Assembly (NCBI RefSeq): GCF_037042905.1
Contig: NC_087251.1
Coordinates: forward strand, 23,872,001 to 23,936,000
From: Lytechinus pictus
Lineage: Eukaryota
Length of the DNA stretch: 64,000 nt
Reading direction: 5' to 3'
The number at the start of each line of letters is the position of its first letter. The stretch's first letter is position 1. Below, one piece after another: positions 1 through 64,000 of this stretch. The notes below the pieces were generated by a model. It was not told where the DNA came from and did not search any database. It worked only from the letters and a program-made list of their open reading frames with translations. Both the position numbers and the translations under genes were made by a program.

Positions 1-572
1 TAAAATAATTTTCATTTCTATTATTGAATGTAATTATACATGAATTCAGGTGTGTAATTTTTCAAATTGAATTTGAATTTGAAAAAATACAACCATGTAA
101 AGATTATTTCAGGGTTTGAAGAAAATATTTGAATATGACATCACAGTCACAAATACAAACACTTACAGATACAGGTTATTGTGAATAGTACTTTTGTAAT
201 ACAAGTCTGAGGTTTTTTGTTTTCTCACAATGTTAAGCTCTTGGGCAAATAGAAACCCTGAGAATTGTTCAGACTGATTTGCAATACTATCATTGAATCA
301 GGGAATATTCATATTGACTTAAGTTTTCAGCTTTCACAAAGAACCACAGTTTGGAACAGCAATCAAGCTTTGACTTAATGTAACATTACCACTAAGTTCA
401 AATTATTCAGTGCTCACTCCTGAGACTTAAAAACACATTTGAACTTTTTTAATACCAATCTTGTATCTTTAGAAACAATTTTTTATCAAGATTACAACTA
501 ACTTTTACTATGGTACCCTCCTTAGATTATCATCTTCACAAAGAATGTATATAATCTGTGTTAATATGTCAT

Positions 573-640
573 AATATTGTTCTTAGTTTTTAAAATTAGT
601 TATTGTGCTATAACTAATTTTTAAAACTAAGAACAATATT
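573..640. repeat. Foldback inverted repeat (31-bp arms, 6-nt loop)
   Basis: 573-603 vs 610-640, one mismatch. Confidence 0.9.
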
Positions 641-875
641 TGTTTTTCTGAAAAACAAAAAATGATCATGTGTTGTTCCTTAAAACTAGTATGGTAAATG
701 TAATGCATTAAAATTTTCATCTTTCTAGCTATTTTGTATTTAGAATGCATCATACTTTTTATTTTCAGGTAAAAAAATATCCAATGCTAAATTTCCACAT
801 GTATGTCAAAGGCATGTACATGTAAGTATGAAGAGCATTGAATATTGTAATGAAAACCAAATTCTGTTTATTTCA

Positions 876-1749
<874 letters not shown>

Positions 1750-3251
1750 TGTATGGTATCAATGTGCATATGAGATATTCAATGGGAGAGAATAAATTGA
1801 AGATACATTAAAAATATCATTCTTTCGTGTATATCTCTTTGTATATCTCTATTTCTTCTATCCTTCTTCAATATCTTTAAAAACTTATCCGAATCGCAAA
1901 TTTTATGCAGTTGGTCTGCACGTACATGCAAAGGTCGGCCGACAAATGTACATGAATATTTTACTGATGTACAATATGCTCCTTTCCATGCTCCATCTTT
2001 TTCAGTCCTTCTGGCTTTTCCTCTCCCACATGTCTCTCCCACCCTCTCCACTCCCCCCCCCCCCCATCCCCCAACTATCTCAACCCACTCCCTCTCTGCA
2101 TATCTCCATTACTCCCTTCCTTCTTCAATCTTAAACACTTGTCTGAATCGCACATATTACGCAGTTTCTCTCCATTCTCCATCCCACTTCTCTTCCGTTT
2201 CTTCATAAATGCAAACAGGGAATAATAGAAAGGCAAACTCCAGGAGCATGCTGTTTATCCTCTCCAATAGCAAGGGTTACTGCAGAGTTTGTCTTGTACA
2301 TGATTGCAGCGCCTCAAGATACAGAAAACCCTTCGGGCAAGAGACCATTGGAAGTATGATAGAGAAGCACTAAGACCATCATGATAATGATGTGAATAAT
2401 TAACCTCATTCACGGAAAAGAAAAACTAGATCCCAAGGAGAGAGAGATTGTAGAGGTTTTTCCTATAGTAATGCCAAGGAGGTAAAGGGTACATCTTTGG
2501 GGCAACCTGGCACACCCTGGAGTGTAATTGGTAATCATTCGATCAGCCTGATTACCTCTTCAATTTTAACAGACTTTAATTTTGATTCTTGAATTAATAT
2601 ATTCTTTTAACCATATACTTATATATACAATTTGATTAGATTAATATTTGCTAACTCTCATCCAAAGTTTAGGTACATGGACAACATTTCAACAGGCATA
2701 CAGGTACATGTAGACCACAGATCCTGTTAACGTCACATACATGTAAATCAAACTTATTTTACATTAAATTATATCAGTTAAATGTCTATTAATGAATATA
2801 ATTAAAGACATGTGGATGCAGTCAAATCAAGTATTTCAGCATATATCAAAAAATGCATTCAATCCATGAATTATGCATATATCGTGTCATGGTTGCATTC
2901 AATCCATGAATTATGCATCAAATCATGTCTGGGAGATCATCAGATCATCTTCTCTGATACAATGCAGTGCATACATGTATATAAATGGGACTTCAACAAA
3001 ACCAGACAATATGAATTCCTTCTAAAGCAATTACTATATATACAAAGCCCTTTCTTCGATTTCCCTAAGGGCATGAGGCTATTTTAAAGCTCATTAATGA
3101 TGAGCTTATACTCGTATGACATTCACAGGTATCATTCCCATGCTGCATACTAACCATCTTCAGATATTTGCTTATATTAGATATTCACACCAAGCCAGCC
3201 AGCATCCAGCTTAGAAACAGTCTCATGGCAAAAGAGATGTGGTGACATTTA

Positions 3252-3684
3252 GACACTGTTCTCACTACCTTCCTAAAACTATTTTACTGGAAACTAGTTT
3301 AACGTGAAGTGAGAACGGTCGAAGCAATCTTGCAAGCGATCTTCCAAACCGGTTCAGAAAACCACCTCGCGATGTAGTTTTCAAGATCGCTTTGCCTCAT
3401 TAAACTGGTTTTAGCGTAAGTGAGGACACAACCGTTCTTCGGGAAGCGATCTTCGCACATTTTGAGCGTGCTACTCCACATGACAGGTGTAGAATGCCTA
3501 TGCTGCAATTTCGAATTTTGCACGAAACGTGTCACCCCACTGAGCTTTTCCATAGCAACAAGATTGCTTTTACGTGAAGTGATTTTGAAAATCACTTTCG
3601 TGCGATCAAGTGGGAATGCTAGCAAAGCGATCTTCCAAACTGGTTTCTTGAAAAAGTTTTACAAAGTGTAATGAGAACGGTGTC
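3252..3684. mobile_element. PIF/Harbinger-like MITE
   Basis: TIRs GACACTGTTCTCACTAC / GTAATGAGAACGGTGTC; TTA TSD. Confidence 0.8.
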
Positions 3685-4324
3685 TTATTCCCAATTACAG
3701 TTTACTCAATACAAGAGTGAATATTGCTAAAGGATTTAAGAGAACAGACTGAGTGACGGAGGAGATAGCAGAAAATTAGGAAAGATGAAAAGGAAAAATA
3801 ATAAATGGTGGTGTACTTGTTGTGACATTGATGAAAGGGGCAGTCCTGAGTTATTTAAAGAAAATTTCAGGTTGTTGGAGCTTCAAAATACTTCAACTTG
3901 TAAATTTGGGATGAATTTCATAGGTTAAAGATGCATGTCCACTGCAAAGGAGACTGAGCGATCTTGATAGCTGAAGTCTTCCAGTAATGTCTCTTGTCTC
4001 AGAGCACACATGACTCTCTGCAAATATTGCTTTTAAATTCATTTTAATTTTCGATAATTAACAAATTTACAGCAAATATAAAATTTTCAAAGATACATTA
4101 TTTCATTTACAGTTTTGTATACAATTTATTCTCATGAACTGTAACTAAATGTCATATTTAAAGGTAAAAAGAAGTAGCACAGTTCTCAAAATAGTGGCCA
4201 ATTCAAGAATCAATCAAATAGAGAGAGGGGAGATATCCATTCCCCAAAGCACAGTTCAATGCAACAGTCACATCAATGATTAAACCAACTTCATACTGAC
4301 AGATACTACATTATTCAAACTTAA

Positions 4325-4891
4325 AGGTCAAGTCCATCCCAGAAAAATATTGATTTGAATCAATTGAGAAAAATCAAACAAGAATAACAATGAAAATTTC
4401 AGCAGAATCGGATGTAAAATAAGAGAGTTATGACATCTTAAAGTTTCGCTTATTTTTCACAACTCAGTGACATGCAAATGAGACAGTCGATGATGTCCCT
4501 CCCTCACTATTTCTTGTTTTGATTGTTTGAATTATACAATATTTCATTCTTTACAAAATTGACAAAACTTGACTGAACCATATAGTATTAAACAATGCTA
4601 GTTCCACATGTTCATTGGGGATCATTGTTTCACTTGCCAACGAGCAGAAAATTAGAATATTTTGTATTTCATTTAATAAAATACAAAAGAAATAGTGAGT
4701 GGATGACGTCATCAGTCTCCTCATTTGCATACCGACTACATGTAGGATGTGCATATAACTGTTTTGTGAAATTAAGCTACACTTTAAAAAGTCATATCTT
4801 TATTTTACATTTGATCATATGTTCAGTGTTATGCTTGTTGGATTTCCCCCTCTTTATTCAAATCAACTTTTTTTGGGGGTGGACTTGTCCT
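4325..4891. mobile_element. Kolobok-like MITE, family A
   Basis: TTAA TSD; AGGTCAAGTCCA...TGGACTTGTCCT termini with long imperfect TIRs; other copies at 42.3 and 56.6 kb. Confidence 0.85.
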
Positions 4892-7445
4892 TTAACATAC
4901 AAGGGCCATTCATTCTGGAGCAGGTTCCACTAGTCTGACTGAGGCATGAATGTACACATCCATGTGAGCTGCGCCATATTGAAAGCTTTTAGTGTAATGA
5001 ATGTGTCTGGTTTTTCAGTGAGCTATGGTTGACAGTTTCGGGGGTTTTTAGTCAGGGTAACTTATCCTGAAACCAACCGCCTGTCTCCTTGCCAACAGGT
5101 TCTCTATGAATGAGTGATGAACATGCTGCACAAGGAGGTTCTAAATGAAGCCTGTTCAGACATCAATACATTTACATTGGAACTTGGCAACGAAACGTCA
5201 TACAAGACTTTAGCATAGTTTAGGAACCGTTCAGACACATATCAACCGCTTAGATCAATGTCAGATGAGAAGTTTTCCAATGCACATGTTGTAACTGTTG
5301 GCTGTTGGACCTTATCAAGATGAATTAATGTTCTATAATCATGTGTTCAAACAACCATGCAAAACTATTCTCTGACAAGTTTATCGTAAGTCTGTGTTCA
5401 CAGTCAAACCATCCATGTGCAAACACAGGAATCCATTATGAAGCTACCATGTATGTACCATTTGCTTTTAAATAGCGCTTAACATCAGAACGTTTTTAAG
5501 TGCTTTATATGGATATGCCTACATTACCATGGTCATTGGATATCACTCTAGAGATGTTTTGTGCACCTGAACATGGGGTTAGAATGAACTTGGTTTGGTA
5601 TCTCATTACCTGGAAAGCTAACAAGGACTGAGGGGTATTGCTCAAGGTTGTCACATTAAATGAATGAGCTGTCTATAGATCTACCAACCAATCAACCTTC
5701 CCACACAGTTGATAGAAAGAACCTGAATTCTGTTTATATTCTGTGACAGAGAATTCAAAATTATATCAAATAATAGAAAATACAATAATAAATATCAACT
5801 TGAAACATTTTTAAGGACTTCAAGTCAAGCTTTTATTTCTGAATCCCTGTAAATCTTATATGCTGACTCAATAATTCATTTCAATTTCATTATAAAATAT
5901 TAAGTCCAAACTTTCAACCATCTTGAACCCCCCCCCCAAAAAAAAAAATAATAATAATAATAATAATAGTAATTAATGAATAAATGAGTAAACTGAGACT
6001 TCCAGGTAAAACTCATCCTGGAATAAATATTCTGTTTTTAATTCAGAAAGCAAAATATTGAGGTACAGGACTATGATTTTTTTCAACAAATTTTGATTAA
6101 AAACAAGAGAGTTATATATTTTAAAACTTTCATCAATAGGCTTTAGGCCTACATGCTTGAAGCCAAAGAAGAGTAGAGCAAAATCAATCATTGTAAAGTT
6201 AATTGAGCGAAACAACAATAATGTTCGGATGTAGGGAGCAAGACATTTTTCTCATTTACTTGCAAATGTGAAAGAGGGCTTGTGGGTATATATAATCCAT
6301 GTTTCTCAGTCCCCAGGGGCAGGGGCCTCGGTATAAAAGAGGTTCTCAAAGAATAACACACAAAATGTGCATAGACATATTCATAGCTTATGAATGAAAA
6401 CACATATCTCTCTGAAAATTCACAAATAAAGTTATTTGTAAAACAACGACACACCATAAGCAATTTATTGACCTTACATGTATACATTATGAGCTTGAAA
6501 TTAAAAATTATACAACAGCTTTGGATAAATTAATTAGATATACATGAATAAACAACTATTTTTTATGATTCTGTATTTGATTCCAACACTGCACTTTATA
6601 TTTCAAACATGAAATGATAGCTTAGAACAGAACTTTATCAAAGTGAGCATTGCACACTGCCCATTCCATTACACTTTCACACACAGCAGTGGGAAGAGAA
6701 ATTTTCACTTGCAAATTTCTACGAGTTAGCCAGAGGCATATAGGCCTGATTATGTGGGCACATCTAGAGGGCTGCATGGTAATTTGTGTGGAGCACTACT
6801 TGTCTCTTTCAATAGTACTGCCATCTTCATTGAAGAAAGAAGAGCCCTTTCTCTCGACATGTTCACGCAATTTCTCTGGGTGCTTTTTTTTCTCCTAATA
6901 TTCGATTCTAGCTCACTTTTTGTGAGAGGGAATTACGGAGGGTTGAGGTTGTACTTTCGAGCAGATTTTAAAGGTTACTTGTCTTCAGGGGTAGATGTTA
7001 CAATAGAGATTGACTCTGAAATAAGTCAAATGTAAGTTGACACCTGATACAAGGATAGGCATATACATGTATATATATATAAACTCATCATCATCACGAA
7101 AGATATGTAAATTGCACAATGAATCAAATATGACAACTTCTTAGGGCTTTTCTTTTAGGAAAATATAAACCTGCATGGAAATTACTTGTTATCATAAATG
7201 TGCAAGATTTGTATCTATACATAAATACTGTAATCTGTATATTGGTATATTATGTCCAGAATTCCCTTTTCAACAAATAAGCCTACTCTTCCCTTCAATT
7301 TGCATCTCTTATCAGTTGACTTAAGTGTTGTCCACATTTAATGAAAATTTGGAAAGATAACTTGTGAGGTTAAACAATGAATCATATTTATTCTTACATT
7401 AATTCAACTACTGATGATGTAGACTCATTATACAGTTGGTTTGAG

Positions 7446-8294
7446 CATGGACCTATTACGAATGGACATTCAACGAATCCCCTCCTTTGACACAGAGACC
7501 GTCGCCGCTAATCCTTTTATAAACAGAGCGCTGGCAGCTGACACCCATCAAGCCGGTCGTAAAACATGCTCTCACTGATTGACAGCGGAAATCAATTGTA
7601 CGCTGCTCCTACCATGGACCTATTACGATGTTGTTCGTTCACTTTATCAAAAGCAACGCACAGCAGCGAACGTTAGCGCTATGAAAATGATAGCAGAAAC
7701 AAGAAAACAGGCGTGCATAAACGTATTTTTTACGTACATCGCTAACAACCGGAGATGAAATGCATTGACATCACCTTGCAGATCCGTATATCTACGGCAA
7801 AAAAGCAGTTGAAATTCGACGAAAAAATCTGCGGAAAAACGTTAAAATCTCAGCTTTTTCGGACAGTATCGATGTCGATAGTAGCGCTTACCTTCGGTCA
7901 GAAGTTGATTTTCATTTGGGCATAAAATTCCACAGGATTGATGAAATTTAACGGGATTTTTTTTGATGGACAGACGACAATCGCACATTATAGAGAGCCT
8001 AAAATAATGTACTGAAAAACCGGATATGAATTGCGCATTGCATTCTAGGTAATGTAAGGACTTTCCCTATTGGCAATCGGGGCTACAACATGACCGTCTT
8101 TGGTCGAAAGAGGGCCAGTGATCGATCGGTGACGATCATCGGGCGAAAGGAGCTTGTGTAAACAATCACCCCGGGCGGTCGTTGTAAAAACCGCGTAAAG
8201 AGAAAGTTAAGGGTTAGACAGCAATTTTGACAGCTGGAAACAGGTGGTGGTCATAAAATGCTCTCGTTGAATGTCCATTCGTAATAGGTCCATG
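7446..8294. mobile_element. P-element-like non-autonomous transposon
   Basis: Perfect 31-bp TIR CATGGACCTATTACGAATGGACATTCAACGA; 7-bp TSD GTTTGAG; CpG-rich interior. Confidence 0.85.
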
Positions 8295-11200
8295 GTTTGA
8301 GTAGTAGGCAAGTATGACTCACTCACCGGTAGAAAAAAAAATACATTAAACTTTTAAAGAGTGCAAATTCGGTGTTGCTGTACATTTGAAGGTAAAGATC
8401 TCCAGTGAATATAACTTGCTCCAACAACTGAAAAAGAATGTTGCTCACTTATTGACACTGCAAAAAATTGGAATACTGAAATGCACATAATCATAGTATT
8501 TCAGTTCTTAGAATAAAAATTAATTTCAAGTGTACTGTATAAATACATAAGTTTGGTACAGATAATGTCTAAAATATTTTCCATTAAAAAAAAAGACAAT
8601 CTGCTAAAAAGCTGATAATGAAAGGCAGTGGTCAGTGAAAGCTCGACAACTGTAAAATATCTCAAGTTAGTCTTGTATTTGTTAGAATGTAAGAATGGAT
8701 GAAGTGTAAAAGAAGTGTACCATAATGTTATTCATGTCCTTGCTATTTTTTGTTGTAATATTCATACATCTTTGACAGAGTCAATATATGATTCACAGTG
8801 CCCACCATGCTTTGCTAGCATGTAATAAAAGATTCAATATTGGAAGCAGCTGGTGCCACGAGGTAAAGACACAGTTTCATGAGATTGTGAGGGAGATGGC
8901 AAAGGGTTGATTTGATTTATTTACCAGGTCTACTCTAGATGTGGACATGTTAGAGAGTATCAGGGTCAATATGGCACCGATAGTAATACATGTATAGCTG
9001 AAGATAACATATTATTAGAGTAGCCTTTTTTCAATGCAATATCTATTGTTGTTTTGTTTGCAATGAGTGATTATTTATCTAAATAGGGTTGTTATCAAAC
9101 AGCAACATACATGTAAATGATCAGTCAAAATAAGTGGCTTAAAAGTTACAGCAATCTTCTTAGAAAGATAAATGACTTCTATCTCATTTTATGAAATCTT
9201 CCAAAGGACATATCCTTTTCAAATCCTGTTTAGGATATTCTGTAGCACTGAAATATCCTGTAAACCTAATGTAGATTGTTCTTGCCTTCCTGAATCATAC
9301 AAACTTATATTGAAGAGGGGATCTTTATCACAACAGAATTACAACCCTTTAAAAAATCATAACAGTACCATACTCTTACTCTTACTATCTACACTTAAAT
9401 CCAACATCCATTTTAATGCTGACATACAAAATACATGTATGATAAACAATTGATATCGCCTCAGTATTCAAATGACTTGCCTAAAAAAAAGGCTATAAAC
9501 TTGGCATATCATGAACTCTTTATGTACATGTATTTTGTCTTTAAAATATATTATGTTTATTATCGCAGTAAAAATGGGAATACTTGCTACATGTATAACA
9601 TTCCTAACTCTTTATATACAGATGTTTTGTCTAGTCTTTTATGTTCCTAATGCACATCTTTCTTGATGGACATGAAAAATGTTAACAACTTTACATCAGC
9701 ATTTAATGGAATTAATTTCTCATTATTACTACCACACTAAATTATGATCGTGCAGTTGCCAAGTTGCCCCCCTTGCCATAAACATGTAAAAGATTGATTG
9801 CATTAGTGTTGGCATAGAAACATAGTTTGATTACTCCCACTTTGACTCTGTTGGTATGGTGACCTGGAATAACTGCAAATTTGCAAAGGAAAAAAGCAAG
9901 GGATCATTTGCACACCTCTCAGTTTCATCTAGACTGTCAACATCTCCAAGGTCCTCATGACTTTCTTGAGAACATGTAATTCAATTTACAATTAGATTTT
10001 TTTTAATGAATGTGTACACTTGTTTTGTGTACATAAGGTGATTATCAACAAAATTGTTGCACGCACTGTACTTCTACATTTACATGTATGTAACACACCT
10101 CTTTAATACTACCAAACTCTTAGTATACTTTGCTGGTCCAAGTACTTCTTAAATCATCATTAAAAAAAAGCTTGAAAATATGATCAGACATTTTTTTTCT
10201 ACATGGAGTCTGAGGTCATTTCAAAACATACATGTACCTTTAAACATGCTTTGTAATTGTATGGATCATGCAAATAGATATTGCAAATTAAGATCTGATC
10301 ACAACAAGTGGTTTCTTTTGCTGTCCTGAGTATTTTGATAAATTTTGTTTAATCTGCTCGGTGAAAATAGCCAAGCAAAATCAAAAACAAAAAGAAACAG
10401 GTAATCAATAACTTCTTGTTGCTTCAACCTGCTTTGACTCCATTATGTCTATCACTTCCAGCTTGCAAATCAAATACATGTAGTAGAAGCAACAGGAATA
10501 TTTTCCTCATCCTCATGTTTCTAGAACCAGGAGGAGAAATTCAAGAGGATGAAAACACGGAAAGAGAAGGGCCTCATCATCAGCTCCATCTCGTTGAAGT
10601 TTTATTTCCATCTCTGGTCGGCCGCATGCCACGGGGCATGCGCATTGGCAGGTGGGCTTACGTTACTCTGACGCAACCGCCTCCCCTCTACTCCACACAT
10701 CTCGACTAGGAGCATCATCACTGGTGAGATGCGTGTCCTGAGAGAAGCAAGCCGTACCATGACTCATAGAAATGAGGCACAGAGTAGGGGGAATCAAACA
10801 TCACCGTCAGGGTTTCTTGTTGATTTTAGATGCGACATACATGTACATGTACATGAAAAATCATTTGCTGAATCATGTTATTCGCACATTCAATTTACTA
10901 CAATCATTAAGATTTATTACTGTTCATCCATTCTTCTGTTTTAAACATGTATTCTTATTTATTACCAAGAGTGAAAAGCAGAAACTATCAATAAATATTG
11001 AATTGTAAACTCTAAATGAGTGCAAACTATACATTTACATGTACATGAACAACATGACCATACTGCCTATTAAGTTTTGCCACTATTCCAATTAAATGAA
11101 GAGTCAAAATTTAGATGGTAGCCATTAAAACTGACTTTTTAATACCCACACTTATACAACATGACAGCATGTATAAATAAACCCCCAAATACTGCAGAAA

Positions 11201-14200
11201 GAATGCTATGGCAAGACCAGAAACTGAAGAGAAAAAAAATCAGGCATACATAATTCATCAATCCCATGACCTGCCTATCATTAATATCTTCAGAGCCTCC
11301 ACTGATGAATACATTATAATGAATCCTAATATGTCGCCATGGATACAATAATCACCCCGTGGAATAGATCTGTGTGCCGGGTAACCACCAGAACTCAGAG
11401 TAAAAAAATTCTTTATTTGGCCTTAGCACAGAAAGTTAGATTTTTGCTTCAGTTGGCTGGGGAAAAAAATCACATAACACTATCCAAGCAGCCCCCCCCC
11501 CCAAAAAAAAAAAAATAATAATAATAATAAAAAATAAATGAATGAAAACATTATACTGACATACAGTCAATTTGCCATCAATGTGTATGGTTATTTTGTA
11601 AATGAGTGATTTGATGTTTTCTTAATAAATCATTCAAAATATTATAGTAGACCTGTGTCGGTCTACATCATATTATGGGGGTATAGGCCTAATTATTCAG
11701 AATATATTAATTATTGTTGTGTTTTTAATGAAATGAAATTAAATCTAGATAAAATATTGTATCTACAGTACATGTAGTTTGTGCAGGCCCAAACAATCAA
11801 TTTTTTTTGTTTATATTCCCCAAATGACTGGACTTTAACATGTGCTATGATCTACATGTAAAAGAATGGAAATATTTAAAGCTTTAATTATTCATTCACA
11901 GAGCCCCTTTATAATACTTCCTATTGATAAGGTAGTCAGGAAACTGATGTACCACTTCTCTACTCAGCCATGACATGGAATGCATAGAATGCTATGTGAA
12001 TTTCACAGTGCATTCTTCAGGGTTGAAGAGGTGTGTTTACAATGTCTGTTTTACATGTACAGTACTGGAGATATTCAATAAGCTCCATGGACTTCTCTTA
12101 ATCACAGATTAAACAAAATGGACAGTTAATAGGGGTTACAATCCCATCAGTTGATTCCAGTCGAGTAACAACAAGCAAACTTTTTCAAACTTTAATTTTT
12201 TTTTGTACAATACTAGAAATAGAGATTTAATTTAATAAATAGTTACTCTATAGAAACCAGCATAACTGGAGTTTCAACAAGCAGACCCATAGTAGGCCTA
12301 CATTTACTGTATACAAGTAAGCTCTACTGCTCTCATGTAAGTTTCACTGTAAATCACATGCACTGTATTATCTAAAGGACAATGTACAAACAGTCTGCCA
12401 ACATGCAGGTAGGCCTACATGTATTTGTCAATTATGCAATATTCATTCACGATCAACTGTGAAATATACTATGTTTCCACATTCAATTTCAGCAATGTAT
12501 AGTCAATGCCTCAAAGAGAAAAATAAATCATTGAATACTGGAAGTCTTTAGCTGGGATTTCCTCCTTCTGTTTTCCTTTGACATGCATGTTTTTCCTGAA
12601 CAGGGGAAAACTAGTGACACAGATTTACATGTATGTAGTTTAACTACAAACATCTGTGTCAGTACAGTAGAACGAATATTAAAGTATGCACTACAAATGG
12701 AACATGTATACTGTTGTGTTGATTTTTAATATTTTAATTAATTTTGATTAATTAATTGTATTAATTTTCTTTCAATTATTGTTATATACATGTAGGCCTT
12801 TTACATATTTGAAAATATTGTTTCAGTGGTGTTATAGCTACAGTGGACGGCAGTGGTCGGCCCAACTGGCAGAGAAGAAATAAACCTGTTTGCAAAATCA
12901 CAAGATTTTTTTTTTTCACTACAATTGTTATATCAAAATGTTTGAAGACTGAAAATGTGAAAGATAAATAGTTTGAAACTCTCAAAGTACGTACAAAAAT
13001 TACAAAATTTAATTTCTTTGGCAAAAAAATTAAGGTTCAAACTTTTCATATTTATTAGGCCAATCCAAAATGACACCAGTCACTCTGCTTTCATGTACAA
13101 TGTACATTTGCACCTTTACAGACAAACAAAATGAAGTGGGTGGTTATTGGGCATCCACCCTGGTTAATTTTCTTATTACTCTCATATGATTTGTTCTTTC
13201 TCCACATAACACATCATTTTATGTGATTCTTAAAATATCAAATGTAAATATAAAATCCAGATCTTGATCTTCTTGGCCGAGAAGGAAATTCAGAGTTTAC
13301 AAAGTTTATCTATAGAAGCAGAAGGAACATACTGTACGTGTATAAGGTCAAGAAGTACAGCAATAAATCTTGCTCAGGAGACAAAGCTAACAATCAATGC
13401 ATGGACTCTGGAACCTGAAACTAATACAATAATGAAAATAAAGCTAATAAAATTAGAAACTGAGCAAATGTACTCATGCATCCCTTGGCTTTAATATTTT
13501 GTACTTCATGTGAGCACAGCAGAGCGGCATTCGGTCTACATGTAGATTCATTTCTTCTTAAAACAAAAAGATAATATTACAGTAAAGCCCCTATCAAAAG
13601 ACCATTTCCACATTTATTCTGTAAGTTGCGCTGTGGCTATATCTTACCAATTCTAAAAAAAAAGAACTCTTACTACTATACATTTATTCTATCAATGAAT
13701 CACCAAAGAACATTTGGCATCTTTTTTTTTTGTTTCCTTTTTTTTTTTGGGGGGGGGGGGTTATTTTTAAAAGCAAAGGTTGTATAATAGAAACTGCTTC
13801 AACTGTGTGAAAGCACACACTATTCTGACACTTGGTTCTTCAATAACCAAGTACACAACATACATGTAGGCCGGCAGCTACAAAGAGTTTTCAATCTGGA
13901 ACTGGCTCTACCTCTCAAGCTGCAAGTGGAGAAGGTGGTCAGAGTAGGTGTCTGGATGTATGTATACATGTATTAGAAATTCATGGTTTACTGTCACAGC
14001 TTTTATTGAATATGGATATTGATTATTGTGTGAAAGGACTGAATACCCCTGTGGTAGGTTCAGTGCCTCTTGGCTATTATCTCAGTCGCCACAATACTGG
14101 AGCATGTTGGCACCATATGACACTGTTTATTGGGGTCGCTCCAAATCAATAGGAATATATCTTCTGATTTGATTATACGCTCTTCAAAGCATCCTCAACT

Positions 14201-14715
14201 TTGAGATCATCCGACACTTTATTAAATATAATTCTAAGCTCAAGAAAGTAGCACAGCAGAAGGGTATAAGATTTACTTTTTTCAGTTTCAACAATATCTA
14301 ATAACTATTTCTGTTGAGGTTAAGCTAGGTCATCCACGGTTTGATAAACATCACTGGCAAGTGAACTTGCATGTTTTTTATGATTTCCTAGTTTTACAGG
14401 CACCAATCTTCATCTTGCATTTGACTTTGTTTTTCAAATCACTAGCATAATGCATGTTCTAATAATAATACCTTTTAGAAATATACCAGTATATCGATCA
14501 TTCCTGGTTCCAGGAGATTGATTCCACAATGTAGGAATCGGTTCTAGAAACAACTGCCTTACCAAAGGCAACTGCGCAGACTTTATTCCAAACCTCAAAG
14601 TTACATGCTAGTACAGCACTACTGAGGTCACTGCACTTAACTCCTCATTTTCAAACTTTAAATGCAATAGAGATCTCCTTTTTAAAGTGCCAATGAAATG
14701 TTTATGAAGACTCAC

Positions 14716-14982
14716 CTTAGCCTCACCCAAACCAAGCTCAAGACTCTCAAGGGACTTCTCGATGATATCAGTCTTTTCCTCCACCAGGTTGGAATCACCT
14801 GGTTGGTCTTTCTTGAGCATCTTGAGGCTCTGGTAGAGGCTGTTAAGGATGTCATTATGTTCATTCTTGAGCTGTTCCAGACCCTTGATCACCTCCCTGG
14901 TGCCTGTGATGATCTGCTCCTGGGACAGGTTCTGCTGACCTCCGCTGCTGTTGTTGGGAGTGGAAGGCTTCGACCCAGACAT
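14716..14982 (-). CDS. KLC: Kinesin light chain, first coding exon
   Basis: 267 nt (89 codons), MSGSKPSTPNN...LSQEQIITGTREVIKGLEQLKNEHNDIL...LELGLGEAK; in-frame TGA shortly upstream of the ATG; GTGAGT donor at 14715; joins exon 1163-933 in frame. Confidence 0.97.
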
Positions 14983-15162
14983 TGCGGTGATGCTGATGGC
15001 GAGACTTGATCAAGAAGGAGCCAGGGGATGGGAGGTGACGGGGGTAAAGCCCCAACTGGTCCGTTTGGTACTACTCCTCTTGTGTCAGAGATTGGTAGTT
15101 ATAGCCACTTTGAAGATACAAATGAACAGTCTAATGCTAAACAAACAGGCACTAGTGATTTT
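14983..15162 (-). other. KLC: Predicted 5' UTR part of the KLC first coding exon
   Basis: Pyrimidine tract plus TACAG acceptor at 15164-15163 on the minus strand. Confidence 0.55.
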
Positions 15163-17575
15163 CTGTAGATTGGAAAGTAAGTTTGAAAAAAAGACAAGAA
15201 TAAAACATAATGTTGGCAAACATACAATAAATGTTCTATACTGAAAATTAGTCATGAAAATTACATTAAGTCTTCAACACAAAGAAGGGTAGTTAACATT
15301 ATCTGACAAACATTCCAGATTAGTGTGGCTGACAAAGAGCATAATATCAATTTTGATTGATACTGGTACATTTGATGTTTTGCATTGAATGAGAGATAAC
15401 AACAATATACATTTGTTTAATGCATTTGACATGTAAAACTAGAATTGCCACACTCTCTACAGTGTAGTTCAAAAATTGTTATATAGCTTGGGAAATTTTT
15501 AAGTCAAAGTGGCATCTCTTTCTCCATTTGGATATAAACTGCAAGTAAATAAAATTAGAAAGAACCCCTATCAGTCAATAGCAGACAAAGGTCAGTACTG
15601 AACCAGAGATGCAAAGTTCAAAGACCATCAATGTATGAGATTTTAGGCAGGGAGCCATGACTGGAAGTAAGATCACCAGTCGTTGAGTACAATGTGTATG
15701 GGGATATGCTGTGATGTAGATATGAGGGAAAAGATTTTGATGGATGAGCAACAACCCTTGATGAGGGAGTCTTCCTATAACAAATACACAATTCTTAATA
15801 ATATGATAATAATAATAAAAACAACAATAATAATTATGATAAATTGGACTTGTATCATGCCATATCCATTCTGTACAATGCTCAAGAGGCTTAATGTAGT
15901 TGGTATAGATCTGCCAACTAAAAATATTTCTAGTTCTCTACGTATCTGGTTTGGAGAACGGCAGTATAAGAGGCAGACTTTGGGAAAGAGCAGCATCAAA
16001 ACACATCCCTTTTAACAAAATGATTGCTTGATTTGAAGTAATTTGTTTACAAATGTTAAATTTTTTATTTTTTATTTATTGACTGCACTTTTGCAGCCAG
16101 CAGGTGATCAAAAAGACAGCATATACCTACACTGTACACTACTACACATGAACCCTCCATGTTGGATTTATTTAGTGTGTTAATACAGACTCCCGGGATA
16201 CCTCAACAACCTGTCAAACACAGCCATCAAACAATGAACAAATACAGCATATGGCAGAGCGTGGTCAAAGATTAGTGCAATCAACATGCTCCATGATGAT
16301 CCATTATCTTATTAGAGATTTAATCTATTTTAGCTTGGTACAAGGTCAGACAAGTGCATGCAGATCCCTGTAATACACAAGCCAATATAGAGCATATAGG
16401 CCTAATGGCAAACCCATGTACCAAAATCCATACGAGAAAGGATATCTCATGCAGTTAACTCGTACGGATGGGCACAAAAAGAATTTGCCATTACAGTACA
16501 TGTAAATACATTGTTTAAAACTGAACTTGTAGTTGTAGTATCATCTTTTCAAATTTCTTAGACATCCTTAAAATGCATGTGTACAGGGATGCACTTAAAA
16601 TTGATTTAAAAAATAAAACAGTTACGTTCAATGGAGCCTATAAAAGGCAGATATTTTTTTAAGCAGTACTGTCTGAAAAATGGCATCCCACTTTACAGCA
16701 AAAAGGCAAAAAAGAAAAGAAATGGGGGGGGGGGTCATGAAATGCAAACTTTATCACATTTCTCCAACAGTAAAACCATATCCCAAAGAAAGACACAATT
16801 TACAATTTAAATTTCAGGAACCTAGCAACATAATCTTAAAAGGTTTCCTGTCATCTTATGAGGATTCCACTTCCCAGGAGAGCAACCAATGAAATACATG
16901 TACATCGATCAAAGATTTGATACAAGAATTTCTTTTTAGTCCTACATACATGGCTAATAATGTTCCATTCCCAAAATGCCAATAGTACGTAAATCCTACT
17001 ACAAGTTTATTCTTCTAGGTCTAAACTTATGGATGCAGAATACTTGGGATTTCCTGCAATCCAAGAAATATCATAATCACATCTTCATGTATAGTAAGAC
17101 AATTGTACATGTACATCATGTATGCAATCCATGTATACCTCTTGTCATATTCAACACAGAAATTATTTTTTGTTTTAGCCTTAAAAATCACAAAAGGAAC
17201 ATTATCATCATTATTTGCAATTGTTGCTAATTCATGTTGGTATGATCTGTTTTCAAATAGCAAATAGGCTTCAGAAAATTTATTTTAATCATTAGAGAAA
17301 AAAATTGTAAAAAGCATAACATTGAAAATTTCATCAAAATCGGATAAAAAATAAAGTCATGACATTTCTAAGTTTTGTTTATTTTGCACACAAGTTTTAT
17401 GCACAACTCGGTGACATGTATGAAAATAATAGTCGATTATCACAATTTCTTGTTTTTTATTGCTTGAATTAAAAAAAATATTTCAATTTTTACAGATTTA
17501 TCATTAATGACCAACTTGACTGAACCATAAAATGCTAAAACAATGGTAGCCCCACCCATTCAGGGAGGAATTAAC

Positions 17576-19288
17576 TAGGCCCGTTTCGAGTACACGCCCG
17601 GTCAAGTCAGTGCACGTGTACTAAATTCCATGGCCGTGTACACGGTAGCATCTGTATAAAACTTGCGTGGGAGTTGTAAACAAGTGAACAATTATTTAAT
17701 TGAACACAATTCTATTACCATGCTCACAGCCTCACATTAATTCTAAGATCTCAGACGCTGCACAAGTTTTAATCACTAAAATTCCACTTTTATACCTGTA
17801 CCCACCCTTGAAGTTCTGTAAGACTGTATTTTCGCAAGAAGCCACGGCGCTCACATTTTTTAATGAATGAAATCTGTCTTAGGCCGGCCTGGAGCGTTCA
17901 CTAAGTTTACATACAATGCAGTGACGATATGATTGATAAAACTATCTATGAGCTTTTTGCCGCGCCTTAATAACTACTACTGATTTCTATTGCCCAAAAA
18001 TGAAACCATGTGTAATTATGATGCCTATTCGCCATTAATTTGAACTTTATTTTGATACTTATTCGAGTCTCACTCGTCTGTTCGTGCTGAGATAATTTAT
18101 GCACAATGAATTCATGAATGGAATTTATCGTCATTGATCGCGCATGTGCATTGTGCTTTAATCAAACCAGGTCGAAATTGGTCCGAAAGGAAAATCATGA
18201 CGCGATCAACGTAAAATAAATCTTGCTTTCATTAACAATATTTCTTATTATGACCATAGAACATCATTTAATCGTAATATTTTAGCAATAATTTGCAAAT
18301 GATAATCATTAATTTTAATTTAGAGCTTGATGTTATTCAATTCAATTCAATTAGTATTTCGTTTCCATTTTTAATGACGGACATCACGAATTCCGTAACG
18401 AGTGATGGGTGCACTTGTCTAAAAAAAATTATATCATGTCAGGATTGATTTTCAAACATCGTCGTTGCAGAAACCTTTTTCACGATCGTAATATCACCAT
18501 AAAATACAATTTTACATGACAAAGCAGAGAAAATTTTGTTTGATATTTTTTTCCATCAATTTGAAGCTTGTTTGTGCCCAACTCCGTATTAGAATTCATG
18601 AATGGAAAAATTATGTCATCAATCGCGCATGCGCAATGTGCTTCTTTATCTCGGATACGTCTGGAGTACTTCCATATTCCAACATAACATAACTTTGCTG
18701 ACATTACCAATATTTTTAGTATGGCCATAGAATTTTATTAAATCGTAATAATTTAACAATAATTCACATACACTAATCATTCATATAAATTTAGAGCTCA
18801 ATTTGAGACATTCGTATTTATTTCGGTCGAGTCAGTGCTCTGCAATTATCCTGAATCCCACTTGATTCTACCTTCCATATTATTTTATTTCAAACGTGTT
18901 GTCATCTGCAAATATCATTGTTTTAGATATTTTGGGAAGAATTCTGCTTGGATATCTTTTTTTAGTTGTTGTTTTGTGATCATAGAAAATACAGACAATC
19001 TTTATTGCTCTGCATCCGGCCGTTTGTGCAATGCTTAACCCGGCCCTCAGCGCATTTCAGCGCAGTCATGACGGAGTAAAAAAAAAATTGACTTGATTTT
19101 CTCGCCTTCAAATTTCGATGCATCGACGTTCAATCAAATTAAAGCTGTATACAAAATAATCGATATGGCTTAGGCCTAACGCAAGTTATAATGTTATGTA
19201 ACATAACTGGCTCTCGGTGTTTACTGTACACGACCGAAAAACAGGCCGTGTACACGTGCATCAAAAATGGACTTTCAAAACGGGCCTA
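17576..19288. mobile_element. hAT-like non-autonomous transposon nested in a decayed Kolobok family A copy (~17290-19395)
   Basis: TAGGCCCGTTT / AAACGGGCCTA TIRs; 8-bp TSD GAATTAAC; subterminal GTGTACAC motifs; internal diverged direct repeat (~18105-18330 vs ~18590-18800). Confidence 0.85.
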
Positions 19289-20077
19289 GAATTAACCTAC
19301 ATGTATGTTTCACAGGACAATGAGTAAACGAGAATATTTCATATATTATAATGAAATACATATATGCATAATAGTGAGTAGGTACGTCATCAATCCGATG
19401 AGAGCCACATGGGGTTTAATTCCTAGGCTTACGACCTTACGTATACAAGATTCCTGTACCGGCTGCACAGAAACGTTGGTAGCTCTAACAGAGTATTAAA
19501 AGAAGGCCCAGCGAAATCTTTTGGACTGTGATGTTAAACATTGATCAACGATGTAAATAAGGCATTGTTGTGACATCAGGCATCGCTGCGACATTACTGA
19601 TTGTAACAGGGGCTCTGTTAGAGCATTGCTATCGCTTACAATGTTTCTGTGCAGCCAGCACTGGTTACTTGATTTAACAGAATAGAAATAAAAATAGAAA
19701 TGCAATATCAGTCTATGGCATAGTTGTTTTACATAGCTACCGGTACATCAGATATCAGCAATACCAAAATAAAATGACTTTTTTGCGTTTTAACAAGTTT
19801 ACAGGAGTCATCTCCCAACTGTTTTTGCGAAGGATGACACCAATCTTTCATGATTCGTCTTCATCAGAAAAACGTGAGCAATGTGAGTAATGAAGAAGAA
19901 GGAACCTCATCCAAGGCTTAAGAAGACTGAAAGGGGGTAATTCAATGATTATGGAAACACTGCATTCAGTCACTGCAAACAAGTATATTAATTTCTTGCA
20001 TTATTCATTCTATCAATCAAATCTTGCAGTATTTCCCTGATGGCTCTGGAAAACCCAGCCAGTAATACAACACTTAA

Positions 20078-20642
20078 AGGAAACCAAAATACAAGGAGAG
20101 AACCCATCTTTTCAGAAAGAATAAAATGAGAGGAGCAATCTAAAACTTGTTTCATCAAAATTGGTTGAATAGAATAAGCAAGTTATGGACGTTTAAAATG
20201 TCTTGTAATTTCTATGGGGATCCTCAAATTAGCAAACATGCTCCAAATGCCTGATTTTGTGGACAACTCTCCATTTGTTTTGTACACAAATTTTCAAATT
20301 TTCCCCTTTATTACATACATGTATCTCACATTATCTCCTGACCTGAGGTGTGAATTATATTTACCCATGACATAGGTGACGCTCAGAAGGCAAGATGCAA
20401 TGTGAAAGATAATGGGGAAAATATGAAAATTTGTGTACAAAACAAATAGTGTTGTCCACAAAATCTGTGATTCTGAAGCATAGTGGCCAATTTGAGGATC
20501 CCCATAGAAAGTACAACAAGATTTTTTTAACGTTCATAATTTGCTTATTTCACACCCGATTTTAATGAAACTTGTTTTAAATTATTCCTCTCATTTTACT
20601 CTTTCCAATAAGATTGCTTCTCTTCTTGGGTTTTGGTATCCT
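20078..20642. mobile_element. Kolobok-like MITE, family B (nearly palindromic)
   Basis: TTAA TSD; AGGAAACCAAAA...TTTTGGTATCCT termini; inverted arms over 200 bp. Confidence 0.85.
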
Positions 20643-23270
20643 TTAACTCATAAAAGCAGCCTGAAAGGGTTGCTGTCCCAATGATAGAAAGGGTTAAGAT
20701 GAACTATGCATTGTGCTACCTGTAATTCATCAGAGTGGAATCATTTACAATTTATTGAAATTTTCAATTTCTTACATTTGGCATTTCCGCAGGTGAATGG
20801 ATGTATAAAGCAGAAAGTGTTACAATCACAATGATTAATACACAACTAGTTTGTACTTGTTAATCATCAAAGCAAAGAGTAATTTTGTTACAAAGATTTA
20901 AAAAATATCCTTATTTTCATACAAATCTCATAATTTTTCTGTCATGTTGATTGTTCTTTCTTCTTTTAAATGACTTTCTTGTGAAAAAGATTACAGGATA
21001 TCATCTATCATCAACTCAGCTTCTCAAATAACATTCCCGTTTCAGAAAGTGTAAATTTGTAACAAATTTATATGAATCTTTTAGCATACAAAATGAACAT
21101 GCAGTTCAAAGTATTAATTCACAAAATTGAGCAACTGCTTTCATAATTATTCAGCAGAAGCTTCAGGTTTGCATAATTATAGATTTCACAAAAAAAAATA
21201 TGACTGTGCTTGTATTTCTCATGGAACACTGCTTTCAGAGCATGTTACACTACTTACCATTTATTGATACTCCAGTTGTATAAGTCCATTTTACATGTAT
21301 TTCCAATTACTTGAGTTCCATTTGGTTTTCTCTTTTTATGACATCATTACAAAATATTATAATACTAATAGGTTGACCAAACAAGCCATAGTGCACTCCT
21401 CACGAGATATGTGTAGCTGTCACATTCTGAAGGCTTTCTTGAATTAGAATAATTGCAACATATCCATGTTCACCCATGAGCTCAGGGATGCTAAACATCC
21501 CAACTTCTGCACGATGATGAGAATAAGTGATGCCTTCCCACCCACCATCTATGCTCCTACTATGACTCGGTGCCAGGAACGGCGCTCACCCTCTCTCTTG
21601 CTCTCACAACGTGTGTGCATTAATTGTGTGTGCATGAATTAGATGTATGTGTGGGGATATGATTCTTTGCTGCTGCGTTGGAGCGTTGGTGTTGTGTGTA
21701 TTCTACCAGTGTGTCTGTGAGCGACAGTGTGTGTGTGTGGGGAGCAATCCTGTCATGAAATCAACCTCTGCGTTTCGTTTCGCATGCTGAATCAGAGTGC
21801 CTCTTTGCCGATTCTGAATTTCCAATAACCTGCCTCTCTCTGTCTCTATCTCTGCTCCGAGAGAGAGATGAGAGATGCAAGGAGTAGCTAAGCAGCAGCC
21901 AACTTCCTCATCACTTCATGAATATGTAAAGATCTCTCTGGTAATGCTTCAGTTTTACAAGGATATTCGTAAGAAACCCATCAAAATCCCCCACATCATA
22001 CCCCAGATCAATACAACCTGGAGAAAGAAATTTACAAGGACCGTACAGGCATCATTTTCCTTTAATATTTCCTAAAATATCCATTAATCCTTCTCGAGAT
22101 TTGGACAGCTGTCATTTTCTTACACCCACCATCCCACAAACACAGATACACACACAAATAAAAAAAAATATGGTAAAATTAATGGGGTCTCCATTTCTAC
22201 TTTATGCAGAATATAGACTTTGTAACGAATCCAGTAGCAAAGTACTGTACTTGGGGTTTTTTGCACCTTACAAGAGCCATTTTGGGCATTTGGTGGGTAA
22301 ATTTCCCTATAGGCTCACATACTTTTTTTTGTGGGGGGATGCTATGAAAAATACAAGCCATTGTTAAAGATTAGGGTTTATTTAGTGTTGGACGTTAGAT
22401 TTTATATTTGGCTTCACGTGCAGATTTTCCATACGTAGGAGCAATTGTCGCTGGAGCAAATGTCATGGAACCGTTTACGGTAGATATTTATTCATGCAAG
22501 CCAGAAATGTCTAAAACAATTAAGATATTATAAATAAAAGGTATTTTTATGTGTCATTCAAACCTATACATAACTTCCACTTTACCAAGTACAAGATATC
22601 TTGCAAATCAGTTTTGATAAATTTTGCTCTTCTCTCTGCATCTGTTTATTTTTTTGGGGGGGACAAAACTTTTTTGTTGCATTAACCTATTTGTACTACC
22701 ACCGTCTTTCATTTTACTAAATACAAAGCTTTCAGTAAAATAAAATTATATAATTTATTTCTATTTCCATCCCTTTCCAATCCTGCCCACATTAATGGAA
22801 TTGATTTCAGCCCCCACCGAAAGACACGATGCATTCTAAGGCGACATGACTCAAATATCAGCCATGCCTTCAGGCTGCGTCCTAAATTAAATTCAAGCTT
22901 TCTACTACTTACCCCTACAAAACACAATAAAGCATTCAGTCAGTTCAAAAGTGCATATAATGAATAGGATCTCTGGAGAAAATTCCAGCACTTTCTCTTT
23001 CATTACCAGTAATCCATTCATGTTCCTTCTTCTTTACTCAAATCTTTGTCCCTCACTTTCATCCAATCTTCTTCTTGCTATTACAAAGAGACTACAAAAG
23101 TATTTTGACATTTTATAAGAACATTACCAAGTTACCCCCCCCCCCCCTTCAGATGTCTTCCCCAATCGATATGGATAGCGCATCATTCTCCAATGGTGAT
23201 AGATCTCATGTCTGAATGACATATTACTGATCACCATTGCTGGTTATAACTAGGCAGAGTTTAGATCACA

Positions 23271-23800
23271 CATAATGCGCCATTATACAAATAGCGAATA
23301 GGCATGAGTGCGATGGTGCGAGATTTTGCTTGAGGAGAAAGAAAGATGCTCTATTCAACGAGGCGTTAGCCGAGTTGAATAGAGCGTCTCTTTCTTTCAC
23401 CGAATGTGAAATCTCGCACCATTGCACGAATAAGAATATTTGCTATTTGTGTTGTACAACGCCTCGGAATCTAGCGAAAATATGAAAAAAAGAGTTTTCC
23501 CCTGCAGCAATCTATGAAAAGGGAGCAAAAATATTGAAAGCGAAAAGCAAAATCCCACAAGCGCACATGATCTTGGGCAGCATTGCGCATTTAGCCAGCA
23601 GGCTATACGCGCATTGCACCTTCATTTTTACTGAGCACAATGAATTAAATCGTATTGTGACGTCACCTCCTAAAGCCATGCAACGGTACATTTTGGACGG
23701 TACATTTTCGATGGTACGTTGTGTGTGCAACGGTATGAATGTTTGACATTCAGTCTCCCATTTGCTCGCGTACAACAAGCTAAGTAGGCGTTGTACAATA
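23271..23800. mobile_element. Crypton-like non-autonomous element
   Basis: Long internal hairpin centred on CTATTCAACGAGGCGTTAGCCGAGTTGAATAG; TTGTACAACGCCT / AGGCGTTGTACAA inverted pair; no TSD seen. Confidence 0.55.
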
Positions 23801-23871
23801 TTTGAAACGTGATTTACAATATTGTACGTCACTATAGAAAGTGTGCATTGTGCAGTGTGAAGCATCACAAT

Positions 23872-24058
23872 GGTGCCATGGCCAAGCGGTCTAAGACGCA
23901 TAACTAAACATGGAAAGTCCGGGGTTCAATCTCCGGCCACGGCACCTAATACCATGAGCAAGGTATTTAATCGGCAATGCTCTTTTATCCTGCATTAAAA
24001 TATGGATATGCTATCAGCATTCTTGGTAACTAGGAGTGCACTTGTTTAAAAAAAAAAA
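23872..24058 (+). mobile_element. tRNA-derived SINE
   Basis: A box TGGCCAAGCGG, B box GGTTCAATCTCC, GGTGCC/GGCACC acceptor-stem remnant, unrelated body, poly(A) tail. Confidence 0.8.
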
Positions 24059-25914
24059 TGTTACGTCACAATGTAACATATTTGGAACATATTTACGTTT
24101 TACCCACCGAAGCGCTGATAACGTCTGAGTGACATGCTACTGATAGGCACTTGCAATCTACAGCAAGTAGTGATGTGAACGTCACATTACTGATCACTAC
24201 TGATGACTTAGTACTGTAAGTAGTTTGGTAGCGAAGTGTGAGAAGTGCAAATACTATCTTGAATACTGACAGGACATGCATGTAGGCATACATGTACATG
24301 TAGTAAAGAACATGCCCAATTTTTCTTCAGATCCACCTTCAAGAGAAAAGTACATAAATTTACCCAGGACCAAAAAAGGCTGACAATCATTCATTCCTGT
24401 TATCCCTTTTCCGATTTACCAAATTGAAGACCCTCCAATATCTGATCTATTATTAGGTAAGCAAATATCACCCTGAATGATTAGCAATTTAGCAAGCTAT
24501 TGTATCGGATACAATAGATGGTACATGTATAATGAAGAGACATACAAACTGTGACTATTTTAAGATAAGTATCCCAAAAAGTCAAATCCAGATCTGCAAC
24601 TTTTCTCTTCTCCACTCTCCAGACTGTATGCATATATATCAACATTGTCCTGGAGGTGCGTGGTATGTGTGTTTGTGATTGAAAGGGGGGTGTAAATAAC
24701 TTTTAAAAACTTCAACGCACTGTATGTGTATGATAGGTTTAGGGTGTCAAAAATGCCTGGAACAAAGAGGACACATTTTAGGCATTGAAGACCATAAATA
24801 AATCAAAATTGGTGTTTATGGAATTTATCCATCATATTGCATACACTGTACATGTATATTGGAAAGTATTTTTGCATGGGATAAGTTTAAAACCATTAGG
24901 GTAAAATTAAAAAAAGAAAGCATTTATAGAATAAAGAATGACATGTTTAAACATTTGATAGGGGTTTTAAAGAAATGCCAGTTATTTTATCAGAGTAGAT
25001 CCTCTAACATTCCAGTCTTTAAAAAAAGTGTTGTACCCATTAAATCTTTTTCATCTATCGACTCCAGATATGAAAATTTGTTGGGATCCCTATCAAATAA
25101 TTTTCATGTAAAATTGCAAGGTACTACTTTCACAAAAAAAATTACTTACACCAGTTCCAGATCATACAAATTCATACCGGTATTCAAAGTAACGCACTAG
25201 TAAAAAAAAAAAAAACAGATACTTTGAGGACATCGCAACTTAATAAAGGGAGGGGGGGTAATGATGGATTGATAGTTTCTGGTCATGCATGTATGTTCAA
25301 GTACAGCAATATTCTAATCATGCCCCCCCCTTACATATTGTAATTTAATTCACATTCAAGTGTATATTTGCTATAATCACTGAATAGTCTTCACTGCTAT
25401 GACCTCCAACTGCATTCCATTTCTATAAAGTATTGTGTAAACTGTGAACGTTAAGTGCCCTTGGTTCAATGAACAAATGGCACACTCCCACAATACCTAT
25501 TGTTCACCAAGCATGCTACTCTACCATAGGGAATATGCTTGTATTTCTAAAAATACAATTACTCACATATGTATTCATAGTGAATTTCTTTATCATTTTG
25601 AGTGGTACAAATTGACTGAAGATAATATGTACAAAGGAATTGCATTATTACATGTATATGCTTAAATTTCAATAAATCAAATAATTGCAGTGACCAGAGA
25701 GCAATAATTTTAAAAGAAAGTCTTTAAAATTCATTTCAAATTATTTTTCTCAGTATAAAAACAACAATATAAATAGTACGAACATGAAATAAATCAGACA
25801 TAGACATAAATAAAGTTTTATACTGAAAGGGTAGCAGCCAAAAAGAAATTAACCTCATGTAAGTGAACTATTACCATACCAATTACCAAACAGGCCTAAA
25901 AGTAGAATTAGTAA

Positions 25915-26148
25915 AGGCTCTGTCAAATCTTTCCGTGCAAGCCTTGTGCGTGATTTGTGGGTTACTATTTTTGCTACCATCAAGTCGCCCCCATTGACAG
26001 TATCTCACACGCAGTAGCCCGCAGAAGCACACGCAAGTCGGATTTGCACGCAGAAAAGTTTTCAACACATGCTCAAAAATTTGTTGTGGGTTAGTTGCGG
26101 GCAATCGCCCACAATGCAAGGCTTGCACGGAACGATGTGGCAGGGCCT
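25915..26148. mobile_element. PIF/Harbinger-like MITE
   Basis: ~32-bp imperfect TIRs (AGGCTCTGTCAAATCTTTCCGTGCAAGCCTTG); TAA TSD. Confidence 0.8.
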
Positions 26149-26291
26149 TAAGATTTGACATGGTTTTTATAAGCTAACACTGTAATAGCATGTAACACGA
26201 GTATATGTACACTGAAAATCAGTGACAGAGATTTATAAGCAAATGTCATTATTGCTTGGAAAACAAGAATCACTAGTAATGAATACCAGTA

Positions 26292-27970
26292 GGGGAGACC
26301 GGGGTTAGTTGGAACATGGGGTAAGTTGAAACATTGTAATTTTCTTTAACGTCTTAAAATAAATTTTTGCAATACTGCCCGCAATTTATTGTCATTATCA
26401 ACAGCCATCCACCATATTACAGACAACACATGTGCAACAAGCCTGGTGAAGTTAGAAAGGAATTTTTGTTTTTTGACCTTCTGAGTAATTTTTTTCTCTT
26501 TCAGAAATGTTTGATTATCTCAGAGAAGTTTATAGATCAAGTTGGCCAGTTTGGGGGTATAATAGACACTTGTACCAAGCTACAAAATGAGGTTATTAAT
26601 ATGCCATGGTGAAGTCCCTTTTTTGTGCTGTAAGGTTATAAACGTCAAACGGGCCTTCGGGGTTAGTTGGAACAAAATTGAAGGGGCTAGTTGGAACATG
26701 TTCCAACTTACCCCAAACATAATTATGAATAAAAACATTGGATATGAGAAAAAAATATATAAAGTATTTCACACTCTTCTGAACATATATTGTAAACCAT
26801 GCTTGTTTTGTTTATCAGTTAGGTCTGAGTGTGCATTTAAGGCCTATTGTAGGCCCCTAATGCAATATTAACCCTTATCAAAATGGGAGGGGGGTCAATT
26901 TGAGCCCCCTCCTCACGAAATTTTGTCACTATGCCATTGCGCAATTTTTTTTTAGTACACTGCCCGCTGACTTTTTACTTTCAAGTCTTGCGCATCATTT
27001 GAGACCAAATTTGCGATGCCTGTGTGCACGGTTTCAAAAATATGCAACATTTTGTACGTGCATGTTCGGACCCAAAATTGTTCAAAAACGTGATTCCATG
27101 TACAAGGTCAATGCAAATTGTGTTTTTCAACCAAAAGTCATAAATGTATGATTATTTTTTACTTAAGTTGGTTCAAATAGATTTATTTTATGCTATTTAT
27201 GAACGCAATTCGCAAAAAAGTCCCGACAAAGTTCATCGAAAAAACAAAGGCAAAAAAATACAAAAAAAAATAATACATAAGAAATTATATATTTTTTGCA
27301 ATTTTTGGTGGATATTTGTTATAAAATGGGAAAATTTATACTCTCACCAAAAATTAGCATTCTACTAGCTTAATAAATACAGTTAAAGGCAAAAACATAC
27401 AAAAAAATTAGGGCAAATTTCACATGCTTATTTGCATAACTAATTAATTAAAAAATATAAACAATTAATTTTTGTCTTATAAATTTGATGCAGAAGTACA
27501 TGAAATTGCTGATAGTACACTATGCATGTAAAATCAAACGCACCCAAATATGCGGAATTCTACTACTTAGTCTGCTTGTGTGAGTGGCTGTATAATAGAA
27601 AACATAAAGTTCAACGAATCCACACTTTAATATTTGAACTTGAATAAAATAAAGCAAATAGGCTAAAACCATGTAATATTACAGTTTTAAGTAGTTTTAG
27701 TATAATTCTTAATTGACCATGCAGTGTTCCAACTTACCCCATACCATGTTCCAACTTACCCCGTATATGGGGTAAGTTGGAACGTTTGCGATGGTCTTGT
27801 TCAAGGTGGAATTTTTCAGTAACCATTTAAGAGTTAAAAATTTTATGGGGTACATTTGAAGCCCTTAGATATATGCTTCAAGCTGATATATTGATTGTTT
27901 CTCGAATAAAATTTATTTGGATTTTACAGCAATTTTTTTCAAAAATGTTCCAACTAACCCCGGTCTCCCC
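26292..27970. mobile_element. Tc1/mariner (pogo)-like non-autonomous element with a truncated piggyBac-like insert from ~26872
   Basis: Perfect TIR GGGGAGACCGGGGTTAGTTGGAACAT; TA TSD; repeated GGGGT(T/A)AGTTGGAAC motifs; internal TTAA|CCCTT left end. Confidence 0.85.
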
Positions 27971-29139
27971 TATACATGTAATGTGGCATACATGTATTAT
28001 GAATCAATGCAAAAATATTATGTAAATTGCCCTGAATACAGATAAAATATGCAAGGCATGTTGTAGGTCTTTTACACCAAGGAACGCTACAATACAGTAC
28101 ATGCCCATGTCTGTTTATTCACATTGAGCATTTTCAACATTTTCAGCCTGTCAACTTTACCTGCAGTAGTGCTACATGTACAAGTCAGGTTCCATGTTCG
28201 GGTTCCAATTAAGCTGTTGTTTTCAGTTCAGCCATTTCAATATTTTTCCCTAAAAATTTGGTCCATTTTTGGTTCACGATGTACATGCATTACCAAATAA
28301 ACAAAATATTAATAAATATTTTTGAAATGACACAAAGTCACTGGAATAAATCAACAAATGTAAACATGTTAACTGCCGCAAGCTCTGTAATACATATTAA
28401 TTTTGTTTCTGAAAGAACATGTAACAGGTATGGTTACACAAATTTTTGAAAGAAACTTTTATTTCATTTTTTGATCAAAAATTGTTCTTTTTATGAAGCC
28501 TGAGTTAAATCACTTTCAAAATACTGTCGATGTTTGATGCCATCGAGCACGGTCTGTAGACCTACATAAATGAAATTTGCTTATAAATCGGCATTGATCT
28601 TGTGTATAAAACATCTAGGGGAAATGATAGAGGTGTTGAGGGTAGGGTAGCAGGAGGATAATTTCAACTCCTATTTCCCAGAAATGTAAAAGATACATTT
28701 GATTTTTTTTTGCATTTAAAAAAAATATATATATTGTTGAAATTGCACAAGTTGTAAACTTCATATTGTCAATAGTGGATAGCTAATGCAGTGCCCACAA
28801 CTGGAATCCTCTCAACCCCTATTGGCGACCTGCATACCTTCCAGCTTCCATCATGCAGCCTTATACCCCTGCCTCTTCTCAAATACATGTACAACTGTGT
28901 AAATAAAGGTCTCCCTAGAAGGGGGGGGGGGGTACAATAAAAATGGTGCCAGTAATTTCATAAATTTAGAATTAATTCAATTTCAACAGTTTGTTTTTCA
29001 AAAAAGTTCAAACAAAATTTTAAATGAATATCTGGATTACAAGGGATCAATTCTGGGAAAGAGGATGAATTCTTCAACTGTGCTACCCTCGTGCCCCCTT
29101 CTTCACTCCCTATATCATCACCAACATCATCATCGCCAT

Positions 29140-29382
29140 CGATGGCAGATCCAGAAAGGGGTACATCCAGCCCATGCCCCCCATCCCCTTTGACAGACAC
29201 AATGAATATTTTTTTAGGGGAACATGTAATGCATATCGAAGTGAAGAATTTTTTTTTTTTGCTTGTCATTTTTTCTTTTAACAAAATGACCTCAATTTGG
29301 TAGTGAAATTTTTTTTTCTTGCTTGTCAATATTTCCTTTACAAAAATATCCCTCCTTTTGGAGAATCCTGGATCCGCCCCTG
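29140..29382. mobile_element. Degenerate GGCGGATCCAG-type MITE
   Basis: TGGCAGATCCAG ... CTGGATCCGCCCCTG inverted ends. Confidence 0.55.
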
Positions 29383-29519
29383 ATCATCGTCATCATCATT
29401 ACCAAAATATACAAGGAAGGCAGAGCTTGCGCCCTGTCAAGATTTCCGGGGCTTGTTCCTTCTGGTCAATCTTGATCCTACATGCAGGCCTACATGTACT
29501 TGCACTTAGAATTTGCCCT

Positions 29520-29720
29520 GGGGCAATTCCATAAAATATGTCTGACCCCCTATATGTGGGACCTTAATGAAATTTTCTGTCCCTGATTTCTGGTTCTTTC
29601 AAGATAATCTGTAATGCTCTCAAATGACCATTACTTGGTCAGTTAATGAAGTGAAGTAAGACTTGAGAAAAATGGGGGTCGGATGTACAAAAAGGTTGAT
29701 CATTTTTATGGAATTGCCCC
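29520..29720. mobile_element. MITE with GGGGCAATTCCATAAAA TIRs
   Basis: 17-bp perfect TIR; a disrupted second copy has its pieces at ~33745 and ~35355-35436. Confidence 0.8.
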
Positions 29721-29754
29721 CTGTAGACTACTATAACAACCACTATGGTGACAG

Positions 29755-29931
29755 TGGTTGTGTTGTGGCTTGCCCCTGTAATCCAAGCTATGTGGGGAAG
29801 TTACAAATTGATGCAGAGGTTCGAGCCCTGGTCACATCTGTCGGATGGGTGACATTAAAGGTCAGTCCCAGACGTAAATAATCATATCTGATTGATACAA
29901 CTCTGACAAAACTCAAATACACACACACACA
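29755..29931 (+). mobile_element. SINE with 7SL-like head, B box, Deu/Nin-like body and (CA)n tail
   Basis: GTGGCTTGCCCCTGTAATCCAAGCTA; GGTTCGAGCC; TCGGATGGGTGACATTAAAGGTCAGTCCC; ACACACACAC. Confidence 0.6.
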
Positions 29932-30627
29932 TATCCTTCCCAATTCTGTTGGGCACCCGTCTCCATGTACGTAAGTCAGCATTTCACAAAATCGCCAGTG
30001 TCCAATCATCCCATTGTACTGTCTTAAAGTACTTATGAATCATATTCCTAAAAATTCTTACAAACCTTTCATTTTAAGTTCTGACTCCCCATTACACTAT
30101 AATTTCAAGTTCATTTTGATTCCAGATTCTCAGTTCGAGCATTTACTTGTCTGCTCATGGTAAGATAATGCATGCATGATATCTATTTTAAATTAGTCGA
30201 TTTCATGAATGAAAATCAGGTTTACACTATTTCATTCTATTTCTTCTTTTGTCCCTACATTAAAATAATTATTGTCATCTTTGGTCAGAGACAAGATCGA
30301 AATGGAAGAAAACAAAAACTAAGGACAGGATCAATAACATCTTTAGTATGAACATAGAATTATAAATCATAATTTAAATCCAATTATCATTGATATAATT
30401 TGAATCAAGATGTTCATTCATTCATGGATATATTTAACGTTAATCAGCTTTTATTATTGTTACATCACGATCAAATGCACTGCACTGTGCTCTTTCAAGT
30501 CTGAACAGATTGTATCAAAAAATGAAATTAGATTTTTGTTGCGATTAATTCCAAAACAATGTCATTAATCCGTAGAAACTTTCAAAAAAAATCCTTAACA
30601 TTAAAGTTATAACTTAAAGAAGTCTAT

Positions 30628-31062
30628 CAGGGTGCTACATAAGCACTTGCCCAATTGCCCAGGGCAAGTAAAAGTTAGAGTCGGGCAATTGTTTTGAAGT
30701 AAAGACCAAAACTACTTGCCCAAATTGGGCAAGCAAAATTCTCACAGTAGAATGACCAAAATGAGGGTCGATAAAATATATTGACCCTAATTTTTGTCAT
30801 GGCAGGCAAGATAAAATCACTTTGGAAAAAGAAATGCAATAACAAAGTAGATCAGTTCATGTCAAAAGAGAGAATAAGGTCAATTGGTTTATAAAACAGC
30901 AAAACTTTCTTTTGGAGAGGTAAAAAGAGGTTAAAAAAATCATTTTCAATGATTTTTGGGGCAAGTGAAATAGATTTTTGGGCAAGTATAAAAATTTCCA
31001 CCTATTAAAAAATTTACTTGCCCGACTGGGCAAGTGCTTCTAAAAAGTTATGTAGCATCCTG
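30628..31062. mobile_element. Non-autonomous DNA transposon with CAGGG ends and 7-bp TSD (hAT- or P-like)
   Basis: CAGGGTGCTACATAA / TTATGTAGCATCCTG; TSD AGTCTAT; many CTTGCCC/GGGCAAG subterminal motifs. Confidence 0.85.
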
Positions 31063-31099
31063 AGTCTATCTATTTCTTCTCGGAAGTTTGCAAATGATA

Positions 31100-31587
31100 T
31101 GGTAGTGGAGATTTACCAAACACTTTCATGAATTCAGTCATATCAAACAAATTATTATTCTCATAAAATTCATCAAACTTTCACCATAAATACGCAAATA
31201 CCTACAAAACATAAATATGTAAAAACTTTGCCAAATTTGTTTTACTTTTTATGATATCAGATTCAAATCAAACCCCACTTTGTAATTACCTCTTTGCATA
31301 GTGTGCTATATTTTGGTCACTTGAAAAGGTATCATATTTTTGAATGTGTGTTTCATATTGGAAAAGTTGAGAAAACAAAATCACTCATGAGTTATTTTTA
31401 CAATATTTTATTATTTTGAGAATATAAAGACTTTGAAAAAGTGTTTTTGACCATTTTTCATCATCTTTCTATTCAAGTTCCCTTTAGAAGGATGTTGCAA
31501 AGTTTTGTACGTATGAAAATATTTTCTGACGCGTATGATGTGCACGTTCGGTAATACAAGGCCGGTCGGTAATACAATCACTCACAA
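31100..31587. mobile_element. TA-flanked MITE, family C
   Basis: TGGTAGTG...TTACC(G/A)AAC / GTTCGGTAATAC...AATCACTCAC ends; second copy at 58290-58724. Confidence 0.75.
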
Positions 31588-31591
31588 TATA

Positions 31592-31979
31592 AAGGTGGGT
31601 CCCCCATGTCTGCGCACCTAACGTTATAAGTTAAGATTTAACATGAATTTCTTTTGATTTCACAAAATCTCACAATTGATAATGTTTCCTATATTCTTAT
31701 GAGTAAATGTGCCAAAAATCTTTTTTTTAATTTAGAGAAATAGACTCTAGGTCTAGATGTATATGATATTCTTGGAAAAACCCTTGGCCAGTCATTTTCA
31801 GATTGAACAAACAATGGTGCCCCACATCTGCGCACACATTCACTTTGCACACGATTCTGGGATTTTGATGAGAAAGGCTGCACTTTGAGGCCGTCACATG
31901 AAATGCCCAAAATTCATTGTTTTAAGTTTGTGCTTGTTACGTATACTACGCGTGTGCGCAGACTTAGGGGACCTTACCA
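31592..31979. mobile_element. TA-flanked MITE, family D
   Basis: GGTCCCCCATGTCTGCGCAC / GTGCGCAGACTTAGGGGACC TIRs; copies at 33304-33738 and 56539-57576. Confidence 0.8.
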
Positions 31980-31986
31980 TACATTC

Positions 31987-33033
31987 CAGGGTAGGAATTA
32001 ATTTTTTTTTAGGGGCTACTTTTTTTTTACATTGGGGCTACCACTGAATATCTTGGGGCTATTTTCTAATTCATGGGGCTACTTTTTTTATCGCATATCA
32101 GCAATTACCTTTTGACATTCCGAGACTCACTGTGATGCCTAAAAGCTCAGAACATTTTTAACTGTAATTACTGTAGGCTACAGGCCTTACAATAAACAGT
32201 GATCCCACCAGAGCAGTGGCGTACCTAGGATTTTTCACAGGGGGGGCAAATTCGTCCGCCCAAAAATGTGACAAGCAAAAAAAAAAAAAAAAAAAAAAAA
32301 AAGTGCATGGGTTGTGACTAGTCAGGGGGGCAGACTGCCCCCCCCCCCCCCCCCCCCGTAGGTACACTAGTGCACCAGAGTCGCCTTCAGCTTCACACAC
32401 TTCAGATTCTGTTTCTTTTTTGGCTTATCCTTCTCGACAGTATCTCGATTTGGAGAGGCTTCTGGCCGTTTGGCAGAGCCAGGTTGAACTCGAATTAGAA
32501 ACTTATCCATCTCGCACTCCGACTCGACAATGTCGATATAAATCAGCGCTGTCACAATCACCAGCTGATCGCATACAATTCTGTGCATGTCTAGTACACA
32601 TAATATACCGTATGATGCACGTGGTCTCGTTACCAGCTGTGCAGTCTAATCGTGCACGCGTACATGTACATAAGCCATGCGGCAAGTGCGTCAACAATTC
32701 TAAAAACCCCGTGCTAAAGACTTTGCGTACTCCGCATCCCATATTGCATTGCGCGTTTATTTACAATCGCGAAGCTTCTGGTGTTACAGAAGGTTCGGAT
32801 ATTGCATCGACCGTTCAACTTAAAGCTGGCAAGGGCAATATAAAAGATGCGCTTGCTCCGCCGCCGGAGAACGTAATTATGTGAAGTATTTTTTACATTG
32901 TCGATGGTATTTTATTGGGGCGATTCTGAAATAAATAGTCGCCCCAAAGCATTGGGTTTTGAGAATTTTTAGGGGCGATTTGTGCTGTCATGGGGGCAAA
33001 ATCGCCCGTCGCCCCCGTGTAATTCCGACCCTG
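31987..33033 (-). mobile_element. hAT internal-deletion derivative
   Basis: TIRs CAGGGTAGGAATTA / TAATTCCGACCCTG (13/14); 8-bp TSD ATACATTC; GGGGCTA/GGGGCGA subterminal motifs; short ORF remnant MDKFLIRVQPGSAKRPEAS. Confidence 0.88.
32214..32372. mobile_element. Small hAT MITE nested in the element above
   Basis: CAGTGGCGTACCTA / TAGGTACACTAGTG ends; 8-bp TSD CACCAGAG. Confidence 0.85.
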
Positions 33034-33303
33034 ATACATTCCAACGCCTCCTCAGCTCAATTCAATTAACGTTAGACCTCATTCTCATTCACAATCACAC
33101 AATCAGTCAAAAAATATTGCTGCAGCTCAAATTTTACACTATTTTCTGCACTAAGACTGCAGTGCAGATGTATGTTGGATGTCATATTAATTTTGAAGAG
33201 AAATTTGTATATGATTTTTATCAATTTCATGTGTTCTGTAATTAACAGATCTAACGTTAGAGATACACTTTTACAGCAGGGCAACTCCATCAAATATGTT
33301 TGA

Positions 33304-33738
33304 TGGTGGTCCCCAAGTCTGCGCACCTAACGATTTGAGTTAAGATTTAACATGAATTATCGGTACTTTTTATTTCACAAAATCTTTCAGTTGATAATGT
33401 TCCTTATATTATTATGAGAAAGTGTAATATCTCATAAAAATTTGAAATATATGATCTCCTTGGAAAAAGCCTTGGGCAGTCATTTTTAGATTGAACCAAA
33501 AAATGGTACCCCATGTCTGCGCACCCATTCACTTTGCACGCAAAGGCTGCATTTTGAGGCCTTCATATGAAATGCCCAAATTCATTATTTTTCCACCAAT
33601 TTGTGTCGGATTTTTTAATATCTTTCTATGTATAGCATGTGTAAAGTCTGTGGTCGTCGCGTATCTTCTTTTAGTCGAATCGGGCAGATATGCGTATGCG
33701 CAGACAAGGGGGACTGCGCAGACTTGGGGAACTTGCCA
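33304..33738. mobile_element. TA-flanked MITE, family D (copy 2)
   Basis: TGGTGGTCCCCAAGTCTGCGCA ... TGCGCAGACTTGGGGAAC. Confidence 0.8.
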
Positions 33739-33992
33739 TATACCGGTATGTCCGACCCCCTAGGCCTAGACTCTATGGCCCAAATTCACAAAGGAGGTTT
33801 TGAAAACCCACGGTTGAGTCCATGGTTTATGCAGATTTCCTGTATAAATTACGCTTAATTTAGCGCGTATCTGGCGCATGTATTAAAAACGTCCAATTCT
33901 GATGCGCACTTTTGTCACAGTGCGCCAAATTGACGCACCCTGTTACCATGGTTAGATACGCTATTTTATTCATGAGTCTACTGTTTGAAGAG

Positions 33993-34864
33993 CAGAGAGC
34001 AATACCTAGTTGTTGTGTGTCCGGACGATCAATTTTAGAAAGTCATTTGGAAAAATTTACAAGCGAAGTTTCATCAATTTTTAGTACAAAATATTAGGAA
34101 ATATTATAGAGAACAAAATAGAAGATGATTACTTCCATTGAATTCATATTTTTAGTGTAATCCTAAGACAAAAAGAAGGCTTCAAAAATATAAAGTGTCC
34201 GGACACCCGACCCCCCATCCTACCAAGTCTCACACATTGTGCGTGAGACTTACGCATCCAGGGTCCGTCTCACGATCTCACGCATGGCACCCATTTTTCT
34301 CACGCATCGGGACCCGACAGAAAAAAAGTAGCATCATTCGCTAGATTATATGCACTGGCCGACCGCCTTCGCACGCCGTCGCGTCTACCCCGGCACGTGA
34401 GACGAATCGAGACTGGGTATACGTGATACAATGAATCGCGTGCGTGCATCACATTGTTTTGTTTTGTAGTATGGATCAATATCATGATGAAGCCCATATC
34501 TCGCGCGAAACGTACAAGTGTAAGCTTGAGTGTAAGTAGGATGGGGGGTCGGGTGTCCAGATCGACACTTTACATTTTTGAATTGAAGCCTTCTTTTTTG
34601 TCTTTGGATTACACTAAAAATATGAATTCAATAGACAATAGTTGTAATCATTTTCTATTTTGTTCTTTATAATATTTCCGAACATTTTGTATTAAAATTG
34701 ATGAAACTTCGCTTGTAAATTTTTCCAAAGGACATTTTAAAATTGATCGTCCGGACCGCAACCTGTCCGGACACACAACTACTGGGTATACTGGCCACGC
34801 ACGCGCAGAGACGCCGAGTCATGAAAATCTCACGCATAACATTTTTTTTAACTTGGCATCTCTG
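33993..34864. mobile_element. CAGAG-TGCCAA element with 6-bp TSD, carrying two inverted copies of family E (~34001-34223 and 34536-34791)
   Basis: GAAGAG on both sides; right end TTGGCATCTCTG; left TIR split by an insertion (CAGAGAGC|...|CAAG). Confidence 0.75.
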
Positions 34865-34906
34865 GAAGAGTGGACTCATGAATAAAAACCATGGCTTGTT
34901 CAGTTT

Positions 34907-35354
34907 TAGACAGCTGGCAGCCGTCTGTTTCGAGGAGTTTTTTAACATTTTTTTTTTTTTTAAATTTCTCCTCATACACAGACGGCTCGCTAGCGTGCAG
35001 CCACCATTAGGGGACTTGCAATGCAAAATCCCCCCGTCGGGGCTCTTCAATTTTTGTCTTTAATGAGTAAAAATTTTGAAAATTCACGCGACCAAAATGC
35101 AAATTAATATTCCCTCTTGGCATCAATTGCCAAAAAACGGAGAAAAATCAAGTTAAAAGGAACAAAAACAGTGACTTACCTCGGCTGTCGCGCAAATTCA
35201 CTTCCCCGTTTTATCCGATCTTAAGTACATAAACATATGGCCATTGAGTCCCCTGTACAGATCGCGCTAGAACTTCGGTCTCTGTATTTGGTGAGTGAAG
35301 CCAACGGAGTTCAGCTGAACAACCAACATAACAGAGACCGAAGCTTTTGGTCTA
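34907..35354. mobile_element. Element with TAGAC...GTCTA ends and 9-bp TSD (Mutator-like)
   Basis: GTTCAGTTT at 34898-34906 and 35355-35363; internal hairpin CTTCGGTCTCTGT / ACAGAGACCGAAG. Confidence 0.7.
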
Positions 35355-35627
35355 GTTCAGTTTATGAAGTGAAGTAAGACTTGAGAAAAATGGGGGTCGG
35401 ACGTATAAAAAGGTTGATTATTTTATGGAATAGCCCAGCAGATCAACTTAACTTAGATCTAACTTTGTTACATGGGCAATGTGCACGTCCACTGCTGCAC
35501 AGCATACAGCCAGGCACAGTTATCATTATTACGTTCATTAAAATATCTGCCCATCCATGCCATCCGCTTTCGCAGCAGCAGTATTTGCAAATAATTTGGC
35601 GAAATTGTTTGAATATATAACACTTAC

Positions 35628-35830
35628 TTTCTTGATTGTTGTACTTCATAGATTCGTCAGGCATGGTGGTAAAAATGATGAAATAAAGAAAGATATTTCA
35701 CATTTTGTGGTCACAACAAGATCGACATCTGTCTTCAATTCCCCAATATTGCCAACGTAGTTGCGCCGGTACCGTATGTATACGTACTGTAATCTGTATC
35801 TAGCTCGTCGTCGCGTCGTGAATTACATTA
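35628..35830 (-). promoter_or_regulatory. Candidate KLC promoter and first exon
   Basis: Non-repetitive CpG-rich patch at 35750-35830; consensus donor A|GTAAGT at 35627; lies between the eIF5 3' end and the KLC coding exons. Confidence 0.35.
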
Positions 35831-36814
35831 CGAATGGGTGTGTGCATTGCCAAATTTTCGTCAAAAGAGGTTGCTGTGAACAATTGAATGGCCATCAAGA
35901 TGTGAGTTTCATTTTATTTTTGGATTATTGAAAATAGGGAAAAAACACTAAAATGAAAACTCATATCCAAAACACCAAACAATTTACTTAAACAATTGCC
36001 ATTTTTAAGGAAGTAAGGTAAATTTTGCCAACACAACATCAAGCAGTAGCAACAAATCAAATACCAAGTACCCATATATTATTACCATTCATCTCTTTCC
36101 TTTTGTTTCCAATTCTAGTACCCGGCTCTCCTTTTTGATGATTTTTTTTTTAAGTAATTAGTAATTGTTCATAATTCAAATCAAGAAATCAAATACCAAC
36201 CAAACTATTACCATTTATCTCTTTCCTTTTGCTTCCAATATCTCTCCGTTTAAAAAAAATAGTAATTATTGTTCATATCATTCAATCAACAAAATAACTT
36301 GCCATTTCTGTCTGGTGTCCCTTCATTCAGGGAATAATTCACTGTCTAACTTGAATCTAATTATTTTTCTCTGGTATCTGGAAAATTGTTACAACTAGGG
36401 TTATTATAACATATGGTAGTAATAAATCTGTAAGTGCTTAGATATGCACAATGTATGTCTTAAGTGTATTATAATTAACAAGATTATCATTATTATTATT
36501 ATTTGACTAACAGAAAGCAAACTTCTGCATTTTGAATTAATTGATGATCAACAATTTTTTTTTAAGTTTGTAAATTCAGGGTAACATATTATGGGCGTTT
36601 TTTAGACCAATATTATTGCTACATCAGTAACTAAAATACACCATCATTGTCTTCATAATCATCCAGGGGTGGATGTCCAAAGAAGGCCTTATAGTTCCCC
36701 CCCCCCTTTTTTGGGGGGGTTGTTTTTTGTTGCTGGTCACCATTGGGAGATGGCAGTTGCTTTTATGTTGGTGACCTTGGTGTCTTTTTATCATATTACC
36801 ACCACCACCACCAC

Positions 36815-37574
36815 TACCACCATCCTGAAGATCACCATCACCAGAGACCATTACCACCACCCTGAAGATCACCATCACCGGAGACCATTACCACCACCCT
36901 GAAGATCACCATCACCGGAGATCATTACTACCATCCTGAAGATCACCATCACCAGAGACCATTACCACCATCCTGAAGATCACCATCATCAGAGACCATT
37001 ACCACCATCCTGAAGATCACCATCACCAGAGACCATTACCACCATACTGAAGATCACCATCACCAGAGACCATTACCACCATCCTGAAGATCACCATCAC
37101 CAGAGACCATTACCGCCACCCTGAAGATCACCATCACCGGAGACCATTACCACCATACTGAAGATCACCATCACCAGAGACCATTACCACCATCCTGACG
37201 ATCACCATCACCAGAGACCATTACCAACATACTGAAGATCACCATCACCAGAGACCCATTACCACCACCCTGAAGATCACCATCACCGGAGACCATTACC
37301 ACCACCCTGAAGATCACCATCACCAAAGACCATTACCACCATCCTGAAGATCACCATCACCAGAGACCATTACCACCATCCTGACGATCACCATCACCAG
37401 AGACCATTACCAACATACTGAAGATCACCATCACCAGAGACCCATTACCACCACCCTGAAGATCACCATCACCGGAGACCATTACCACCACCCTGAAGAT
37501 CACCATCACCAAAGACCATTACCACCATCCTGAAGATCACCATCACCAAAGACCATTACCACCATCCTGAAGAT
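36815..37574. repeat. 37-bp minisatellite, left arm (~20 units)
   Basis: Unit CACCATCCTGAAGATCACCATCACCAGAGACCATTAC. Confidence 0.97.
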
Positions 37575-37931
37575 TTTATTTTTTTATTTATTGATATATT
37601 CATATTCCACAATCATCAAAGTACATTTATAATAAATCATTTTAACACTGAAAAAAAATGCATAACACACAGGATTGAAACGTAGCAATGAAATGAAAAA
37701 AGTGGAGGGGCCTACTAAAAAGCAAAGCTTGTAAAATGTAGACCCCCTATCAAAATTTTATACAAGGGTAATATGATATAAGTAGAGTAAAATAATCAGC
37801 AAAATTCTATAAAATTATATATAAACACTGTAACACAAATGTATTTACACTAAATACAAAATTAAATATTGACTTTAAAATAATCAATACTACCGTGGGT
37901 AAGTATGAGGTTCACAAAATATTTGATTGAA

Positions 37932-40900
37932 TCAATAAGAATTCAGAATAAATTTTTTGATGAGTAATTTAAATCGGTTTAGATTAGCTGCCTCTTTTAT
38001 TACTCTGTCCAGAGAATTCCAGAGTTTTGGTCCTGTGAAAAATACAGTTTTGCTAGAAAATACTGTTCTACTTTTGGGTAAGTGATAGTCATTTGAATGT
38101 CTCGTATTATATGAATGTAAAGTATTGTTTTTCATAAATTTCTTTTGTAGGACATTAGGTACACTATTTCTATCTAGCTGATACATGAATTGGAATAGTT
38201 GCAAGCGGTACAGGTCATTGACTTTAAGGATACGTTTATGACGAAACAATTCATCTGTATGAGCTCTAAAGGACATATTGCATATTATTCTCAGTACTTT
38301 TTTCTGAAGTAGCAAGACTTTATTGAGTCTCGTTTGAGAGGCATTACCCCATGCCAGAATTCCATAATTAAGATATGGTAGAATTAATGCACAATACAAC
38401 ATGGATAGCGCCTGTGCTGGAAGAGCGTTTTTAAGCTTATTGATGACTCCAATATTTCTTGCCACAGTTTTGCAAATATTGTTGATATGACCATTCCACG
38501 TAAGCTTGTGATCATAGTAAGACCTAAGAATTTGTTGTTTGCACTTCTTTGATTTCAGTATTATCTAAAAGTATTTGATGCGGTAGATGTTTCAATGAAT
38601 GACTAAAAAGCATATAATTAGTTTTTTGCAGATTCAATGACAGTTTGTTGGCTTTAATCCAGTTTGTTACTTTTTTAAATTCTGCATTCATAGTGCTCAC
38701 AAGTACATGTGGATCATGATGTGTAAAGAAAATATTGGAATCATCAGCAAAGAGAATAAATGAGAGAACATGAGATGAATTTTTCATATCATTAACATAA
38801 AGTACAAATAGCAAAGGGCCAAGAATACTACCTTGTGGAATTCCACAGGAAACTGGCCTTGTTGGAGATTCTGATTCATTTACTGTAACAAACTGAATTC
38901 TATCAGTAAGATAACTCCTAAACCATTGTAAAGCTGTCCCTCTGATACCGTAATTTGATAGCTTACATAATAGTATTTCATGATCTATTGTATCAAACGC
39001 TTTTGAGAAGTCGAGGAATAACCCTACAGTGTGATCAGAATCGTCAAAAGAAGTAGATATTTTATTTATTAATGTCAATATAGCATGAGTTGTATTATGT
39101 TTTTCTCTAAAACCGAATTGATTATCACATATAATACTATATTTCTTAAGGAAAGCAACTGTCCTTTTATAAATTATCCTTTCAAGAATTTTTGAGAACG
39201 AAGTTAACAAAGATATTGGGCGGTAATTACTAGTAATTAATTGGTCTCCCTTCTTGAAAATGGGTATAACTTTAGCTATTTTCATCTTCTTTGGGACCTG
39301 GCCAAGCTGCAACGATAAATTAAATATATGAAGCAGAGGATCAGCAAGAGAATGTATAATGTTTTTCACAACTCTATTTGTAATGCCATCATAACCGGGA
39401 GTCTTTTCTGCTTTCAAATTAAATACAATCTCAAGTAATTCTTCTCTATGAACTGGAGTAAGAAATATTGAACTTTCATTTTGTTTATCCAAAAAGTCCT
39501 TAAACGAATTTTCTACAGGCATAATATTTCCAGCTAACTTTGGTCCAATTTGAGAGAAATATGTATTAAATTCATTTGCTATAGAATGAGTATCTTCAAC
39601 CATATTTCCATCTACACATAATTTATGAACAGCACTAGATTTGTTAATTTTGTTTAGGGCCCCATTTATTGTTTTCCATGTATTTTTAAGGTCGTTTTTA
39701 TATGAATTTAATTTTTCTGTATAAAACCTCTTTTTTGCTATTCGGAGAGTAGTTGTTAAGGTATTTTTATAAGACGTGTATCTATTCCTTGAAATATCAT
39801 TTGGATTTGATATATAAGAAACATACATATTATTTTTCCGATTTATAGACCTTAATATCAATTTTGAAACCCATGGGAGCTTTGGAACACGTTTATAATC
39901 GTAATTTCGATATTTCTTTAAAGGAACACAAGAATCTAAGCAGTCATTGAAAGATTTCAAAAATATGTCAAATGAGTCATCGACATTCACATTCGAGTTA
40001 TAAACGTCAGACCAATCAACAGAGCTTAAATCTTCTTGAAGGCGTTCAATATTTTTATCACTAAAGTTGCGACAGATCCTATATTTCTTTTCCATTTTTG
40101 CGAGTGATTGCATTGTTTGGATATGGGTAAAAATAAGAAAATGATCGGATATGTCTGTCGTTACAATGCCAGCTTTCGGAAGAGGATGAGAGTTACAGAA
40201 TATATTATCTATAAGCGTAGCAGAATGATCAGTAATACGGGTTGGTCTAGAAATAATAGGCAAAAAAATAGAAGATAACATTAATTCAAGGAAATCATTT
40301 GTTAAAGAGTGATTACTGGTCAAGAGATTAATATTGAAATCACCAGTGATGATACAATTGTTATTTATCAATTCTCCGTTTTGCAAAAGTTCATTAGTAG
40401 CAAGTAAAAAATCTTCTAGACAAGAAGTTTGAGGAGGTCTGTAGATGACACCTATTAGAGTTTTCTTATCTTTTTGAATTTTTACTTCTACAAATAAGGA
40501 TTCGATGATTTCATTCATATATTCAAATTCATGTCTAATTGCATAATCAAATGAAGACGGAATATATAATGCTAGTCCACCTCCAATTTTATTTTTCCTA
40601 TTGTTTATAACAATATCATAATTCGGGAGGGTGCATAAGGAATTCGGGGTTTCCGTGAACCAAGTTTCAGTAAGAGCAATAATTGGGGGATTGGCAAACT
40701 GTGTATTTTCTAATAATAATCGTAATTTCTCGAAGTTTTGGTTAGCGCTTCTTATATTCAAATGCAAAATAAAAACATCATCTTCTCCAATCAATTTAGC
40801 ATAGTCTTTGAATGAATTTTCTGTATAATATGGAGAAGAGGAAAGATTGTATGCTTTATCATGAATATCGAATTCAACTTGAAGTTCATCAAAATTATTT

Positions 40901-41037
40901 GTAAGGATATCAGTAGAAAATCTATCAAATGGAGTATGATGATTTGAGATAACATTGCTTTTATCTTGATGATTTAGTAATAAGAAATCATCATTATTCA
41001 GATGATAAAAGGGGAAATCACGCATATTATCCACCAT
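37932..41037 (-). pseudogene. LINE ORF2 (APE endonuclease + reverse transcriptase), frameshifted near 38510-38535
   Basis: HLNIRS, LTETW, GVIYRPP, GDFNINL, ISDH endonuclease motifs; NYRPISLL, QFGFR, DFSKAFD, GIPQGSILGPLLF, FADD RT motifs; the ORF continues in 38465-37932. Confidence 0.93.
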
Positions 41038-41418
41038 TATGAAATATAATATATTGCCATTTTAAAACAAAATCTTTGTAAGCTAAGCATATAAAGCATT
41101 TTTTAGATTTGATACCATCATGACCCAAAATTCGAGTTCGGAAAATACTACAGTTGTAATAGTTAACAAAATAAAGATTATCTAATACAATTATTAACGG
41201 GCGATGAAGAATATTTGCGCACAAAAATAAGTAAAATTACCTCCATAAAATGTCTGGTATTGAAACATTATTGAAAGGGCAGTGAAGGAATGCAAAATAT
41301 ACCACGGAAAATAACACAGATATTGAACAATGCGAAAAATTTTGGGACGAGAATTTCATAATAAATGAAAAGAATACTGGAAAATCGAATAACATGGAAT
41401 GGATGAAGGATAGTCCTA

Positions 41419-41557
41419 CTACAGTTTGGAAAAGTCCTCTCTGGAATGAATGATGATGGGTTGACACTTCTCATCCTTCCTTACATAGATTCGGCCATTC
41501 TGGGTCCACAAGAACTTGTATCCGGCATCTCGGCGGGCCTTGTTGAGATCTTTCATT
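41419..41557 (-). pseudogene. LINE ORF1 C-terminal remnant
   Basis: MKDLNKARRDAGYKFLWTQNGRIYVRKDEKCQPIIIHSREDFSKL, the typical yk.vWt.nG.i.vRk tail of CR1-group ORF1. Confidence 0.8.
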
Positions 41558-42135
41558 AGATCACCATCACCGGAGACCATTACCACCATCCTGAAGATCA
41601 CCATCACCGGAGACCATTACCACCATCCTGAAATCACCATCACCAGAGACCATTACCACCATCCTGAAGATCACCATCACCAGAGTCCATTACCACCATC
41701 CTGAAGATCACCATCACCGGAGACCATTACCACCATCCTGAAATCACCCTCACCAGAGACCATTACCACCATCCTGAAGATCACCATCACCAGAGTCCAT
41801 TACCACCATCCTGAAGATCACCATCACCAGAGACCATTACCACCATCCTGAAGATCACCCTCACCAGAGACCATTACCACCATCCTGAAGATCACCATCA
41901 CCGGAGACCATGACCACCATCCTGAAGATCACCATCACCAGAGACCATTACCACCTCTTCATCAATCACCATTGCCATCACTATCACACTCATTGTCATC
42001 ATCAACATCACTATCATCATCATCACTTTCATAAGCATCATCACTATCTTCATCACCATCACCATCAACTTCATCACCATCACTATCATCATCACTATCA
42101 TCACCATCATTAGCATCACCATCGTCATCATAATC
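41558..42135. repeat. 37-bp minisatellite, right arm (~10 units), grading into a (CAT/CAC)n microsatellite
   Basis: Same unit resumes in phase after the LINE; degenerate CAT/CAC repeats at 41955-42135. Confidence 0.95.
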
Positions 42136-42308
42136 ATGTATAACCGAATTAATACAAAAAAGCTGTGGTCAAGAAATTTGTTGACTTCCGACAAGATTAA
42201 CGTACGTCTGAATGTCATGCTAAGGCACCAATGCGTACATTATTTTATGCACAATTTCATTGGCAGATGGCAGAATTGCACATCAGGTAAAATCAATTTC
42301 AATTTTAA

Positions 42309-42896
42309 AGGACAAGTCCAACCCAACAAAAAGATGATTTGAATAAAAAGAGAAAAATCCAACAAGCATAACACTGAAAATTTCATCAAAATCAGATGTA
42401 TAATAAGAAAGATATGACATTTTAAAGTTTCGCTTAATTTCACAAAACAGTTATATGTACATCCTGGTTGGTATGCAAATGAGGAAACTGATGTCATCCA
42501 CTCACTATTTCTTTTGTATTTTAATATATGAAATATTCTAATTTTCTCTTCATTTTCAAGTGAAAAAACAATTAATTTCTCCCTGAACATGTGGAATTAG
42601 CATTGTTTATTACTATATGGTTCCGACAAGTTGATCCTTATTGTCAAATCTGTAAAAAATGAAATATTGTGTAATTCAAACAATAAAAAACAAAAGAAAT
42701 AGTGAGGGACATCATCGACTGTCTCATTTGCATGTCACTGATTTGTGCATATCACTGTTTTGTGAAAAATAAGCAAAAATTTATAATGTCATAACTTTCT
42801 TATCTTACATCCGATTTGGATGAAATTTTCAGCATTAAGCTAGTTTGATTTTTCTCTATTTATTCAAATCAACATTTTTCTGAGGTGGACTTGACC
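42309..42896. mobile_element. Kolobok-like MITE, family A (opposite orientation to 4325-4891)
   Basis: TTAA flanks; AGGACAAGTCCA...TGGACTTGACC termini. Confidence 0.85.
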
Positions 42897-44996
42897 TTAA
42901 AGAGCAGAGAAAATTGCATTTATATCACATGACAAACGAGAGAGCTTATACATGTGATGTCACACAATCCTAACTTATAAAACCATTATACTATTGTCTT
43001 TTGGAAGATTCACCAAACATTCATATTTTAAAACCAACTTGATGAAAGGATGAACTTCCCCTCTTTACTTTGCGACGGGTGATGTTGAACCGGCCATACT
43101 GTGTATTCTGAAAAAATGCTATTTTAATAAAGTAAATTAATCTTACGTTAGGGCCAACACATGCCGACGATTGAATTACTTCTACGTATAGAGTGTTGAT
43201 ACACTTCCAATAGACCTCTCAACCCATGTAACTGGAAAAAAAAGGATGATTTTACGCAAACATATGGGAAACAGTATTTCACAAGAGGTCAGAATGGTTA
43301 AAACTGTATTCTTTCCTCCAAAATCAGAATGGTTGAGGTCTGCTTTCACCGTACCAAGACCCGTCCCAATAAGCTTTCTACCATCAGTTTTGACAAGAGT
43401 TATGATGATTTTAATCATTTCAGTTCTTTTCAAAGCCTTGTACAAAAGCTTGGTAACATTTCTTCCAGCTCTCAGACATGGCAAGGCAAATCACCGCACT
43501 TCTGTGAACAAAGATGCAAACAAGCACTTCAATGTCCAAGGTAACACCAACTAACTCATGACATGATAATCATCACCACAGCTTATTTCATGTCAAGAGA
43601 TGGTCCACAAAACTGCATTTAAGACATAGGTTCCTTCAAATACTTGACAATATTTAGAATTTGCATTGTTGTACAAGGACACTTGTCATCGTTTTCAAAA
43701 ATATGTATATTTTGGACTGAAACAAGAAGAACAATGTAATGCATAAATAATTAGTTTATGACACAATTCATCTGCAGTTTAATAGACATGAGTAGCATGC
43801 AATAACAATACTCATGAACAAGACATTCTTGGCTTGTATTCCACAGTAAAAGGTTTGCACAAAATACAACAACTTCAGAATGACTATTCAATTTCAACAA
43901 ACATGGAAAGCAATAAGCATATAAGATGTAGTTTTCCAAGAAGTTACAATTTCAATTTGTTTCGGTAATATCTATTATATTCAATGGTTTGATTGTTTTT
44001 TTTATTTTTTATGTTGGTTTGATTGTCTTGATAAGCAATACAAGGTCCTACTGTATAAGATTTAGATCCTTGAATTAATTTCTTGATATCAAGTAAGCTT
44101 TTGACAACTGTAACAATACCCCCCCCCCCCTTAACAGTTTACTTCATTCACCCATCCACTTAAATATTTGACCCTATAAAAGATGTAACAATCATAGGCA
44201 GCATAACATAAACCACCTTTGCAGAAGAAAAGTAGTAACATTTATGTCTCTGATATGCATTACATAAACAACAAATGACAAGCTGATATATGACAAAATT
44301 TCAGTTACCTTGAAAATGGAATAATATACTGTGGGATATATATATCCAAGAGGACTATGACAGTAGCATTTCTACAATGTACATTTCCTACATAAACAAT
44401 GTATGAAGTGGTGTGCTCTTTGAGGTTTTCAATAATTGGCTGTTTGTTTTTTTAATTTCAAAGCATACTTTGCATCAATATATTCAACAATTAATTAGTG
44501 CACAATAGATTATAAAAACAATTCCAAATTTGATCTTACTGCATTCAAAAACAAAAATTAAGATCCATAGTATCACAGTCTCAAATATAAACTATTTTGG
44601 ACTCACAAGTCAAATAATCATTTTCTGATTTTAAAATACCATTCATTTCATCATTCATTTTCTCATTATTTCTTCCATTTTTGTCATTGAATGGTAGCAA
44701 CAATATAATCACACATTGATAGGACATCCAAACTTAACTTACATCTACCCATAATGCATTTGAATATAATATGAACTGTATATTTACCATGAAAATGAGA
44801 AAAATGCCTTTAATAGCATGAGAAAGCAAATGCATCCATTCGTGTTGTGGATCATACTGATTTCACTGTGCAACCTACGACTAAAATAAAATTCCACCAC
44901 AAAATACCCGGAGATAACACACTCACCATAGCACAAATCATCCCCTTTCTAGTGAAAGCCTGAAAAATAGAACATATCTAAACTTGTGAGAAGATG

Positions 44997-45002
44997 TTTA
45001 TT
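44997..45002 (-). terminator. Possible proximal eIF5 polyadenylation signal (AATAAA)
   Basis: AATAAA about 60 nt after the stop codon; other distal signals exist (e.g. ~44001). Confidence 0.3.
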
Positions 45003-45062
45003 GTATGCAGATGTGTACAATAAAGACAGTTTTTTGACAAATGTATACAGTAGAGACAGTAT

Positions 45063-45182
45063 TTAGATATCATCAATGTCAAGGTCCTCTTCTTCCTTTG
45101 CAGGTGGTGGAGCAGCAGGTGTCTTGTTTGGTTCAGCACTCTCCACCTTGAGACCAGCTCCTCCACGGTTACTGAAAGCAAC
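45063..45182 (-). CDS. EIF5: eIF5 terminal coding exon 9
   Basis: VAFSNRGGAGLKVESAEPNKTPAAPPPAKEEEDLDIDDI-stop, with the conserved acidic DIDxI-type tail; total spliced CDS 1269 nt = 422 aa. Confidence 0.94.
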   Translation of the reverse strand, partial: VAFSNRGGAGLKVESAEPNKTPAAPPPAKEEEDLDIDDI

Positions 45183-45924
45183 CTGTAAATAGATCAAACA
45201 ATCAATATTTCAATGAAATGAAGAATAAAAGGAATCTCAATACTAAAAAAAAAAAAAAAAAAACAATACAAACATTATTCAAAAGGAAAGGAAGCATTGT
45301 TTCCATGACATTATTATTGTTATTTATTTGGCATTTCAAACAACAAACAGAACCATATGTGTTTACTTGTGTCATAATCAATAGTTTACTTTACTGCACA
45401 TGCAGAGAGACTTGAATTTTCACAATTTTTAAGTTTACTTGTTATTTTATCACAGGCAATCTCTGGTTAAATGCCAAAACTAAGAGCCATTCGGATTGTA
45501 ATCAATATTTCTTGAGGTGCCGGCACAAATACGCTAAACTCAAAGATTGCTAGCTTGTAGGTGATCTCTTTTTTTTTCAAATTATATTACCAGATATAAG
45601 GTTTAAAAAATAGAGCTGGTAAAGCAGATGTGCACCGAATACTTCTAAGGTTTTTAATAACGATTGCACAACTCATCGTATCATGAAATTGTTCCACATA
45701 CTTTCTAATTTATGGGGAAATCTAAAAAATTCAACCTTTGTTAACATTTCAACATTGATGACGCTACTGCTGCCACTGTCGGAAAAGCAGTGCCTATGCA
45801 GGCAAGACAAAAATTGTGTTCTTTATGATGCAAAAGCAGGATTTCCTTTAGATCATTATTTGCGTTTTTACTGCCTGTTTGAAAGAGACGTCAAAGAACT
45901 AAGAATATCACAAGAAATACTAAC

Positions 45925-46041
45925 CACGACTTCATCCTCACTGGACTCTTCTTCTTCTGCCTCTTTGAGCCATTTGATGAAAGGAGCTGCTTTCTCATGA
46001 ATCTGTTGCATTATCTCCTTTGAAACATACTTCTTAGATGG
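45925..46041 (-). CDS. EIF5: eIF5 coding exon 8 (AA-box 2)
   Basis: [39 protein letters not shown]; 117 nt. Confidence 0.96.
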
Positions 46042-46621
46042 CTAAAGAAACACACAAAATATCAATAATTCAGGATGCATAGATCCATTGAAATAGTCAA
46101 GTACCATTAATAAATCGGTAGCATGACAAGAATTCAAAAGATACTTTAAAAAAGAATGTTAATCTTTTATTGAAAGGTAGAACTATTAAATATTTTTAAC
46201 ACAATATTTTAATAGTGTTATGATATACTTAAATTTGATAACTATTTTTATTTGGTGATTTGTAAACATTTCTTTTTTTTTAGAGGGGGGGGGGGGCTTT
46301 AAGTAATGAATACAATTTAAATTGTAAACAAATGACTGGCAGATAAGTACACGATAGATTTTTCTAAAGAAAGACAAGAAATATAGCCTAGGTTTTCAAC
46401 TGTTGTAACTAAAAATGTAAGTTACTTGACATATCTTTTAGAACCTGGTTGATTGAATCTCTAAAATACTCAGAATGGAGATTTGCACGGGAGGTTTGCC
46501 AGAGAGAGCGGTCTAGATTATGAGCAACAGAGCTTAAAACGTAAACCCTTAAATCTAAAAACCTGGGGTTCTTCTATGGTTTCTGACAGGAGTCCATTCC
46601 AAACAGTAAACTTAAGCTTAC

Positions 46622-46786
46622 CTTTGCAGCCCAGGTTAGGATGACCTCTTCATCGACAAGGTCAAGATCATAGACAGCCTTGAATATTGAAGGTACCTTC
46701 GGAACCAGAACCTTGGCATGTAGAGCGATCAGCTGTTCAATACCACCAAGGAAATACTTCTGACCCTTAGGATTGTCATTCAAAAA
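46622..46786 (-). CDS. EIF5: eIF5 coding exon 7 (W2 domain, AA-box 1)
   Basis: FLNDNPKGQKYFLGGIEQLI...YDLDLVDEEVILTWAAK; 165 nt. Confidence 0.96.
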
Positions 46787-47019
46787 CTGAAAGAAAAAAA
46801 ATTCATTTATTTATTTGTTGTTCACCAAGAGGTGGACTGGGGAGAGTTTAAAAAAGAGTGGAAATTGGCTGCGGCTCAGACCATCAAACAAAACTTTATT
46901 TTTAAACAATCATAAGTGTCCATTTAGGATTTGCATTTGATTAATTAAGATAACTTTAAACTAAACTCTTTATGCAAAAAAATAACAACCTATGATTTGA
47001 ATTGATTGGTTGGAATAAA

Positions 47020-48360
47020 AACAAGTGGAACGCCTCTGGCAGTCTCGCCTGCATTACGCGATTTAATATAGCAGCAGTGCTAACTTTGAAAACTACTATA
47101 AAATAATCATTCACAAAAACACCATTCATATAATGACATAATACCACGTTCATTGACCATAAATGACATTTGAACGGTGACATAAGACTTGTCAACTACA
47201 CCCATGTCCACATTTCATTCACTCTATCAATAAACTTTCAAAGTTATGATGGCAATTCAACAATTACCCCAACATGGCCTAAGTTTATTGACCTTAACTG
47301 ACCTTTGACCTTGGTTTTGTGACCTGAAACTCACAGGGGATGTTCAGTGACACTTGATTACTCTTATATCCCAAGTTTTATGAACTAGATCCATAAACTT
47401 TCAGAGTTAGGTTGGTAATTCAACAAATACCCCCAACACGGCCAAAGTTCATTGACCTTTAATGACCTTTGACCATGGTCATGTGGCCTGAAACTCGTAC
47501 AGGATGTTCAGTGATACTTGATTACTATTATGTCCAAGTTTTATGAACCAGATCCATAAACTTTCAGAGTTAGGATGGAAATTTAACAAATACCCCCAAC
47601 ACGGCCAAAGTTCATTGACCTTAAATGACCATTGACCATGGTCATGTGACCTGAAACTTGCACAGGATATTCAGTGGTACTTGATTAAACTAATGTCTAA
47701 GTTTCATGAACTAGATCCATAAATTTTCAAAGTTATGATGGTAATTCAAAAAATACCCCCAACTTGGCCAAAGTTCATTGACCCTAAATGACCTTTGACC
47801 TTGGTCATGTGACCTGAAACTCAGGCAGGATGTTCACTCATACTTGATTAACCTTATGTCCAAGTTTCATGAACTAGATCCATAAATTTTCAAAGTTATG
47901 ATAGTAATTCAACAAATACCCCTAACTTGACCAAAGTTCATTGACCCTAAATGACCTTTGACCTTGGTCAGGTGACCTGAAACTCGAGCAGGATGTTCAC
48001 TAATACTTGATTAACCTTATGCCCAAGTTTCATGAACTAGGTCCATATACTTTCTAAGTTATGATGTCATTTCAAAAACTTAACCTTCGGTTAAGATTTT
48101 GAAAATAATTCTCCCAACATGGTCCAAGTTCATTGACCCTAAATGACCTTTGACCTTGGTCATGTGACCTGAAACTCAGGCAGGATGTTCAGTAATACTT
48201 GATTAACCTCATGTCCAAGTTTCATGAACTAGGTCCATATACTTTTTAAGTTATGATGTCATTTCATAAACTTAACCTTAGGTTAAGATTTGATGTTGAC
48301 GCCGCCGCCGTCGGAAAAGCGGCGCCTATAGTCTCGCTCTGCTATGCAGGCGAGACAAAA
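47020..48360. mobile_element. Helentron-associated/DINE-1-like element with an internal ~163-bp tandem array, in the eIF5 intron between coding exons 6 and 7
   Basis: AACAAG start; subterminal GTCTCGCCTGCA; ~6 repeats of ~163 bp; (GCC)n; terminal hairpin GTCTCGCTCTGC-TAT-GCAGGCGAGAC; A-run flanks. A 3' fragment lies at ~45680-45812. Confidence 0.75.
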
Positions 48361-48676
48361 AAAATGCTAGTGCCAGGGTCACTTTTGCATATATACAGAG
48401 CTTTATTAGATATAACTGACTTACATCTGGTGGGTGTTTCATACAGTGGTTCATTAAGTTACGCACGACTCTACGCATGACTGGAACATGTTCACAGGTC
48501 ATAAATCAATTACACAGGGAAATCACATAGCACAAGAAAGTATCACCAGTCGTGCGTCTTATGAACAGCTTTATAAAACACCCACCAGCTTTTAATAATC
48601 CAATATGAAAAAATAAAAATCCAATGTTAACATAACCACAAATCAGTAAAAGTGCAATATCATGAACAGTATTTAC

Positions 48677-48838
48677 CCTCAAGAAATGATACTGATACTG
48701 CTTGAGCTGTTTCAACACCTGCTCATCAAGGAGAAGTTCAGCTAAAATAAGAGCTCCTTTGTCCTTTATGTCGAGACGCTCTGCTTCTACCAAAAACTCC
48801 TTGTCGCACCCCTTTAAGTCACCTCCTGCTTTCTTTGC
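48677..48838 (-). CDS. EIF5: eIF5 coding exon 6 (W2/HEAT domain)
   Basis: AKKAGGDLKGCDKEFLVEAERLDIKDKGALILAELLLDEQ...HFLR; 162 nt. Confidence 0.95.
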
Positions 48839-48968
48839 CTAAAATTGTTATTCAATGAAACAAAATGGTTAACACAATTTTATATTCAAATCTGGTGAAA
48901 ATCTAAACACATATATCGTTCACTTAGCATGTTATGATCTAACAACCTCTTTACAGCTAACTTTACAT

Positions 48969-49139
48969 TTTGTTAACAAATTTTTGGCATTACTCCCATT
49001 TGTTTAAGATCAGTATGCTCGATCTGTAATGAAAATCATAAGATCATAAGTCAGAAAAAAATGATCTTAAGATTTTCATTACAGATCGAGCATACTGATC
49101 TTAAACAAATGGGAGTAATGCCAAAAATTTGTTAACAAA
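48969..49139. repeat. Near-perfect foldback (79-bp arms, 13-nt loop) in an eIF5 intron
   Basis: 48969-49047 vs 49061-49139, one mismatch. Confidence 0.95.
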
Positions 49140-49551
49140 TTATAATTTTCTCCTATTAAAAAGCCTCTTAATTTACTAACTTAACATTATATCAAATTAA
49201 CAGACTGCATTAACACAAGTGTGCATGAGCTGAACTCTAGTCTGTATCTAAAATCAAATTCCCTGCCTAACTACCAAGTCAAATTGTTAAGCAATTTCTT
49301 TTTCAATCGGTTGAAAAATCAAAATGTTTTACATGCACATTTTTTAATGAATTGCTGAGTACATGAAGATTGCTGAAAATAACTTGATACCATCTATCAT
49401 ACTATCCTATTGTGTAAAGACTTGTTATATTAACAGATGAACAGTTTCTTTAACAAAATTACTGTCAGCCATTCAGATTGAAGGATTTCAGTAGCTTTTA
49501 ACAGTTATTGCATATTTGTTATCATAATAAATTGTTTTTATTTTTTTTTAC

Positions 49552-49710
49552 CTTTACAAATTTATAGAAGATGTCGAGTCTCTCCTGTCCCGTCTTCTCT
49601 AAGTCATCATTGAGGGTCAAGCCCTTAGCACCACTGCTCAAATCCCCCATTCTCTCTCGGATAGCCTCTTCACTGGTATCAACTGACCACTCCTCATCAT
49701 CACCATCATC
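49552..49710 (-). CDS. EIF5: eIF5 coding exon 5
   Basis: DDGDDEEWSVDTSEEAIRERMGDLSSGAKGLTLNDDLEKTGQERLDIFYKFVK (DWEAR-type linker motif); 159 nt, AG/GT. Confidence 0.95.
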
Positions 49711-50016
49711 CTAGATGGACAGAACAAGAGAAATACCTTCATGACGTACCTAAACCTTGCATCTCGAAGTTCATAACAGATACACTAAATGGCTGATGGT
49801 TGTAAGGTTGTAATGGTTGTAAGGGCTAGACACAAGACAGCTGTATAAATGTCTTCTGCTTCTGACTCTATACCCTTTAAATTCTTTTAAACTCAACACG
49901 GAACTCAGAGACCATCATATTACACATAGACAATGGGTGATTTCAAGTCTCAGTGTTCATTCTATTATTGCAGCCTCGAGTACCCCCCCCCCCCCATAAA
50001 AAATGAAAATGCTTAC

Positions 50017-50235
50017 TAAGTTAGCATCTTCCTCTTGACAGGCATCACCCTCTCCATTCTGTTGTTTACTCTGAGACTTCTTCCCCTTGCGCTCAGTCTT
50101 TGACGATCCAACGCTCTTTGGATCATGTTCAGGGGGGTTCTTGATGATGAATGTACTCAGTTTATGACGCTGGTCCACAATACCCACGTGACCGCAGGCA
50201 ATACAACGCTGACCAATGTTGCCTTTCTTCACAAT
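50017..50235 (-). CDS. EIF5: eIF5 coding exon 4
   Basis: IVKKGNIGQRCIACGHVGIVDQRHKLSTFIIKNPP...; completes the C4 zinc ribbon; 219 nt. Confidence 0.95.
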
Positions 50236-51214
50236 CTGGTGGAATTATAATGGCATGGCCAACAACAAAAAATTAACAAATGCCAAAACTCCAAATCACA
50301 ATGTTATAAAAGAAATACCTGTATGACATTTTCCATTAAATCTCATTTAAAAATATGGCATAGTACATGTCCCCTTGAGCATGGCGCAGTGATGCATTAC
50401 AGAACACAATCAAATGAGAACCTAAGTGTGATTTTATATCACCCATAACTCTTACCGACTAAAACTTTACAAACATTAAAACCATGTGTGAAACATACAT
50501 CCCTCTCAAAATTAAGTTAAAATAAGTGCATGAGTAATTGAATTTGAAATTATCAACACCAGATATTGGCTATAAACAGTCAAGAAATAATTCTGGGGAC
50601 TTACACATGCACACTAACCAAAACAACTGGGCACTCAGCGTCTCAGCCCCAATATTATACAATATGTGAATGCATTAAACTCATCATTTGAGAAAGATAC
50701 AAGAGAATTTCAATAATGAATTCCTGTTTATTATATTTTCCTACTTGCATTTTTCATCCCATACTAACATTTGGCATAACACTCTTTCAAATTTCAAAGT
50801 ACAGGCCTTAAAAATGCCAAGGGAATATGAAGGCAGATGGAATAACTAGATGAAAATGTCAAACGGAAAGTTTATCCTGACATCAAGTTGGTTTTAATGA
50901 AAACAGAAAACTTAGAGAACAGTATCCATGAAAGTTTAACTGAAATTCATCAAAAACTAGAGTTGTCAATTTAAAACCCTTTCTATTTTGTAATGCCGCC
51001 TGGAAGCAGCTGCCCATTACGTCATATAATATAAATATATATCTCTCATAGAATCATGTAGGAAATTACTTGTCAAATGATAAACTCAATGTAAAATCAA
51101 TTTCATTTTTCTGAGAAATCACATTTTAAGTCATATATATATGAAGGATTTAAAAAACCAACTACTAAACCAACTATGGGTCAGAATGAACTTGAAGAGA
51201 TGTCTTAGTCTTAC

Positions 51215-51387
51215 CAGAAAGGTTTCGGGATTGTCACACTCGGGACACAGCACATATTTCCTGATGAAGATATCTAGCATCTCCTGAAGTTTGTTAGCAT
51301 CATGCGAGCCATTTACAATGAAGCGATTATTCTTGAAATCAAACTGGGTTTGGGCACCAAGCTCACAGCCAAAAAACTTTGTAGGGT
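51215..51387 (-). CDS. EIF5: eIF5 coding exon 3
   Basis: (Y)[16 protein letters not shown]...[36 protein letters not shown]; 173 nt, phase-consistent. Confidence 0.97.
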
Positions 51388-51616
51388 CTGTGCACACAAG
51401 ATACAATAAGAGGAAATTGGTATAATAGATGCATTCTACAAATACTGAAGTGGTTGATATCAAAACAAAGCACATATTTGCAAGGATTCTATATTTTCGA
51501 ATTGAAACCATTGTAGTACTTTTAAATTCTATGGCGTAACAAAAAAACATACAGGTGTATATTACATCTTTTTCAATCCACATGTGACTTCCTGTACCCA
51601 ACCATTTTCCATTTAA

Positions 51617-52231
51617 AGGGGAATCCAACCCAACCTAAAACTTGTTTTTATAAGGAAAAGAAAAATCAGACAAGTTGATAGGTGAAAGTTTGAACAATAT
51701 TGGACAAACAACAAGGAAGTTATGAATTTTTAAAAGTTGTAAATATTGGTAATCACTATACCCATGGAGACTTCAAATTGGCTGCATATGGGATGTCATA
51801 GTGATGTAAGGCAAGGACTACTCTTCCATGTACTCCAATACATATTATGGCTAAAATGTCATTTTCCCCAAAAGTTTTATTTCAAATCATATTTTTATTT
51901 CATGAGGACATAAAACAATATACCACCTGGGTTATATTTAGATTACTGCCCCTGGGGAATGGGTACTTAGGAGAAAACCACAAATTCCTGGAGAAAACCA
52001 CAAATTCCTGATAATAAAGTACATAGCCTATGGGAAAGTTGTCCTTGCCCCTTGTCATAATTTACTTACTCAGTTGCCAATTTGAAATCTACATAGTATT
52101 AGTGATCTCAATTTTAAAGCAGCTATAACTTTCTTATTGCTTGTCTGATTTCTTTGAAACTTTCGCCATTCTGTTAAATTCATTTTTCTCCTTCCCAACA
52201 CAACATTTTATGGCCAAGGCTGGATTCCCCT
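51617..52231. mobile_element. Kolobok-like MITE, family F
   Basis: TTAA TSD; AGGGGAATCCA...TGGATTCCCCT termini; internal 21-bp tandem duplication near 51970-52010. Confidence 0.85.
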
Positions 52232-52705
52232 TTAAAAAGAATTTTCTTTAAGCATACTGTTTAACATACATGTATTGTTAATTATGTCCTCATAATGAAA
52301 AATACCATACGGAGTCAAGTTCACTGTTAGTATTGTAATAATACTGTATGGAATTTTGATATCACTGTACATGTATAAGGAACTCTGTATAAAATGGTAG
52401 AAACAAGATTATGCATGACTTGTTAAAATCATATTTAGAGCTGTTGTGATAATTGAACTGATATTTATAAACTGCATACCAGCAAACTGAACTGCCTTAT
52501 CTAGTCCATTCCACATGCAGAATGGTACAATGTACACTCATATGCAGCCCACTTTATTGAAACAAATTTTGAAACCACATGTATCTAATAATCCCCAATA
52601 TGAAAAATCCTATATCAAAAATTTTGATATCATTTGAAAATACCCAAGAAGCAAAGAAAGAATTACAAATTATCAAATCAGTCAAAAGATAAAAACTTGA
52701 TGGTG

Positions 52706-53951
52706 CCCGGGCCCAGCGGACGGGTGCAATTAACTTGGTGATAACTCCCGATTTGTTTTGAATTTTCAACCGTCATCCGTGCACGTGGAGACAGAGTTAA
52801 TTATATCATGGAAAATTTGCTTGCTTATATTTTCAATGTATGTTAACGAAGTTCCCTAAAATTTTCAGGACTTACCAAAAATAATATCATTCTATCCTGA
52901 AAAAATTATATCAAACGATCAAATAGTTATAATTTCTCGCTTACTTTCATTTTCGTCGTCTCCAAAACATGCCCTCAAACTTTTTCCAGACATATCTCTA
53001 CCCTGCATTGAATATTCATGAGATTCGCTGTGCATATTCATTAGATATGTACGGATTTGCATGCCAAGTTTTCGCTGTGCCGAAGACTTATTTTTTGAGA
53101 AATCACTGTATGAAAATGGGGTTCTGACACAAAATAACAAGGAGTTATGATACCAACAAACCCAATTCCCACGCACACGGCCACAGTATGTCCGGGTCCA
53201 AGTGTTTACATGCACTCGAACTGTACTTACCAAGCTGAATGAAATACAAGGTAGGCATAGAAATTTCTCCTTTTCTCTTTCTCTGTATTTTACTGAACTG
53301 ACATACGATTACCATGATCAGTGATGAAATGAAGCTTACGAAAAGCTTAATTTCACTGGTCAACTTGCTAACACATGCGCTGCAAAACCAAACTCTCGCC
53401 AAATTGTCTGATACATGAATAGGGATCTCGAACGCTACCACTCACACTAGTGCAAGGTTAGTACCACAAAGAACCGCGTTGGCAGTGGATTTCTAACTAG
53501 TGGGTTGCGCGTGCTGTGACGCCACTTCTAGCGTCCACAACACACAACTTCTATGGCTTGATATACAAGAACTGATTTTCACACAAAGTTACCTTAATAG
53601 TTACTTTCTGACATATCTCAATCTCGTTCATGCCAAAGACCTAAAAATGTGAAATTTAAGCGATTTTTTTTTTACTTCTTATTTTCATTTTTTTCATGGA
53701 AGGTTTTTGACATATTTTTCATATTTTTACTCCACAAACGACAAAACTAACTTAATAAACAGTCAAAGTAATCATTCTTCTTTCCAAAATAAAAACATCA
53801 CTCAGATTCATGGTCATTTACAAAAGTTAAGGCAGTTTTGTAGCGACACTTTCTCAGCGGTTTCAGGAAACCCTCTCGTTAACTTTGAGCGTTTTCGAGG
53901 TCAACTGAAAACAAAATCAGCCGATAATTGCACCTCTCCACTTTGCCTGTG
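52706..53951 (-). mobile_element. Degenerate DNA transposon remnant (possibly Chapaev/Transib-like)
   Basis: 27-bp imperfect TIR (20/27), one end CACAGG; CpG-rich; decayed CxxC...CxxC reading frame; no TSD found. Confidence 0.4.
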
Positions 53952-54010
53952 CCTTCTAGGTTTGAGCATGACATTGATATCATCTACGCATTGCTGAATG
54001 TGATACTTAC

Positions 54011-54092
54011 ATGTAGGTGGTCTACATAAGGACTTGCCAATCTCCACCATGTTTATGATGACAGTTTTAATGCCATTCCCACTTCCCTCAAC
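54011..54092 (-). CDS. EIF5: eIF5 coding exon 2
   Basis: [27 protein letters not shown]; 82 nt with AG/GT boundaries, phase 1 end. Confidence 0.97.
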
Positions 54093-54365
54093 CTGAAAAC
54101 AAAACAGATCAATGTAAGAGAAATAATTAGGATGCTACATATCATCGCACCAAGAAACTACACTATATAAGGGAAAGCACTAAAATTAAAACAGTAAAAT
54201 ACAGTTTGTGTTTGAGGATAGTAGCCCCAATGGTTGTTTACATGTATTATCTAAGCAGACCTGTGATACTGGCACATGAATTGTATACTTTCTTTTAAAA
54301 CACAATACACCAACTACAGAATGATTTGTCCTTTTAATTTATGTTATGTCGTTCGGTCAACAAAC

Positions 54366-54437
54366 CTTGGCTAGGAGACGTGGCATCTTGTAGCGGTAGA
54401 ACTGGTCAGTGATCGCTCTGTTGACATTGAGAGACAT
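54366..54437 (-). CDS. EIF5: Eukaryotic translation initiation factor 5, coding exon 1
   Basis: [24 protein letters not shown] with the GAP arginine in FYRYKMP; ATG in good context (ACAATGT); GT donor at 54365. Confidence 0.97.
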
Positions 54438-54627
54438 TGTGATCTCCCGTTTCTTCTACTACTGGTTTTGTGAATTTGGTTTTTATTGGTCCGCCTGGAA
54501 CAGCGCAGATGTGAAGGATGTGTGAAATTATGCGCCTGTGAAGACATAAACCTGTCTGGGGGTTGCTTTTGTATTCTATATGGATGCCTCTGGCACTCGG
54601 CACAGGTGAATCTCACCGACAGTAGTT
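54438..54627 (-). other. EIF5: eIF5 5' leader portion of the first coding exon
   Basis: TTTTACAG acceptor at 54629-54628; contains a poor-context uAUG at 54547. Confidence 0.85.
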
Positions 54628-56097
54628 CTGTAAAACAAATACGTGTAAAGGGTATATAGAGTCAGACGAGATTTTACACATACAATCACGCTTGCAATTA
54701 TTGCAATAAATACAAGTTTAGACCCCTTAAAACTTTATGAAACTGATTATGTAGGGTTTGGGCATATTTCCTAACATGGCATATTAATATAGTTAGCTAT
54801 GCATTAACATCCTATTATAACATTGCATGTGTGAACTACTAGTATATTGTTTTTAAAAATATCTTATTGTGGAACTAATTAAGTATTCCAGGATATCAGT
54901 GAGGATCATGTACTTCCTGTCTTCCTCCCTTCTACACTCAATGTGACCACACATTTTAATGTGATGCCACACATGTCTGCTACATAACCAACATTTGGTG
55001 CTTGCTTTCCAAAAACTGCACAAAGGGTGACTGACAATATCCATGCATAACCAAAAGTTTCATTGGCTGAAATGCAGCAAACATAAAGTCTTAGTTTATA
55101 ATTTTCAATATTTTTGGAAAGTTTGGTATAATGGCAGATCCGACGGGGTGGATGGGCCAGCCTACCATACCCGATGGAGGGGAAAAAATGACAATTTTGA
55201 GACAAGACAATACCACAATAAAAGTGTTTTTTTTATTAAGTTCTGATTGAAGTAATGCAATTTTTGAAGTGGTTCCCCTTGTGACCCCCCCCCCCCCCTC
55301 CCCTGAAGTCAATCCTGGATCTGGCATTGTAATAGGAAAGGCCGAGTTGGACAATTTTACTCTACTACATTATATTCAATTTCTTTCTGGTAATACTATC
55401 CAAAACATCCTGCATAAATCTGTTGAACCATTGCCATATGGTTGGTTACATCCACCATATGTCCAATATATTACAGGGAGACATTGTAAGAGATTAACAG
55501 CTTCACAAAGCATTTTATATTCAAACACATGCATTTTTTTAATTTCTCACTTTCTGACATAAATAAATATGCACTTTAAAATCAATCTGTACCCCTTCAT
55601 GATTTCATAAATCTATATTTATTTTCATCTACTTTCACCAATACATCAGGCAGAAGCTGGTTCTATTTCCAATAAATCAGGCCAAGATCTGCTTAAAATT
55701 TATTGCAAACCACAGACATCTGAATCCGGGCTGGGGTAGCCTTGAGGTGTTTAGACTCTTTGGAGAGTACAAATCATGCTAGTGAGAGACAAATCTCCAC
55801 AACGCCTGACAACTTATCACTGTCAATCACCACACACATACAAAGCCTGGAAAATCACTTTCTTGCTGGCCAAGAGATGCATGCAATGATGCAGGTGCAA
55901 ATTACAAGACAATCCAAAAAAAAAAATTATTTCAATTATCTTGTAAATGCAATAGCCAGTCTAACCAAATGCATGTTTTAAACAGCAATTTCTTTCCTTG
56001 CCATTCTTTAAAACTAAGGACATGAGTTTCTCACAGAAAAGTTATAATTTATTATGAACATTTGAAATGGTCATATTGAATGTTCACAAGGCTGATG

Positions 56098-56329
56098 GTA
56101 GTATGGGTGGTTGGGTGTCAAGACAATGTAAAATTTTGAAGCCTTCATTATTGTCTTTGGATTACACTAAAATCATGAATTCCATAGTTGCAATAATCGT
56201 CTAATTTGTTCTTTATATTGCCTAACATTTTGTACTAAATATTTATGAAATTTAGCTTGCTAATTTCTTCAAATGGCTGTTAAAAATTGATTGTCTGGAC
56301 ACACAACCTGTGCAGACAACTGGGTATAC
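56098..56329. mobile_element. Family E element (diverged copy)
   Basis: Aligns by eye with 34536-34791. Confidence 0.7.
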
Positions 56330-56538
56330 CATTACCTGGTAGGAAATTGATTTTACAGACCTTTTACATTGTGATCTCTGGCTCTGTGTGACTAAATATA
56401 TGATGCAAAGTGCACTCTGATTAGAAAATGATTTTAATAGGGGCAATATTAAAAGGCCTGGAGTAACTTCAGTTTGAGCAAGGCCACTAGCAATCTCACT
56501 TAACTTGTATTTCCTACATGTAGTAGCAATCTAACATA

Positions 56539-57576
56539 TGAAGGTGAGCCCAATGACTGTGCACCTATTTAACTTAAGATTTAACATAAATTTCTTTTTA
56601 TTTCACAAGAATTTTTAGTTGATAATGTTAATCCTAACATTAAAGTCCACCCCAACAAAAAGTTTATATGAATAAAAAGAGAAAAATCCAACAAGCATAA
56701 CAATGAAAATGTCATCAAAATCAGATGTAAAATAAGAAAGTTATGACATTTCAAAGTTTTGCTTAATTTAACCAAACAGTTAAATGCATATCCTGGTGGG
56801 TATGCAAATGAGACCGATGATGTCATCCACTCACTATTTCTTTTGTATTTTATTATATGAAATAGGGAATATTCTATTTTTCTCCTTATCATCAATGAAA
56901 CAACGATTAATTCTTCTCTGAACAAGTGGAATGAGCATTGTTTTATACTATATGATTTAGTCAAGTTTGTCCTTATTGTCCAATCTATAAAAAATTAAAT
57001 ATTGTATAATTCAAACAATAAAAACAAACGAAATAGTGAGTGACATCATTGACTGTCTCATTTGAGTTGTGCATATCACTGTTTTGTGAAAAATAAGTTA
57101 AACTTTAAAATGTCATAACTTTCTTATTTTACATCCGATTTTGATGAAATTTTCAGTGTTTTGCTAGTTTGATTTTTCTCTATTTATTCAAATTAACATT
57201 TTTCTGGGGTGGACTTGACCTTTAATAAGTGAGCCAAAAATTTCATTAAAAAATTGAAATATACAATTTTCTTGGAAAAAACCCCGGCTAGTCATTTTCA
57301 GATCAAACAAAAAAATGGTGTCCCATGGCTGCGCACTGATTCACTTTACACATAAATCAGGGATTTTGAGGAGAAAGGATGCATTTAGAGGCTGTCACAT
57401 GAAATGCCTAAAATTCCTTATTTTTCCACTTTTTTTATTCAGATTTTTTAATGAATACCTTTCTATGTATTGCATCGGTAAAATTGTGGTCTGTTGCATA
57501 TCTTCTTTTACTAGAATTGCACAAATATGTGTGTGCGCAGACAAGGGGGACTGCGCAGACTTGGGGGACCATACCA
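56539..57576. mobile_element. Family D MITE containing a nested Kolobok family A copy (56644-57221)
   Basis: Family D sequence is interrupted at TTAA (56640-56643 / 57222-57225) and resumes afterwards. Confidence 0.8.
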
Positions 57577-58140
57577 TAACTTGTATTTTAATTCACTCTC
57601 CAAATACTCCACTCTCCAGCAATGTCTGGAACTTGATCGAGACTCCAGGCTACATGTAATCTAAAAGGTCATGTCCACCCAAGAAAAATCTTGATTTGAA
57701 TCAAGAGAAAAATCAAACAAGCAAAATGCTGAAAATTAATCAAAATTTTGCAGCATTTTTGCTTGATTTTTCTGTTAAAATTTTGCTTATTTTTCACAAA
57801 AAAGTCTTTTTTATTTTATTAGGCCAGGTAAATACAATATTTCAATTTTTACAGATTTAAAAATAAGGAACAACTTCACTGTTCACCACAAAGTGTTATT
57901 AGGCCTATGTTCAGAGAGGAATAAAACTTTCAACAATCTGAATGAGGACCAAAATAGACCTAGGGCTAGGCCTATATTAGACCGATAAATAGGTCTATTT
58001 CTGTCAGGGATATGCTCCGCTGATCTTTTAGAAGGAAAGTAGAAATCTCGGGGGCGAAAGTTTCAGGTTTTTTGGTGGTACATGCAGATGAATGGGATGG
58101 AATCCCTGGCTCCGTGGAGAGTAAGCATACATGTACGTTA

Positions 58141-58798
58141 GTATACCCAGTTGTTGTGTGTCTGGACAGGTTGTGTGTCCGGACGATCAATTTAGAAAGT
58201 CATCATCAATTTTTATTACAAAATGTTAGGAAATATTATAGAGAACAAAATAGAAGATGATTACAACTATCGAATTCATATTTTTAGTATGGTAGTGGAT
58301 CGTATTACCGAACACTTTTCATGAGTTCAATCATATCAAACACATTATTCTCATCAAATTCATCAAACTTTCACCATAAATACACAATTAGGCTACCTAC
58401 AAAATATAAATGTGAAAAAATTTTGCCGAAATCGTTTTTCTGTTTTACGATATTAGCTTCCAATCGAACCCCTCTTCTCATGTGAAATATTTTAGTCACT
58501 TGAAAAAGGTATCGTATTACCGAACGTGTGTTTTCTATGGGAAAAATTGAGATTTTTTTTTACCATATCTTATTATTTTTTAAGACTTTGAAAATGTGTT
58601 TTTGACCATTTTTCATCATCTTTCTATTCAGTTTCTCTTTGAAAGAAAGTTGCAAAGTTTTAAACGTATGTAATTATTTTCTGACGTGTATGATGCGCGC
58701 GTTCGGTAATACAATCACTCACTATACTTACAATCCAAAGACAAAAAAGAAGGCCTCAAAAATATAAACTGTCTGGACACCCGACCCCCCCATCCTAC
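58141..58798. mobile_element. Family E element containing a nested family C MITE (58290-58724)
   Basis: GTATACCCAG...CATCCTAC ends; TA-flanked insert. Confidence 0.8.
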
Positions 58799-59061
58799 AT
58801 GATTTTTACTCGCCTCCTGACTAATCCGTCGCCTCATTTGCATACCGACCAGGATGTAAAATAGGCCCTAACTATTTTGTGAAATTAGGAAAAACTTTTA
58901 AAATGGCAAAATGTCTCAATTCTCAATTGTTTGATTTCTCTCTTCCAAATCCAATCCAAGTTTCAATTCTTCATGACTGTCTTTTTATTTTAATTTCAAA
59001 CATGTCAAATCAACTTTTTGTTGGATTGGAACTTTCCTTTGACTAAAGTTATGATACTTAC

Positions 59062-59266
59062 TGTTTATATTGCAAAAAGACATAAACACGACGAGGTGTG
59101 GAAGGTTTAGAAAGAAAACTTGGCAAGACCAGATGGCTTAATTTCAGCTGAAACGAAAAGGCTACACAAAAACGCAGCACCTCTGCTGCTGCCCAAGGCA
59201 ATGGAACTCGTGTTGATCCGCGAAGAACAATCGACAGACGTTTGCTTGTAAAGTGGAAATCTCAAC
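59062..59266 (-). other. EIF5: eIF5 5' leader exon 2 (predicted)
   Basis: TTACAG acceptor at 59268-59267, GTAAGT donor at 59061; carries a GTTTATGTCTT uAUG in frame with the next exon's uAUG. Confidence 0.8.
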
Positions 59267-59378
59267 CTGTAACGAATAAAAAATTAATGAAATACAGTAT
59301 TCGATTGTAGAAAATTAATGAGCATGAAATACTTCAAATCATACTGCGAATAAATGATACTCAAAATGGATTTCTTAC

Positions 59379-59440
59379 CACTCATTCCAAGAGAGCAGTA
59401 AAAATTTACGCCAACAAACGCCGCACGAATAGAAAATACA
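59379..59440 (-). other. EIF5: eIF5 5' leader exon 1 (predicted; TSS approximate)
   Basis: G|GTAAGA donor at 59378, 112-nt intron to the acceptor at 59267, CpG-rich promoter-like sequence at 59400-59560. Confidence 0.55.
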
Positions 59441-59700
59441 TGCGTGGAACAATCTAGGCAATATTATAGAGTGCGTGCATTTGCGCAATATCTTTGGCAA
59501 GTGCGTGTGGGAATAAGAGCTCAATCGACCACGCACTACAACAGTTGCGTCATAAGGCTTAGTCTTAAACCACAGACCTTTCATTCAACCTCGGCAAGAT
59601 ATTTTGTAGATAATTTAGAGAGGTGGTATATGAGACGTGGGGGGGGGGGGGGGCAGGCGCGTAGCCAGGGGCGGTGGGGGCGGTCACCCCCCAAAAAAAA

Positions 59701-60036
59701 TACAGAACAGAGTTTAATATCGTTCATACTTTTGCATATAGCATGGCACGAATTTAATTCCTCCCCCTTTGAGAAGATACTTTGCCAAAAATTACTTGCT
59801 GAAAAGCGGAAGAAATATCATTTGGGGACCCAGGGAGTGACGGTAATGTTTACCCGCTCCGAACAGAAGAGCCAAAATTTTGTGTCAATGCAATATAATA
59901 TATATATATGCAAGTAATATATATATATATCATTCACTTGATAAAGACGGTATGTACTCGTCGAAAATTTATGGACTTCAATCAATTTTGTTGGATTAAA
60001 GCGTGAAAGTTTCAACCTTGTTTCTCTTTCTCTCTC

Positions 60037-60104
<68 letters not shown>

Positions 60105-60270
60105 GGGGAATCTTGGTTTTCCACGTATTGGCAATTTAATAAGACATCAGAAATGCGAAGCAAATGATATTCACGAGGTGAATGCTAGTTTGCAATGCCA
60201 ACAAGTTCTTCCCCGAATCTTCCCCGAAGAAGGTAGATGACTACCGAGAATTTGGAAAGTGAATAAAGCT

Positions 60271-60303
<33 letters not shown>

Positions 60304-60495
60304 TGCATTGACACAAAATTTTGGCTCTTCTGTTCGGAGCGGGTAAACATTACCGTCACTCCCTGGTTCCCCAAATGATATTTCTTCCGCTTTTCAGCAA
60401 GTAATTTTTGGCAAAGTATCTTCTCAAAAGGGGAGGAATTAAATTCGTGCCATGCTATATGCAAAAGTATGAACGATGTTAAACTCTGTTCTGTA
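59701..60495. repeat. ~200-bp near-identical inverted repeat with a (CT)n(TA)n-containing spacer, upstream of the eIF5 promoter
   Basis: 59701-~59905 vs ~60290-60495; lies inside a possible larger element with CAGGCGCGTAGCCAGG (59654) / CCTGGCTACGCGGTTG (61177) ends. Confidence 0.9.
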
Positions 60496-60599
60496 TCGCT
60501 GCACATCCATCTCCTGTCTTGTTTTGCGCCATTGATTTGAAAATTTGAATATTACTGAACTTTCTTATTCAAACAAAAGGAGGCGCTCGATATGAGCGA

Positions 60600-62650
60600 A
60601 TTTTTTTTCCAAAATAAATCACAAAGGTTTCCGTGCTTCGCAAGCAGGATAAAGCTTACATAATCTAAGAAATATCAAAATTAGAACAGATTAAAGTTTC
60701 AGATAAATTTTTAAAAATCAGAGCTTCAACACCATTCGCGGAGAGGAATAGGGCCTATTTACTTTTGTAAGGCCGTCTGATACTCTGTTTTGACGAAATT
60801 GAATGTGGATAAACTTTTTTCACTCAAATCTGATGTGACCAAGGTAAACATAATTGTATGATTTCTGTTCTCTATTTTTATAAAATCTTTTCCCATTTTT
60901 GGGGCGCTCATTATTTCTTTCGAAAACATTTTTTTTTTTTAGCAAGTCAATATTCGAGTTGATAAGGGTACTATAGACGCAAGAGACGCCTCCTTTTGAT
61001 TTGAATTTGATGATATATCAAAAACTTCGCGCTCCGCGCGGGAGGGGGAAAAATCCCCCCTCTCTGCACCCTCCCCCCTAGGTAGGGAGCGCGCTCTGTA
61101 AGTGTTGGTTGGCACCATTGGCACGCTTTGCGTGCACTTACCGCCCCCTCCAGAATTAAATCCTGGCTACGCGGTTGGGTGGGCGGTCATTCCCGGCCCC
61201 AAAACGTCCCCTTAAAGAAAAAAAAAGGAGAAAAGAGAGAAAAAGCAAAAGGGAAGGGTATTGCTTTACATTGTTTTCCTCCTTATATTTTCAAAAGAAT
61301 AAACACCTAAACGAAACGTTCTTCTATATACTCTCTTCACTTTGGCAATGCGCTTTCCCACACCATTTTTCTTCTTCGTTTTTCCCCTCCCGGCTATCGG
61401 AACTCGTGTATTTCTTTCCAGAAATTATAGAATATACATTGTTGTAAAGTAAGAAAAGCAGTATTTTAATTGCATTGTCAGAAAATGTCCGGTTTTCTGG
61501 TCGAAGCTGGTAAATACTATACCGCCACTCCCTGAGTCCCCATATGTTTTTTCCCACTTTTTAGCAAGCAATTTTGGGCAAGTATCTGCTCAAAAGGGGC
61601 AATCCCTGCCCGTGCTATACAAAAGTATATATAACTTCATTCCATATCCGTCTCATGTCTTATTTTGAGCCTGAATGAATGAAAGAAAGTTATGTAAAAT
61701 ACTAACAGGCGCAAGCATAACCCTTGGGCATAGAGCCTGGAGTGAATGATAGAAAGTTATGTACAATACGGGTCAGCCTGTATTGTATGCCTGCACCAGG
61801 CAACAATTTTCGGTTTGGTTTTTAGGGTGTGTCCTGAACAGGACCATAAATACATGTATGTATTGAGAGAGTAGACAACATGTACTATGCTCAGCAACCT
61901 GGCAGTTTATCTTCATGCTCTTCCACCTTGTACATGTAGTTGTATGTAAACTCGGTTTTTTTTGGTGAAGTCTGAAGACTATTGGAGTTAAAAGCTGAAT
62001 AAAGTGATTATAAAGTGATTTTCTGATCTCTATACCTGCGTCATTATTTTGTACCCCGTATGTTTCAGTTTTTTTTTTTACAAATCACAAAGGTTTCCAT
62101 GCTTCACGTGTATTTGGGAATGGAAAGATCCCTCTCCGTGAGAGCATCATCCCTTTCCCATTTTGTGCTCTTAATACGAAAAGTGAAATTAAGAAATAAA
62201 ATTAGAGCAGGATAAGGTTTCAGACAAAAACTATTGGTGGGAAGGAATATCTTCTCTTTGCATACCTATTGATCTACCCAGTTTTGCGATGATTAATAAG
62301 GCTAGATTTGTGGCTCTCACATCTTATCTGACCAAGATAAGCATTTTATACCACTCAATGAATGCCCTTTTTCTGTTCTCAAAGATTATATAAGACGTCA
62401 TAGCTTCCGCGCTTCGCATGGGAAGAGAAATCATGTCAAATTCCCCAAATCTTTTCCCATTTTGGGCACTCATAATTTTTTTTCAAAAAAAAGTTTTATT
62501 TAATCACAGCAAGTCAATGAATTCGAGCTGATGAGGGTCCTGGAGACGCGATAGATGTCTTCTTTTGAATTGAATTTGATGAGACATCGAAAATTTCGCG
62601 CTTCGCATGGGCCGGGGGGAAAAGTCCCCCATCCCTGCACCCTCCCCCCC
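60600..62650. repeat. Diverged direct duplication of transposon-derived sequence
   Basis: ~60600-61100 resembles ~62080-62650 (AAATCACAAAGGTTTCC, AAATCTTTTCCCATTTT, AGCAAGTCAAT, TTGAATTTGATG motifs). Confidence 0.6.
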
Positions 62651-63869
62651 CCCCTTCTTCTGTTACTGTTTGCTACAGCAGAGAAAACAAACCACAACAA
62701 GCCCCAAATCATACAGAAGACTGGGTTTGGGGTCTGAATCCCGAAACCTAAAAAAAGTGCAGGAAAGTTAAAAAATATAAATAAAAGATATGCTTTGTTA
62801 GAAAGAAAATTTTCAGATTTTCTTTTGATATAAATCTTATAGAAGCAAATATACTACATCATTAATTTTCAACTCTATATCTTCGGCCACTAACCCCGTA
62901 CAAGAGAAAAATATTTGTCGTGCATAGAATGGTCCATTCCTGCGCACGAGTCATTTTATTAAGTAAAACTTGTGTATTTAGGAATTATGAAACCAGATGG
63001 AAAAAAATCAGAGGCGCAATGAGCAAAAAATTTAAAGGGCAGAATAATGGCGTATCAGGCAAAATTTATAAAATTTTTATTACAAAAATTTGATTTGTGA
63101 TAGAGGCTTTGACATAAAACTATGCAGAAAATTAATAATAATATAATATTTTACCCTTCTCTCTCTCTCCTTTTCTCTTTTTTTTTCTTGGTCGTGAACA
63201 TTTTTGTGGCAAGCGCCTCCCACCCCCGTCCACCATCCGATACGGCTACTGGAAAAAAAAATAGAGAAAATATACATCTCATCTAGTCTTGTGTAAACCC
63301 CCATATTGTTGATCAGTCTCAATCAGGGTCTGTGCCTGCAGACTAAAAAAAGGAGGGGGGAAAGGATGGGGCTATTATGGTGGCGTTACGGCCATGCCCG
63401 GTTATGGCTACGGACAGGAGCGCCACGCTTTTTTTTCCTTTTTTTTTTCAATGCCTGCACACTTTTTTTTTATCACAGCCGCAGATGAACATCATCATCT
63501 TTTCAAAAATATATGTTTCATGATGACTAGAGAGTATTTTACTTGTAAAAAGGGTCTGATATAATGAATATGAATGCACAAATAAAATCACCTTCACTTT
63601 TTTTTTTTAAGAAAATGGTATTTTATGGAATATATTGCATAACATATTTATGGGAAAGCTGCCAAATCTTCACTAATGCATTTCTTTATTTTTTCTTCTT
63701 TCATGAAAAACTTAACATAGGGTTGAACTTTCCCTTTCAAATTTCGATTCTGAGAAAACGTGTTTAGACCCCGAGGAAAAGAGGAGGAAGCCATACAAGG
63801 TGGGTAGAAACGGAAGAAAGATCAGAGATCTGCATGATTTGTGAACACTGTAATATTAATATAATTCAA

Positions 63870-64000
63870 TAACAAGTGGAGCGAGCGCCTCTGGCAGTCT
63901 CACCTGCATTACGCGATTCAATATATAGAAGCAGTGCTGACTTTGAAAACTAATATAAAATAATTATTCACAAAAACACCGTTCATAATTATGATACAAA
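63870..64000. mobile_element. 5' end of a second Helentron-associated/DINE-like element (truncated by the window edge)
   Basis: Matches 47020-47140. Confidence 0.85.

What the first reader, a model, noticed from the sequence alone, without database searches (positions are those of the whole stretch)
54371..59083. Intron-spanning inhibitory uORF with twin poor-context AUGs: eIF5 start-codon-stringency autoregulation
Seen: splicing 59062 to 54627 puts two AUGs (59083 and 54547) in one frame. Both sit in the identical 11-mer GTTTATGTCTT (U at -3, U at +4), while the eIF5 AUG has A at -3. The uORF runs 92 codons (MSFCNINKLLSVRFTCAECQRHPYRIQKQPPDRFMSSQ...CHVS) and ends 67 nt inside the eIF5 CDS, so ribosomes using it cannot reinitiate. 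No other AUGs occur in these two exons upstream of the main start. Known: vertebrate and other eIF5 mRNAs use poor-context uAUGs so that excess eIF5 relaxes stringency and represses its own synthesis. Inference: this circuit is intact in this echinoderm, and an unspliced ORF scan misses its first AUG.
Basis: partly seen in the sequence, partly recalled or inferred. Interest (0 to 1): 0.75.

Follow-up and report, generated by a model that had tools for sequence, protein, structure and literature searches.

The report
Sea-urchin eIF5 self-limiting upstream reading frame
The sea-urchin mRNA for the start-codon-checking factor eIF5 carries a spliced, 92-codon upstream reading frame with two weak start codons that likely lets excess eIF5 shut down its own synthesis, a circuit already known from humans and fungi, and the intron that splits this frame lies 22 bases after its start in human, urchin and six other animal loci.

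Summary
Real, and mostly known. The gene is Lytechinus pictus eIF5 (422 of 422 residues). The 59062/54627 junction is present in 4 of 4 sequencing runs laid. It joins AUG 59083 and AUG 54547 into a 92-codon uORF that ends 67 nt inside the CDS. This is the eIF5 stringency sensor of Loughran et al. 2012; the shared 11-mer is largely the family motif. The response to eIF5 dose is inferred, not tested.

Not found in my literature searches: the intron sits 22 nt after the long uORF's AUG in urchin, human and 6 of 11 genomic animal loci (control 2 of 786). Three loci of one other clade have it at 25, 28 and 34 nt, same phase. The uORF stop is at the homologous TAG in 15 of 42 loci. So the uORF is probably one ancient animal element, and its AUG lies where an exon junction complex is deposited. 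The scan's index showed no earlier eIF5 finding.

The parts
59379..59464 (-). First leader exon (5' end approximate; contigs reach 59464 in X1 and X24, less far in X5 and X21)
   Evidence: joint 59264/59377 with cut +2 in 4 of 4 runs; GT..AG at 59378/59267
59439..59441 (-). Cap-near AUG, poor context (C at -3, U at +4); 11 codons in the window allele, stop lost in the X5 and X21 alleles (19 or 21 codons)
59383..59385 (-). AUG of a 3-codon uORF (Met-Ser-Gly-stop), G at -3, A at +4; spans the first intron, stop TGA at 59264-59262
59267..59378 (-). First leader intron, 112 nt, GT..AG
59062..59266 (-). Second leader exon; its last 22 nt are the start of the long uORF
   Evidence: (pieces 59062-59264 in all 4 runs)
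59077..59087 (-). First AUG of the long uORF (59083-59081) in GTTTATGTCTT; U at -3, -2, -1 and +4
   Evidence: 10-mer equals fish and amphibian uAUG1
54628..59061 (-). Phase-1 intron inside the long uORF, 4434 nt, GT..AG, starting 22 nt after the A of the AUG
   Evidence: 4 of 4 runs; same spacing in human and 6 of 11 genomic loci
54366..54627 (-). Third exon: rest of leader (190 nt) and first 24 codons of eIF5
54541..54551 (-). Second in-frame AUG of the long uORF (54547-54545) in GTTTATGTCTT; 58 codons to the same stop
54435..54437 (-). Main eIF5 AUG, A at -3, U at +4
54371..54373 (-). Stop (TAG) of the long uORF, +1 frame, ending at CDS nt 67, 5 nt before the first CDS junction and 87 nt before the second
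   Evidence: homologous TAG in 15 of 42 non-duplicate loci
45063..54437 (-). eIF5 coding region, 9 exons, 422 aa
   Evidence: identical to L. pictus eIF5 P0036, which hits Pfam eIF-5_eIF-2B and W2

Best explanation
The spliced leader of sea-urchin eIF5 holds a 92-codon upstream reading frame with two weak start codons that overlaps the eIF5 start, and it likely acts as the known start-codon-stringency sensor by which excess eIF5 would cut its own synthesis. Shown: gene identity, three leader exons, frame, contexts, overlap, and conservation of the layout in other animals. Inferred from human and fungal work: most scanning ribosomes leak past AUG 59083 and AUG 54547 and start at 54437; when eIF5 rises (or eIF1 falls) more start at the two weak AUGs, run past the main AUG in the +1 frame, stop at CDS nt 67 and make no eIF5. 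Also inferred: that stop lies 87 nt or more before seven later junctions, so uORF translation should trigger nonsense-mediated decay and reinforce the feedback. The 3-codon uORF in the first exon most likely only lowers output a little, because ribosomes can resume scanning after it.
For: Junction in 4 of 4 runs. 92 codons, +67 overlap, main AUG A at -3. Protein 100% identical to L. pictus eIF5. Loughran 2012: uAUG1 has U at -3 in 98.8% of 337 homologs; vertebrate uORF over 90 codons and overlapping; human uAUG contexts 5.9-18.3% as efficient as optimal and raised 4-6 fold by eIF5. AUG 59083 10-mer equals fish and amphibian uAUG1. In 21 other spliced animal-type eIF5 leaders the longest uORF is 50 codons or more in 21, has U at -3 in 19, has two in-frame AUGs in 16 and overlaps the CDS in 16. 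Same intron spacing as human and 6 of 11 genomic loci. None of the 4 listed allele changes inside the uORF makes a stop or touches an AUG. eIF5 mRNA is an NMD target in Cryptococcus (2.6x in upf1 mutant) and Neurospora.
Against: No functional data for any echinoderm: no ribosome profiling, no reporter. No leader of another urchin species could be fetched, so conservation within echinoderms is untested. The long uORF's AUG is not the first AUG of this leader, unlike the usual pattern in Loughran 2012 (though 11 of 21 other leaders also have an earlier AUG). That urchin ribosomes read U at -3 as poor is assumed from other eukaryotes; I could not derive an urchin start consensus (no genome held). 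The urchin eIF1 start context, the other half of the loop, could not be checked.
Confidence: 0.85

Rival explanations
1. Add-on to the main reading: the intron is held 22 nt after the weak AUG because splicing deposits an exon junction complex on that AUG. In the first round of translation the complex would slow scanning there, favour uORF starts and send the new mRNA to decay, so stringency would set mRNA fate as well as protein output.
For: 22-nt spacing in window, human and L002, L033, L027, L031, L045, L042, which fall in three separate groups of the tree; control 2 of 786 sites, or 8 of 1095 in the window. The part downstream of the junction varies much more (190 nt to the main AUG here, 205 in L002 and L033, 237-321 in L045, L027 and L031). 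Lim et al. 2018: the complex is deposited 20-24 nt before a junction, and uORF translation peaks where it co-locates with the uAUG.
Against: Three loci of one clade keep the phase but have 25, 28 and 34 nt (L020, L001, L043), so 22 is not obligatory. Only about 14 of the 22 nt are free of AUG-context and donor constraints, and only multiples of 3 are tolerated, so plain inheritance of an old intron can explain the pattern. The complex acts only before the first round. Many fungal and plant homologs autoregulate by layouts that I did not examine.
Confidence: 0.17
2. ATF4-like stress input: ribosomes translate the 3-codon uORF, resume scanning, and when eIF2-alpha is phosphorylated regain initiator tRNA too late for the two weak AUGs, so eIF5 would be favoured under stress or in the unfertilised egg.
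For: A 3-codon uORF with G at -3 precedes a long overlapping uORF, the ATF4 layout. No change is listed at this AUG in the X5 and X21 alleles, whose contigs span it (116 rows not shown). eIF2-alpha is dephosphorylated after fertilisation in urchins (one passage).
Against: The inhibitory AUGs are weak, so most ribosomes pass them anyway and little is left to gain by delay (inference). The apparent first exon of L002 and L033 has no AUG (read by eye). A short purine-context uORF before the long one is in only 3 of 21 other leaders, all 9-12 codons and in one clade. The neighbouring AUG 59441 changes length between alleles, which looks like drift.
Confidence: 0.1
3. The uORF is a fixed damper (constant leak plus decay), or acts through its peptide, and does not sense eIF5 in urchin.
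For: No dose-response data here. The first residues resemble each other across animals (MSFCNIN here, MTFLCSE in L002, MSFFSTE in L027).
Against: Conserved poor context is what makes human uAUGs dose-sensitive. The peptide found no homologue and no Pfam family; 2 of 4 allele changes in it alter a residue; Loughran report little peptide conservation between phyla.
Confidence: 0.07
4. Chance ORF produced by a guessed splice.
For: AUG depletion and the open frame alone are not significant.
Against: Junction in 4 of 4 runs; context, intron spacing and stop position shared with distant animals.
Confidence: 0.01

Closest known systems
eIF5 autoregulation by poor-context inhibitory uORFs (Loughran et al. 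2012, PMC3326321; parts 1-4 of 5 of the main text read, supplement parts 1 and 3 of 3 read, part 2 only by term search)
   Same: Long uORF (92 codons; vertebrates over 90) overlapping the CDS; U at -3, -2, -1 and no G at +4; several uAUGs; intron inside the uORF 22 nt after its AUG as in human (read from their oligos 2 and 5); main AUG with A at -3.
   Different: Two weak AUGs in one frame instead of three human uAUGs; two further AUGs upstream, one with G at -3. Searches of their supplement for Strongylocentrotus, Echinoderm, Paracentrotus, Lytechinus, Saccoglossus, Branchiostoma, Nematostella, Acropora, Amphimedon and Ciona found nothing. The parts I read do not discuss conservation of the intron or of the stop position.
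Cryptococcus and Neurospora eIF5 uORFs (Wallace et al. 2020, PMC7049704; passages read)
   Same: Poor-context uAUG ahead of a strong main AUG; mRNA is an NMD target.
   Different: There uORF translation and NMD were measured; here they are predicted.
Leader junction and uAUG juxtaposition (Lim et al. 2018, PMC5961209; passages and section 24 read)
   Same: uAUG at a conserved distance from a leader junction, at the EJC site.
   Different: Their comparison is human versus mouse and names Eif5 only as a gene with regulatory uORFs; here the spacing recurs across distant animal groups.
ATF4 two-uORF reinitiation switch (review PMC5972666; passages read)
   Same: 3-codon uORF followed by a long uORF that overlaps the CDS.
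   Different: The inhibitory AUGs here are weak (that ATF4 uORF2 has a strong context is recalled, not from a call), and the short uORF is not seen conserved.

Membership tests
eIF5 stringency-sensing uORF leader (Loughran 2012) | Main ORF encodes eIF5 | tested here: met
   422 of 422 identical to L. pictus eIF5; Pfam PF01873 and PF02020
eIF5 stringency-sensing uORF leader (Loughran 2012) | uAUGs lie in the mature leader | tested here: met
   junction and both exons in 4 of 4 runs
eIF5 stringency-sensing uORF leader (Loughran 2012) | AUG of the longest uORF has U at -3 and no G at +4 | tested here: met
   GUGUUUAUGU and AGGUUUAUGU; compare
eIF5 stringency-sensing uORF leader (Loughran 2012) | Longest uORF is too long for reinitiation or overlaps the CDS | tested here: met
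   92 codons, ends at CDS nt 67
eIF5 stringency-sensing uORF leader (Loughran 2012) | Main AUG in a better context than the uAUGs | tested here: met
   A at -3; U at +4, as in the human main AUG oligo
eIF5 stringency-sensing uORF leader (Loughran 2012) | Typical, not defining ('almost invariably' in the paper): the first uAUG starts the longest uORF | tested here: not met
   AUGs 59441 and 59385 come first; 11 of 21 other leaders also have an earlier AUG
eIF5 stringency-sensing uORF leader (Loughran 2012) | Output falls with eIF5 and rises with eIF1, through the uAUGs | not testable with these tools
   needs reporter assays
eIF5 stringency-sensing uORF leader (Loughran 2012) | Ribosomes translate the uORF | not testable with these tools
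   only contigs were available
ATF4-type delayed reinitiation leader | Very short first uORF with a usable start, then a long overlapping uORF | tested here: met
   3 codons, G at -3, then 92 codons
ATF4-type delayed reinitiation leader | Inhibitory uORF start strong enough to catch most reinitiating ribosomes (recalled feature) | tested here: not met
   both AUGs have U at -3 and +4; such contexts gave 6-18% of optimal in human cells
ATF4-type delayed reinitiation leader | Short uORF conserved in relatives | tested here: inconclusive
   kept in the alleles seen; no other echinoderm leader; 3 of 21 other leaders have a loose match
ATF4-type delayed reinitiation leader | Induced by eIF2-alpha phosphorylation | not testable with these tools
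   needs experiment

The most novel reading that the evidence does not exclude
The eIF5 inhibitory uORF is a single element as old as animals, and selection has held its intron 22 nt after the weak AUG so that the exon junction complex lands on that AUG, and its stop just before the first coding junction. Start-codon stringency would then be read in the first round of translation and decide whether each new eIF5 mRNA is kept or destroyed: a splicing-set, decay-coupled layer of the eIF1/eIF5 loop, testable directly in human cells.
Probability: 0.17. Interest if true: 0.7.

Novelty: new member of a known kind. Interest (0 to 1): 0.36.

Why it matters
As a circuit it is known; this adds an echinoderm case with transcript support. 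The comparative result is the useful part: intron phase, AUG-to-intron distance and stop position are shared among distant animals, which suggests that the animal eIF5 uORFs are one inherited element although their peptides do not align. It also gives a cheap test in human cells of whether a junction complex sitting on a weak AUG changes its use. Loughran's human reporters kept an intron at that site, so intron dependence was not separated in the parts I read.

Tried and rejected
Run search: no holder on record as RNA was listed; the four runs laid are contigs, so start site, strand and level are not shown. Whole genome not held: no eIF1 or BZW check, no urchin start consensus. uORF peptide: no homologue, no Pfam hit. 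Fold of exon 54366-54627: z -1.15, 25 of 200 shuffles as stable, no sign of a special structure. AUG depletion and open-frame tests not significant. Twin 11-mer as a local duplication: rejected, since GUUUAUGU is the family motif. Naming the lineages of the metagenome loci failed: searches gave no species names for them; 'coral-like', 'sponge-like' and 'flatworm-like' are recalled labels. The tree was used only for grouping; its window row had a frame slip after codon 51 from a wrong exon end, corrected and not re-run. Searches were wrong-frame translations. L008 and L037 (vertebrate by match to the human oligos) gave no candidate first AUG in the DNA held. Literature searches: eIF5 + sea urchin + uORF (4 papers, listing only); eIF5 + uORF + intron position + conserved + metazoan (1 paper); EIF5 + exon junction complex + upstream AUG + pioneer round (4), seen as listings except the papers named. 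None of the listings or passages seen describes an echinoderm eIF5 uORF or the 22-nt spacing; most subscription journals are outside the library. PMC8892498 has no sea urchin or echinoderm mention; PMC6387300 has no eIF5 or uORF mention.
Full report
Observation. The region is on the minus strand. GTTTATGTCTT occurs twice in the window, at 59087 and 54551. Splicing 59062 to 54627 gives a 92-codon ORF from AUG 59083 through AUG 54547 to TAG 54373-54371, 67 nt inside the CDS that starts at 54437 with A at -3. I laid 4 of the 24 runs listed on 53900-59640. All 4, from 4 studies, show the joint 54627/59062 with canonical ends, and also the joints 54366/54092 and 59379/59266 (cut points resolved). 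The runs are contigs and only guessed to be RNA, so they show that the joined form exists, not its level or start. X24, of unknown kind, holds both joined and intron contigs.

Gene and organism. Nine exons from 54437 to 45063 give 422 aa, identical at 422 of 422 positions to L. pictus eIF5 (P0036), 97.9% to L. variegatus and 91% to S. purpuratus.

The leader has three exons and, counted from 59464, is 481 nt with four AUGs. AUG 59441 (C at -3) lies close to the contig starts; its 11-codon frame loses its stop in the X5 and X21 alleles and becomes 19 or 21 codons. AUG 59385 (G at -3, A at +4) opens Met-Ser-Gly-stop across the first intron, 179 nt before AUG 59083.

Comparison with the known system. 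Loughran et al. 2012 (PMC3326321) found uAUGs in nearly all of 337 eIF5 homologs, U at -3 in 98.8% of first uAUGs, a vertebrate uORF of over 90 codons that overlaps the CDS, repression of a leader reporter by eIF5 and induction by eIF1. They also proposed decay as a reinforcement. Their Figure S1 gives GUGUUUAUGU for most fish and amphibian uAUG1, identical to AUG 59083, and human uAUG1 and uAUG3 share GUUUAUGU. The twin motif is therefore the family context. Their animal panels are vertebrates, arthropods, nematodes and molluscs; ten names of other groups were not found in the supplement (part 2 of 3 was searched, not read).

Other animals. A pattern scan of metagenome contigs gave 49 eIF5 first coding exons; none groups with the urchins in the tree, which held 37 of them. 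Of 34 loci with an ORF of 100 codons or more I kept 21 spliced leaders (dropped: 4 unspliced or genomic, 4 with leaders under 200 nt, 5 near-duplicates). The longest uORF is 50 codons or more in 21 of 21, has U at -3 in 19, has two in-frame AUGs in 16 and overlaps the CDS in 16. The urchin layout is thus the common animal layout.

Stop position. In 15 of 42 non-duplicate loci, and in the window, the +1 frame ends at the same TAG, formed by a codon ending in TA before Ala. Such codons are 35 of 490 Ile or Leu codons before G in the control. Among 28 loci whose +1 frame runs past the NVN motif 15 have it, against 1 of 14 where the frame closes earlier (Fisher P 0.006; the loci are related, so this overstates). 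The three vertebrate loci stop one codon earlier; others stop 6 nt earlier or 9 to 102 nt later.

Intron position. The human oligos 2 and 5 (the methods say the native boundaries were kept) place the human intron 22 nt after the A of uAUG1, read by eye. The window has 22 nt too. Of 16 genomic loci I kept 11 (dropped 3 duplicates and 2 with under 250 nt upstream). Six have a U(-3) AUG with an open frame to a donor at exactly +22: L002, L033, L027, L031, L045, L042. Control: 2 of 786 such AUGs in downstream and antisense DNA, 8 of 1095 in the window; 0.3-0.9 hits were expected among 130 upstream sites. The donor pattern was widened to GT[AG]A after L031 was seen, and the six loci form three groups, which gives roughly P 5e-5 to 1e-3. 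The inferred splices make sense: L002 and L033 give 98 codons in frame with a second U(-3) AUG and end at the homologous TAG; L042 gives 89 or 112 codons to the same stop; L027, L031 and L045 give 55-80 codons that end before the CDS. These junctions are predicted from genomic DNA, not seen in transcripts. Against a strict rule: L020, L001 and L043, all in one clade, have candidate introns at 25, 28 and 34 nt, in the same phase, and L008 and L037 show no candidate in the DNA held. Lineage labels are recalled (coral-like L002 and L033; sponge-like L027, L031, L045; flatworm-like L001, L020, L043) and no call named them.

Mechanism. Most likely: leaky scanning past two weak AUGs; more eIF5 relaxes stringency, diverts ribosomes into the uORF, and they stop inside the CDS in the wrong frame. 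The stop is 5 nt before the first CDS junction and 87-1082 nt before seven more, so decay is predicted by the 50-55 nt rule (recalled); fungal eIF5 mRNAs are NMD targets. All functional steps are inferred. Two add-ons are open. First, 22 nt is within the 20-24 nt site of exon junction complex deposition, and Lim et al. 2018 report that uORF translation peaks where the complex and the uAUG coincide; the three exceptions and simple inheritance argue against (0.17). Second, the 3-codon uORF gives an ATF4-like layout, but weak inhibitory AUGs leave little to bypass and only 3 of 21 other leaders have a loosely similar uORF (0.10).

Verdict. Observation confirmed, interpretation supported, a new member of a known kind. 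Interest 0.36: the circuit is described, and the added value is the apparent animal-wide conservation of intron phase, spacing and stop, which I did not find in the searches named under Tried and rejected. Supplements of Lim 2018 (Table S8, Figure S11) were not opened and may list the Eif5 spacing for human and mouse.

Noticed in passing
window 37932-41061, minus strand: LINE-type element: an 845-codon open frame with endonuclease and reverse transcriptase hits, followed by a 210-codon frame in another phase.
   Followed up: partly
window 14608-15009 and 873-1310, minus strand: Exons that look like kinesin light chain (label recalled; Pfam gave none for the first and a weak coiled-coil hit for the second).
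   Followed up: partly
window about 56588-57355 (inside the uORF intron) and about 42320-42900: Very high-copy interspersed repeat (summed depth above 100,000); a similar stretch lies downstream of the gene (seen by eye).
   Followed up: no
window about 59700-59900 and 60320-60520: Inverted repeat pair upstream of the first exon, enclosing TA and GA microsatellites; two opposite-strand ORFs share the same peptide. Looks like a fold-back element beside the promoter.
   Followed up: no
window about 47200-48300: Tandem array of roughly 160-nt units in an eIF5 intron (seen by eye).
   Followed up: no
window 54413: Allele difference Ile9Val in eIF5 in runs X5 and X21, silent in the uORF frame.
   Followed up: partly
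window 54427: A third AUG in the uORF frame, U at -3 and +4, 10 nt after the main AUG; it could catch ribosomes that leak past the main start.
   Followed up: no
   Followed up: no
L023, L025, L030, L021: In this clade the overlapping uORF uses the +2 frame rather than +1: the overlap is kept although the frame has switched.
   Followed up: no
L042 about 250-50 nt before the main AUG: A predicted second intron inside the uORF, downstream of its second AUG.
   Followed up: partly
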